From assembly GCA_011109175.1 (NCBI GenBank), contig RDEW01000003.1:1556774-1620773 (forward strand): a stretch of DNA of 64,000 nucleotides, given 5' to 3'. Shown here in pieces: positions 1 through 64,000 of the stretch. Source of the stretch: Dicyema japonicum. Its lineage: Eukaryota > Animalia > Dicyemida. Position numbers and translations under genes: made by a program. Positions within the stretch are counted from its first letter, which is position 1. The number at the start of each line of letters is the position of its first letter. Under the pieces are notes generated by a model. The model had not been told where the DNA came from. It worked only from the letters and a program-made list of their open reading frames with translations, and did not search any database.

Positions 1-1379
1 AACAAAGTTAATATTTGCTGGAAAGGGTGGATGATCGTGTTTTCTCATGAGTCATTTGTAAAACATAAAACTATCGTTAATAACACCACCTCACCTTTTT
101 TTGAATAATCACTATTAAGGTAATAATCATAATTTTATTGCTAATTTATTTTAGTGATATTATATTCCTTTTTCTTTATAAGTAAATAAATTCATTTCAC
201 CTTAGTCTTCTTAATTAGTTAACGGTTCCTCCAATAGTAAATCATCTCTTCAATCCTTCTTCATAACAAAAACCTGCCATAATTCGACTGATATTCATCT
301 CCCCTTATTTCCGTAATCCAAAATGATGGTTATCGATTCTGCAAGGAACAGTTTTAGCAATTAGAGACAGAGGTCCCAGTTCCCTAATGGTCTCTTCGGC
401 GTCATGAGCTAAGAGGACTGCGACACGCTTCAGAAGGAAGCAGAAAAAATGAGGTCACTTATTATTCATCTGCAGTCCTCTAGATAAAAGAATAAAAGTA
501 CCTTAATCTGACTGAAATCAATATGTCTCGAAATTATTGGAATTCATATTCCCAATCATCCTTAAATCCTTCTAATTAAGCGACCATGTCTCCGAGGAAC
601 CCCATTCCTGAAAAAGTATCCATCGATTTCTTCTCAAACACAAGGAGAAACATTCGACGAACAAGTAAAAATGTTGCAAAAGTGAAAAGGCCTGATGGGA
701 GTCGATTAATCAGTTGATTAAGCTTTCCTCCAATTTCTGATTCCATAGCAATTTATCCCCCAATCATCCATCTGTGATACTCTCCCAATGTCATATAACT
801 CAAGTCTTCATCATGTCACTACAATAATAACCCAAAGTTTGACTGAAATCGATAATAGTTTGATCGTCAAATAACTGAAATCGATGAGTTGTCTTGATTA
901 CCCTCCATCTCGTAGTTCCAGTAAATCACATGCATCAGATAAGGTCACATCGTTTAATACTACAACGATAAGCACAGTGACCAAGAATGACTCAAGGTAA
1001 GCCATATCCCTCCAAATTCCGTCATCCACCACAAATAAAGCGCAAAACGACGAAAACACTACCACTTTTATTGAAAAGCGACGAATTGATGTTTTATTCA
1101 ATAATCGTATAGCTGCGTAAAATGCGCTAACCATGTCAATAAATCGTTATAATTTCAGTGTGGTTAGGCAGATTATGCTACTTTTCAGCCATCACAGGGG
1201 AATGGTTCGGGAGGCAATACAGGGGGTGTGAGATCGCGACTTTACGATATTGAACGAATGTCTAAATTTGATTTTAGGCTACACGCGAAGAAATCGGAAA
1301 TCCAAGATTCTCCAGGAAATGTAAGTGAACTTTTATAGGAAATCCAAAGTGATTATATTCTTATACAAATATTATTATT

Positions 1380-1640
1380 GGCATTTACACTACGTCATAG
1401 CTCGTGACAAAGCACGTGCAACATCGAAATTCAATTTAATAGGTAGCTTCTCCCATTTTTGGCGACTCTTTGCCATGACCTCCCCGTCCCTAGGGCATAT
1501 CCCTATTTCTTTAAGATCTTCATGGTTGGTAGTGTTGTCATGCGGAGCGTCCATAACAAAGTAGTCCTCCATGGCTACGTTCGCAGGGGGACCAAGGTCC
1601 AGATGAAGTAAATGTCCAAACAACCTTCATCTTGCCTCCA
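1380..1640 (-). mobile_element. RTE-like LINE 3' remnant
   Basis: FGHLLHLDLGPPANVAMEDYF matches RWSLFGHVLRLNDQVLANIAMDNY of the RTE copy at 33347-33649. Confidence 0.5.
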
Positions 1641-1929
1641 TGATCTCCCTGACATTTAACTTCTAAGAGAACTAGCCGTGAATTCCGCGTTTACCAGACA
1701 TAGTTTCAAGAGCCACGTTACCTACTCAACCGACTTTAAAATTTTAAAAAATTTAATGTGCTGTTATGTACTGATTTTATGTTAAAGATCATAATTTAAA
1801 AGATCGATTAAAGTAATGTTAATGTTATAGCAGATTAGACAGCCGGTAGTTAAACCACAACATGTGAGAATCTATGTCCTCAGTGAACCTTAAGAGTTCC
1901 TAACAAGGCAATTGAGAGGGCCATAACGA

Positions 1930-2700
1930 CTAGTAACTTTGACAAAATAAGTACCGTGAGGCTATATTAACGGATTTTACAGTGTAGAGTATGAAATTTT
2001 CTGTGATATGAGTAGATTGACGAACGGATGGGAGTCGAGGAAGATTAAAACTGGGTGTTCCTCGCATCAAAATCGTGAGCTGTCGAAGGTGAAGGAAATA
2101 TTGAATGACCATATACTTGAGAATGCCAAAGTAGCCCTTGAAAATCGTAGAATGATGGGAAAGGCGCCTTATTCTACCTGCATTAACGGGATTATTGATC
2201 AAACTTTGAAATCTGAGGCCCGTATAATATGAATCGGATCTCCCTTATTCTTTATAGCGACCAGGAAGTGACCTTTAAAACAAGCCAGGTGGCAAACGAA
2301 CATTATGGCCAAGTTGGAGGTCCGTAACTCTAAGCTCAAAGCCCCAGTAGAGCACATTTTAAATGTGAGACGTGGGGTCAAAGGGAAAGCATCGGCTTTG
2401 GTAAGTCGGGTGAATCGATTAGCCTCAACTAACTCAGTAGAGTGAAGTCTAAGGTAGATTGTTTAACCAGGACCACCATTAACTGCTTTTTAAAAAAGAT
2501 AAGTGGTTTGACGGAAATCATTTTATATTCATTGGTGATATAGCGTCGTGTCACAGCCAGGTGAGCTTGTTTACATGGGTCACTAAGCAGTTCATAAAAG
2601 AACTATGCCAGATTTGTTACTAATCATCCAGTATGTGGTGATTTACTACCATTGTTGTGGGAATACTATGTATATATTCACCTTTCTATCTGCAACCGAC
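1930..2700 (+). mobile_element. Heavily decayed REL-type non-LTR retrotransposon remnant
   Basis: Fragments EHILNV (zinc-knuckle-like) and TMPDLLL (PD motif-like) in broken frames. Confidence 0.3.
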
Positions 2701-2950
2701 AGTGCAAGATTAACCCAACCTAACAAACTTTTGGTTATTAACTAGGACGCGGACCCGTAGATCGACGTGGCAGATGAGTTTCGTATAAGTTCTGGACATT
2801 CGCAAATGTGAATTCGCTGTCAACTCGGAGAGCTTGCAAAATAACAGAGGAAATCTAATTTATATTTGTATGCTGGTAAAGAGGAGTGGTGCCTACAGCT
2901 TAGACGATCCAGGTTTATTCCGATGCCTCTCTGAAGAGATGATTCTGATT
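2700..2950 (+). repeat. LINE C-terminal fragment homologous to 51690-51900 (minus)
   Basis: ctgtcaactcggagagcttgcaaaataacagagg...gtgcctacagcttagacgatccaggttta aligns with the reverse complement of 51700-51830. Confidence 0.5.
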
Positions 2951-3544
2951 GGCCGAGTGGAGAAGAATCATGCAAAGGAATGAACTTGTAGATAAGGGTA
3001 AGCACATCGCCGACAATGGGAACAATTAAGTAGTTATTGAACTTAGGAAGGATGGATTTTGAAGAGATTGTTTTTATAAGAGGGGGATATCAATTTTGGG
3101 TAGCAAGAAAAGCAATAAATTCAATGTATCAACTAAGGCCTTTTATGTTAAATTGAGAGATGTTCAGGAATTTTTTAGGTAAGATGTCCCCTGCGAGGGT
3201 TAGGAGGTACCAATAGAATTTTGGGAGCTAAAGCTTATACCACCATTATTCAGTTTGACTTTTTTCAGGCTGGGGTACCAGTTATAAGGAAATATTTATG
3301 ATTCTTTTAGTTTGTAGAGTAAATATAGCATAAGATTTTTTGCCATTTAAAAGTAACGAGATTGACATTTGAAAATAATATTATTATTATTGTTGACGAT
3401 AATTGTAAAGAGTTAACCAAAATCTTCGATAAGGCATGAATAAAGTGGAAGTGACGGGACATGAAATAAATAATAGTTATAACAATTTCCGGGTTTTTAT
3501 TTTAAAAATTTAAAATAAAACTAATAATTAAAATTTAAATGACA

Positions 3545-3929
3545 ATGGGTTCTCGTGAGGATTTTACAAAGTACAAATTTAAATTTATGGACAAGATATA
3601 ATCAAAAATTTATTGAAACTTTCTTTGAGAGTGATTTATCGGCTGATTATGCTAATGTGCTCGCTGTTTTAATTGGGATGTCTTCACTCTTCATTAAGGT
3701 AAATATTTTAAAAATATTTATTTACTAATAGAATAAATTTTTTAATATGGATTGGCTTAATCAGTGCAATGATCTCATTTTTTAATCGCAAAATGACAGA
3801 TGAGTGGACTAAATGCTTGAGTAGCTTTATGTACTTGTTCTGATTATTTATAGGCTATGTATGGGAGCTGCGGCAATGTGCTATGGAAGAGATCCTAGTC
3901 CGGCGACAATTCCCTTCCTTTCTTATTGA
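3545..3929 (+). CDS. WDR83OS: Asterix / PAT complex subunit (UPF0139), 3 tiny introns, one homopolymer frameshift
   Basis: Spliced translation DYANVLAVLIGMSSLFIK/NKFLIWIGLISAMISFFN...CLSSFMLCMGAAAMCYGRDPSP parallels human [24 protein letters not shown]...[22 protein letters not shown]. Confidence 0.8.
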
Positions 3930-3974
3930 TATTCTTATTTTAATAACTTACACGTGCTTTTTTGTGTTCTGGTA

Positions 3975-4746
3975 GTTTTGGTCATAGTTGTGGTTTATTG
4001 GACTGATCGATCAAAATACTGATGAAACCGGAGCCGTTGTTTTTGATTGAGGCGTGGTCAAGCATTGGGTGGGAAAGATCGGCAGGTAGATTTTTTAGAC
4101 GTGCAAGTTGTTTCCTGAGACCCTTTGTCATAACGTTCTTCACATGTTGAAAAAATGTCATCAAAGGGTCGAAAGTCACTCCCAGAATAGTTTGATGAAT
4201 CTGTAAAGGTAAAGAGTCTCCATATATGCTCAAATCCATATTTTCTTTTTTGTCTGTGGTGAAAATAGTATACGTGATCTATCCCTGGATATGGAGAGAC
4301 GATTCAACTTCAACCAGGCTCCCAGGTTGTCAATATGTGACTGAAGCTCTGATTTTGCTGCACCCACGTATTTGTTCCTGCTAGCGATGATTAGGTCGTC
4401 AGCATAAGTGAGAAGCATTGAATCTGGTTCTCCAGGGAAGGGTAAATCGTTGAGGAATAAGTTGAATAACGCCGGAGAGAAAGGCGATCCTTGAGGGACG
4501 CCATTTGGTAGGAGACGGAACCACGATTTTTCGTGGCCTATACAGACAAGTCCTCTTCTTCCGGAGAGAAAATTGGCTATCCATCTTTTCAAATCCGGCT
4601 GAATGGTGTGTCAAAAACCTTTTTCGTGAGAAATGTTCTCGAGACAGAATCGAACGCCTTCTTGATATCCAGGGAAATAAAGATATCGAGCCATCAATTC
4701 CCTCTTTATAACAAATATTTTTTAAGAATTCCAGAAAATTAGTCAT
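3975..4746 (-). mobile_element. APE-RT LINE fragment (RT domain), I/Jockey-group affinity
   Basis: GVPQGSPFSPALFNLFLNDLP, TYADDLII and ILGVTFDP motifs across frameshifts. Confidence 0.85.
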
Positions 4747-4989
4747 TGATGTCCAATATTAGTCATTGATAATTGAATGCTTACAAGATCATAACTCGAA
4801 AAATGAATATTCCATTACACGTGCTACAACATGGATTGGTATAATTTATGGAGAACAGTAATTTAAAACTCTGATTTGATCCTATAAATGTCGTGTATAC
4901 TTGATTTTATAAGTAAATCTTCTGCTTGTGCTTACCAAATCAATCCCCCACTAGTCCGTAACAGCTTTCGAAAAGAGGTGAAATATGTC

Positions 4990-5240
4990 CGCCTTTTCCA
5001 TTTCCATTTAGCCCATACTTTCGCGAACAACACTTAATTCATAGGTGAAGAGTTTTCATAACAGTAATATCCACCAGTGGAGTTGGACGGGGACAAAAGT
5101 AGGAAGATCCCTTTCAAAAACTGTTGTGCAACAAAGGACTCTTTGCCTCACTGGAGGGACCTGTTTGACGAGAAATTCTTAGCTTTCATGATAGTCACTC
5201 TTAGCTCTAGTATCCAGGCCTATCCAGGAACTTGTAAATT
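4990..5240 (-). mobile_element. SINE-like family A copy (degenerate hammerhead-like core)
   Basis: Aligns with 16170-16370 (+) and 62870-63130 (-). Confidence 0.6.
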
Positions 5241-5294
5241 AGGTCAATATGATATTATTATAATTTAATAAAACTAGACAGACTGAAATATCCA

Positions 5295-5768
5295 TTAAAA
5301 TAAAGAGTTCTGTTTAAGTAATTCTCGAATCTCCAAAGCAGTCAAGGATCCAATCAAAACAGTTCCAACTGAAAGTGAAACCTAAAAATAAAAAATTAAA
5401 TTACTGCGCCAATAATATCCATAGGTGTTTTTGATGATACTGCAGACAGAATAAATACTATGGATATGGCAGTATCACATATGAGAAATATCAAAAATAC
5501 AGTTGTTTTCTAGAGTTATATTATTAAAACTATTATCGATATTATTTTTGTTTGAATTTCATCAAACTCGACCATGTGAATAATCTCCAAGTCAATTAAA
5601 ATCAAAAACTGAATAACTGTAAAAACTGAAGAAAATGAAGCATGCAAGACAACGATAAAACATGACAAAGGAATTATATAAATAATCTAAAATTAAAAAA
5701 TATAGTACAATGGTTGCTATCATGAGAATGCCCCGAGGTGAGTTTAATTTAGTCTCATTTATTTCCAT
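5295..5768 (-). CDS. Small four-TM MARVEL-like membrane protein, paralog 1 (3 tiny introns)
   Basis: MEINETKLNSPRGILMIATI|IIYIIPLSCFIVV...|KTTVFLIFLICD...|VSLSVGTVLIGSLTALEIRELL; four hydrophobic segments; intron positions shared with 63273-63768. Confidence 0.65.
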
Positions 5769-5949
5769 GTTAATCAGGAAGAATGCTAATTAGAATAATT
5801 TTATTAATTTTATATAATTTAATAATATTTAAATTATATTAAAAAAAAATATTTTTATAAAATATTAAATTAATTTTGTTTTAATCTTTATTTTTTAATA
5901 TCTAAAAACACTATAAATTTCGGGGTTGCCCGCGTACTACGCTACCGGG

Positions 5950-6090
5950 GGTGCTGGATGAGGATCTCAAGGCAACTAACCAAAGGCTCGTAAGTGGAGA
6001 GGATCTGGATGCTATAAGAAGTTTGGCGTGTAACAGGAGAGGCTGGACAAGATTGGTCCGACAAATTGCTTTAAAATATAAAAATTATGT
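5950..6090 (+). mobile_element. RTE-like LINE 3' end fragment
   Basis: VLDEDL...LVSGEDLDAIRSLACNRRGWTRLV is typical of an RTE ORF terminus. Confidence 0.55.
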
Positions 6091-7559
6091 TTCTACGATA
6101 GTTGCTTATAATAATAAAAACATTAAACTATGGCCAAAAAAATTAAGAAAATCGTGTAATTTGGAATTAATTTCGTTTGTTTGAAGAAAAATTGGATCGT
6201 GAAGTTTTCCACTTTTTCGTTTAAGAAAACTGTATTTACTGTACATTTTAAACACTTAGGATCTCAGCTGAGGCTCGTGTTTTCAGATTTATATAATTTT
6301 CTTATAAATTCCCACACACTTTCAGATATCACCAACCAAATGAAGCCTAACTAAATCCCAACTAAAATAATATCAATTCGCCTAGATTTCAGATTATCTG
6401 GAAGAACTCATTGATTACGCCAATTCTGAAGACAAGAAAACTGAGGGATAATTCATCTTTCTATCGCCATGTCTTAACAATTTACAACATATCGAAAGTG
6501 TTGAAATTCTTTCCTGATTGTAATCTCCTCTGTTCTGCAAAGCTTGCGTTCCTTTAGAATATTTTAAATCTTTTATTGTGATTATTTTGTCACGATTTGA
6601 CTCCCCCGTCTGGTTTATTCAATATAATTTTTTTTGCTCCCGACTTCGGACACATTATCTTCCGATAACAATTCCAAAAAAAGGATTTCCCATATCAATT
6701 TTGTGCAGTTTCAACCTTCCATATACGGTCAGTTTCATATACTGAGTTGGTTTAGGCATTAAATTCCGATGGTGACAAGAGTGAGATTTCAAGAAGTCCT
6801 TGTGACTTATAGATGCGTAATATTAGGTTGTTAGCTTGTACAGTATTTGGAGCAGAAAAAGATTAAGTTGTTCTCTCAGATGGACTATTGGAGCTTGCTT
6901 GCAGCAGGAATTAGCGAAGGAAGATGACGTTGCTGTTAGTTTTCCGAATTGATGAACATGGTAATAGCAAAAGTGAACTAAGTTGTTTCCTTTGTTCTCT
7001 GAGAAATTATGAATTATTTGTCCCGATTAGCTGTAGGTTCGATTTCGACACAGCTACCTGGTTGAAGATTCCGTTCTGCTCTCTATCTTTTTCAAAACCT
7101 TAGAAGCGTCGATTGATCCACCTGTCTCTGGAGATCCTCAATGTCTGGCTTCACTTCCAAAAGAGGATTTCACTTCCCTACACCACTGGAGGGGTTGCCA
7201 CGAAGGCGGATATGGATGAACGTGATGTTTGGATTAGATATACCTTAATTAGCTCTTAACCTCTTTCCTGCATATCCAGGGTTATTAAATAGATTGTGGC
7301 ACCAATTATTTTGTATCTATTCGAGATCTTATTGGTTGCCCTGGACCATCTGGACTCGACATCAAAGTGAAGAATCTTGGGGGTGACCTGATCTGGAGAC
7401 GTGGTTCCTAATAATCGTTACCTTTTGTGTGTTAGCGAAGCTAGGGATAATAATTTAATTAGTTTATCGGAACCCACGTGAGCGACGATGGTTTTGACAA
7501 GTCCATGAAAATGTCATGTGACAAATCAATTCATCTCTGTAATTTAATATTTTAGCCAA

Positions 7560-7800
7560 AAAATTAAAGTCAATGAGTTAGTGTTTAACCACCAGGAACA
7601 TACAATAAAACTCCTCAAGCTGACTTTGGAAAAGGATGACTTCATTAAGAAGATTTCAATGCCAATTAATTAAGTGATCCCAGCTTCTAATAATTCCCAC
7701 ATTCTCCTCGAGAAGACCGCCAGCGATTCCAACGTCTTTTTAAAATGTCATCTCGAATTTCCGCAAAGTAACTAGATCGGGGTGTTTTTCTTCAGGACCA
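7560..7800 (-). mobile_element. 3' fragment of 'GIT-stop' LINE
   Basis: Ends ...LEAGIT* (GCT GGG ATC ACT TAA at 7670-7684), then an AT-rich tail. Confidence 0.6.
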
Positions 7801-7863
7801 CATCAATAAACCCTTTCCCCAAATTAAAATTAATTCCAAAGACCACTGTTAAACCGAAAAAAA

Positions 7864-10000
7864 CTAAGTGATCCCGACGAAATGAATCATGGCTCTCATC
7901 TTTACTCGGTGTTTATCCCTTGAGCCTACACAAGTTCGCTGCGGCAAGCACTTCCTTGGCATTGGTGTCCTTTTTTGTTTTTTTCAATAAGTGTCTCCAA
8001 AAGCGTCGGTGATTTGATATTTTTCCCTGTATACCATCTTTCGGTTAGTTTGAAAGCCCTTTTCTGGGTTGCGGAGATTTTCTGGATGTTCGTATAAGAA
8101 GCCAGTGGTCCCCATGAAGTATACGCATTTGAAATGCATGGTTCGATGTACTGTGAGTAGAGCGTTTTAAGTATAGGGTGATGTACAATTTTCCATAGAC
8201 CTGTTAGGCATTTCAGAAGGTAGATTTTTTTCTCACATTTGTTAAGCACGTTAGTGACGTGTCTCGAAAAGTTCATGTGTGTATCGAAAGTCAGACCCAA
8301 TATTTTTTGCCATTTGCTGAACGGCAGTCCTCTTCCCTCCGCAGAAACTTCTATTGTCCTGTTCGACAATCTTTTGTCCGATGAATAGAGAGTGTAACAG
8401 TGTTGATTGACATCCGATTTTTGTTAAACCACTCGAGTAGTCGATCGAAGTGTTGTTGTATTATACCCGTCGCTGTTTGGATGTTCTGATCCCGTGAGGC
8501 CAAGACGATATCGTCTGCGTAAGCCAGAAGCAGGTCGTCTCCTCCATTCGGCGTTGGAATGTCAGCCGTAAATAAGTTGAATAGTAATGGTGATAGCGGC
8601 GAACCTGGGGTACTCCATTTCGGAATAAACGGGAGACAGATTAAATGTTTCCAATGCACACTCTTCCTCTATGTCCGTTAAGGAATTTAGTCAGCCAGCG
8701 TTTGAGGTTTTCAGGGATATCTGATTGGTAGATTTTCCATGTTAGATTTTTTCTCGGCACAGAGTCAAAAGCTTTGTGGATGTCCAGTGAACATAACACA
8801 GTTTTCTGGTGTCTTGGCTTGCACAGAAATCCAGAGCGAATAAAGTTAGACAGGGAGTTGTTGAAGCTTGTTGTGGACCATCCTTTTTGAAATCATGCTG
8901 GAACGGTTTATGGTGAGTCCTTTCAGTGATTTTTGCGAGGATGAGCTTTTCCAGAATTTTTGACATGGAGCACAAAAGAGAAATTGGCCTGAAGGAAACT
9001 GGGTCTACTTTCGGTTTTCCTGGCTTCAATACTGAGCGAATGTTTGCAAGTTTCCACATCGTTGGGATTGAGTTATAGTTAATAGACCAGTTGTAAATTT
9101 TGGTCAGAGTACCGATTCCATCATTGCCTAGGTTTTTCATGAGAATTCCTTCTGGACCATGTGAATGTGTTACTTTTATTTGGCTTAGGGATGCCATTAC
9201 CTCCTTTTCAGTGAAATAAGTTAATTGATCTTTTTTCGGTTTTCTTAGCGGCGGTTTGGGTGGGTCAGTCCTCATGGTTTTTGTGAGAGATTTTCGCGTA
9301 GTATTTTATTAGGTGTTTAGGTCCATTTGACTGAATTCGTCATTTCCGGATGTCCTCTCATCCACCTTCGAGATATTTCGAATAGTTTTCCAGACTTTAG
9401 ATGTTGACCGGTTACGATTTAATGACGTAAGGACCATCTTCCATATTGCTCTCTGTATTTTGAATTCATTGGCTTTTATTTTTTCGTTCAGCAATTTTAG
9501 ACGGATCCGTGCTTTGGAGGAACGGATCCTTGCTTTTTTGAGACAGTTTCATTCCTTGACCAGAGCCTTCCTTCAGTACTCAATCGTGTAAACGGCATAT
9601 CGTTTAGAGACAGCCATAGATCTTACTTCCAGAATGACCTTGTTAACGTAAGCAACCGCCATATAAAGAAAGGTAAAGTTTTCCAGCTGTATATTAGCCA
9701 AATGTTGATCCGTAACTGATCGGAATAATTGCCAATTTTCAAGATTGTATATGCAGGTTTCTTCTTTCCACTGGTAACTTCTCTTGATTTTTAGCAGAAT
9801 AGAGTTATGATCACTTCTGGTGTCGTAGATGACGGACCAATTAATTGTTGTTGAAAGCTGTGGTGAACAGAGTGTGATATCTGGGGAGGTTGGATAGTCA
9901 GAGTTCCTTTGAGGTGTTCTTGTGTTTTTTGATGGGTCTGATGATTGTCAGATTGCCAGAATGCGGCTCTCAGAAAACCTCGGTCATTGTTTCTAAAGGT
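7864..10000 (-). mobile_element. APE-RT LINE ('GIT-stop' family), frameshifted
   Basis: SHGPEG, FRPISLLCSMSKILEKLI, PGSPLSPLLFNLFTADIP, AYADD, KILGLTFD; terminus VGIT* at 7864-7878. Confidence 0.9.
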
Positions 10001-10104
10001 ACAAATAAAATCAAATAAACAATAATATGAAAATAAATTATTTTTCTCAAGAAAATAATAAATTAGATTTAATTTAAAATTTGAATCAGAAAGTTCAACT
10101 TCTA

Positions 10105-13031
10105 ATGTCTCGTTCAAATGTAGTTGTAATTAACAATTATTAAGGGCAACAATTCATTAAATGACAGTAATAGTGAAGCCGAGGACCCTTTCTACGATGC
10201 ATTGGATGCCCCAATAGATGAGGAAGAAGATGAGGAAGGGGAAGCCCTTTTCGGAGACAATTTTGAGAGGTTTACTATCGTAGTTATCAAAGGGACTACC
10301 GATACATTCCTGCTTTGGATCAGTTCGACCCAGATTACATCGATGACAGCGCTTATGAGGCTTTGTCCCCAAGATCACGGGCTGAGGTCGACAGAATGCT
10401 CTATGAAAGGGACAAAACTGAGCCCTCTGACAGAGGGGCGGCCATTCCCTCCAATCTTTTATATGGTTTTGAATCACCATGAAAATTTAGATCCAATGGA
10501 TGTTGAGAGTCCGCGCCCAAGGAGAGGTCGAGAAGGAATCGATACTACTCAACGAATTGAGAGCATAGAGAACTTGGAAGACATGAAAGGGTACTCTATC
10601 CGGGAATGGGTGTCTCTGATTGGGCCAAAGACTGAAATAAAGAACAGATTCACCAATTTCTTGAGAACCTACACAGACGAGAACAACCACTCTGTGTTTA
10701 AGGAGCGAATACGACACATGGTTGAATGTACTGTATTCTGTTTATCTGAGGTAATAAACGGTCCCTTGTCGTTAATTTCAACTGGTTAGCAGACAAGGAA
10801 CATGTAATTGCGTATTTTCTGCCGGAGGCCCCGAAGGAGATGTTGAGTCACTTTAGTGCTGTATATTTTTTCTGATTACCTTTCCCTCAATTTTATTTTA
10901 TCGGGTTTTTATTTCAAATTTAGGCGACCACTGACCTTGTGTTTGCCTTGTACCCAAATTATGTGAGGATTGCTGAGAGAATTTTTGTGAGAATTGAAGA
11001 ACTCCCTTTAATAGAAGAGATCAGGTCCCTGAGGTGGTTGTGCTTTAATGTACTAGGAAAATTCATTTAAATCAGTTAATTCGAACGAGAGGAGTGGTGA
11101 CTACAATATCTCAGGTGCTCCCCCAACTCCACATAGTGAAATACACATGTGTTAAGTGTAAATTCCTGATTGGGCCATTTTACCAAAAGCAGAATGAAGA
11201 AGTCAAGGTGGGAGCCTGTCCAGAGTGCCAGTCCTCAGGCCATTTGAAGTAAATATGAGTGAGGTACTTCTCTCTAGTATATTAGACCATCTACAAAAAC
11301 TACCAACGTCTTACCATTCAAGAGAGTCCAGGCACTGTGCCGGCTGGAAGACTTCCCCGTTCCAAGGATGTAGTCCTTGTGGACGACCTGGTGGACTGCT
11401 GCAAACCGGGGGATGAGATTGTCGTCCATTTTTTACATAGTAGGACTTGGTTGGGGGTGTACAACCACAACTACGACGGATCCCTCAAAACCAACGCTAA
11501 GGGATTCACAGTGTTTAACACGGTCATTGAGGCCAACTACGTTTTCAAGAAGGATGACCAGTCAGTGCTGGACGCACTCACGGACGATGACATTAAAGAG
11601 ATACAGGCCCTCTCCAAACTGCCAAACATAGTCGAAAGAGTAAGGGGTCACAATTATTTTAGATTTACTCCACTATTGCTCCCTCAATTTACGGGCACAA
11701 TAACATAAAACAGGCCATTGCACTAGCAATGTTCGGAGGGGAGGAAAAGAACATTGGTTATCCCCCGTGTTATTGCAGGGAGTGGGAAACATAGAATCAG
11801 AGGGGATATTAACGTCCTCCTGTGTGGAGATCCTGGGACGGCAAAGTCACAGTTTTTGAAGTACGTTGAGAAGGCAGCCCCACGTGCTATATACACGACG
11901 GGGAAGGGGGCCTCGGCTGTGGGACTAACTGCGTATGTGCAGCGTAACCCAGTGACGAAACAGTGGACGTTGGAGGCGGGGGCATTAGTGTTGGCAGACA
12001 GGGGATATGTCTGATTGATGAATTTGACAAGATGACTGACAAGGACAGGACCTCCATCCACGAGGCCATGGAACAACAAGGGATCTCAATCTCTAAAGCT
12101 GGGTTGGTGACCACTCTCCAGGCGAGGTGTAGTGTAATTGCCGCAGCTAACCCCATAACCGGGAGATACGACTCTTCTCTTACGTTTATGCAGAATGTTT
12201 TATTTGGTGGTTATTTAAGGTGGACTTATCTGAGCCAATTATGTCTCGTTTTGACATTCTTTGTGTTGTGAGGGATGCTGTTGACTTGGTAGAGGATGAA
12301 CGGACTGCCAGGTTTGTGGTGGAAAGTCATGTACGTAACCACCCAAGTTATGTCCCCCAAAGTGATGAGTGTCCCATACAGCAGAATCCACTTGCAATTG
12401 ACCAGCAACTGTTTAGAAAATACATTGTTTTTGCCCGCCAAAAGTGCAAACCAAAATAGGGCAGGTGGACTCGGACAGAATTTCTCGCCTTTACTCGGAA
12501 TTACGTCATCAGTCAGCCTCTACTGGAAGTATTCCGATAACGGTTCGGCACGTGGAGAGTATCATAAGGATATCAGAGGCGTCTGCCAGAATGTGTTTGC
12601 GGGACAATGTGAACGTGAATGACGTCAACACTGCCATTTCTGTTGTCATTGAGTCATTCGTGTCTGCCCAAAAGTTTAGTGTGATGAAGTCTATGAAGAG
12701 AGTACTCGTTTGTGTAACTAGACATTTGCCTCATACCTGAACTTTAGGAGGGATAATAATGAGCTGCTTCTGTTTGTCCTCAAGCAGTTGGTAAACGATC
12801 AGCTTGTGTTTCAGAGGGCCAGAAGAGTTGGAGTGGCGCAGACGCAGGAGGAGGAGACATCTGTGGAGATTGATGAAGTGGACTTTGTGGATAAGGTCAG
12901 TGTTTGGTGTATGGTAGGCTAGACAAATTAATATTGAATCTAATCTCTTGGAGTTTTATGACTCTGAATTGTTTAGAGTGAATAGGTTTGCCTATGATAG
13001 AAGGAGACGGGTTTTGGTACATACATTGTAG
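10105..13031 (+). CDS. MCM2: DNA replication licensing factor MCM2; 13 introns (12 of 20-25 nt, one of 63 nt); at least 4 homopolymer frameshifts
   Basis: [13 protein letters not shown]4 zinc finger [36 protein letters not shown]; start ATG 10105 joined by intron 10120-10144; stop TAG 13029-13031. Confidence 0.97.
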
Positions 13032-13146
13032 ATAATGGACTTTTGTAAACTTTCTTATTTTGGCTTTCATTCTTGTAATTTATTGTTAATTAAATTAATA
13101 TTTATTGAATCAGAAAAAAACACCGTCATAGCAAGAAAGAAAAAAT

Positions 13147-14340
13147 TCAGGTGATCCAGGCATCCCTCAGCAGTTTTTTCGTGCTCGGATTTGAAGGAAG
13201 TGTTATTGTAATTATTGTTATCGAATTTGCTCTAAAGTAACTTTATATTTAGGTTTTTTATCTTGGGGATTTAACATCTCTACTTTACTCCGGGATTTTA
13301 CTACTCTATTTTCCTTGGGAATTTAACTTATCTATTTTGTTTCTCTTGAAGCATAACTTAGTTGTTGTTAATGTTTTCAAGAGATAAATTTGTCTTATCA
13401 ACCCTGACAGTATCAACGACCCGGGTTCTTATGACATGCGACAATTACTGTGTGCTAAATTTTTATGTTTAAAAAAATTACTGTGAATATAAACGACCAT
13501 CAACAAGTAGGACTTTCTATTTAGAATTGTGGAAAGGGGATAGATTTGATATAAGGTAATCTCTAAAAGACGTCTTCGATTAAAGATTACCCAACCGGAT
13601 AATGTTTTTCGTAGCAGTAAATGTTGTGGTTGGAATATTTGAGATTTCTGAGAGTAGTCTGTAAGTTGATATTTTAATATTTTTAGGCGTTCTTCTTGAT
13701 GATATCTTTGACTTCTTTCAGATTCCTCAATTCCACCAGAAAAGTCGGATCCAGGAATTTCGAGTTTCGACCTCGATCCTTTCTGGTGATCAATTTTAAA
13801 GCGTCAAGACGATCTTGGAATCCCAAGTGGGATAACCCTCTCGGATACGAGCTTGACCAAGACGAACCAAGAAAGTTTTGAAATTATAAATTAATCTCCA
13901 GAAGAAAAAATGGTTTCTCCTTAAATTTTGTGCAGGATTCCAGATGTGATCTGACTTCCATTAGAGAATGTTTTGGAAAATTTGAGGTCTTGAAGATATC
14001 CCTAGGATTTCTGGATGCATTGGTCTTTAGATGGAATGGTTATATTATCTGCGTATATCGAATCATGGTGTTTCCGCAGAATTTTGTTACGGACTTAGTA
14101 GTCTGTAATATGACTTCCTCTGCGTCCACTGAGGAAGTTCGCAATCTATTTCTTGATTTTAATTGTATATTTGAGTCAAAGATCTTCTTCGTAAGTATCT
14201 TCCATATTTGCACACCTCATGTAAACGAACATGCTAAGGAATCTGTGCCCCTGTTTAAATTGTAGGCCTCATTAATGGATTTTGCTATCGGACGATTTTT
14301 TATTTGCTTACAAGTTGCAGATGGTTAGATAAACTCGGAT
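13147..14340 (-). mobile_element. Decayed 'GIT-stop' LINE (RT remnant plus 3' end)
   Basis: ANFLSGRRG and YAD-like remnants; terminal LLRDAWIT* and 3'UTR gacggtgttt shared with the copy at 31406. Confidence 0.6.
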
Positions 14341-14549
14341 AAAGAAAATTGTTTTATTTTTAACTACACAAAATTTTAACAACTAGAAGTTCCTTACAGC
14401 CAAGGCTGGACTCTCGGAATTGAAAACCTAATTCCCATGACCAGGGCTTAGCCATTCGCTTAGCCATTTACTTTCTCTAATATGTTTCCATAATTTAACT
14501 CAAATTTATTTTTATACAATTTAACTAATTAATTAATAACGACTCATGA

Positions 14550-15215
14550 AAAATGGCATTTTATGGCAAAACATTTTATGACTCATATCTGACTTGATAA
14601 GAGAAAGAGTAAATGAAGAATGCGATATTTTCTGTTCGAGACTCTCTAATGAAATATTTCAAAAACGAATATAAAAACATCGTGTACGGCTATTTATTAC
14701 CACCTGAAGGAATTCAACCAAACTTTAAGTAAATTAAAATATTACATGAACAAAAAATATCCGTAGATGTTGAAAATCAAGAGTTTGATGCTACACCTGA
14801 ATCGTCTACACCTAAACCAAGGTATTTTTTGTCGACGAGGTTAAATTTAATAAGTTCATAGCTGGATTTAACGTTTCAATGAGAAAAAACTATGAACGAG
14901 CTTTAAAGGAAAAAATAATACTTTAGTTTCTAAATCTCTATTTAAAAGTTAAAAACATCAGTATTTGCTGGGCAGTGAATAAAATAGGAATAACTGTATA
15001 AAATTTTATAATTCTGAGCTTTTATGGGATAAGTGACGCTATTGATTATTTCAATTAGTCTGAGTCATAATTTAGTCATGTGACAACGCAGCAATTCACA
15101 AAACAAATAAAATTGCTGAAAGATTCTCATTTAATGGAAATCAACTGAAATTCCTCCCGCCATATTCGCCCATGCTGAACCCGATAGAAAACATATTTTC
15201 AAAATGGAAAAAAGT
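14550..15215 (+). pseudogene. IS630/Tc1-type DDE transposase remnant
   Basis: IYYHLKEFN, VFFVDE, GFNVSMRK, NISICWAVNKIG, DNAAIHK, LKFLPPYSPMLNPIENIFSKWK in order across broken frames. Confidence 0.8.
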
Positions 15216-15488
15216 AAAAAATCTAAGAATATCCCATGGGGAAGAAATTGTGAATCTTTTGGTCATGGTGTACAACATCTCGCCTCGGGGAGATGATTCA
15301 AATGTGGGAGATGGCATTACTTTAGTTTTTTTTGTTGGACATGGTTTTTCGTGATCATGGCATAGCGAAAGAGCGTTTAATAAGACCATAAAGAACAAGG
15401 ATGTTAGAACTAATTGTGTCTCTTTTAGTTTGCAGTTTCTATCGCTGATCTGTTATTATTATAACCCCAGAGACACAAGACCTTCTAA

Positions 15489-15950
15489 TTAAGTGATCCC
15501 TGCCTCTCCTCATATTATGTTCGTTAGAGTCTTTCATAAGCCTACAGAAATGGGAAGGTTTCTTTTTCAATTCCATACAAGCAAGAATATCTTCTTTGAG
15601 TAGGCTGACCTTGCATTTTCCAATGAAACTAATCATGAGACAACTTAATAATTAGTTTCTTCGCATTGGCTAACAGCTGAGGAAAATGTCTAGAAAGCAT
15701 GAGATCCAAGAAGATGCAGACAACTGTGTCCTTTCCTGCACATGGGGGCTATAAGTATTATGTATCTCGTAAAGTTGTCCTTTGAAGGTTGAACTGATAA
15801 AGCAGCTCTGATTTACTGTGGTATAGCTTGATACTACTGCACTATGACATGACTGGTATCTAGGACCTCTGCTATTGGTTGTTTCTTTTCTGTTAACCAC
15901 CGATTTCCTTTGATTGAAGGGACGGGGGTTAAATAAATACCTTCAATACA
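15489..15950 (-). mobile_element. Decayed LINE remnant with GIT-stop end
   Basis: VVCIFLDL (RT) and terminal GCA GGG ATC ACT TAA at 15489-15503. Confidence 0.5.
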
Positions 15951-16089
15951 CTTAATGTCTTCCATCCTAATGGTTGATATAATCTTTTGCCTCATCTTAG
16001 TAGACTTGGGGGGTGTATTCTGGGTTATTAAAATAAAGAATTAAATAAAGCTTATTATAATATCACACAACAAACTTTATTTGACTTTC

Positions 16090-16380
16090 TTGGCTGAACG
16101 TCTAGTGACATTGGATCTCACTGTCGTGGGTTCGAATCCGATAGATAAACCTTTCAGCGAAGGTAAATTATTGTAAACCAGATCCCACACATGAGGTGAT
16201 GAGTCCTTCTGACACGACAAGGTTGCTCAAAGAGATTTTCCTAGCTTCTCATTGACCAATTCCACTGTAAAGATTATCATTATGAAAGCTCAGAGTGCGT
16301 CGTTAGGACGTGTGATGAAAAGAAAAGAAGGTGGACCTACTTCTCCATCTCTTCAGAAGCAGAAGCCTTTAATGAACTAT
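16090..16380 (+). mobile_element. tRNA-headed SINE family A with hammerhead-like core
   Basis: A-box-like TGGCTGAACG, B box GGTTCGAATCC, then GTGATGAGTCC..GAC; body shared with 4990-5240 and 62870-63130. Confidence 0.65.
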
Positions 16381-17183
16381 TAGAGGATGGATTTGGTTGA
16401 GAAAATTTAGTTTAATCACATTTAAAGCTTCTGTTGATTTCAGAGGCTGCTAAATATATGGAACGAGTCGAGAAACATTTTTACACGTGGACTACAGATT
16501 AAACTTTAATTACCTTCGACCGAAATGGACAGCTACGAGATTCTAATCCGGAACCATCTGGATTTGGTTTGGCACATTTTTGATATGTGATTTTATAAAA
16601 TAAAATTTCTGGTGCAAGGCCGATATGGTCGGTTATTGTTAACAACATACGTGGATTTTCTGATAAATGATCTTTCAGTTCTTTCAATTTTGCGATGAAA
16701 CCAGGATCTTGCGATGGAGCCACTTTTTTTGTTCAGAATTTCGAGTTGCCGAAGTTTCACGAGCCCCTTACCAAGTCTATGTTTACAGGAAGAAGACATG
16801 GACTTTCATCCACCATGAGGGTAAGTAGACAATCTGTGTAATAGATGTACTTAACAATCTGACTCATTAACCACGTGGCTAGCTGATTGGCCATTATAAT
16901 TATAGAAATTGAAAGAATGTTGTTGTAAGGGATATTAACCTTGAGTTAGCATGTGATTAAAGTCATGAGAGGTAATCAACCATGAATTAGAATAGCTCAA
17001 CAGTACTTTAGCATAATTTCTAGAATCTAACAAATTATTCTTTCTCACTATTTTCTCAGAGATGTGTCCAGATTGGAATTAAACTCAAAATCTTGTATGT
17101 TGGTTTTTAATTAGTTCAGACGTGCTAGAATGACAAGTTATCTTTAACAAGGCAATACTCGTAAATCATAATTAACCACAATT

Positions 17184-17655
17184 GACTAATAACTACAGCA
17201 AATGTATGTGGATAATATTTGCCAAATTAACTAAAATTGGAACAAATGGCATCAAATATGTGCATCAAATATGCATATTGACCTATTAACTAAGCCCAAT
17301 GAGGGTAACACAATATCCAATACTCTATTCCTTTTTTAACATAATCACTAATTTATATAACCATGGTGGTATTTTATGTGAAAATAACCAGTACTTTTCG
17401 CGAGAGCCATAATACATAGGTATTATGGACTAATAACTACAGCAAATGTATGTGGATAATATTTGCCAAATTAACTAAAATTGGAACAAATGGTATCAAA
17501 TATGTGCATCAAATATGCACATTGACCTATTAACTAAGCCCAATGAAGGTAACCAATATCCAATACTCTATTACTTTTTTTAACATAATCACTGATTTGT
17601 ATAACCATGGTGGTATTTTATGTGAAAAAACCAGCACTTTTCGCGATAACCATAA
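17184..17655. repeat. Direct tandem duplication, ~244-bp unit x ~2
   Basis: gactaataactacagcaaatgtatgtgg... starts at 17184 and again at 17428; near-identical copies. Confidence 0.95.
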
Positions 17656-17825
17656 TGGCTATAGCTCACAGACAGGTTTATGACGGGGTCACTCGTTAAT
17701 CCAGAAGCATCGTGATTTGACAAGTTTACTTAAAAATTACCAAATTTTAAAAAGAAAACCACAAAAATTACATTTCGTGGGCAATGTCATTTAAAACAAA
17801 AAATTGTCATTAATTTAATAAATTT

Positions 17826-18803
17826 ATGGACGTAAAGAAAGATTTAGTCTGTTATGATTTGAGCTAATGCATAGATAACATTGAAAATAACCACGACGGA
17901 GCAAATTTGTGCGAAAGCATCCTGAAGTTCGCCTCTATTTTATTGATGATTTTAACATTCCCATTTTCTCTCATTTTTGCAATAAAGGTAATAATTTAGA
18001 CCTACTCAGGTCGTTATGGAATATGAACGGGTTATCATATTTAGACTTGGAAGAGTTCTCAACCAAAGACCAAGTGGACCAGGTTTGTCTTTATTGGGAG
18101 TGTCTTAGGACTGTTCTTTATAATCCCTTGCATTGACAATGTTAATGTCGTCGATACGAGGACGCAATCCTTTGATATTCCCCCACAAGAAGTAAATTTG
18201 TGATTCATTAGAGGTTTTAACAAAAGATTCCGTGACAGCGAATATCGATGCTGTTGTCTTCTTTCATATTAGTGATCCTCAACTTTCTGTTTTAAAGGTG
18301 GCGGACGCTCTAAAATCGACTAAACTTTTGGCAAGTTCAATTCTGAGAAATGTCTCGGAATGTACAGTTTAACAGAAATACTCCGTGATAAAGAATCCAT
18401 AAGCCGGGAAATTTCGGTAATGTGCATTCAATAACATTAAGAATCAACTTGACGAAATCACAGATCGGTGGGGGGTAAAACTGGAGAACTTGGAAATGTG
18501 ATGATATTTTTATTTTGTAGGAAAGATATACTAATTCCAAATGATATGAGGAGATCTATGGCGGCAGAGGCAGAAGCTATTAGAAATGCTAATGCAAAGG
18601 TCATTCTCTTATTAATATAGATAATTGCTGCTAAGGGAGAAAAGGATGCTTCGGCCTCATTGCGAGATGCCTCTGAAATTATATCAGAGTCTCCTTTGGC
18701 AATACAACTTCGATATTTACAATCATTGACTACAGTTGCTGCTGAAAATAATTCGACTATAATCTTCCCAATTCCATTAGAATTTTCAAAAATATTTAAG
18801 TAG
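17826..18803 (+). CDS. STOM: Stomatin / band-7 (SPFH) protein, tiny introns, homopolymer frameshift(s)
   Basis: ILLMILTFPFSL hairpin, EYERVIIFRLGR, GPGLFFIIPCID, PPQEVLTKDSVT, RSMAAEAEA, AIQLRYLQSL, NNSTIIFPIP; 5' exon join less certain. Confidence 0.9.
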
Positions 18804-19569
18804 AAATAATTATTTTATTCACTAATTTATTTAAAAATAGACATTTTATTAACAGACAAATATGGGGGTTATATAGACTGCCGGTTATTTCCTCTAAGGC
18901 TGCATAATAAAATATGATTTTGGCCACGTGGCGCCATGTGGTGCTTCGTGGCTAATTGGTTGAAGTTTCTGTTCCTCCTCTCTCTTCCTCTGCGTGCACA
19001 ATGCCTGCAGGCCATAATGAAAACTTGTCATAGCAACTTTACTTTATTTAACAATATTTAATATTTAAATTAAAATTAATATTTATTAAGTTATAATTCT
19101 TTATCTCAAACCCATTTCATTAATAATGTATCGGGATCACGTGATAATTAGTTTGGTTCTACCGTGTTCATAGGTCGTTAAATAAAATAAATTGACATAG
19201 CAATTGAGATCAAATGGAGGAACCACTATGTTTCGTGAAATCATGGTTTCTAAGTGTGGCCAGAGGTCCCAGGTTCCTGAGATAAGACTTGCTACTTATC
19301 ATCCCAATTGCTTGACAGCAATCGTGCGGATTTAAAATTATTCTACCATATCTAGGCTGTTTTATCGACCTCCATGAATGATCTCTAAAAAAGTCTTAAC
19401 AAAAAAGCATGTTTTGTATAATATTTGTTTTTTTACATGATTGATTTTTAGAGATTTTAGTATAAAAATTGAGGCAGCGCATAGTTGCAAGTAGCGCCGC
19501 AACATAATATCCCCCAGCCTTCAAACATTTTTGTCTCGTGAATTAATTTTAAATATTTCTGTATGACAC

Positions 19570-20940
19570 CTTAATGTTAGGGTACCTCATCTTGAATACA
19601 AGGACAATCTATGAATTGTGATACCAGGGAACGGACATACTTTCTTGGGACTTTCTTGGGTGCCCACTGACGAAAAGGAACTGCGGAGCCATCTACAAAC
19701 AAAAGAGGATGAACTCTCCAGAGTCACGGAGAAACTCTCCTTACTCGATGGTCATACAGCGTTCTTCCTTTTGAAGAATAGCATCGGCTTGCCCAAACTC
19801 CTATATGCTCTCCTATGTTCTCCCTGCTTCAAACATCGTGACATCTTCCTGTCACTGGATAGGACATTGAGAAAATCAGCTGAATTGCTTCTAAACATCC
19901 ACTTTGATGTGCCGAGTTGGAACCAATGCAAGCTTCTTACACGCCTCGGAGGAACGGGTCTCAGGTCGGCGCTGGAATTCGCCTATCCAGCATATGTGTC
20001 ATCGCTCTCAAGTGGAAGCCTTTTGGTCCAAGAAATCCTACGTATTACAACCGGACTTTCATGGAAAGAGTCTTCGATGAAGCTCGTCGCGAATAGTGTG
20101 AAACTGGTTTGGATATGCCGAACGATCCTTCGAGGCAACGTGACTGGGATGATATCTACTCCAAGAATATCTTCGAAGTGCTAAAGTCTGAGGCCAACCA
20201 GCATCGTCTTGCATGCCTCGTGTCAGCCGCCAACCATGGGAGCGGAGCGTGGCTTGATGCACTCCCGTCTTCCTCCCTGGGGACCCTATTGGACGATGAC
20301 TGTATTCGGATTGGAATCGCACAACGCCTGGGAGCTGATGTTTGCGTCGAACACCAATGTCGCTGTGGAGGGATCGTCGATGCCAAAGGGCTGCACCCGC
20401 TCTCGTGCAAAAGGAGTGCGGGCAGAGCACCCCGCCATGCTGCTATGAACAACATTGTCTTGCGAGCTCTTGAAGCGGCAGGCTTCCCGGCAGTACTGGA
20501 GCCTGTGGGATTGGACCGCGGAGATGGGAAAAGACCGGATGGGTTAACTATCTTTCCGTTCACTGAGGGAAAATCGCTCGTATGGGACTGCACTGTTGTG
20601 GATTCTTTCTCGAACTCGATGATACTCAGCTCGGCGCAGTCTGCTGGATCGGCAGCCGATCTGGCCGAGAAAATCAAGATTAAAAAATATGGCGAAATTG
20701 GAGACCGCTACCGTTTTGTACCGGTAGCAATCGAGACGTCTGGTGCGGCCGGAAGTATTACAGCCTCTTTCCTAAAGGAAATCGGGGGGAAATTGGCCCA
20801 CCGCAAGAAAGACGTGCGGGAAGCGGTCTGGCTGAGGCAAAGAATTGGTATCGCAGTTGTCCGCGGAAACGCTTACTCCGTGATGTCAGCAGCCGCTCTC
20901 CTCTCTATAGTTAATAAATAATTTTTTATTGTTAATAAAT
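19570..20940 (+). mobile_element. CRE-like REL non-LTR retrotransposon, 5'-truncated (RT C-term, CCHC finger, PD-(D/E)xK endonuclease)
   Basis: HQCRCGG..GLHPLSCKRSAGRAPRHAAMN, RPDGLTIFPF, LVWDCTVVD, FVPVAIETSG; 270-aa open frame, then A/T tail. Confidence 0.9.
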
Positions 20941-21145
20941 TTTTATTTACCAAAAAAAATCTATGAATTTGTCCAAAAGAAGATACTTTGACAATACAAT
21001 CTTAAGTTTTTGAATTCTTCATAACTTTGTTAAAATAATTATTTTATGATTAAAAAATTAATTTTATTTATTATTTTTTTAAATTTTTCAAACAATTGAA
21101 TATCTCTATTGGAGTATAGCCATGATCTAGAAGAAACATTTTTCT

Positions 21146-22769
21146 CTAAAAATAACGATAAAAATTCGATACTCTGTCGAAATCAATTAATTTAATATAA
21201 ACAGATTCTCCAAAAGAATTGAAATGGACAATTACTCTATTTTCCATTATATGAACAGCCAAACAGGGATTTAGATGACGAAAAAATTGTTTGGAAAATT
21301 TATCACTATTCGACTGAGGGAAACCTTGTAATATGAGTTTGTATGGTTTTATTATATTCAATAACCCCCATTTCATCAATATAAAGACTTTAGTGAGACA
21401 AAAATACACCTTATTTTATTTATGTTTGATTCTTTTTTTGTGGAATATATTGTGATCCCCGAAGAATCTGTATAAGATCCTAAAAGCGCATTGGGGCTGT
21501 CAAAGTCGTCATAAAACAAAACTAAATGATTCATTTCATTTATTTTAGAATTAATTACAGCAACATTGCCTGATTCGTAACTGTAAATATTATAAATGTC
21601 ATACAATACTGAATAATCTGATTTATTAAAACCCTCAATAAATTTAGCTCCATTCGAATAAAATTTAACAAAATAAGAAAGAAAATCGTTTTCAACATCT
21701 TTTGACTGTTTCCTCTTATTATTTTCTAAGTGAAAGAGTAATATACTTTCAATATTTGTTGTGCATTCAAGATTTGATTCCTCCAATAAACTCAATTCAA
21801 TGTCCTCTAGTGTCCAACCGTCCTTAATAAATCGCCTCGCTGATAATTTATAGGAAATTATGTTTGAATCGACACTGAAACCTAAATTATAAATTATTAT
21901 ACTTTGTTCTTTAATTTTTCGAATATTTATATTACTTACGATCCGTCTTTTTATTGTTCTTAAAATAAAAATAACATAAAACTCATTTTTTTGAATTTTA
22001 TATTTATATTTTCCAACAGCTAAAGCGGGCTTGGGACGACTTATTTTGGTGTCAAACTTGGTTTTTAAGTTAAATTTCAAAAGTTGATTTAATATATCCG
22101 AATCGTTGTTGTCTTCTTTTTTAAAATTAAATTTAGGACAAAAAGAACTTTTCTCTCTAAAATATTTTCCAGGAATCTATAATATTTAATATGCAAACAG
22201 AAAAATTATGAGATTGGTCGTCGTCTGAATCATCAATATTTAGTGGTGGTTTTGATTCCCATTTAGTTCGTGTGTTTTCTAGGACAATTTCATTCGCGGA
22301 ATTGTTAATTTCCCCGTGATATCTCAACAATTCGGGCAAATGAATTTTTTCAAGACGCAGTTGATTGACAGTTCCATTTTTATCCCAATCATATAAAAAG
22401 TACTACTTGATTACCTGATATTGAACTAATTACACTGGACACGTCATGTTCATTTTCTTCCGTATTTTCTGGTGATTGTGAAGAAACTGAGGATGATTGT
22501 TGCCCGTTTATATAACTAACATCCTCGCAACTCGAAAATGAACTTTCTTTAATTTCTTGCTTATCGAATTCTGATAGTATAATAGAATTTGCATCTATTA
22601 AGTCTGGTTCGAGTTCTGTTGGCATTTCAACGTCAACACTATTCTGATCTAATGCTGTTTGAGTACCAAATGAAATAATCGTTTGATCGGGGACCCATTT
22701 TCCATCAATCTCATTAACTATGTTGCTTGTTATATCTGATGATTCTTCCATTATTAATATAAATGTCAT
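21146..22769 (-). CDS. FAM194/ERICH6-like protein with acidic low-complexity N-terminus, tiny introns
   Basis: FYSNGAKFIEGF, spliced YSVFYESGNVAV, LLGSYTDSSG, LNPCLAVHIMENRVIVHFNSFGESV resemble the FAM194 domain; exon structure partly uncertain. Confidence 0.55.
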
Positions 22770-22969
22770 AGAAACATCATAAAATTTATAAAAGTTAAAT
22801 AAATATTTTATAATTATTTTGGTTTTTTCAAAAATTTATTTCTTTGCCATGTGTTCCAGTTTTTGATGGTGCACAATACTAATTTGGAGAACTGGAAAAT
22901 AACAACAACAAAATTTGATAGCATAATAGCATTTTTTCTTTTTACATCAAAAACTAAAAAATAGTTAAA

Positions 22970-23285
22970 AATTGGCGCAGTGTAAAGAGTGCCTGCAAAA
23001 AGGCCCCTAGCTAGAATTCGGCTTCAGTACACTCCGGTTGAAGGTTCCACGTATCTACGATGCTTTGGCTTGAGGACTGACGCTGTCATAGTAAACATCT
23101 CACTGCGAATCTCCATAAAAAACATACACGCAACAAAAAATAAGTAAAGCATTTTTTGATTCCCTCTACGATTAGTTATAATGACTGTTCTTTACTTAAA
23201 CAAAGTGTGTACCCTACCACACTTTAAGCTAACATGGCTCTGCGTAAAAGTGCAGTTTTTATATATAAAATTAACTTATAAAACT
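22970..23285 (+). mobile_element. tRNA-derived SINE family B
   Basis: TGGCGCAGTG A box; core gaaggttccacgtatctacgatgctttgg..tgacgctgtcat shared with 26364, 48875 and 49560. Confidence 0.8.
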
Positions 23286-24603
23286 ATTTACTATATTATG
23301 AAATCAAATAGTCATTAATACTTTGTTTTTTAAATTATGATCTTTAGTGAAAATTTTGGATATTCGTGAAATAGCTACTTATTCAACCGAGGCAGAATTT
23401 GCAGTAAACTTCGAAGATTTCCACATACAGGAGAATTTTTAATATTGGAATTAAATTTTGAAACAATCAGACCTAGTTTAGGAAGATTCAGAAAGAAATA
23501 TTTTGTTGCGGTTAACCAACTACCTCATCCTGCGACAACAACGTAAAATGGTTTTATAATTTTAGATAAAATCTTTTCTTTCCAAACGGACTTGTTTGTT
23601 GTGATTAAGGATGAAGGCAAGCTATCGTTTCCGAATTTCTTTGATCAGATGTGACGTTGATCCGTAACCAAAAGCAATCAAACTACCCCGATAACCTGCA
23701 AAACCGCGTATTCAAAAAGACTGTACTCTAAAGACATTCCCCAGCTGCCTTCCAAATTTTTGATGCTGCTGTACTGTTTTTTACCGATTTCCTTATCGTC
23801 ACAGAAAATAGTACATCCCCCCATGGATTCATCGCATCATGGTCTTATTTCCCTCCTGAGATCAACTTCACACACAAACACAAGACTAAAAAAAACTTTG
23901 TTGCCACACTCAAAAACCCCAGATTTTTTGGAAAACTCTTAAAATGATTTATTCGTGACAAGCTTACTCTCATGTTTCCCGTAACACTGGAATATCTATA
24001 AAATTGTGAAATCTATCCTCGGTCATGCTAACTCACTCATAGGCTATAAGACCAGAATCAGTCATCATCATACTACAATGAGTTTCCGTTGTTGAGGACC
24101 TCGTCCTCAGAAATTGCAGAACTAATCAGTGTTTTTTGCCCACGTGTCAAAATTTATCACATAATTTCAGAATTCAAGTGCAAGAGAACCGAATAGTCTA
24201 GTCATTCACTGTATATAATCTGGGTCCGAATGGCATTCTCACATTAACAAATCTCATCGAACGATCTATTTACCATCTTATTTGAACCCCAACCGCGATC
24301 TTTCCGTTCTGATTTCCTCGTGTCAGTTGTTTCATGAAACAGGATATATATGGACTCATGAATGAACTCTTTAGATACGAAATTTATAAACTTTTAGAAA
24401 ATATCGCTCGGGTTATGAGTGATGGCGTCAAGAGAACTGTCCCAATAAAACTGGGTATTCTAATTCCTATACAAAAGTCCCACAAGCCAAATAAAAAAAA
24501 TTAAGACCAATTTGATAACTAACGAACAGAGGATAAATTGATATAAAATTTATATTTAAATATTAAAAATTATTTAAAATAATTAGATATTATTTTAAAC
24601 TAC

Positions 24604-26204
24604 ATGAGGAATGTCTTTTGCCTAGTGAATCATTCATCTTCTATGAATATTTTAGGAAATAATTTCAATTCAACGTATTTACGAAATGGATTACATACCA
24701 TCATTAATGGAGAGAAAATTAATATGAAAAACAAAGATATTAAAGGCTATTTGAAGAAAAAGAGTTCTATTTTCTACAAAATTCGAAAATTTTTCAGACT
24801 CCATGGTAGTTTGTTGTATAATTAGATTTTGTTGAAATTGAATTACCTGTATTACGCTCAAAATCTTCCATTAATGTACTTTAAAAATTATACCTAAGAG
24901 ACCAATGATCGTTAAAAATAATAAAAATTTCTATATTTTATCGGGTGATCGTCATTTGGTTGGTGATGGTAGTTTTATAATTAGTTTACCAATACTCTCA
25001 TCTCTAGTGGATTTGATAGATACTACCACGTTGTTCGTGATATAGTAAATGACCCAAGAACAATTAATAGTCACATAGAGAGAACGCGTGTTGAATTTGA
25101 AATGAGAACCAATTCATTGGATGATTTGATTGAAATGTCAAAAAAATTATTGGAAACAATTTGTCACCCAAGGAATGTTAACTTTATCGTTGGTTCATAT
25201 GACGAATTCCTAAATACACATTTCGATCCAGCACCTTGTTTTTTTGTCAATGATTTAAAGGTAGAGTTTAGATTAACGTAGATCTTCGACGTTACTAGTA
25301 TTTTGTTAATTAATAATTTCTTTTGTAACTTTGATGGTGAACGTGAGAACATTACAACATTTGCACTTAAAATTCCCGCCAAATATGTATTTTTTGGTTT
25401 GAATAAAAGAATCTGTCAACTGAAATAATAAAAGATATTCAAATAAAAATAAAATATAAATATTCATTTTTTGTATTTTTCATTATTTAATATAGGTCTT
25501 TTATTTTAATTGTAAAAATAATCAAAATGGGGAACTTAAGATGACTGATGAACAATATTTAAAATTCAAGAATGGTGCAGACGATGTACTAATCAATGTA
25601 ACGGAGATGGAAGATAATGATACATGTTTTCTTATTACAGGGAAATCTACATATTCGGTTGAGTTTATTCATAACATTTAGAAAATAATTTGTGGGTATC
25701 TTAGGAGATTGGTTGTTAATGAAATATACGAACAATATTTAAAGTGTGATAGTAAAGTTGCTAAAATTTATATTTTTAGATTTTAAATTTCACTATCACA
25801 TCATATGCCCTATTTTAAATATTCAGTATTTAAATATGTTATCTTAGAATTCAAATTATCCTGTGACAACTCATTACACCACAAAAATTGATGGAAAGAT
25901 TGATAAAAATGAAAATCATTTGATAGAAAATGTTACAGTTATTATAAATTTATAGATGAAGGGGAGTCATTTTATGATTTCTCTGAATGGATCACAAGTA
26001 GGTTGGGGGGCACTTCGAGAAACAGATAAATCAGTAATTGACTATTTATTAGGACTGTCAAAAGATAAAAATTTAAATGAAATAGAATATTATAACTGCC
26101 AACCTCATGGTGGATTTACTTTATTTGCTGATCAACTAGTGAATGCTCTTGCAACCAGAAAAACAAAATCCTCATTTCATCTCTTGATATTTGAATATAT
26201 TTGA
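24604..26204 (+). CDS. DARS2: Highly divergent mitochondrial aspartyl-tRNA synthetase homolog (motif 1, motif 2 region, GAD insert, motif 3 region), ~11 tiny introns, catalytic residues lost; 3' end uncertain (may extend to ~26354)
   Basis: Spliced LHDFVEIELPVL; NFYILSGDRHL|FTNTLISSGFDRYYHVVR; LKIFDVTSIL; FALKIPAKY; MEDNDTCFLITG..GYLR; HFMISLNGSQVGWGALR; YNCQPHGGFTLFADQL are colinear with human [108 protein letters not shown] (reference recalled). Confidence 0.8.
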
Positions 26205-26363
26205 CAACGTTTCAATAAAACTTTTTTAATGCATTTTTTTAGTTGAAGAAAACAAGTAAAGTCTTTTAGTAAAGAGGTTAAATTACAGTTACCAGGAAAA
26301 ATTGAATATGCTTGGCCTTTTTATAAAAGTAAATTTGATTATGCAAGTACATAAGGCGAAAAC

Positions 26364-26645
26364 GAATGCCGGACAAAAGTTCTGATGATTCTCTAGTTCT
26401 AATCTAGCTGCTGTGCTTTTCGGCTGAAGTTTCCGCGCATCTATGATGCTTTGGGTTGACGAGTGACGCCGTCATCAGTGAACATTTCAACGGAACTGGA
26501 TCGTCTATAAAGACCTCACACCTAACAAAAAAAAATAAGTGAAGAGCATTCCTTGGTTATTATCATAACTGTTTTTTAATAAAATGTGTGTCCCGCCTGG
26601 AAGGAACTATAGGTCTATGGATCTTTTTAAAGTGCAGTATTTTTT
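26364..26645 (+). mobile_element. SINE family B copy with 14-bp target-site duplication
   Basis: CATAAGGCGAAAAC at 26350-26363 and 26646-26659 flanks the family B core. Confidence 0.9.
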
Positions 26646-26877
26646 CATAAGGCGAAAACTATTTCATATCAACTTTTTTCATTTGTTTTGAATTTTTATT
26701 AAACGTGTTTAAGTGAGCAATTATATACTGATAATTTAGCATAACAACGATAAATATGCTGTTCCTCCATGTGGTTTTTGATTATCGATAACGCACCTCA
26801 GTTCAAAAATAGTCTATGTCAGAAATTCCAAGTTTCTTCTGAATGTCAAATGCCTGGACTTCTCGAAGGTGTTCGGA

Positions 26878-26934
26878 TACTGGTGCAGTATAGTACTCCT
26901 ATAATTACCTAGGGGAAACTATACTGCACCAGTA
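26878..26934. repeat. 57-bp hairpin: perfect 17-bp inverted repeat
   Basis: TACTGGTGCAGTATAGT (26878-26894) / ACTATACTGCACCAGTA (26918-26934). Confidence 0.9.
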
Positions 26935-27699
26935 GCGGCGTCAACATGTAAGTCATGAAGTTTTACTCTCCTAATTATCCCAGATAGGGGTCTCGTTAGA
27001 GTTTGATTAAAAATCCCTGTATGGGAGGAACGTTGTTGTGAGACATGGACGCTACTTTAACCCAGTAGAGTTGTAGAGGGGAGTCTCGCAAGGATATATT
27101 CTCAGCTCTCTACTATTCAACATTCTCATGTAAAGTTTTTTTCTAAATACCCAGGTACAAGACTATTATTATATGTCGTCGATGTTCTTATATTCGATAT
27201 GTTAAAATAAAGTTGCTCACGGAAAAAAAAACTATACATGAAAGAAATCAGGAGTTGGTGAGGAAGGCTCAAACTCTTCGACGAAAAAAACAAATGCCAT
27301 GCAAGACCTCCAGTATACCCTCTTTACATTTTATGGTATTAAGCTCCTGTGGGTAAGAGACACTAGGCATCACCGTCGACGATGGTCATACTCAGGCGCT
27401 GTGAAAACTATTTCTGTGCGCGAGGGTCTCTCTTAATCAGCTGCAATCAGCTTTCCGATTTCGTTTGACAACTCCTTTACTAATTTTCCAAATCGACCCA
27501 GAGGTTTCGATGACGATTGAAAAGAAATGGAAACGATCTCCAAAAAACCGAATACTTTTTTAGTTTTCAAACGTTCGCCAGAGTCGGAATTTTGGTCAAT
27601 AAAATACGTGAAACAGTGAATGAGTCGATGGACGTCACATCTCAGATGAGAGATCTTCCACTGAAAAATAGAAAATAGTCATTTTATGAAATCTCTTCA

Positions 27700-29460
27700 C
27701 GTTATATCCTCAACTCCAGATCACGTTTACGGATCTTATTTAGGGGAGGGGATATTTTGAAAACTTCCCAGCGCTCCATCTGCAGGAAAGAGGATAAATC
27801 CCTTTCCAATCAACCTTCATTCCACAATGACGCGTATGAGGTTTGCAGACGCAAACAAAAAATTCTATCCTTCGAGAATGGTAAGCTTTTGACCCCACAT
27901 CTATGTCCTCAATCACCTCGAACAGAGACGCAGTGATAATTGAAGTTACGATTTTTGATACAGTTGATCTTCATATACATTGAAATCGAGTCCATCACAC
28001 AGATCTCTCATAAATATATAGCAGAAGACTCAAGATTGAGCCTTGTGGCACTCCCCTCTTCATAACAATCTCTTCAGAAATAAATCCTTCACATATGACA
28101 AATGATCTTCTCCCTGTCAGAAGATTTCTTAAACAATCAAGTAAAAGTTTTGAGATTTCAGCTGCGACTACCTGACAAAACAGTGCATCATGCCAGACAT
28201 TATCGAATGCCTTCGATATACGACACTTAGCTGATATTTGAAGTTCCTGGCTTTTCAATCTCAGAGTTTAAGATGAAAAAAACAATCTTCACATGATCTC
28301 CCTGGACGAATGCCCCATTGTTCCTTGTTGAGAAAATTCCGTGATTCGATATGGCGTGTAATTATTTTATAAATCACCCTCTCCGTAAATTTTGAAATTG
28401 TTTATTAGACAATAGCCCAAGAAATCCATCCTCGATTTTCCTGGTTTTGGGATCATCCGAATAATGGAATCCTTCCAAGCTTGAGGTACATATCCCATAT
28501 TGAGACTTGCTCCAAATAGGTAACAGAAAACCTCGAAAAGGCAATCCGGACCCTCCTTGAATAATTTAAGGCGTATCCCGTCCATTCCAGGAGCTTTATC
28601 TCGGCACTCCATAATAGTTTGTTTAACCTCTTTAATAATTATCTCCATGCGCCATGTCCCAAAATGTTCTTTTAGAATTTTCATACTTGAAAGAGATCAA
28701 GCAAACTCAGAAAGAGATTCTTCGGGCACTAGATCCTTTGGATCAATCCTTGAATACTCTCGAGAAGCTCCCGAAAGCCATTAAAAACATCCGTCTCGGT
28801 GACAACAGTGCCATGGATCTCTTCAAATTATTAACATCTGATCCAGGAGTTACAAGCCTCCGATAAGACTACCAGAATGTTGGGTTATTGGGGTCCAACC
28901 TCCTGCTTCAGTGCATCCATTTCTTATTGACTTTTTTTTAAATAAAAATCTTTTGAGTAACTCGTATTCTTCTCTATAAATTCTTGGTCCAATAATCCAG
29001 ATACCGTCTTAACTTTGTCCGAAGCGATTTAGTTTAAATTTCAGTTTGATTGGTCAGGGACAGCAACTTAGGAGAAAACAGGTTTCGCAAACAATGTAAA
29101 TACTCTTCCATAGCACTCACAATGTTTGCGCTAACATAGTCCACTTCACCGGGCAACAACATAAAGTCGATAAAAAAGTAGTTTATCCGTCATGAAAGTC
29201 CTGTAATGACTCCATATGACATTATTAGTATCAAATTTCATAAAACCCAGAAATACATGGCCGACTTTAAATTAACACATAACTTTAAATTTTTGAAAAA
29301 TATCAGCCTCGTTTGGGTTCGATGAATCCATTGTGAACTGTGAATATCAGTAGAAATAGAGGGTAACGAGGACTCCACAAGGTAAAACCTAGAATTGAAG
29401 CTTGATGACGGACGAGAGAGTTTAACGACGCCTGGGGTATTCCGAGAACCAAAGGAAAGA
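27700..29460 (-). mobile_element. Decayed APE-RT LINE (Jockey/CR1-like)
   Basis: DKAPGMDGI, YVPQAWKDSIIRMIPKPGK, ISKAFDNVWHD, GVPQGSILS; APE remnants upstream. Confidence 0.8.
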
Positions 29461-30029
29461 GCAGTTTTTGCCAATAAATTCAAATTAGGTATGCTAAATC
29501 AATAATCCTACAGAGAGATAGGAAATGTTTATTGATGGCTTTGTACAGATTACCAGAATTGTCCTTCTTAATTTATCGATCCCCTTTTTTACCAATTGAC
29601 CGTGCGGGATTGATCCCCACGTTAAAAGAAGTCGGAAAATCATTTATTTAAAATGAAGTATTAGGGGCTAAAATCTGGATTGGGGACTGGTTCCTAACTT
29701 AAAAGACGTCAAAAACTTTATGAAATGAGGTACAATGATATTATCATCACTGTCAGGGATAAAGACTACCAATCAACCGTTGGGGTCATACAAGAAATGC
29801 CGGCTTCGACCTCTCCATTGTCGTCTGGGATCACTTAGTAAGATAGGGCATTCTTTAACCCAGTGGTGCTGGGCAATGATAATGACATTTTGGGATCAAA
29901 TTAGGGTTTTAAACTTGTTTCCCATAAGAAATCATTATCTGAGTTCTAATCTTATCCGTGAAAAATTATAATAGAAATTGTAAATTGTGTCAAAATAATT
30001 ATAGGATTTAAAAAAGAGCGAGTGTATAT

Positions 30030-30170
30030 GCCGAGCCAGTTATAGCATTGTAATTTGTTCCGGACCAAAATCAGGAGGTCCCAGGTTTGATTCTCGCTGT
30101 TGTCTATTCAGGATGAAAGTTGACGAGAAACGCCGTCATCAGTGTTTCCAGGAGTCTATTGTTTAAGCGA
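30030..30170 (+). mobile_element. Divergent SINE family B-related fragment
   Basis: B-box-like GGTTTGATTCTC followed by gttgacgagaaacgccgtcatcagtg. Confidence 0.55.
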
Positions 30171-30243
30171 ATGCACATAAATTTGTAATAGGAAGCTGCT
30201 GTTACTACTAATATGTTTATAAATTAAAATCATTTTTATTGAG

Positions 30244-30930
30244 TCATAAATTGAATTTACATTTTTTTCTTGATGACTGTACACAATTTTTATTTTCCTG
30301 TTTAATCGTAAACTGGATTATCTTAGATTCTTTATTTTCTTCATTGTAATAAAGCTGAATAGAAATATCAAATAGCGTTTTAATATTTTTTTGAGTCAAG
30401 GCAGAGCATTCGACATATGCCTTTGCTCCAATTTTTTTAGCCAATTTTCTCCCCTCTTTTTCTTTAATTATTTTGGATTTCATTTGTACATCTGATATTA
30501 AATCACATTGAGTGCCAACGAGAACAATTGATTTTTTATCTGAATTGGGCAGTTGGTTAATCCAAAAGGACGTAATCCTTTCAAAACTTAATCGATCAAT
30601 TAAACTGAAACACAAAAGTATAACATTTGAAGAGTCCACAATGTTAGAACTCACACGATAATTTTCAAACTAAAAATTTACAATTTATTTTTACATTGCC
30701 AGAAGTATCATATATATTCAACGTCATTGGGTTTCCTCTATAATCAACTGACACTAGAGAGTCAGAGTTAACAATACTTGAATAGCTTTTTGAGTTGTTG
30801 GGGTATAATCTTGCGAAAAAGTGTTTTTTGCATAACTTAGTAAAAGACAAGATTTTCCAATATTACAATCACCAACAATAACAATTTTTATTTGATTAAT
30901 TTTTTTTATTACACAGGAATTGTAATCCAT
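30244..30930 (-). CDS. Atypical Rho-family GTPase (2 tiny introns)
   Basis: MDYNSCVIKKINQIKIVIVGDCNIGKSCLL..YTPTTQKSY|..IYDTSGN|FENYR..VILLCFSL..LVGTQCDL..YVECSALTQKNIK..KKCKFNL*. Confidence 0.9.
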
Positions 30931-31405
30931 AACTAGAATGGTAGCGATGCGTATCTAAGCAACAAAATTAACTAGGAGTACAACTGCCTAACCAGAATAT
31001 CTTAAGGCGACAATTTACTTTTAATATCTATTATGTATTGTTTTTCTTTCGCTCGATAAATAAAACAATAAACCGCATTCATCGAATTTCAACAATGACG
31101 ACACATCATTGAATTTTTAATCAATAAACTCTTATCGTTAAAACAATATAATTTCATGAATTTTCCGAACAATTCGAAACTACCTTTTTCATCCTTGTCC
31201 AGTGATAGTCCACAGGGGATACACTCCCAGCTCTCTGCTCTGAGGTCGAGGATTATCATGAGAGGCAACTCACATTGTGTGTTCAATGCCTGCAGGCCAT
31301 AATGGATACCTTGTCATAACAACTAAATCGACCGTTAATAAAATTGTTCTATTTATTATTTATTATTTAAGCCAAAGAAACACCGTCTTAACCAATAACT
31401 AATAT

Positions 31406-32460
31406 TCAGGTGATCCCGGCATCTCTCAATAATCGGGCCATTTTTTCTCGATGCTCCGACTGTGATCCCACGCATTTTCTATACGGACGGGGGTCTTTTT
31501 CCTTTTCTCTTCTGAAATTGCCTCCAGTTGCCTCTATGATAGACTCGAGTGTTCTGGGGGCAATTTCTTTATCTGTATATTTTTCTAGTAACTTTTTTGC
31601 TCTTGACTGGATATCTTGAATTTTTGTTAGGTTCGTTGCCGACAGGTTAGATCCCCATGCAGTACATGCATAGCCTATTGTTGGCTCGATATACTGCTTG
31701 TAGAGGGTCCCGATACCTGGCGGATAAATTTCCTCCACAGTTCCAAAGGAAGGCTTTTACAAAATTGATCTTCTTCACACAGGTTGATATGATGGATTCC
31801 ACATGGGCTGAGAAGCAAAGGAAAGTATCAAAAGTTACTCCAGTATCTTCTGCGATTTCTTTCGTGCTATAGGTACTCAATTTAACGTGACATCAATTGT
31901 TTGCGTTCCCATCTTTCTATTCTTAGTAAATAGAGTGATTGCTGACTTTTCGGAACATGCATTTAATCGATTCTTGCACAACCATTTATATATGTTATTT
32001 AGTATTCCTTGTAGTCTTTCTTTAGCATGTTCGACATTTTTGTCCCTAGATGCGACAACTATGTCATCGGCATAGGAAAGTAGCATGTCATTATTATTTA
32101 TAGGTACGGGAGATCACTCAAAAACAAATTAAAAAGGATTGGTGACAGAGGAGATCCTTGGGGTACACCATTGGGTAATAATCCCGATCTGGAACTCTTG
32201 TTTCCGACGGATACTTTCCCTCGGCGTCCACTTACGAAATTTGCTAACCATAACTTTAATGGTGCATCAATTTTTGTCAAAAATATTTTTCGTATGAGGA
32301 TCTTCCTTGGGACAGAGTCGAAAGCTTTTTGAATATCGATCGTACATATGACCGATTTTTCCTGTTTTGGCTTGTTCTTGTGTCCTTCAGTTATGAACTT
32401 CATTAATGTTGTTAGGAAGGAGGTTGTTGATAATCCTTCCTTGAAGCCATGTTGTAATTA
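31406..32460 (-). mobile_element. 'GIT-stop' LINE, 5'-truncated (RT and C-term)
   Basis: IDIQKAFDSV, GVPQGSPLSPILFNLFL, SYADD, LYKQYIEP, terminus RDAGIT*. Confidence 0.9.
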
Positions 32461-32639
32461 AAAAATTAAAATTAACCTGTTAAATAAAAATTTTTAAAAT
32501 GATATTTTAAAGTGAGAAAATATGAGATATTTTCGATGATTATTTAACTAAATAATCTATTTATTGCCTATTAATTATCTGAACATTGCTGCGTGGTGCC
32601 AACGTTAGTGTTGTGCTATGTGGCTACTTGTTGAAGAAT

Positions 32640-32915
32640 TTTGTTTGTTTCGTCTGTTCCTCCTTTCTTCTTTTCAACTAGAGTGGTGTCATGTGATCCA
32701 CTGTCTTAGGTGCCGCCCAGTGCCAGGTTGACATGAAAAGGGATCATTTGCTCTCCAACACATCACTGGAGGGTTTCCACAACTTCGAGGAATGGACGTC
32801 TTTTACCTTTGATGCTGGTTCTGGATGGACTTGACGTGAAGGATTTTGTTTCTTGGACAGTGGAAACTGGATACAGTTAATTAGTGGGAACTGAATACAC
32901 ACGGAAGTCACCAGG
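32640..32915. repeat. Structured repeat family C (probable RTE 5' UTR; pseudoknot-forming), copy 1
   Basis: Aligns with 44345-44605 and 54935-55225. Confidence 0.85.
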
Positions 32916-33329
32916 GCTATAGTAAAACTGAAAAATGGTCGTTCCCCCGGACTTCATCTAAAGAAATAGATAAGTTCTCAGTTATTTAAAATGGCTTCTG
33001 AAATTAGAAATGGTACCTAACGATGAATGTTTCCAAAATGAAAGTAGTGGATATCAGAAAAATAGAAAGAAGACCGGATGAGCCACGGAAGACCAATTAG
33101 CTTGGGTCCTTACTTAGAGACAGTGAAGTCGCCCTTGCTAAAGCTGCAATAAATAATGTTAGAAAGAACTGGATTGACAGAAAACGAAGTATATCATTAA
33201 TTCGTCAATGTGGGCGATGTCCATGGCTGAAACACTTGGAAATGACTCGTTTCATCAAAGGCAACTCAAAAAATTACATTATTATTATTATTAAAAAGCA
33301 CTACCGAGAAAACATAAATTAGTTAAGTT

Positions 33330-34260
33330 TCCCTTGTGCCTTATTCCTAATCATCCTCACCGTCAATCTCTACCATGATCCTCTGTTGCGAGCTAGTTCT
33401 CTTAGGTAGTCCAGGTCGTCCGCCGAAGTTAGTCTCATACCAACCGCCGATCGGTTTTCGTTCAAGATAGTCGGAAGTATTGTTCTTTGCTTTCCGCGGA
33501 ATCCGGTAGTTGTCCATTGCGATATTTGCGAGGACCTGGTCATTCAGACGTAACACGTGGCCAAAGAGGCTCCATCTTGATTTGAAAATATCATCTGACA
33601 GCACATCGAATTTGAATTTATTATAAAGGTTTGCATTAGAGATCTTCATAGATAGACCAGTTGATCTTGATTACCGATTTGAGCTGAGCTCTGTGAAAAG
33701 AGCCAAGACGAGTAATCATTGCGTGTATTTCGTTTTGTTGGGATTTACGGATAAGTACCATTTCGAAAATATGTGTGGGAGAACGCTGAGCATGTGCTGA
33801 AATGTTTGAGTATCCTCAGATACAAAATCCAGATCGTCTACAAAATTATTTCGTCAGTTTTTTTCCAATGAGGGCTTTGAACTCTCTAATTGCAGCTTAA
33901 AGGTAAACAACGAAGAGGACCGGGGATAGCGAGTCACCCTGTGGAACTCCACGTAAAGTTGGAAAAAAGTTGGAGGTGCATTTTCCAAATTTGACAGAAA
34001 AATTAACAAGTTCCATATAATGTTTGCTCCATTGATCCTTTGAGTCTCGAGATCGCTGATTTGAGATGGAGGCTCTTCAAATATATTGTGAATGGAAAGG
34101 GATATCTTCGCTACAATTGCGATGGAGGAGTACTTCTTGAAACTAGGCCATGTTTCTGTGGACACCCAAGAGTCACACTTCCTGAATACTTGCTCTAAAG
34201 TGGTGATGGAAAGCGCCCCGATGGAATCACTGTCTTCTACTTCTCTCGGGATGGGGCATG
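33330..34260 (-). mobile_element. RTE-like LINE remnant (RT to 3' end)
   Basis: FVDDLDFVSED, RWSLFGHVLRL; same family as 44640-45590. Confidence 0.75.
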
Positions 34261-34269
34261 CACAGATAC

Positions 34270-34500
34270 CTTTTCTAGTGAAGATTTTCAGACTCCACGT
34301 TGAAAGTTGGGGAGGCAGCACAAGTATTCGAGAACTCCAAAATAAGAAATACCACAGCCTCTTTTCCACGTACAGCTCGTTGTCGTCAAGACAAGTGAAG
34401 TCTTCGGGCTCAAGACGGTCTCTTTTCTAAGATCAAAAAAACTGAGTGGCTGTTTCAATAAATTTATCTGGCAGTTGTCAAGAGAAACAGGCACTCAATT
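34270..34500 (+). mobile_element. CRE-like 3' end fragment
   Basis: Shares caagacggtctcttttctaagatc with 59660; encodes the REL C-terminus. Confidence 0.65.
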
Positions 34501-34839
34501 CTTTATGCTCTATCATTTTGATTGTTTTGTAAAATTAAAATTTCTCATTTTCCCTTCAAAAATTTATTTTTAAATTGATTCAGCGAAGGTTCAGTCACTC
34601 GACCGATTTCAACGTTCAATCAAAAAAGTCACTGAAAAAGTTAAGACTGCTACTAAAAATATCCTGGCAAATTTTTCATAAACTCACAAATTTTCCAACA
34701 ACAGCTTTTTATTGAATCTTTTGTCTAATAAACTTTAAGAGCTAATTTTTATTACTATTTCACAGCTGTCACTTTAAAAATATTTGATTTTCTCATTTTA
34801 TCGACCGACTCTAGGATCAATGAGGTCACTAATGCTTAC

Positions 34840-37130
34840 TCAAACATAATTCTTTTTTCCATTAGTTGAACATTCAAGTTTGAGGACATTGGATATCGAT
34901 TTCCTTCTATCCAAAAGTGTAGAAAATTTATCTGGATACGAGGCAATCAAGATGGACCGTAAAAAGAGAAGAGGGGGTGGACTACTTACTCTATTCAAAA
35001 AGAATCTGAAATGCAGAGACATTACTTCGGAAGTGAGGGAACTTGTTGGAAATGACGAGGTTACTGAAGCAATTGGAATCTCGCTTGGGACAACGAAAGG
35101 AAGTATGTGCCTCGTGAATATCTACTTGCCTCCTCCCGGCTCCTGTTCAAGGACTATGTTATTCCAAACCTATCAAGATTGGCTATCTACGATGAGATAA
35201 TCATATGTGGAAATTTAAACGCAAAGCATCCATTATGGTTGTCAGGCCGACACGAGAGGGAAGCTATTGTTATTAAAATCGGACTCCCTAACGATACTGA
35301 ACGATCCAGCGAAAAATACAAGGAATCCACTCAGAGAGACGGATCAGCTTAACTCACCGGATGTAACACTCTGCTCATCGTCGCTTTCATCAAAAATTGA
35401 TTGGTCTACGAAACAAGAAGCGACCATGAAGTCATGAGAGAAGTCAGAATGAGGAGAACACCTGCTAGTTATAACTACAAAGCTGCTAATTGGGAATTGT
35501 ATTGCGCAATCTCTGATGATAGACTGAAGAATTGTTACTTGGACAGCTTCAAATCGCTAGAAAAAGCGATCAAATACTTTACTTGCACAATCCTAGAAGC
35601 AAAATCATTGGATATTCCCAAGCATCGTCTAAACTCCTCTAATGATCGAGGGAAGTCAGCATTGATCAAAGAAAGAAATCACCTTAAAAAATCTAATCGG
35701 ATCACATTAGAAACGAAACTCCGGATCAGAGCTCTAAACAACGAAATAAAGGCCAGAGAGTTCAAGGCCCAGAAATTGAAGTGGAATCGGATTCTTACAA
35801 AGGTAAATCGCAACCGTAGTACCGGAGAAGTGTGGAAAGCCATCCGAAATGTTGCAAAGGGAGAAGAAACTTCCCCGAGGATGACTATACTCAACGAGAC
35901 GTTAACAATTTGATAAAATTCTACACAAAAATTTCGTACAAAGAACACAGGAAGTCGAAAGTGCTTCTCTCTTCATGGAGAAAACTGAAGAAGAATTCTA
36001 ACCCAGTTTACTTCTCGGATGAAGACGTGAAGAATGCGCTGCGTTTTAAAAGAACAACGTACTCTGCCGGTCCCGACAACATTACAGTAGTGTTATTGAA
36101 GAACCTTGGAGATATGGAGTCGGTTTTCTAACGTCGGTGTATAACTATTCAATTAATTGTAATACCGTTGTTATGGAAGCAAGCCAACATCCAGACCTAT
36201 ACTGAAACCAGGAAAACTTAAGGAAGATCAGGCATCATTTAAACCTGTGTCATTATTATGGACGGAGGGGACGTGTTTGCCTCGGAGGACTGAAATCAGT
36301 CTCACGTCTTCTCCCAAACGGTGTCCCCAAGGATCTCCTTTATCCTCCGCTTTATTCAATTTATATCTGGCCGACCTCCCGACACCGGAATCCAATAACG
36401 ATGTTCTACTTTCATATGCGGACGACATTGTTTTGGCCTCGCGTGATCGGGGTATAAAAATGCTACAGAAAAATTACAAATTAACCTGGAACGAATCAAC
36501 GCCTGGGTAATGAAGAACCGACTCACGATAAATTCCAGAAAGTCGGTCACGTCTATGTTTACTTCGGACAAAAGGTTGGGGAAAATGACTGTCAAGTTAA
36601 AATTGGACAACATTGAAATCCCCTTCACCAAATGTCAGAAGATCCTGGGCGTGACACTGGATACGCATTTATATTTGTCACCACACGTGGCAAACATTGT
36701 TCTGAAGTGCGAGAAGAGGATCAATGTATTAAAATGTTCATCTGAAATATAGAGGCCGGTACCCACCCGGTCTTGATGAACATTTACAAGCAATACATTG
36801 AACCATGCTTCTCGTACGCGTGTGCTTCGTGGGGACCTTCATTATCATGGACTAACACTAATAAAATCGAGGACGTTCAAAAGAAGGTTTTCAGAATGAC
36901 GGAGCGGTGGACTTGTGGGAGACATAGAACCGGACCGACTACTCTGGAGGCCCTCATTAAACAAAACTCCGGCATGCGGGAAGGTGACCCTGCAAATTCA
37001 GTCAGCCCTGTACGAGCTTGTATGGGTACGAGGGAGGAGCACCGGGAAAGAAAGAGGATTTTGGCGGAGCGCATCGGGATCACGTGATAGTTAGTTTTGG
37101 TTTTACCGTGGTCTTGAATGTTAAATAAAT
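34840..37130 (+). mobile_element. Near-complete ORF2 (APE+RT) of 'GIT-stop' LINE with frameshifts/stops
   Basis: DRKKRRGGGL, NIYLPP, CGNLNAKHPLW, SAGPDNI, PQGSPLSSALFNLY, SYADD, KILGVTLD, terminus ERIGIT* at 37087. Confidence 0.92.
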
Positions 37131-37199
37131 AAAATGACACGAAAAACTTATTTTATTTTTAACCTGAAGACGTTTTGAAATACGTTATTCTAAATTATT

Positions 37200-37765
37200 A
37201 TAGGTAAATAAAAGAGTAAATAATCATATAGTGGCTGCACTGGCTGCGTGGCTATTTCCTCTCAGGATAGCGAGCGAGATTCGCTAAAATAACCAGCAGC
37301 GCTCACCAGGGTCTCCTGTTAGTGTATCGATCCGATTCCCTAGACGACTCAAGAATTCCACCGTCGCAGGTGCAAGGGAACCAGACGTCTCAGCGGCGAG
37401 TAAAGCAAACAAAAAATCCTTGGGTAGGACCGCGTACTTTTTCCATTTCAACTTCTCAGCCTTCTTAGCTGCAGAACAGGCACCAGAGGCACTCTGGAGT
37501 AGGTCGCAAGAGGTAAACGTGTCGGTGCAGGTGATTTCCCAGACAAGAGGTTTACCAGCTTCAAAAGGGAAGATTGTCATCCTACGTGGTCGTTTCTTTC
37601 CCCGCCTGCAAAGACCGACTGGTTCGAGCATGGAGGGGTGTTTTTCGGCGTCCAAAGCTCTCCTAACGACTTCGTTCAAGGCTATGTGTTTGGGAAATCT
37701 GCCTGCACTCTTCCTGCAGGAGAGAGGGTGTAATCCAAAACAGTCGATCTGTAGTAATCCATTAA
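37200..37765 (-). mobile_element. CRE-like element 3' segment (CCHC + REL)
   Basis: GLHPLSCRKSAGRFPKHIALNEVVRRAL, LEPVGL, IFPFEAGKPLVWEITCTD, AAETSG. Confidence 0.9.
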
Positions 37766-37769
37766 AATG

Positions 37770-39050
37770 AACCGGATCCTGTCTGGGGTTTTTCCCAAGT
37801 TATCCGCCATGTCCTGTTCTCCGCCAATTTGATAGCTTTCAATAAGAAGGACGGCGGAGTACGACTGGTTGCGGTCGGGTTTGTCTTCAGAAGACTGGCT
37901 GCTAAAATTGCCTCCAGACATTCTATTCCACTCGTCACAAAATTCTTGAATCCCCCTCAAGTAGGCGTCGGTATTCACTTGGGATGCGAGGCTGCTGTTC
38001 AATCAGTGAGGACATTCATAACCCGCGATATAGAAGATTCCCGGGAACATGTCCTGGTCAAACTAGACATCAAGAACGCCTTCAATAGTCTAAGGAGGGA
38101 CAATATCTTGGAGGCGTGTGTTGAGAGATGCTCTAATATTTTCGAATTTGTGAGTCAGTCATACAACCTACCTTCATCCATACTTTTCGGAGACGATCTA
38201 ATCCATTCCTATTCTAAAGTGCAACAGGGAGATCCCCTTGGACCCCTATTGTTTTGTCTTGCACTGGAGAAAATCACCAAACTTCCGCGCTCGCCTCTCA
38301 ACCTATGGTATCTGGATGATGCGGTCCTCGGAGGAGCCGCGAATACTTTTTTCCGGGATTTTGATTGATAATTCCAGCACTTTTGGAAGCTGGACTGGAA
38401 GTAAATTACACTAAATGCGAAATCTACAATTGTGGACTTTCAGAAGAGAAGTATTCAAAAGCTTTGTCATGTTTCGGAAATTTACTGACTGGAAGTATTT
38501 CCACACATGATGAAGACCTTGTATTCTTCGGATCCCCAATCACTATAAATGCAATGGGAAGAGCTATGTGTGAAAAACGACGCTACTCGGAGAGACTCTG
38601 AACCGCTTGTGTCTACTTGATATGCATACAGCATTATTCCTTTTGAAAAACAGTCTCAACGTACAGAGGCTTGCACATGTCCTGAGGACTGCTGTTTATT
38701 TCACCCTGTATGAGCAACTCGCACAGATTAACGAGATTTTTCGTACGACAGCGGAACGTATCTTCAACTTCCGGTTCGAGGATTACTCATGGAAGCAAGC
38801 CACGCTGCCAGTGAGACTTGGAGGACTTGGAATTTGGAACCCTGTGGACCTTTCTTTCCCTTCATACCTATTATCGCTAGTGGGCTGTAGCTCCCATGTC
38901 GAAAGGATTCTACACTCCATACCAGAATTCTCAATTGACCAAGACATAACCCACGCACGAGAAGCCAATGGTACGATGACACGTATATAGGAAAGAGATT
39001 TGGGCCCTAGAATCCCCGAAATTTCGTTGCGACGGGATTGAAAATAAACT
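37770..39050 (+). mobile_element. CRE-like RT segment, inverted relative to its 3' segment
   Basis: AFNKKDGGVRLVAVG, KLDIKNAFNS, VQQGDPLGPLLFCL, WYLDD, LPVRLGGLG. Confidence 0.9.
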
Positions 39051-39375
39051 ATCATAAAACCACGTATTTATTTATCCAAGGTTCCTTCGAGTGAAAGAAA
39101 CAGACGGCTAACAAGAACGTCACAGCTAAGAGCGGATGCTCACAGAGATCCAACAGGTGTATTTGATTCTGTGCAGAACACGTAGATGGACCAAGACAAT
39201 AGGTGACCCGTATAGACGTAAATTAAAAAAACATTTTAATTTCATAACATAATAGTTTTACATATAAATTAATTAAATTTATTAATATATAATTAAAAAA
39301 GACACATTTAAATATATCTTGAATATTGTGCGCACTTTGTGGTAATTTTTATAAAGATTTATTTGTCAAAATATT

Positions 39376-41399
39376 ATGCCTACTTTGGGGTATTAAAACT
39401 TTTTTTATTATCTTTTACTACTTAGATCGGATAGCAAATCTTTTATCAAAATAAAGATGTACCGATTAATGTTTTATCACGGAATAAAAAGAAGGTTGAC
39501 CTTAAGGTTTCACTTTTAAAATTATTAGAAATTTGATTTTCCTGTTAATTGTGCTATTTTTAACTGTTTTAATGATTTATTCTATTAATAACAAATACAG
39601 AATGCACAAAGACATTCCAAGTATTTTTAATATTTGATAAAGCTATTAACTCGCTTTTATTAAATGAGATTAACAAATATAACGAAAAAATATCAACTGG
39701 GGGTGTTTACTATTTTTTTGAATTAGAAAATGCTCAATATGCTACTTTTTTTGGTTGAGCTTATTTATTTATAAACAGGGAATGGACACATTGGAGTTTA
39801 TTTTAATGATATTGACTCTCGTTTATATTATTCTAATGACCAACATAATGCCATGAAATTAGCTGAAATCAATCCTCTTTTCAGACCCACAGAGTCCCCT
39901 GGTTTGAGATTCCATGTTAGTTGACTAGTTTTGTATTTTATGGATTTTGAAGATGGGTGTATGAATATGTTTTACTCATTCCCGAAAATTGTATTCCACT
40001 ACTTTAACTTTAGAGTGGATTTGTTCTTAGAGAAACCCTTGCTGTCCATCGGGGAAAAAAATCAGTCATACTACAGCAATTTCAACTCGAAAATGACTCA
40101 GTTTGAGTATAATAATTGTAGAATGATAAGGTGGAGATAGAATTGAATCTTCCGTTTATTGAATCACATAATGGAGATCATTTCGATTTGCAAGATTTTA
40201 TTGCATTTAAATATCCAATCCTATGAATTGTCTGTTTATACGCTCTAAAAAGAAAAAAGTCAGCGTTCCTCCTAAAAGGTTCTCAGTTTAATAATAAAAC
40301 AGTAATAATTCTTTTATTTTTCTGACATTTTTCGTTTGCAGTGAGAATGGAATCGCGTTTTCTCAGCCTGATGCTCAGGCTCTGATAAATCAGGTTATTG
40401 GCTCGGAGGTTAACGATTCTTTCAAGTCAATTTACAATACACATTTTAAAATATGGAAACACGTATGTTTTATATATTATTAATAGGCAAGATCAATCAA
40501 CATAATTCTAAGTCATTCGAAAGCGCCAAAAGCTGTCAATTCTCAGTTGGTCAAGGCTACGTCTTACTATATCCTTAGTAATACTAAAATAAAAAACAGT
40601 GCATTCTTTGATTATCCTGAATTTGATGATTTAAATGGTTGTTACTCCGGAAATCCTACTTTGTATAAATTTTATTGTTATTTTAAAGATTTGTCGCCTC
40701 GTTGTGGTCATATGATCTAACAAAAATAGAAAACATTTTTAGCATGACTCATATATGGTTTATCACCCTTAGCAATGGGGGTTGTTTGAATACTTTAAAA
40801 TCCGTCAATGGAATTATTACTGCATTCTTTCTTAGCATCGGCTCTTTTAAATTTACTCATCAACATTTTGAAATTAATATGTCACCTGCTGATATGCATA
40901 GGGAAATTATATTTCTCAATTTTAAATATAGACCAACTTTTTTAACGTAAAAATTTCACTTGCTTCTAACAATAAACCTTATCTCTCCATATCTCTCGAT
41001 CACGAAGATGTCCCAATGTATGCGTGTGGAGGTGCTTGCTTTAGTCCTGCTACAAAAATTAGGTTTATTATTTATTAATTTTGTAGTACTTATCCAAAAT
41101 CATTGGTAGTAAAACAAACTGTCCCCCAATCTCCAATTTTATACCTGTCTACTGATATTAATCACATTAACTTGCTTAAATATGCAATTCATGTTGATTC
41201 TGTTAATGATGGTATCTGTAATTTCAAACGTTTAGCTCCCCCCCACGGAAGTTCAATTATTACAATACACAGACATGGAAGCATTTTTGCAGATCTACCT
41301 ATGGTCTTTTGGATCATTGTTATCATCGTCGTCGTTTTCCCTCACATTGCTCTTGGAATTTGTCTTTACAAGGAATTAATTAAAAATGGATCAAAGTGA
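39376..41399 (+). CDS. KIAA2013: KIAA2013 / DUF2152 family membrane protein, many tiny introns
   Basis: N-terminal TM, GNGHIG, LAVHRGKKSVILQQFQLEN, C-terminal PILYLSTDINH..LPMVFWII..HIAL..LYKE parallel human LAHRGRPHVYLQRIQLNN and LYISTDLTH..LPFLFW..HLFL..IYNE (recalled). Confidence 0.75.
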
Positions 41400-41481
41400 T
41401 TTTTTAATTTCTTGTTTTGTCTCAACTAAGCAAAAATAAACAAAAATCAAGTAGAAAGTAAACAAAATCAAATTGAAGGAA

Positions 41482-42387
41482 TCACATAGAACATCCAACT
41501 AAGCAGCTATCGATCACAACTTGATCGGTAGAGTCAGATTTATCCAAAATTCCACGAAAAACATTCAAAGCACGTATACCGCCAATAGATGATAGTGCCT
41601 CCACTGCCTCATGACGTACCATAGGGGCCTCAGTTTCGCATTCAGAGCAGTCTTTAAGTGCATCAAATGAAAGATCATTTTGTAATTGACCAAGAACATA
41701 AGCTACTTCATGTCTGAACAAAGAAGAACCACATTTCAACCCAAGATTGAGAATTTTTACAGATTCATTTGAGTTAATATTTCTTAAAGAAAAAATAGCC
41801 CTGTATCTTCTATACAAGGTTTCATTATCGTCCAACAAAATATTTTTAAGTTCTTCAAGCGAAAGTGATTTGTCAAATGGATATGCGGGATCAATAGAAA
41901 GATAATTGGAATCAGAGGGTCCGTTTGACCCTCCATTCTCAATAAAATCCAATTTCTCCAAGCGAGAGTGCACGTTTCTGATAACTAAAATTATATTAAC
42001 ACAAACTTCAATAAAATTTGAAGCTGAATGCTTTTTTAAGGCAGATATAACCTCTGGTGAAGAAACACCAATAGCACCTAATGCTTCTCCTAAAGCAATA
42101 TTAATACAATGAAAACCACACTCATGTCTAGTTATGACATCTTGCTTTTCGTCATTTAGATTCTGGAGGAGAATAGGAATAGCTGCAGGATTCTGTGTCT
42201 GTCCCAAAACATAGGCACATTCGTGTTTAAGTAAAGTTGATTTATCACAAAATAGTTTTGATATTTCTTTTATTGTATCGTCCCCGGGAAAAGATAAAAG
42301 TTTTAAAAGAGAATTAAATCTTTCTGATATTGGACGATTTATATCATTTACAATTTTTGATAGAGAAAAGACAGAATCAACAACCAT
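41482..42387 (-). CDS. DOHH: Deoxyhypusine hydroxylase (two tiny introns hidden in the apparent ORF)
   Basis: Four HE iron-binding motifs: LLKHECAYVLGQ, TRHECG|EALGAIG, LFRHEVAYVLGQ, VRHEAVEAL; YLSIDPA linker; LYRRYRAIFSLRN. Confidence 0.95.
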   Translation of the reverse strand: MVVDSVFSLSKIVNDINRPISERFNSLLKLLSFPGDDTIKEISKLFCDKSTLLKHECAYVLGQTQNPAAIPILLQNLNDEKQDVITRHECGFHCINIALGEALGAIGVSSPEVISALKKHSASNFIEVCVNIILVIRNVHSRLEKLDFIENGGSNGPSDSNYLSIDPAYPFDKSLSLEELKNILLDDNETLYRRYRAIFSLRNINSNESVKILNLGLKCGSSLFRHEVAYVLGQLQNDLSFDALKDCSECETEAPMVRHEAVEALSSIGGIRALNVFRGILDKSDSTDQVVIDSCLVGCSM

Positions 42388-42478
42388 GAGTCACGTTATT
42401 TTAAAATATTTCATTTATTTAAAAATTAATTAACACCCCACTTTATTTAACAAACAATAAAAAAGTTAATATATTTAA

Positions 42479-44150
42479 TCAACAACCTTCCTCGCCTGCC
42501 TGTTCGCCAGCCTCCTCAGGCAGGTTCGATTCTGGTTGCTGAAACAACTCCGAGAGCGCCTTGTCTAATTGAACCCTCTGCCCATATGGCATCTCAGGGC
42601 TCTGCCTCCTATACTCCAGTGTCAGGCTCTCTAGGGTCCGCTTTAACACAGTGGACTGTAGATAGGCCTGGAGCTTCCTATCTACCCCCAGCTGCTTCAG
42701 ATAACCCTTGTGGTACTTTGTTGCAATTCCTTCCCACGTCATTACTATAGGAATAACGAGGACCTTGCAACCAAGCATCTGCCCCATCTCGTTTGCAAGA
42801 AAGTCATACTTCCTTTTTTTCTCCACCTCCACAGTCTGCAAACGGTCTTGAGACGTGATGCCAACCTCTATGATAAGGACTTGGCCAGACTCCTTATCGT
42901 GTACCACAATGTCCGGTTTATTGTGCTTGACTAGCACCGAGGTACGGATAACACTGTCTACCTTAATTTGGACCCTGGTGTTCTCTACTACAGATTGCAC
43001 CTTATGAGTCCGCAACTTTCTGGTGTGGCGAATACCATACTTATTGCATAGTAGAAGATGAAGACTCCTTACTACCTCGTTGTGCCTCCACACATAGTCG
43101 TGGCAGAGCATGGATCCACATCGAGTGGCTAAATGATCAACCGACATGCTCCTTGACTTACAGTGGGGACATGTATTTGTTGATCGACCCCAAAAAATAT
43201 TGCGGTCTTGCATATACGTGTACAACGCCTCCGATCGAGGTGAGTTGTCACCGTATTTTAGCCATATTGTCGACGACTTAAGGTTGACATGTGGGTTGTC
43301 CAATGCTCTGAAGAGGACCTTATGAAGGCTTTTTAATTTGATCTTTTCCATCAAATTATTATATTGTAATTCGATCAACGCCTTCACAATTACTAGCCCA
43401 CCATCATCAACACTATAATTAGAAGACAAAAAAGGTCTGATAGTGCCTAGGTGGGTTGCCCGTGTTTTCTCGGTCGTTATTATGGCGTGCTTCCTAGCAG
43501 ACACACTTGACCCAGCTATCAGGGTGTCGTGCATTCGCATTAGGATACGCTCACTTAGTTGGACTACTCCACACAGTCCACGGCCGAATTTATCACGGGG
43601 TAAATCAGGCATTATAAGGGACTTTGGAGATTCGGTAACACCCAGATACTTATATCCTTCGTGTTCCTCTAGGACTCTTACTAACTCGCTACATACTTGG
43701 TGTTAGTCGCAGACTTTGAATAATTCAAATCTAGTCCTATACTCTCAAAGAATTCCCTGGCACAGACCCCCATGGAGTAGAGCTCCTCGGCTGTTCGAGC
43801 ATACATCTTCAAGTCGTCGATAAAAAGAAGGTAATTTGTACTTAAACAAACCCCCTCACAATAACTGGTATTTGCTCAAATCGGTCATTGAGGCGGGGAC
43901 TCAATGGCTCAAAACAAAGAACAAAGAGTAGCGGAGACATGCTATCCCCCTGAAGGATCCCCTCTTGAGTTTTACCTCGCCTATCCGGTGCCTATTATAG
44001 TTCAGATGAATACTCCACCTATTCATCACAGCCACTACAAAGCTGATGAACCACACAGGCATACACAGACTGTGTAGGCACTCGACAAGGTAAGAATGAT
44101 CAACTGAATCGTAAGCCTTCTTCACATCCACCCACATAGACAAAACAATC
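42479..44150 (-). mobile_element. R4/Dong-like REL non-LTR retrotransposon, 5'-truncated, intact 377-aa 3' frame
   Basis: WVDVKKAYDSVDH, LLFIDDLKM, YKYLG, RGL, CPHC..DHLATRC, RHNEV, NKPDIVV, IIEVGI, EKKRKY. Confidence 0.92.
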
Positions 44151-44344
44151 TGCGATTAAACTCAAACAGATTATTTTCTCTCTTTCTCTTACACCGACTT
44201 TCATTAAAAATTAATAAAAATATTAATATAATTTCTTATATTGGATTTTATTCTTTTGAACTGTGAAAGAAACTGAACAAAAATTTTATCGGGAAGTTTT
44301 CTGAAAAAATTTAATGGGAATTCAATTGGTTGTATTTTTCTGCT

Positions 44345-44605
44345 TGCTTGTCTGTTCCTCCTCTCTCTTCCTATTAGAGTGGCGTTATGTGATCCACCTG
44401 TCTAGGTGACGCCCAGTGCCAGGCCGGCACAAAAAAGGATCATTTGCTCTCCCCCCACTCCATCGGAGGGGTTTCCACAACTGCATGTAATGGACGTCTT
44501 ACCTTTTATGCTGATTCTGGATGGACTCTGTTTCTGTAGAAGTGGAAACTGGATGCACTTAATTAGTTGTTTACTTTAACTTTTTTCTCGGTGTTTCCTG
44601 GGTTA
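44345..44605. repeat. Structured repeat family C, copy 2 (best-paired)
   Basis: Five mutually compatible helices at 44381-44442; aligns with 32640 and 54935. Confidence 0.85.
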
Positions 44606-44639
44606 ATAAAAAATAAATAAATCGGGAATATTGAAGATT

Positions 44640-45590
44640 TCAACAAAACCAGAGGACCGCTTGAAAATTTGCGAAATTCATTACGCAAAGTCTTAGCAAA
44701 CATTGTGCTTGAACGAATAAAAGGACCTGCTTACAAATACCTACAAGATAGTCGAAGTGGTTTTCGAGAAAGGAGATCCACAGCTGATGCGGTCTGGAGT
44801 CACAGATGGAAGTGTGCAACATATCAAAGATACCATAACGCCACCAATATTCTAGGAATGACAAGTTAATGGAAGTACTGAGCGGATTTCTGGATGAGTC
44901 GAGTCTAAGAATGACCCGAATTCTACTTTTTAACACTGAGCTCCCTGTGAGAATCGGAAAGACCTATTCAAGAAAATTTGAAACAAACACGGGCACTCCA
45001 CAAGGAGACTCCCCTTCTCCTCTACTATTCACAATTTATTTGGAAGCCGCTATGAGGCAACTTAGACCGTTATACCAAGGAAAGACGGAAGAAGTGATCT
45101 ACGCGGACGATGTAGACCTAATTTCTGAAGACAAAGATGTCCTGGAACACCTATTAGAAAAAGCACCAGATGTACGAGGGAAATGGTTTCTTACTGTGAA
45201 CAGAGAAAACAGAACTCACAGAGATAAGAAGGATGAGTAACGTCCTAGAAGAGAAGTTGCGACAAGTAAAGAAACTCGGTTCACTTATAAGAGATAGCGA
45301 AGATATCTTACGTAGGAAAACTCTAGCCAATGCTGCGTTATATAAACTGAAGAATCTATAGCTCAATTAAAGAGGTATCAACACGAAAATAAGAATCCTA
45401 TTATACGACTCATTCATAAAACCCGTACTTTTATATAACGCTGGAACTTGGGGGACCTCATCAGCGGATATGGAAAGACTAGACTAGTTTCGCAGAAGTC
45501 AGCTGAGAAAAATAACAGGAACTACTTAACCTACGAGAATATCGAGAAATGCTTTATATCAAAGATGCAGCACTAGACCTATCAGCTAAA
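44640..45590 (+). mobile_element. RTE-like LINE RT remnant
   Basis: SGFRERRSTAD, GTPQGDSPSPLLFTIYLE, IYADDVD, KKLGSL, YNAGTWG. Confidence 0.88.
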
Positions 45591-45649
45591 AGTACTGGAA
45601 TCCCGATGGAAGCTCTTCGGAAAGTTATAACATAGATAACTTTCACATC

Positions 45650-47650
45650 AATCTGAACTCCATCCAAATCTTCTGAGAGTTCCTTAATATACGACCGATC
45701 CTTAACCAGGGCGGTCAAGAGAGAGAAATCAGGATTTGTAGTGTAAGCAAGCTTCAAAACAAAATTCCGCGCTTTCTTAAGAATTGAACCCTTAAATCGT
45801 ATTATCCCCAAAACCGAATATAGGGAAAATCACGGAGTTGAACGCACAAAAAAATCTCTGGCTCCAGTTTAAATTTTCCAGCAAAATCCTCGTGGCTTTC
45901 TTCTTATTTGCTTCAATTACCTCCCTCGTCGATATGGAAGGTATTTCATAGTCTTCTTCTTAGGTATGTCTTGCAACGAGCTCTGTAGATTAGCCTTCCA
46001 GTTACCTTTAACAGACTAGACTTCTCATGTGCAATAGAAATAAAGTAGTATATCATACTTTTGTAGTACATCGTTACGCTCTGTTAAACATGATGCTCTC
46101 CATAATTCGGGAGATTGTCAGTCAATAGCATTGTCTTTAGTGCATTTTACTGCATCTTAAACTTCTTTGGAATTTATAAGGCTATGACTTTCTGACTCTC
46201 CTCTTAGAAAACAAAGGGCCATATGAGACAGGCGCTTGTCAGGGTTAACCAGCTGTATTTTTGAAAGTTCATCCCAAAATAGGTTAGGAATCTCCTCTAA
46301 GAAAACAGTAGACCCATCCTGTTTTTGCAACAATGGAAATTCTTGGATTTACTCCCAGTCACTCTGTTATAGACTTTCCACTCGGTTTTTCAAGTGTTAT
46401 TTCTACTTCAAGTGTTATTCCAGTTCAAAAGGAACACAACATTTTTGGGGTTAAAAGAGATTTCTTTTTAACCGAATAAACTTTAGTCACATGTGTTTCG
46501 AGAATAATTAGAGAGTTGTTTGATCCCTCAAGATTCAAATAAAAGACCTCGTTAAATAATGCGAACAATGCTTTTTCGATAGTGGTCCTAGTTTATAACT
46601 GATATATTGTAGCCTAAAGGGAGGCTTGACCTCTACTGAGATGAGGTTGAGTTTATACAAGATAGGTAGATGATCGCTAACGATGTCATTAAGCGAGATA
46701 GGTTGTCCCAAGAGTTGAAGAACAGATAAAGACACCAGTGGCATGCTGAAATGATCCCAGCCATTAGAGGAATAGTAATTCGTGGTCGAGGACTTCACAT
46801 CAGTAAATCCAGAAGACACGGATAGAACGAGGCCCTACACAACCAAACGAGGCAGCTTTCGAGTTTAAATCACCTAGGAGGATCGAGAACGACGAATTTT
46901 TATCATATAAAAAAATTCTTGAAAAGATACGAATATGAGCATGAAATTTTCGAATATATCCCTCTGATTTTCATCCAAATTTTTCAACTTGAACGTCCAG
47001 AGAAACAAACTCGAGATATAATCTTAGGTTTCGAATTCTTAGGTTAAGTTTAGAGCAAAGATGTTCCCAGCAACCGAACCAGTCCTCTATTTAATGTCAA
47101 GAGAACAATATCCTCAGGTCGAAAACTATCATCACTCTTTAACTTTGTTTCATTAACAATTAGTATCAGCATGGTTAGTGGATAGCATATTCACAATGTC
47201 TGACACCTTCTTTTAAAGATCTAGCGTTCGCCTTAATAATAATAAGATTAGACTTCACGCCTATAAAACCCCACCTCTCCAAAAAAAAGGTTTGACAGAT
47301 TCCATACGTTGAGTCTTTTTACAATATCAACAACAGAGGTTCTGTTAGTTTTTTTACGACGGACATTTTCACGTGAGATTTCGAGTCCAAACACTTAACA
47401 GCCAAAGAGAAACTAGGTTTTGGAGTTTCCATTAGGTCCAAGTCATCACCTGAGACCCAAGAAGGAATCTCTTTCATAACAACAGTGGACGGATCTAGGT
47501 TGGACGTAGAAAGAACATCAATACCGAATGGGACTTTCAAACCAAAGTCATCAACAAGAATGTCCATGCACTTTTTTGAAGCAAATTCAAATATGAATAC
47601 CACCGTTTTCCTCATCATAATTCGTGCCATATTGGCAGTCGCTTAGCTGA
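45650..47650 (-). mobile_element. Decayed LINE (ORF1-like fragment, APE, start of RT)
   Basis: IVSDHLPIL (APE end motif); 103-aa ORF1-like frame 47319-47630. Confidence 0.55.
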
Positions 47651-48874
47651 AACTCCTATATACTTAATGCATTGAGCCAGGGGTACAGATGAGGTGGTTG
47701 CTGAGAGTGGCAGGGATCACCTAATGGCCGAATTTTTTTTTTCCTAATTTAATGATGATTCTTGGTTTTTAAATAAATTCTTGGGTCATTTCAAAACTTT
47801 GAGAAAAATAGTGATGAGAGAAATGAACCGGCTCCTTACATATTATCATGGGAGATGAATTTTCAATTCTGAGAGCAGCTATGACTGAAAAAACTGTTTG
47901 TATTTAATACAATGATTTAGTCTAAGAAAATAATTTTTTACACATGAAAACTTAAGTCGTTTAATCTTATTTTCTTAATCGTTCTTAATCGGATCCATGA
48001 GCCAGTGATCAAAAATCAAAGAAAGAGTGGTTTTAGAAGCAGGAGATCAACGGGTGATATGACGCGATGTTATAAATTGCGTTATTCAAGGATGATTTGA
48101 AATTCTACGACTATCTTAATAACACTGTGGATCACGGAAAATGGAGTCCCTATTGTTATATATCTGAAATTAGTTTTGCGTTACCCTAGAAAGTTCTACA
48201 GTGTTAAGTTATGGAAATTACTCTAATTGTGTTGACTTTGTCTTAGTTGACAAGGAGTGCTTCAGTATCTACTTGAGGTGTATTGGACCAACTAGGCGAG
48301 CGGTTTTTGTTTATGAACACTTCGAACACCATTCTGATGACGTCAAATGATGGAGTATGTACAAAAGAAAGAAAGACCAAAAAACTTTCCTTCTGTAGAG
48401 ATTCTGAAGATATAACGAGGAGAAATTACACCCAAAATAACAATGACTAAACTAGTTAACAAATTGAAGATGTCCTGTTGTTTTTCCCTTCTTTGTAGAC
48501 CGAAGAAGTCTTTGTAAAGCTCACTTATACATAGGAAATATAAAGTTCGAAAAGAAAATGTTAGGCTCACAACATAGAGTACAGTCCCTTTTAGGACTAC
48601 AATGACCAATCCTAATAAAAAAAGCATTATTCCAAAAAAATGCTAAATTACAGTGGAATCTACTTTAAGAATGAGATGGAAGAATACTTTGAAATATTTA
48701 GTAAAATTTTCGTGGATGTTCACTTATAACGCCTTCGGAAGTTCTCTATGGGAATCTGAGACTTGTGAAAATAACACGAAGTGACCACAAAGAACACAGT
48801 TATATGAAAAGTCTGGTTTCAAAAAGGTGGAACCGGCTAGCAAATAAGATCATCCTATATGAAAGCTATAAAAG

Positions 48875-49140
48875 TCTAATGATCGCTGGTTTGAATCTCG
48901 TTCTCTGTACATTCCGGCTGAAGGTTCCACGCATCTACGATGCTTTGGATTGACGAGTGATGCCGTCATCAGTGAGTATCTCACGGCAGAATCGGATCGT
49001 CTATAAAGGACATACTTGCAACAAAAAAGTAAAGAGCATTCCTTGGTTCTCCCTATACGATTAGTTATCATTACTGATCTCTACTTAATTAAGCGTGTGC
49101 CCTATAGGTGATATGACTCTCGTGAAAGAGAGGCTTTTTG
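48875..49140 (+). mobile_element. SINE family B copy
   Basis: GGTTTGAATC B box and core ggttccacgcatctacgatgctttggattgacgagtgatgccgtcatcagtg. Confidence 0.85.
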
Positions 49141-49229
49141 ATAACTTTACTAAATGATTCAAACTTTATAATGTTTTTGATATTTTTGGTAAAAGGAATT
49201 TTATTGAAGAAAGAAAATAGAGTAAACGG

Positions 49230-49450
49230 TTATATAGAGGCTGCCCAGGCTGGGGCTTTTTTCCCTCTCAAATAGCGAGCGAGATTAACTCAAATAACCA
49301 TCAGCGCTCACGAGGGTCTCCTGTTTGTGTAGCGATCCGATTCCCTAGACGACTCAAGAATTCCAGCGTCGCAGGCGCAAGGGAATCAGACGTCTCAACG
49401 GTGAGTGAAACAAACAAAAAATCCTTGGGTAGGACGCGTACTTTTCTCGT
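49230..49450 (-). mobile_element. CRE-like 3' end fragment
   Basis: Near-identical to 37250-37440 (gatccgattccctagacgactcaagaattcca..). Confidence 0.85.
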
Positions 49451-49559
49451 TTTTTCTTCTTTGGTAAATAATAAAGTGAATGCATGATCATTATAATTTT
49501 ACTGCATCGAATAATGTTTGTTTTTTAAGTTGTCGCATAGTGATCTCATGTAGTGATCT

Positions 49560-49795
49560 AAACCTAGTGAAACTAGGTTTGGTGTTAGGAACGTGAAAAT
49601 AACAAAACTTAAAAAACACTTGTTTTCTTTTTCTTGGGTCCTTTATAGACGATCCGGATCCGCAGTGAAGTTCACTGATGACGGCGTCACTTGTCAAGCC
49701 AAAGCATATTGATGCGTGGAACCTTCAACCTGAATGTGCAGTATCGGAATTTGAACTCTTACCCGGCAAACGTCACACTGCGCCACCCGGCCTTT
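49560..49795 (-). mobile_element. SINE family B copy
   Basis: Reverse complement has TGGCGCAGTG, GAGTTCAAATTCC and the family core. Confidence 0.85.
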
Positions 49796-49944
49796 TTATT
49801 ATTAACAAAATAATTAAAAAATAAAATTATTTTATAGTAAATAATAATTAATGGTTACCCTAATATTTAATAAAAATTAATAATTAAGATCTTTTTAATC
49901 CCAATTCGCAAAAAATTTTGGTTGGATTTATAATTTTTGTACAA

Positions 49945-51562
49945 ATGGGATGCGGAGAATCAAAAGTTTCGTCAGATAAAAATAAATCCAAAAGCATAAA
50001 ACAAAGTATCAATAATTTCCCGAATAAATAAATTTGTAGATACAATAAACCAATCAAAAAATGAAACACGAATTGTTGTAGCGAAATTTCCTTACAATGC
50101 AATCCAACAAGGAGATCTTTCATTTAACGTTGGAGATCAGATGATAGTGGAAAACGTTCTGTAAAAATTTAATCAAAATCAAAGTGATGATAAACTTTGG
50201 ATGTTAGCAACCAATAGAATAACCAAAATGAGAGGATTTATTCCAGCAAATTACGTAGAACCATTAAACAAGTATAATCCAGTCGGAGAGTGATATTCAA
50301 TGATGATTTAATAGTTGTTATCTCAACATAAGCAGAATGGAGGCAGAATTACAGCTTTTGTTTGCAGAAGAAACTAAACTTGGGACATTTATCGTTCGTC
50401 CATCTGCTGGTTGTGTATGTATAATTATTAGATGGTCAATTTGCACTATCAGTAATGTCTCATAATAAAGCGATTAAACACTACAAAATAACGGTAACGA
50501 GCTCAAAAGGAAAATCAGACTATTACATACATTCAACAAAAGTAATGAATTCTCTAGATGAATTGATTGCTTATTACCAAAGTATTTCTACAATTATTTT
50601 CAGAAAACAACGAATTATGTTGTGGACTTAGTAATCCACTTAAAAGATCAGCACCTGCTATTGTTTCGAGGAAACTAGTAATTCCTTATGATGAGTTCAC
50701 AATAATCGGGGAATTGGGACAAGGAAATTTTGGAAAAGTTTATAAAGGTTTTTTGATTAAAACAATTTCAGCAAAATGGAAGCAGATAGAAGTAGCTTTA
50801 AAAACATTAAAAGACGAACAATCAAGTAAAGCAGAATTCCTCGATGAAGCAAAAATAATGCACAGTCTGGACAATGAATATTTAGTAAAATGGCTCGGAG
50901 TCTCATCAAATAATAACCAATCAATATTGTGTATGGAGTATATGCCTAAAGGACATCTCCATGGCGTTTTAAAATCAGATAAAGGGAAATTGTTCAATTT
51001 GGATATGCTGGGGAGAATGGCTTGTCAAGTATATTTAATATTTCATGCATAGATCGGCTCTGGAATGAGTTATTTAGGGGATCAAGGACTCATACACAGG
51101 GATTTAAGAACTGAAAATGTTTTGGTTAATAATTTATATGTCTGTAAAATTGCTGACTTTGGGCTTGCTAAAAAGACAGAAAAATTTCAAGCTTCTCATG
51201 GTCTTTGCATTATGTATTGATTAGATACTAAATTTCCCATAAAATGGACAGCAATTGAATCTGCAACTCAGGGAAAGTTTACTTTAAAATCAGATGTTTG
51301 GTCATTTGGAGTTCTTCTCTGGGAATTAGTTACGTTTGGGGAAATGCCATATAGAGGTATGAGTGGAGGGGATGTCCTAAAACACTTAAAGGCAGGATAT
51401 CGATTAAAAATTCCAAAGGATGTCCCTCATAAAATTCCTGACAAATGGTACGACCAGATGTTGTTATGTTGGGATGAGGATCCACAGAATAGGCCAAGTT
51501 TTCACGCGTTAAAAGATTTCTTTGAAAATTGCTATTTGGGAACATCAGATTATATTGAATAA
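49945..51562 (+). CDS. Src-family non-receptor tyrosine kinase (MGC N-terminus, SH3, SH2, kinase, C-terminal Tyr), tiny introns
   Basis: VVAKFPY..GDLSF..RGFIPANYV; GTFIVRPS..KHYKI; GQGNFGKV, VALK, HRDLRTEN, DFG, KFPIKWTA, SDVWSFG, tail TSDYIE*. Confidence 0.93.
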
Positions 51563-51689
51563 CTTTATAAAAACTGATTTAATTTCTTTAAAAATAAAAA
51601 ATATTATTTTATTAACCAAATACACGATTTTTGTCTGAACCATCCCAAGACTAGATTATAATAAAATACCCGCCCATCCTCCAATCGAC

Positions 51690-53300
51690 CAATCTGAACA
51701 TCCGGGTAAACCTGGCTCGTCTAGGATGTGGGCACTACCCATCTGTACCGCTTGATGATGTAAAAGATGTCCTCTGTTCCTTTTGCAATTTCTTCTAGTT
51801 GACAGTAAATTACTTCTCTGAATGTCCTGAATTAGTACACTGTTCGTCTACAATGCCAAGACTAATCGATCTATGGGAGCGACTGCCGTTTGCTGCGTCC
51901 TACTTAATAGCCGCTGGTTTTTTAAAAGTTAGTGAGGTCGGGATTATTAACTTCATCAGGTGGTGCCTATCCAGTCGGACAATTTAAATGTGTTTGGACA
52001 TAATCTGAGGGCAATTGGACGTATCTATACCTTTATGCAATTATAAGATCATCAGCATATTGTGACATTGGAATACGAATGATAAGATCGGATATTTTTA
52101 TCAAGTGCCCACCATGGAAGCGCCAGAATCTGTTCGACTGATTTGGACACCATTGATGAATCTTTAATTTCTGAGGTTTTGATTTTGGACTGAGATGAAA
52201 GGTACATTCAGCAAATTTTTAAGCGCTTCTTTTCGCGAATGAGGTGAAGGATTTCACTTTTAAAGTAGTGTTTACTTGGTTAGTTAAAGCACATCCGCGT
52301 TACCAGTAAACATTGTTTATGGTTTCGCTTGTGCCATGCTTCTAGATTATCCTTTCCGTTAGTCTTCTCCATCCCTTTCGCTGTTGTGCTCGTCTCAGTG
52401 GGGTTTTTAGTTCCTTTGGGATTAATTTTTCGTCAGTCGGAATTAAAGAAGGCCCTGCTTTATCTGGGGAGATAAAGCTATCCACAGAGAAGTCTTTCAA
52501 GGATTTTTCTATTTCTGCCTCAAAATTATCTCATTTCGTTTTCCTGTAGTTTGCTGTAATATCAATGATGATCGATTGTGATCAGAGGGTAGGTCATATC
52601 TGACATTCCAGTTAATTAATGATTGATGGAAGGTAAGCACAGCGAGAGGACAGGGGACGTTTTTGGATCTCCCGGACGAGTCCCATGTCTTGTGTGCTGA
52701 TTGTGGTTGTTTAGTATGACAAAATGTTCAAGTTCTAAGATAAATTGTTCTCCCTAGCGTCTGGTGACCATAGTGGGTCCTCACATTAAGGTCATTGAAA
52801 ATTATAACGTTATTGAAGCTGATAGGAAATACAGGTTGGGAAGACAGTCATTTTGACAGCGAGACGAGGGAGAATGTACATATTAATGAGAGTGTAGGGA
52901 GTGAACATGACGTAACTCCAATGTGGTTATCTGAGGCTGGCATGGATGTGTGCCAAGAAGTGTCTGTGGAAGGAGGGAAGAATTTATGAGGGTGACCAGG
53001 TTACCACCATGGGACCCAATTGCCCATTCAAAGCGAAGTACAGAGTAGCCTGTAATTCTCGTATCAGTGAGATGGTGGGACAGTCCCGACTCTTGTAGAA
53101 AAGCAATATCAATTTTGTGTTTCCCCAGGTAGTTTGAAGATTCGGCGTGGTTTGGTGTAATTCCATTGATATTCAGTTATATTATTTTGATTTTGTCCGG
53201 CCTGGGGTTGTGCTCAAGTCTCCAGAGGTTAGGAGGATCTCATTCGAAAAAAACCTTTTAAGAACGGACAGGGAAGGTATGTGGTTCTTTTTTGAAGTTC
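51690..53300 (-). mobile_element. Decayed APE-RT LINE
   Basis: QYADDLII at ~52030; C-terminus homologous to 2700-2950; APE-like remnants upstream. Confidence 0.55.
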
Positions 53301-53458
53301 TTTAAAAGACACAAACACATTCAACTTACACGCGAGGTGAACCACAGCGTCATAAACACCGTAGTCTATAAAAATTGTTTATTTAATTAAGTCTTAAAAA
53401 ATAGTATATTTAAATTAATATTAATCTTTCCTATTGTTGTGTGTAGGTTTTTGCTATT

Positions 53459-54087
53459 ATGTCTCTGATTCATATTGTGAACGTTAAAATTTTAAATCAT
53501 ATTTCAATGCTAACAGATCCATTTGAATTTGAGATACTATTTGAGTGCTACGAAGACTTAGAAGTGGATTTAGAATGGAAGGTTACATATGTTGGATGTT
53601 CACATTCAAATGAATATGATCAAATTCTTGATTCAAGTGTAGCAGGCCCAATTCCTTCCGGAAAGCACATGTTTACTTTAAAAGTTTATTATATTAATAA
53701 TATTTCAGACTAATGGTCCTGATCCGACCAAAATTCCTGACGAGTCTGTTATTGGTTGTGCAGCTCTCCTACTTTCATGTTCGTTAAGAGATAAAGAGTT
53801 CATTAGAATCGGATATTTTCTTAACAATCAATATGAAGACTCTGATCTTATAAGTAATCCCCCTGTGTTTCCAAAATATGACAAAGTACTTTATTTACAA
53901 AATTTAGGTTGTCAGGTCCATTTTGAAAGATACCCCTCGGGTCACAAGATATGATTTGGATGCTAATGAATTGGACTTACCTTCTCCCGTTAAAATTGAA
54001 AATTCTAATATGAATGAAGATAGCGATCGTATCATCTCCGATGTGACTTCTAGCGAAAGCATTGGGGAAGAAAATTTGTCTGATTGA
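53459..54087 (+). CDS. ASF1: Histone chaperone ASF1 (2 tiny introns)
   Basis: PFEFEILFEC..DLEWKVTYVG..YDQILDS..GP..GKHMF|..PDPTKIP..KEFIRIGYF..|..PRVTRY. Confidence 0.95.
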
Positions 54088-54149
54088 TTTTTGTTTTTTC
54101 TAAATTCTTTCATTTCTAAATCATGGTTTATTTTGAATAAAATTTCAAT

Positions 54150-54800
54150 CTACTTAATGTGTACTATCTTTAAGAAGATCAACCTCTTCTATCACACTCA
54201 CAAGATCAACCTTCCCTTTATTCCTCTAACAATACTGTGGACACTACACGTGTAACATTTATATCACTTGGAGATTGCACACACCCTCCTCCTACATGTT
54301 TTTGAGGTCGGGTCACCTAAAACATCATTTTTTATTGTACGCTGATGATTTCGTGATTCTAAAGAAACATCAAGTTGGCCAAGGAGGTGACACAGTCCAT
54401 GCTAGAGACATTAAACCCGGTGGGTCTTTGGTTCTTTGAGAACCACATAAAAGTCTCACCAGGTAGGTCACATGCGACGACTTTTGCCTCACAAAAAAGA
54501 CACGGATAACGACATCAGTCAATTTATACGATTCCCACGATCTACACTACGAAGATCCTGGATATCTTGGGAGTCACCCTGTAACCTCTGTTGTCATTCA
54601 TACATCAAGCGGACCTAATAGCGTCCAAGATTCAAAAGAAAATGTAAATCACATTTTCCGGTATCGCTCGGCTGATGCTTCTATAAAAAATTGTTTTATC
54701 GAGCATCGAATAGGCAGTATGGATTGCTCTTGTTATCGGCGGTGATACAAAATCAATGCCTTAAAAAATTAAAGATTTTCGAAACACTCATATCGCTGCT
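54150..54800 (+). mobile_element. Decayed LINE RT remnant
   Basis: LLYADDFVIL and ILGVTL motifs. Confidence 0.5.
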
Positions 54801-54934
54801 ACGAAAAACGCTTAATGTAACACCAATCACGGAATAGCTCTCAAAAGGGCATATCCTCAAAATATCCGAGTTCCCTGAACATCCTCAAAGACAGGAAGTC
54901 AGATTATATCTGGTTAGTTAATAGGTTAATCGCC

Positions 54935-55225
54935 TCCGTGTGTCGCCATGTGGTGCTAATTGGTTAAATTTTCAGTTTGTCTGTTCCTTAACTTTCCCTT
55001 TCTATTAGAGTGGTTTCATGTGATCTACCAGTCTAGGTGGTGCCCAATGTCAGGCTGGCACGAAAAATGATCATTTGCTCTCCCCCACTGGAGGGATTTC
55101 CACAACTACAAGGACGTCTTTTACCTTTTATATTGATTCCGGATGGACTCTGTTTCTGTAGAAGTGGAAACTGGATACACATAATTAGTTGTTTACTTTA
55201 ACTTCTTTCTCGGTGTATCCGGGGT
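54935..55225. repeat. Structured repeat family C, copy 3
   Basis: Aligns with 44345-44605; upstream part also with 18920-18990. Confidence 0.85.
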
Positions 55226-55562
55226 TATTAAATTAATTAAATCATATCTGGAAGCTTGCTCAAGATAAGAAATCTTCCCTTTGTGGAAATTAATCCAGGA
55301 TTCCAAACCCCTTTAAATCAATCTGTGTAAAGCTATAATTTGCGATGTGGTTTGGATCCTCAGGGAATTGCCATCGTTTGCGGCAATGCTAAAGTGGGCT
55401 AAATGTAAGACCAATTCTGACTCTTTTTCAAACCCTGTTTAAGGAATTGTCCCCTTAAAATTTATATTGATTTTACAGAATTTTTGAAGATGAATAAATT
55501 AGCAGGAAGGTGAAAGATTAAAAGATATTTATTTTACAAAAAAGAAAGTATTAACTGACAAA

Positions 55563-56750
55563 TTAAGTGATCCACAAATTTAGACACTACGGATAGTAAC
55601 TTAATCGGTCGGAAAGATCCAGGATCGAAAGATCTTTTTTGGGTTTCAAATCGGGATTATTTTTGATTTTCCATAGAAATGGAATTAGGCAGTTATTAAT
55701 AGAGGCATAAATTATTCCCGGAATTACTTAAAGGCCAAGTATACCAGTTGCTTCAAGTGGAGAATCAGATTCCGCTTAACCACTTGGCTGGAGAGTTTTT
55801 TGAGTTTCTGATAAGGAGTAGGAGAACGTTTTTCAATTTTCATGGAGGGAGCATTTGTTCATGTTGATTTGACTCACTTTTGCGGTGTAGTCAATATGGT
55901 ATTCTCCTGATGAGCGAAATCAGGTGATGATAGATTCCAGTTAAAACTGATGACGTGGATTGTGTCCGATCTATTTTATATCGACTGAATACCACGTCTC
56001 CCATAAATCCCTAGGTTTTGTCCGGTAGTTAATTTTGGTGATGAAATTGTTCCATCGTTCAAATTTACTTTTGCTGATTAGGTTAGTATGTTTACTGTTT
56101 AGGTTGATAGTTCGGCCACGGGGATTCTTGATTTCGTAAATCGACGTCTTTTATAACTCTTCGATAATTTCCTTAGGTAAATTGCGATTATAGTCTTTAA
56201 TGAGTCCTCTTGAAATGTGAATTTTTGTCGGTTTTGGGGGTAACCACATTGAAAAATTTCACGGAGGCAATGAGTGATTTGAACCTCTCCACGGAAAACT
56301 CGGCAAACAGTTTTTTCTTTTTCTTCGCGAAAGGTCTGGAAATGTATTGGAGTGTCCATCTCTGTAGCTGTTTGAGTGTGCGATCTTTTGTCATTGAGCC
56401 AATTTGGGAGAATATTGTTTTATACAGGGGCCAGGTGGTGGAGTGTAAATATTTACGAATATGTACAGGGTGTGATTTATTTTGACAAGGATGGAAGTAA
56501 CTAAATGTTATTGACACCTTCAATAAGAGTGATTGTCCGAGTGGAAGTATCTTAGAATGCAATAGACTTGTAGATTAGGGTGAGTACATCACCCCATTTT
56601 TGAATTTGATAGGTCAAGGCGAAAAATTGAGTAGTACTTGAAATTAGGAATAATTGATTTTCTGGATTGTTTCATTTCCTGTAAAAGATTTTATGGGTGG
56701 TAATTAAAGTAATAAGTTCAGTGGATTTGTGTGCAAGGCCATCCGATCTT
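55563..56750 (-). mobile_element. Decayed LINE (APE remnant, GIT-like end)
   Basis: Terminal GGATCACTTAA at 55563-55573; APE-like fragments. Confidence 0.45.
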
Positions 56751-56812
56751 TGGGAGCGGAATTTATTTATTTACTCCAAGACCACCAAGAATGATAGATC
56801 AAAACTAACTAA

Positions 56813-58150
56813 TTAGGTGATCCCAGCCTAACAACATCCGAATTCTTTTCGCCTGGTCATCAAATGACCCAACCGCATTCCGGAAGCGCCTTCTTTTCCT
56901 TCTGCATAGGAATTCAATAGGCGTGCAGTTTTTTATAACAGACCGAAATTCCTCTGCATGGGCCACCTTTTCCTTGAATGGGTTTCCCAGTTCCTTGTAA
57001 AAACGTAGGAAACCCTGGCCATTTTTAAACGTCGCCTCACCAGAAACGAGGCCGCCAATGGAGATGTTGGTTGGTGCATAATTTTCCGCCTTAGAGAGTT
57101 CAAACGATCAATTCTCGAAGAGGGAATGGCAAATCTCCAGGCGGAGCAGGCATATTCAATAGTAGGAACATGACTTGTTGGTAGACCATGTTGACGCAAG
57201 CAGCAGGGGAGGGCCAGTCACATACCCGGATTAGGTGTGGCTGAACAGTTGCTACAGCCACGGAAGGAGATTTATCTCTTCCAATGATAATTAGGTCGTC
57301 CAAATAGGATAAAAACATAGTGTCCTGGTCATTGGTAATAGGTAGGTCATGTAGAAATTGGTTGAAAAGGAAAGGAGATAAAGGGGAGCCTTGCGGCACA
57401 CCACTGAAGAGTAGTCTTGATTTTGAAGTGATTTCGTCAATCCGAACCCTTCTGCGTCGCCCAGTTAAGAAATTTTCCAGCCATAGCTTGACGTTCAAAT
57501 ATAAGTTCGAATTAAAAATATATTGCGTTAAGAGTTTCCTCGGAACAGAATCAAAGGCCTTCTGTATATCGTTGGATACTAAGGCCGTCCGTAAGTGTGT
57601 TCTCATGTTGAAGCCGTCAGTAATAAACTGGAAGATAGAACCCAAATGAGTCGTTGTAGAACGGTCTGCCTTGATACCATGTTTAAATTCTGGTAGATGT
57701 AGAAGAGGAGAAATACGCATTAATACAAGCTTTTCCAGCACTTTTGATAAAACATAAGTTATTGAGACGGGGCGGTAAGAAAGGAACGTCTTTTGGTTTT
57801 CTAGGCTTTAGAATTGGCGTAATCAGGGAATTCTTCCATATATTAGGTAGCGTATGGTAGTTGATAGAGTCGTTGTACAGTTTCGATAATATGGCCCGTG
57901 CCTGAGGTCCAAGGTGTTTGAGGTGAATAGTACAAATACCGTCGGGACCACAAGCACGAGTGGGACGTAGCAATTTAATAGTTTTGTAAACATCATGGGG
58001 GTGAAGAAGGTAAAATACGGTTCCCTTTGCGGCCCGCGCCGTTCAACATGTGGAGAGCGAGAGAAATCTTTATGGCTGATCGATACGTAGTACTTCATAA
58101 TCATGTTTGCAAGCTTGCGAGTGGGTTCCGAAGCATTGCGGGTAGCGGCT
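56813..58150 (-). mobile_element. 'GIT-stop' LINE, RT and 3' end
   Basis: RACGPDGI, DIQKAFDSVPR, GVPQGSPLSPFLFN, SYLDD, IEYACSAW, GCT GGG ATC ACC TAA. Confidence 0.9.
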
Positions 58151-58279
58151 TTAGTTCCGCAGTCCTCCGCGGAATTATATAGAATATGTTAATTAAAATG
58201 GTTAAATTATATATTTTTATATATTTTGATTAAATTTAAATTTAAAAATAAAAAAAATTGAATTTTAATACGTGGTTCT

Positions 58280-59463
58280 ATGTCCAAGTTAGGGAATACA
58301 AGTGTCTATTAAATATTAATTATAGAATCGGAAAATCAGGAAGGATCTAGTGATGAAAATTCAGATGTATTGAGATTTCATATATTTTAGAATAAGGCTG
58401 AATCTTTTTTCACGTCTCATAAAAGGAAAAGAGTATTATCATCTACTCATTCAAATAAAAATATTGACATCATTGAAGTCTTAAATTACGAACAAGTAAA
58501 GCATTCCAATATGATAAAAAATTTACTTTGTTCTTACACAAAAATATTCGACCGTTGGTATTTTGAATTAAAGTAAACTTAAATATAATTCTAGTTGTGG
58601 ATTTAATATCCTTTTATATGGATTAGGGTCTAAAATAGAACTAATTAATAATTTTAGTGAATTATTTTTGCATGGAAATCATAAACATGTCGTGTTTAAT
58701 GGATGTGAGGGAAATTTAAAAGATGTTTCATTTTTGTTCTATTTTAGCTGTTTGATTGTATTTCCCAAATTTATTTAAAATCTAAAAATATTTCAAATTT
58801 AAAAAATAATTTATCATTTATTTGTCAAGAAATATCAAATCATGGTATATTATGACTTATCGGTAGAAGTGCTGTATTTGATTATAAACAATATTGACAG
58901 AATCACAGATCATTCCATGGTCAACTCACTTGCTACCCTTTTATCCACCAACAAAGTTCGCCTTATTGCAACTGTCGACCATATAAATTCGTTATTTTGT
59001 ATTTAATTTAAATTTATTTATAGTTATTGATATTATTAAACTAAATAAATTTATTTTTACATTTTATGACACGACTACTTTTATAAATTACTCTAAAGAA
59101 CTTGAAACCTGTCAATGGCTTGCTCAATCTCACAGCAGTTCCAGTGCCATTAATAAAATAAGAGTTGTATTGTCCTCCCTTCCCTTGAATACTAGGAATA
59201 TATTTTCAATCATCTGTAAAAATAATGGGGGTTAGTACATTTTTGTTATATTAGTCACCTTAAGAGAACTTTATGAGTTATGTCGACAACAATTTTTAGT
59301 TGGGAAGTGAATTGAGCCTTCATTCGCATTTAACAGAATTAAAAGATCATGGTCTTATCAAGAGGAAAAAAGTTTTCATTTTATATCATTTTAGGACAAT
59401 GTAGACAGATTATGTACTGTGCTGGATAGTAAATTATTACTGGAATTTGTTGAAGATTTTTGA
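58280..59463 (+). CDS. ORC2: Origin recognition complex subunit 2 (short form, many tiny introns)
   Basis: HVVFNG, LYLIINNID, RLIATVDHINS, FYDTTTFINY, SELSLHSHLTELKDHGLI match ORC2 motifs; exon boundaries approximate. Confidence 0.8.
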
Positions 59464-59549
59464 TTTACCTTTTTTATTCCCATAATTTTTAATTATTTAA
59501 TGTTTATAAATTAACAAATTAGTAAGTAAATTAAAGTTGTTTCGCGCTA

Positions 59550-59790
59550 AAGGCTGGGGAAGCTGCTCGGACTTTTGAGAATTTTAAAAATACGACAGTC
59601 TCTCCACAAGAATCCATGTACATCCCGTTGTTGTGGAGACGAGTGGAGTTTTCGGTCCCAAGACGGTCTCTTTTCTAAGATCGCTTGGGTCAATGATTTC
59701 GAAAGTTAGTAATGAGCGTCGGGAAACCGAATGACTGTTCCAAAAGAATTCTCTGAAAGTTGTCAGGGAAACAACCATTCCATCCTATCA
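59550..59790 (+). mobile_element. CRE-like 3' end fragment
   Basis: AGEAA..KKY..PVVVETSGVFGPKTVSFLRSLG matches the REL C-terminus at 20640-20880. Confidence 0.8.
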
Positions 59791-59879
59791 GTTGGATTAT
59801 TTTGATTGTCTTGTTTCGTAATAAATTGTTTTCTTGTGGAAAAAATTAAAGTTATGAAAGGTCAACATTATGACTTGTA

Positions 59880-60470
59880 GTCCAATGTTCTATAAAAGTC
59901 ATCGCGTCATTCTAGGTTCTGTCTTCCGCTTCCCCGCAAGCCTTCCTATTTAATGTTTATTGTCTGCAAAATCACACTAACATGTTGATTAGAATAAGAT
60001 GTTCTGACCCATTAATAAGATCAATAGAAATTTGTTCCGTGGTCTTGTCGTGTAGAATTAAATCATCCACTTGCGAGCTCACATCGTGGAAGTATAAACC
60101 GTTTTTAATAATGGTGAGTAAGCCGCCACCACGTCCAATGCGGTCTTTTCTGATAGAGATGTATCCAGGAAAAATTGGGGTTGTACCCTTTGTAGAAAGT
60201 TTTGACTCCTAGATAAGGCAGATGTCAATCTTGTGCTTCGTTAATAAACCTCGTAACTCTAGAATCTTTGTTTTTATTCCGTTAGCATGGAGTTGCCTAA
60301 TAACAAGGGGTTTTGGTCCAGGATTTTGTTCAATATTTCCAGAAAGCAATAGAATCCAGGGGAACAAACAACATCTCGAGTTTCCAGTTGAGGTATATCA
60401 TCCAGGCATAAGGAGTCTCGATGGGGAAGAACAAATGGTTCTTATTGGTGTATTACTACACTGAGCGCCA
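59880..60470 (-). mobile_element. LINE APE N-terminal fragment
   Basis: QLHANGIKTK..KIDICL..ESKL..FPGY..RKDRIGRGGGLLTIIK. Confidence 0.75.
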
Positions 60471-60486
60471 CCACAAAAGGTGAACG

Positions 60487-60951
60487 TCATGACGCCACGA
60501 GAAAAGATTTAAAAAAATAGAAATAGAAAATTTCGATAATGTCGAGGATACTTTGAGAACAACATTCTTTGGCAAGTATTGTAATAGCCTCTTTCAAAAT
60601 TTCGCCATCAGTATATGGCTTCATATGCTTTGCAATAAGATGACTAATTCTCTTTGAATCCGTATTTGTGACTTTGGAAAAGGCACCACACTTAAAAAAT
60701 GAAAATTGTTTGAAATATTGAGATTTTAACAAAACGACATTTTGTTTTTTAGAATCGCCTTGATAACAATCATAAATTGATTCGTGCTGTTGATAATGTC
60801 TTTTGACGGAGTAGGTTTTTAACAATTTTATCGTTGCGTGACATATTAAACAATGTACTTTGCCATGTATTTTAATCATAAATAACTTTTCCTCCCATTC
60901 ATATTTGATCCTCTGTTTTCTTTTACTCTGTCCGTGATTGTTTACGCACAC
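60487..60951 (-). mobile_element. hAT (SPIN/GTF2IRD2-like) transposase N-terminal remnant with BED finger
   Basis: WEEKLF..HCLICH..KRHYQQH..IAKHMKPYTDGEILKE. Confidence 0.8.
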
Positions 60952-61399
60952 ATGACATTAAAAAATAATATTTCAAAGAGTGAATTAAAATATAATATTC
61001 GAACAACCAGTTTTTCAGCATGGCTCCTGTGAAAGATAGTCAAACAATCCTCACTCGACCAAACTAGTTTAATTCAATTCAGACGCCGTAAATACTCCTA
61101 ACCACACCAAAATTGCTTTAGTCTCAATCTCCCAGAAAATCCAAACATCACAAATTCTCCTGACGTCATCCACCCTAATCTCGAGAGATTTCCTTAAAAT
61201 TACCGAGTCTCCAGAACATCCCTATAGATTGAAACTATATATCCTCAAAAAAGTAGAAAAAGTTATTAATACAGAAATCAAGAGAGACACCGGACTACTT
61301 AATTATTCGATAACTCTTATCTTGTTTTTTGTGGTACCCTGTGTTTATAAATTATTAACCCTATCTTCGCAATCATGTAGGAAGATGGTTACCATTATG

Positions 61400-61712
61400 A
61401 TATTCGTCGACAAAATAAGCCGTTCCCAGAGATCTTCCACTTTCACGTAGAGTCTCGGTTGTCAACGGCAAGCAAAGAGATCCGGCATAAACTGACTGGT
61501 TCGAGCAAAGAAAAGCTTCCAGCGGCATCCAAAGCTCGTATAACGAATTTCTTAAGGGTCATGTATGAAGGAGATCTATCCGGGGTTTTCTTGCAGGCCA
61601 AAGCAGTCAATCAAGTCATCGCATCGGCAAAGGTGAGAGACACAGACTCGATATTGAACCAGGTTACACTTTCAGAAGACGCCGCCGACAGCAAAAAATT
61701 CGGTGGTGGTAA
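61400..61712 (-). mobile_element. CRE-like CCHC/REL remnant
   Basis: ALACKKTPDR..FVIRALDAAG..LLEPVSLCR. Confidence 0.65.
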
Positions 61713-62192
61713 TTAGATGAGATCAGTAGATCTTTAAATAACTTTCGACAACGGCATTTCTTTTGAGAGTTTTGGGAAGGATATATAAACAGCTAAGTAC
61801 GGCTTCAGGGTTCATCCATGCGCTTATTTTCGGAAAACCTCGGAGGTTTTCTTTTCACATTTTCAACATGAAGGGAGAATAATATTTGCATGTCAAAAAT
61901 CACCTCACGGATCTTTTGAGATTTTCTAAATGGGATAACACAATTATTGTTTTTCCGTCCGTTTCTCAGTCTCTAGTCAGATGTAAAGAGAGTTGTGACT
62001 GACTTCTCATTTTTGCCGCATTCTCTAATTTATTGTTGTTGTTTAATATTAATAAAAATTTGCCCAATAAATTACCAATTTTTATCCTCATTTTTACGTA
62101 TCCGAAAAAAAATTTAATTTTTTATTTTCATGTGTCCCGTGGATTTTTTTTACGATTAGTGTGCCTCGAGAATTATTTTCTGAAGACCCCTG

Positions 62193-62390
62193 CTTTAGAG
62201 GGATTGAAAACCTATAAAATATCTGAATTGGTCGCGAAAACAGACTGTTCCCATACGATTGGAGAGTCGGTGATTGTTCCATTACTGAAATTGATATTAT
62301 CGGAATGTTGTGGGTATCATCGGAAATCATGAATAATTCCAGTCAGCAATGATTCCATCAGTCGAAGAATTGACGAAATATTGAGTTGGG
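62193..62390 (+). mobile_element. hAT Buster/Charlie (ZBED5-like) transposase fragment
   Basis: YKISELVAK..HTIGESVIVP..IPVSNDSISRRIDEI. Confidence 0.8.
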
Positions 62391-62869
62391 TTTTATTTAT
62401 AACTTAAGAGGTTAGTAGAGATTAAGACTACTTTTAGGTATCTTTGATGTTACAAAGAGCTCAAGTATTAATGAATGCTAAAAGAATAATAGAATCTCTT
62501 ATGGATAAAATCGACCTATATTATTAATATTTCCTAGAAAATGAGATTTATCACTGAATTTGAAAAAAGTTGCAGAGAATATAAACATTACCAATCGTAA
62601 CACTGCAATATAAATAGTTTAACTGCTGTACAATTACCCAGATGGAATACTGTTTATTCCAATAGCTTTGGACATTTACGGCGCCATGGGATCCTAGAAC
62701 AGTGGAATCTTTGAATCTACTTGGGAGTTAAATTTCTGCGCGTTTGTCGTTGACGAATCGAGTGTCGTTCTTTCGTTATTTTGAAAGGAACTTGCTTCAC
62801 TCTTTGATTAGACAGAAATTAAGAAACTGCAAAGAATTGAACTCTTCTACCTTTTATGCAGGTTCTTCC

Positions 62870-63130
62870 TCTTACAAAGAAAGATGGAGAAGTAAGTCGA
62901 TCTCTTCCATTTTCATCGCACGTCATACAGTCTCGGACATCACTTAATTCACAGGTAGAAGAATTTAATAACAGTAATCTTCACCAGTGGAGTTGGATAG
63001 GAAAAAAGTTGGAAGATCTCTTTCAAAAACTGTGTCATGTCAGAAAGGACTCATCAGCTCACGGGTGGGATCTGTTTGACAGAAACTCTTAGCTATCCTG
63101 ATAGTCACTCTTAGCTCTATTATCACGATT
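62870..63130 (-). mobile_element. SINE-like family A copy with CTGATGAGTCC core
   Basis: Reverse complement cagatcccacccgtgagCTGATGAgtcctttctgac aligns with 16178-16215. Confidence 0.65.
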
Positions 63131-63272
63131 GACTTAGAAAAACGTAAGAGACATTTTTGTATGGACTTAATGTATGGACTTTGACTATCCAGGAACTTGG
63201 AAATTAGGTCATTATGATATTATTAATTTAATTTATTAAAACTAGACAAACTGAAATATCCATTAAAATTAA

Positions 63273-63768
63273 TTAAGAATCTTTATTTCTGGCTGCTCGA
63301 TTAATGATGACTATTTCTCGAATCATCAAACCACTCGTGATTACAAATGAAACAGTTAAACCCAATAATGATGCCTAAAAAATATAATTAAATTACTGCA
63401 ATTGTAGTTGCTAAAGGGTTCAGGTGATATACTTCACTAGACGTAATTACCGAGATAGAAAAGAAAATATCAAGTATGAAAAATATCAAAAATAAAATTG
63501 TTGCCTAGATTTTATATTATTAAAACTGCTATCAATATTCCTTTTCTCTTACTTCCAGTAAACACGAAGATGTGAATAATGGTAAAGGGAAGTGAAATCC
63601 CAAATTGAATACTTATAAACATTGGAGCACTGTAAAAATCCTCGTAAAACAAAAAAGAACAAGATATGAGAATTATCTGTGTAACCTCAAACTTAAAAAA
63701 TATAATACATTTATTAAGAGCAGGAGAATGCCCTGAGGTGACATTAATCTTTTCAAAATTATTTCCAT
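63273..63768 (-). CDS. Small four-TM MARVEL-like membrane protein, paralog 2 (3 tiny introns, one homopolymer indel)
   Basis: MEIILKRLMSPQGILLLLIN|VTQII..|ATILFLIFFILD..|ASLLGLTVSFVITSGLMIRE; same intron positions as 5295-5768. Confidence 0.65.
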
Positions 63769-64000
63769 GTTATATAAGAAATAATATTAATTAGAATCTT
63801 AGTTTTATATTAAAAAATATTTTTATTAAGATATTAAATTTATTTTATTTTAATCTTAATTTTTAATATCAAAAAAACACTAAACTGTATCCAGTCAGGG
63901 TCTCATCAAGACTGCGGGTTCGCAGGTTTGCATCCCAGCGGTGTCATTTTTCACTTACCAACTGGGGGCGTGTTAAGTTTTGAAAGTCAATAATTGAAGT

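Follow-up and report, generated by a model that had tools for sequence, protein, structure and literature searches.

A spliced, catalytically ablated homologue of mitochondrial-type aspartyl-tRNA synthetase in the dicyemid Dicyema japonicum: a candidate pseudo-synthetase

Dead relatives of aminoacyl-tRNA synthetases such as SLIMP and HisZ show that the oldest enzymes of translation can be recycled. HisZ is a HisRS-like (class IIa) protein of bacteria that has neither an anticodon-binding domain nor aminoacylation activity and serves as the non-catalytic subunit of ATP phosphoribosyltransferase, with HisG as its partner. AsnA and EpmA/PoxA, by comparison, are catalytic cores of the Asp/Asn/Lys group that also lack an anticodon-binding domain, but they are active enzymes. 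To our knowledge, none of SLIMP, HisZ, AsnA and EpmA is derived from a bacterial-type AspRS, and a full-text literature search found no report of a pseudoenzyme derived from AspRS or DARS2. SLIMP is a SerRS-derived, inactive subunit of the animal mitochondrial SerRS and keeps the tRNA-binding coiled coil needed by its catalytic partner (PMC10570016).

The stretch of DNA analysed here (the window) comprised 64,000 nucleotides of the Dicyema japonicum assembly GCA_011109175.1 (contig RDEW01000003.1, positions 1,556,774 to 1,620,773, forward strand). A preliminary description had proposed that this window holds a gene that is invisible as an open reading frame, is interrupted by about 11 tiny introns and encodes a mitochondrial AspRS (DARS2) homologue without its catalytic machinery. 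When the frame was corrected with DNA reads, an uninterrupted 454-codon ORF in 11 exons was obtained at window positions 24604-26194 on the plus strand, starting with ATG at 24604 and ending with the stop codon TGA at 26192-26194. No long unspliced ORF was present at 24604-26204 in the window ORF listing, in line with the gene being visible only after splicing. The multi-intron model therefore held, but the number of introns was 10. Their lengths were 20, 23, 26, 21, 23 (24 in the reads), 23, 24, 23, 22 and 24 nt, and all of them began with GT(A/T) and ended with AG. When intron 5 was counted at its read length of 24 nt, four introns had a length of 3n, and an in-frame stop was found in each of these four. 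The ends of the 10 introns agree with the reduced GT(A/T)...AG splice signals previously described for D. japonicum, and introns shorter than 30 nt have been reported only from myxobolid myxozoans and from this species (PMC13644364). The locus (24604-26204) was AT-rich, with 28.8% GC compared with a mean of about 37% in the retroelement-rich window. The features were as follows; substitutions are in E. coli AspRS numbering, with the E. coli residue first.

24219-24501, plus strand: possible degenerate relic of the OB fold, consisting of two stop-free pieces in different frames
24604-24805, plus strand: exon 1, amino acids 1-67; the AspRS core has nothing that corresponds to residues 1-38, and the remainder aligns with the helix before motif 1
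24826-24875, plus strand: exon 2, amino acids 68-84; motif 1, FVEIELPVL (24828-24854), with the invariant Pro kept as P75
24899-24958, plus strand: exon 3, amino acids 85-104; FYILSGDRHL where E. coli has FYALPQSPQL, Q195>H
24985-25260, plus strand: exon 4, amino acids 105-196; GFDRYY (25009-25026) kept and DIVND (25039-25053) at motif 2; substitutions R217>V (25045-25047), K198>T, E219>D, R222>T, F229>R, Q231>R and D233>E
25282-25386, 25410-25472, 25496-25657 and 25682-25756, plus strand: exons 5-8, amino acids 197-331; insert at the position of the GAD domain
25780-25825 and 25848-25931, plus strand: exons 9-10, amino acids 332-375; THYT (25869-25880) replaces HHPF
25956-26194, plus strand: exon 11, amino acids 376-454 and the stop codon; D475>M (25974-25976), E482>Q (25995-25997), G485>W, R489 kept (26016-26018); motif 3 reads F/YADQ, R537>Q (26133-26135)

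The E. coli aspS, asnS and lysS genes, taken from the annotated K-12 genome, were used as references. The spliced protein was colinear with residues 127-540 of E. coli AspRS in blastp (65.5 bits, 22% identity), and phmmer against the same reference gave 40.8 bits for the aligned domain and 41.4 bits for the whole sequence. The Smith-Waterman score was 152 for AspRS (z 24.8), 119 for LysRS, where the similarity was confined to the motif 1-2 region, and 50 for AsnRS; z against E. coli AspRS ranged from 22 to 25. A match to an AspRS profile, proposed earlier as a check, was obtained with exon 4 alone, which scored 26.1 bits against Pfam tRNA-synt_2 (gathering cutoff 25). In the PDB, the last exon matched human mitochondrial AspRS (DARS2, 4AH6) best, with an E value of 0.008 and an alignment spanning NG.E.GGG.R and PHGG..LG.DR. 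The AspRS signature GFDRYY was identical in the spliced protein. Judged by these alignments, the gene is a homologue of the bacterial/mitochondrial-type AspRS, with AspRS as the best match among the class IIb synthetases. When E. coli AspRS was scored against other proteins, it reached 450 bits with human DARS2, 116 with E. coli LysRS and 41 with the dicyemid protein; on such scores, the dicyemid protein is far more divergent than a working DARS2.

Motif 2 and motif 3 were separated by 308 amino acids, compared with 318 in AspRS, 216 in LysRS and 204 in AsnRS, and this AspRS-like spacing indicates that an insert of bacterial-AspRS size is present. The insert resembled its E. coli AspRS counterpart at z ~2, which is not significant, and exons 5-8 had no Pfam or PDB match. 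The colinearity with AspRS that had been suggested was thus recovered for motifs 1-3, whereas for the GAD insert the evidence consists of position and length. On either side of the insert, homology was significant and followed the order of AspRS.

Active-site residues were mapped in E. coli AspRS numbering, and the E. coli sequence was consulted to verify which residue stands at each number; the roles assigned to them are those established in the AspRS and class II literature. Fourteen of the 17 positions checked were replaced (E171>S, Q195>H, K198>T, R217>V, E219>D, R222>T, F229>R, Q231>R, D233>E, H449>Y, D475>M, E482>Q, G485>W and R537>Q), and H448, R489 and D536 were kept. As invariant residues, the arginines of motifs 2 and 3 are shared by all class II synthetases and by AsnA-type relatives. 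Both were gone from the dicyemid protein, in which V125 stands for R217 and Q435 for R537, and independent PDB alignments also paired V125 and Q435 with these two arginines. Both acidic residues of the Mg/ATP site were lost as well (D475 replaced by M382 and E482 by Q389). The predicted protein cannot bind ATP/Mg or form aspartyl-adenylate, because the arginines of motifs 2 and 3 and the two metal-binding acidic residues are missing. G485 lies in the Gly-rich stretch that lines the ATP site of AspRS, and R489 and H448 contact the amino-acid substrate. The motif readings in the preliminary description were correct as quoted: DIVND in place of CYRDE at 25039-25053 (R217>V), FADQ in place of GLDR at 26124-26135 (R537>Q; YADQ in the reads), SGDRHLFT for PQSPQQFK (Q195>H, K198>T), THYT for HHPF (H448 kept, H449>Y) and SQVG for NEIG (E482>Q). 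Elements retained in the protein were the motif 1 interface with its Pro, the GFDRYY strand, NG..G.G..R, PHGG and the pocket equivalents of H448 and R489.

About 38 residues preceded the AspRS-aligned region, and motif 1 occupied residues 69-77. The alignment began at residue 127 of E. coli AspRS (about 101 at the weakest), leaving the anticodon-binding OB fold absent from the ORF, as had been suspected. No upstream exon was reachable by short introns: no spliced stop-free path entered exon 1 from upstream with introns of up to 60 nt, and the stop-free pieces upstream of exon 1 had no Pfam or PDB match. An ORF extended further upstream was rejected, as the paths into exon 1 need contrived introns of 100 nt or more. 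The predicted protein cannot read an anticodon, because its ORF holds no OB fold. Two upstream pieces, at 24219-24362 and 24313-24501, weakly resembled residues 2-34 and 80-114 of E. coli AspRS, in the right order. Their top score and the sum of the top two were matched by only 2-3% of pieces of equal size drawn at random from the window (p ~0.02-0.03). The pieces have no start codon, are in different frames and run into stops, and the flank that holds them is the more polymorphic one; should the weak resemblance be real, they may be decayed OB-fold exons. The first 36 residues of the ORF contained no D or E (P ~0.01), which agrees with the acid-free N-terminus on which a presequence had been proposed. 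However, K and R accounted for only 2 of these 36 residues, and because it is so poor in K/R the N-terminus is not a convincing presequence; the likeness is weak.

The reads used here were contigs of four public DNA runs from one 2019 sample, and they covered the locus contiguously and unspliced. Searches of indexed sequencing runs with the AspRS-like gene retrieved only these four DNA runs, and the DOHH gene of the window, used as a control, retrieved the same four. In the window as assembled, the AspRS-like frame was broken twice, both times in exons. Relative to the reads, the window differed by a few SNPs and three indels: an intronic +T after 25389, in a T-run; +CA or +AA after 25796, two alleles that both retain Ile; and +T or +C at 26179/26180. 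The extra exonic bases were present in all reads, and both exonic indels were located at polymorphic sites outside homopolymers. In run X3, the two read alleles at 25796 had depths of 267 and 180, compared with 442 for the contig ending there, showing that the deletion in the window is not seen at this site, because the two alleles together make up the full depth. Both exonic frame breaks look like errors that arose where a hybrid long-read assembly formed its consensus over heterozygous positions. The published D. japonicum assembly is a Platanus-plus-Falcon hybrid build with 36.7% GC, 49% repeats and 1.24% heterozygosity (PMC6736024), figures and a build that fit the window and its errors. 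The expectation that the frame is kept apart from one or two homopolymer slips was borne out in that two exonic breaks were found and the ORF was intact in the reads, but the breaks were not homopolymeric. No difference between reads and window was seen in exon 4, and at motif 3 there were only one synonymous change and one F>Y change (YADQ). Arginine codons in the reads at motif 2 or 3 would have spoken against ablation; none was present, and the V and Q codons were upheld, indicating that sequencing error does not hide an Arg codon.

The AspRS-like reading frame of the spliced sequence contained 0 stops, whereas the other two frames contained 40 and 64. From composition about 39 stops would be expected, and the probability of finding none was ~2e-18. 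Base composition differed strongly between codon positions (chi2 53.5, p 9e-10), with an excess of G at position 1 and of T at position 3. The bona fide DOHH gene of the window shared this pattern, which was absent from the 1.5 kb upstream of the AspRS-like gene (p 0.78). ORF threading by dynamic programming, which finds the longest stop-free path through any GT...AG introns of 18-30 nt, gave a path of 1595 nt in the read-corrected gene. By contrast, 200 first-order Markov shuffles gave a mean of 97 nt and a maximum of 461 nt, and genuine genomic sequence, taken from the antisense strand and from each flank, gave 304-422 nt. Together, the intact frame, the stop counts, the codon bias and the threading controls argue for a maintained coding gene and not for free decay. 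The hallmarks of a pseudogene (stops, frameshifts, lost introns and lost coding composition) were absent from the read-corrected gene. Five variants were found in 1600 nt of the gene compared with seven in 500 nt of the upstream flank (Fisher p 0.011), giving weak support. Three of the coding polymorphisms were synonymous and two non-synonymous, a ratio that was not significant (P 0.10). Word-indexed protein searches with exon 4 or the last exon, in which a length filter excluded full-length proteins, returned no candidate orthologue or paralogue. Exhaustive HMMER with exon 4 against 1.84 billion representative proteins gave just two hits, both spurious matches to repeat-bearing proteins: a protein with CUB-like repeats and a surface-repeat protein.

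The source had been guessed to be a myxozoan, and the mitochondrial tRNA(Asp) was thought to be gone on the grounds that cnidarian mtDNAs typically encode only trnM and trnW. The genome is that of the dicyemid D. japonicum, a spiralian bilaterian, so the cnidarian argument is inapplicable. A myxozoan source such as Henneguya salminicola, suggested by the introns below 30 nt, was rejected in view of the DOHH match and common retroelements described below and of the GC content, repeat load and heterozygosity, which fit D. japonicum. Dicyemids inhabit the renal sacs of octopuses. D. japonicum was sequenced from O. sinensis (PMC6736024). The DOHH gene of the window is a single exon at 41485-42387 on the minus strand, and its product was 80% identical to a protein labelled Octopus sinensis; its other matches were 36-45% identical. 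The matched DOHH gene lies on a 77.5-kb contig of GCA_006345805.1, is uninterrupted and has 68% nucleotide identity to the DOHH gene of the window, and that contig and the window have retroelement families in common. Within that contig of the Octopus sinensis assembly, the 21 kb surrounding the dicyemid-like DOHH gene hold no AspRS-like gene. Dicyemid mitochondrial genes are carried on minicircles, from which trnH, I, K, L1, N, P, Q, R, S2 and Y are described (PMC6543705), and trnV has also been reported (bioRxiv 10.1101/282285). At least 11 kinds of mitochondrial tRNA are thus on record for dicyemids, in an inventory that is incomplete and among whose reported members trnD does not appear (PMC6543705, bioRxiv 10.1101/282285).

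The locus is a genuine nuclear gene and, in our judgement, is probably retained by selection as the gene of a non-enzyme protein. Its ancestor is a bacterial-type (mitochondrial, DARS2-like) AspRS, of which it keeps only the class II core scaffold and an insert of the usual size. Because the frame, ten pairs of splice sites and the coding composition have been kept despite heavy divergence, we infer continued production of the protein and selection on it in a non-enzymatic capacity; the intact frame and coding signature fit the retained, non-aminoacylating protein proposed in the preliminary description better than a freely decaying pseudogene. The retained motif 1, core strands and pocket residues suggest a dimer-forming scaffold or adaptor as the most likely mode of action, and the origin of the gene points to a probable mitochondrial location. 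The protein could act either as a homodimer or alongside another class II subunit, much as HisZ or SLIMP does. A slowly decaying relic, that is a functionless unitary pseudogene, maybe transcribed, in which the catalytic part has by luck escaped stops and frameshifts, is less likely but keeps real weight. Such a relic would suit the possible broken OB-fold exons just upstream, where part of the gene may already have decayed, the polymorphism ratio without significant bias and the protein searches with exon 4 and the last exon that found no orthologue. However, the replacement of 14 of 17 near-invariant residues and the loss of about 90% of the similarity score (41 bits) imply a long drift, and neutral drift of that length in DNA of 29% GC should have left tens of stops, indels besides, and no periodicity; what was observed is 0 stops in 454 codons, 10 intact pairs of splice sites and strong periodicity. 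If the gene is a decaying relic after all, it would be an ordinary by-product of parasite genome reduction. An artefact, whether a chimeric assembly or an ORF pieced together from fortuitous GT...AG pairs, can practically be set aside: although the model was built from sequence alone, needed three read-based corrections and includes insert exons without detectable homology, the threading controls fell far below the observed span, four independent read-derived contig sets reproduced the locus contiguously, and significant homology colinear with AspRS lies on both sides of the insert.

Other readings concern what the protein does. It is highly improbable that it is still an enzyme, whether an AspRS with an unorthodox site or a catalyst of new ATP-dependent chemistry such as that of AsnA; the equivalents of R489 and H448 and elements of the fold are retained, but both arginines (now V125 and Q435) and both Mg-binding acids (now M382 and Q389) are replaced and Trp occupies the place of G485. 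We are quite doubtful that it is an inactive subunit of the SLIMP kind that forms a heterodimer with an active DARS2 paralogue encoded elsewhere and modulates it or adds a surface to it. The class II dimer interface, motif 1, still has its proline, and animal mitochondrial SerRS2-alpha/SLIMP offers a precedent (PMC10570016). In that system, however, the dead subunit supplies the tRNA-binding domain, and the same division of labour cannot apply here because the dicyemid protein is without that domain. Another reading, to which we give a low probability, is that the gene is the sole DARS2 orthologue, now a truncated pseudo-synthetase since the mitochondria no longer encode tRNA(Asp), with the scaffold kept for a new mitochondrial role. 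Cytosolic tRNA(Asp) would then be imported, with a dual-targeted cytosolic AspRS to charge or recharge it. In cnidarians and sponges, the loss of a mitochondrial tRNA is known to be coupled to that of its synthetase; if this reading is true, such a loss would have occurred inside Bilateria, with the synthetase recycled and not deleted.

The retained, non-enzyme protein that we favour shares with human DARS2 (4AH6) and E. coli AspS the Pro of motif 1, GFDRYY, NG..G.G..R, PHGG and an insert of AspRS-like length. It differs from both in having no OB fold and in the replacement of R217, R537, D475, E482 and further active-site residues. AsnA and EpmA/PoxA keep the ATP-binding arginines and have no AspRS insertion domain; the dicyemid protein has lost these arginines and keeps an insert. 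Like SLIMP, it would be a derivative of a nuclear-encoded class II synthetase of animal mitochondria in which the active site is ablated and the scaffold retained; unlike SLIMP, it is derived from AspRS and has lost the tRNA-recognition domain too. The analogy with SLIMP that had been drawn therefore stands for an ablated active site in a maintained scaffold, but not for the tRNA-binding domain, which SLIMP keeps and which is gone here. HisZ resembles it as a truncated, inactive relative of a class II synthetase and differs in being bacterial, derived from HisRS and provided with a defined partner. By analogy, SLIMP would be the nearest functional counterpart, and HisZ would be closer in architecture, being both truncated and inactive. 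It is plausible to add the gene to the class of pseudo-synthetases as a new member. If it is expressed and conserved among dicyemids, it would make testable how the minicircle-bearing mitochondria of these animals obtain Asp-tRNA(Asp), and it would be a second, independent case of an animal mitochondrial pseudo-synthetase, more radical than SLIMP in that the active site and the tRNA-recognition domain are both gone.

Bases were absent from the assembly at 25389, 25796 and 26179-26180, inside the AspRS-like (DARS2-type) candidate pseudo-synthetase gene, and were present in all contigs built from the public reads. Two of the three sites were polymorphic in the reads, with CA/AA at 25796 and T/C at 26179-26180. 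The reads show the gene to be intact, and the missing bases are assembly errors that put false frameshifts into it; the same kind of error may make further genes of the D. japonicum assembly appear broken. Upstream, a 28-nt insertion/deletion polymorphism was observed at 24523, 80 nt 5' of the start codon, which in part duplicated flanking sequence and was carried by contigs from two of the four runs.

The AspRS-like gene was flanked on both sides by a short interspersed repeat, in which no tRNA was found with ARAGORN. Copies in the window were:
23035-23149
26375-26560
48870-49048
49617-49730
The summed contig word depth of this repeat reached ~650,000 in the deepest run, compared with ~365 for single-copy sequence. 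Few elements in the genome are as abundant.

Many fragmentary LINE-type reverse transcriptase and related ORFs were also observed:
4200-9300
19600-20900
27700-28700
31400-38400
42479-45240
57100-57741
Their GC content was higher than that of the host genes, and their presence is consistent with the repeat content of ~49% reported for the D. japonicum genome (PMC6736024).

The deoxyhypusine hydroxylase (DOHH) gene of the window, which evolves normally, served as a control for composition and also helped to identify the organism:
41485-42387, (-) strand, single ORF of 301 codons
Its product was 36-45% identical to DOHH of other animals. An uninterrupted DOHH gene was also borne by contig VCDQ01007938.1 (77.5 kb; stretch 9985-30918) of the Octopus sinensis assembly GCA_006345805.1, with 66-78% amino-acid identity to the window DOHH across aligned blocks. 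Retroelement families were common to this contig and the window. The contig looks like contamination of the octopus assembly by a different dicyemid species, and could supply dicyemid sequence for comparison.
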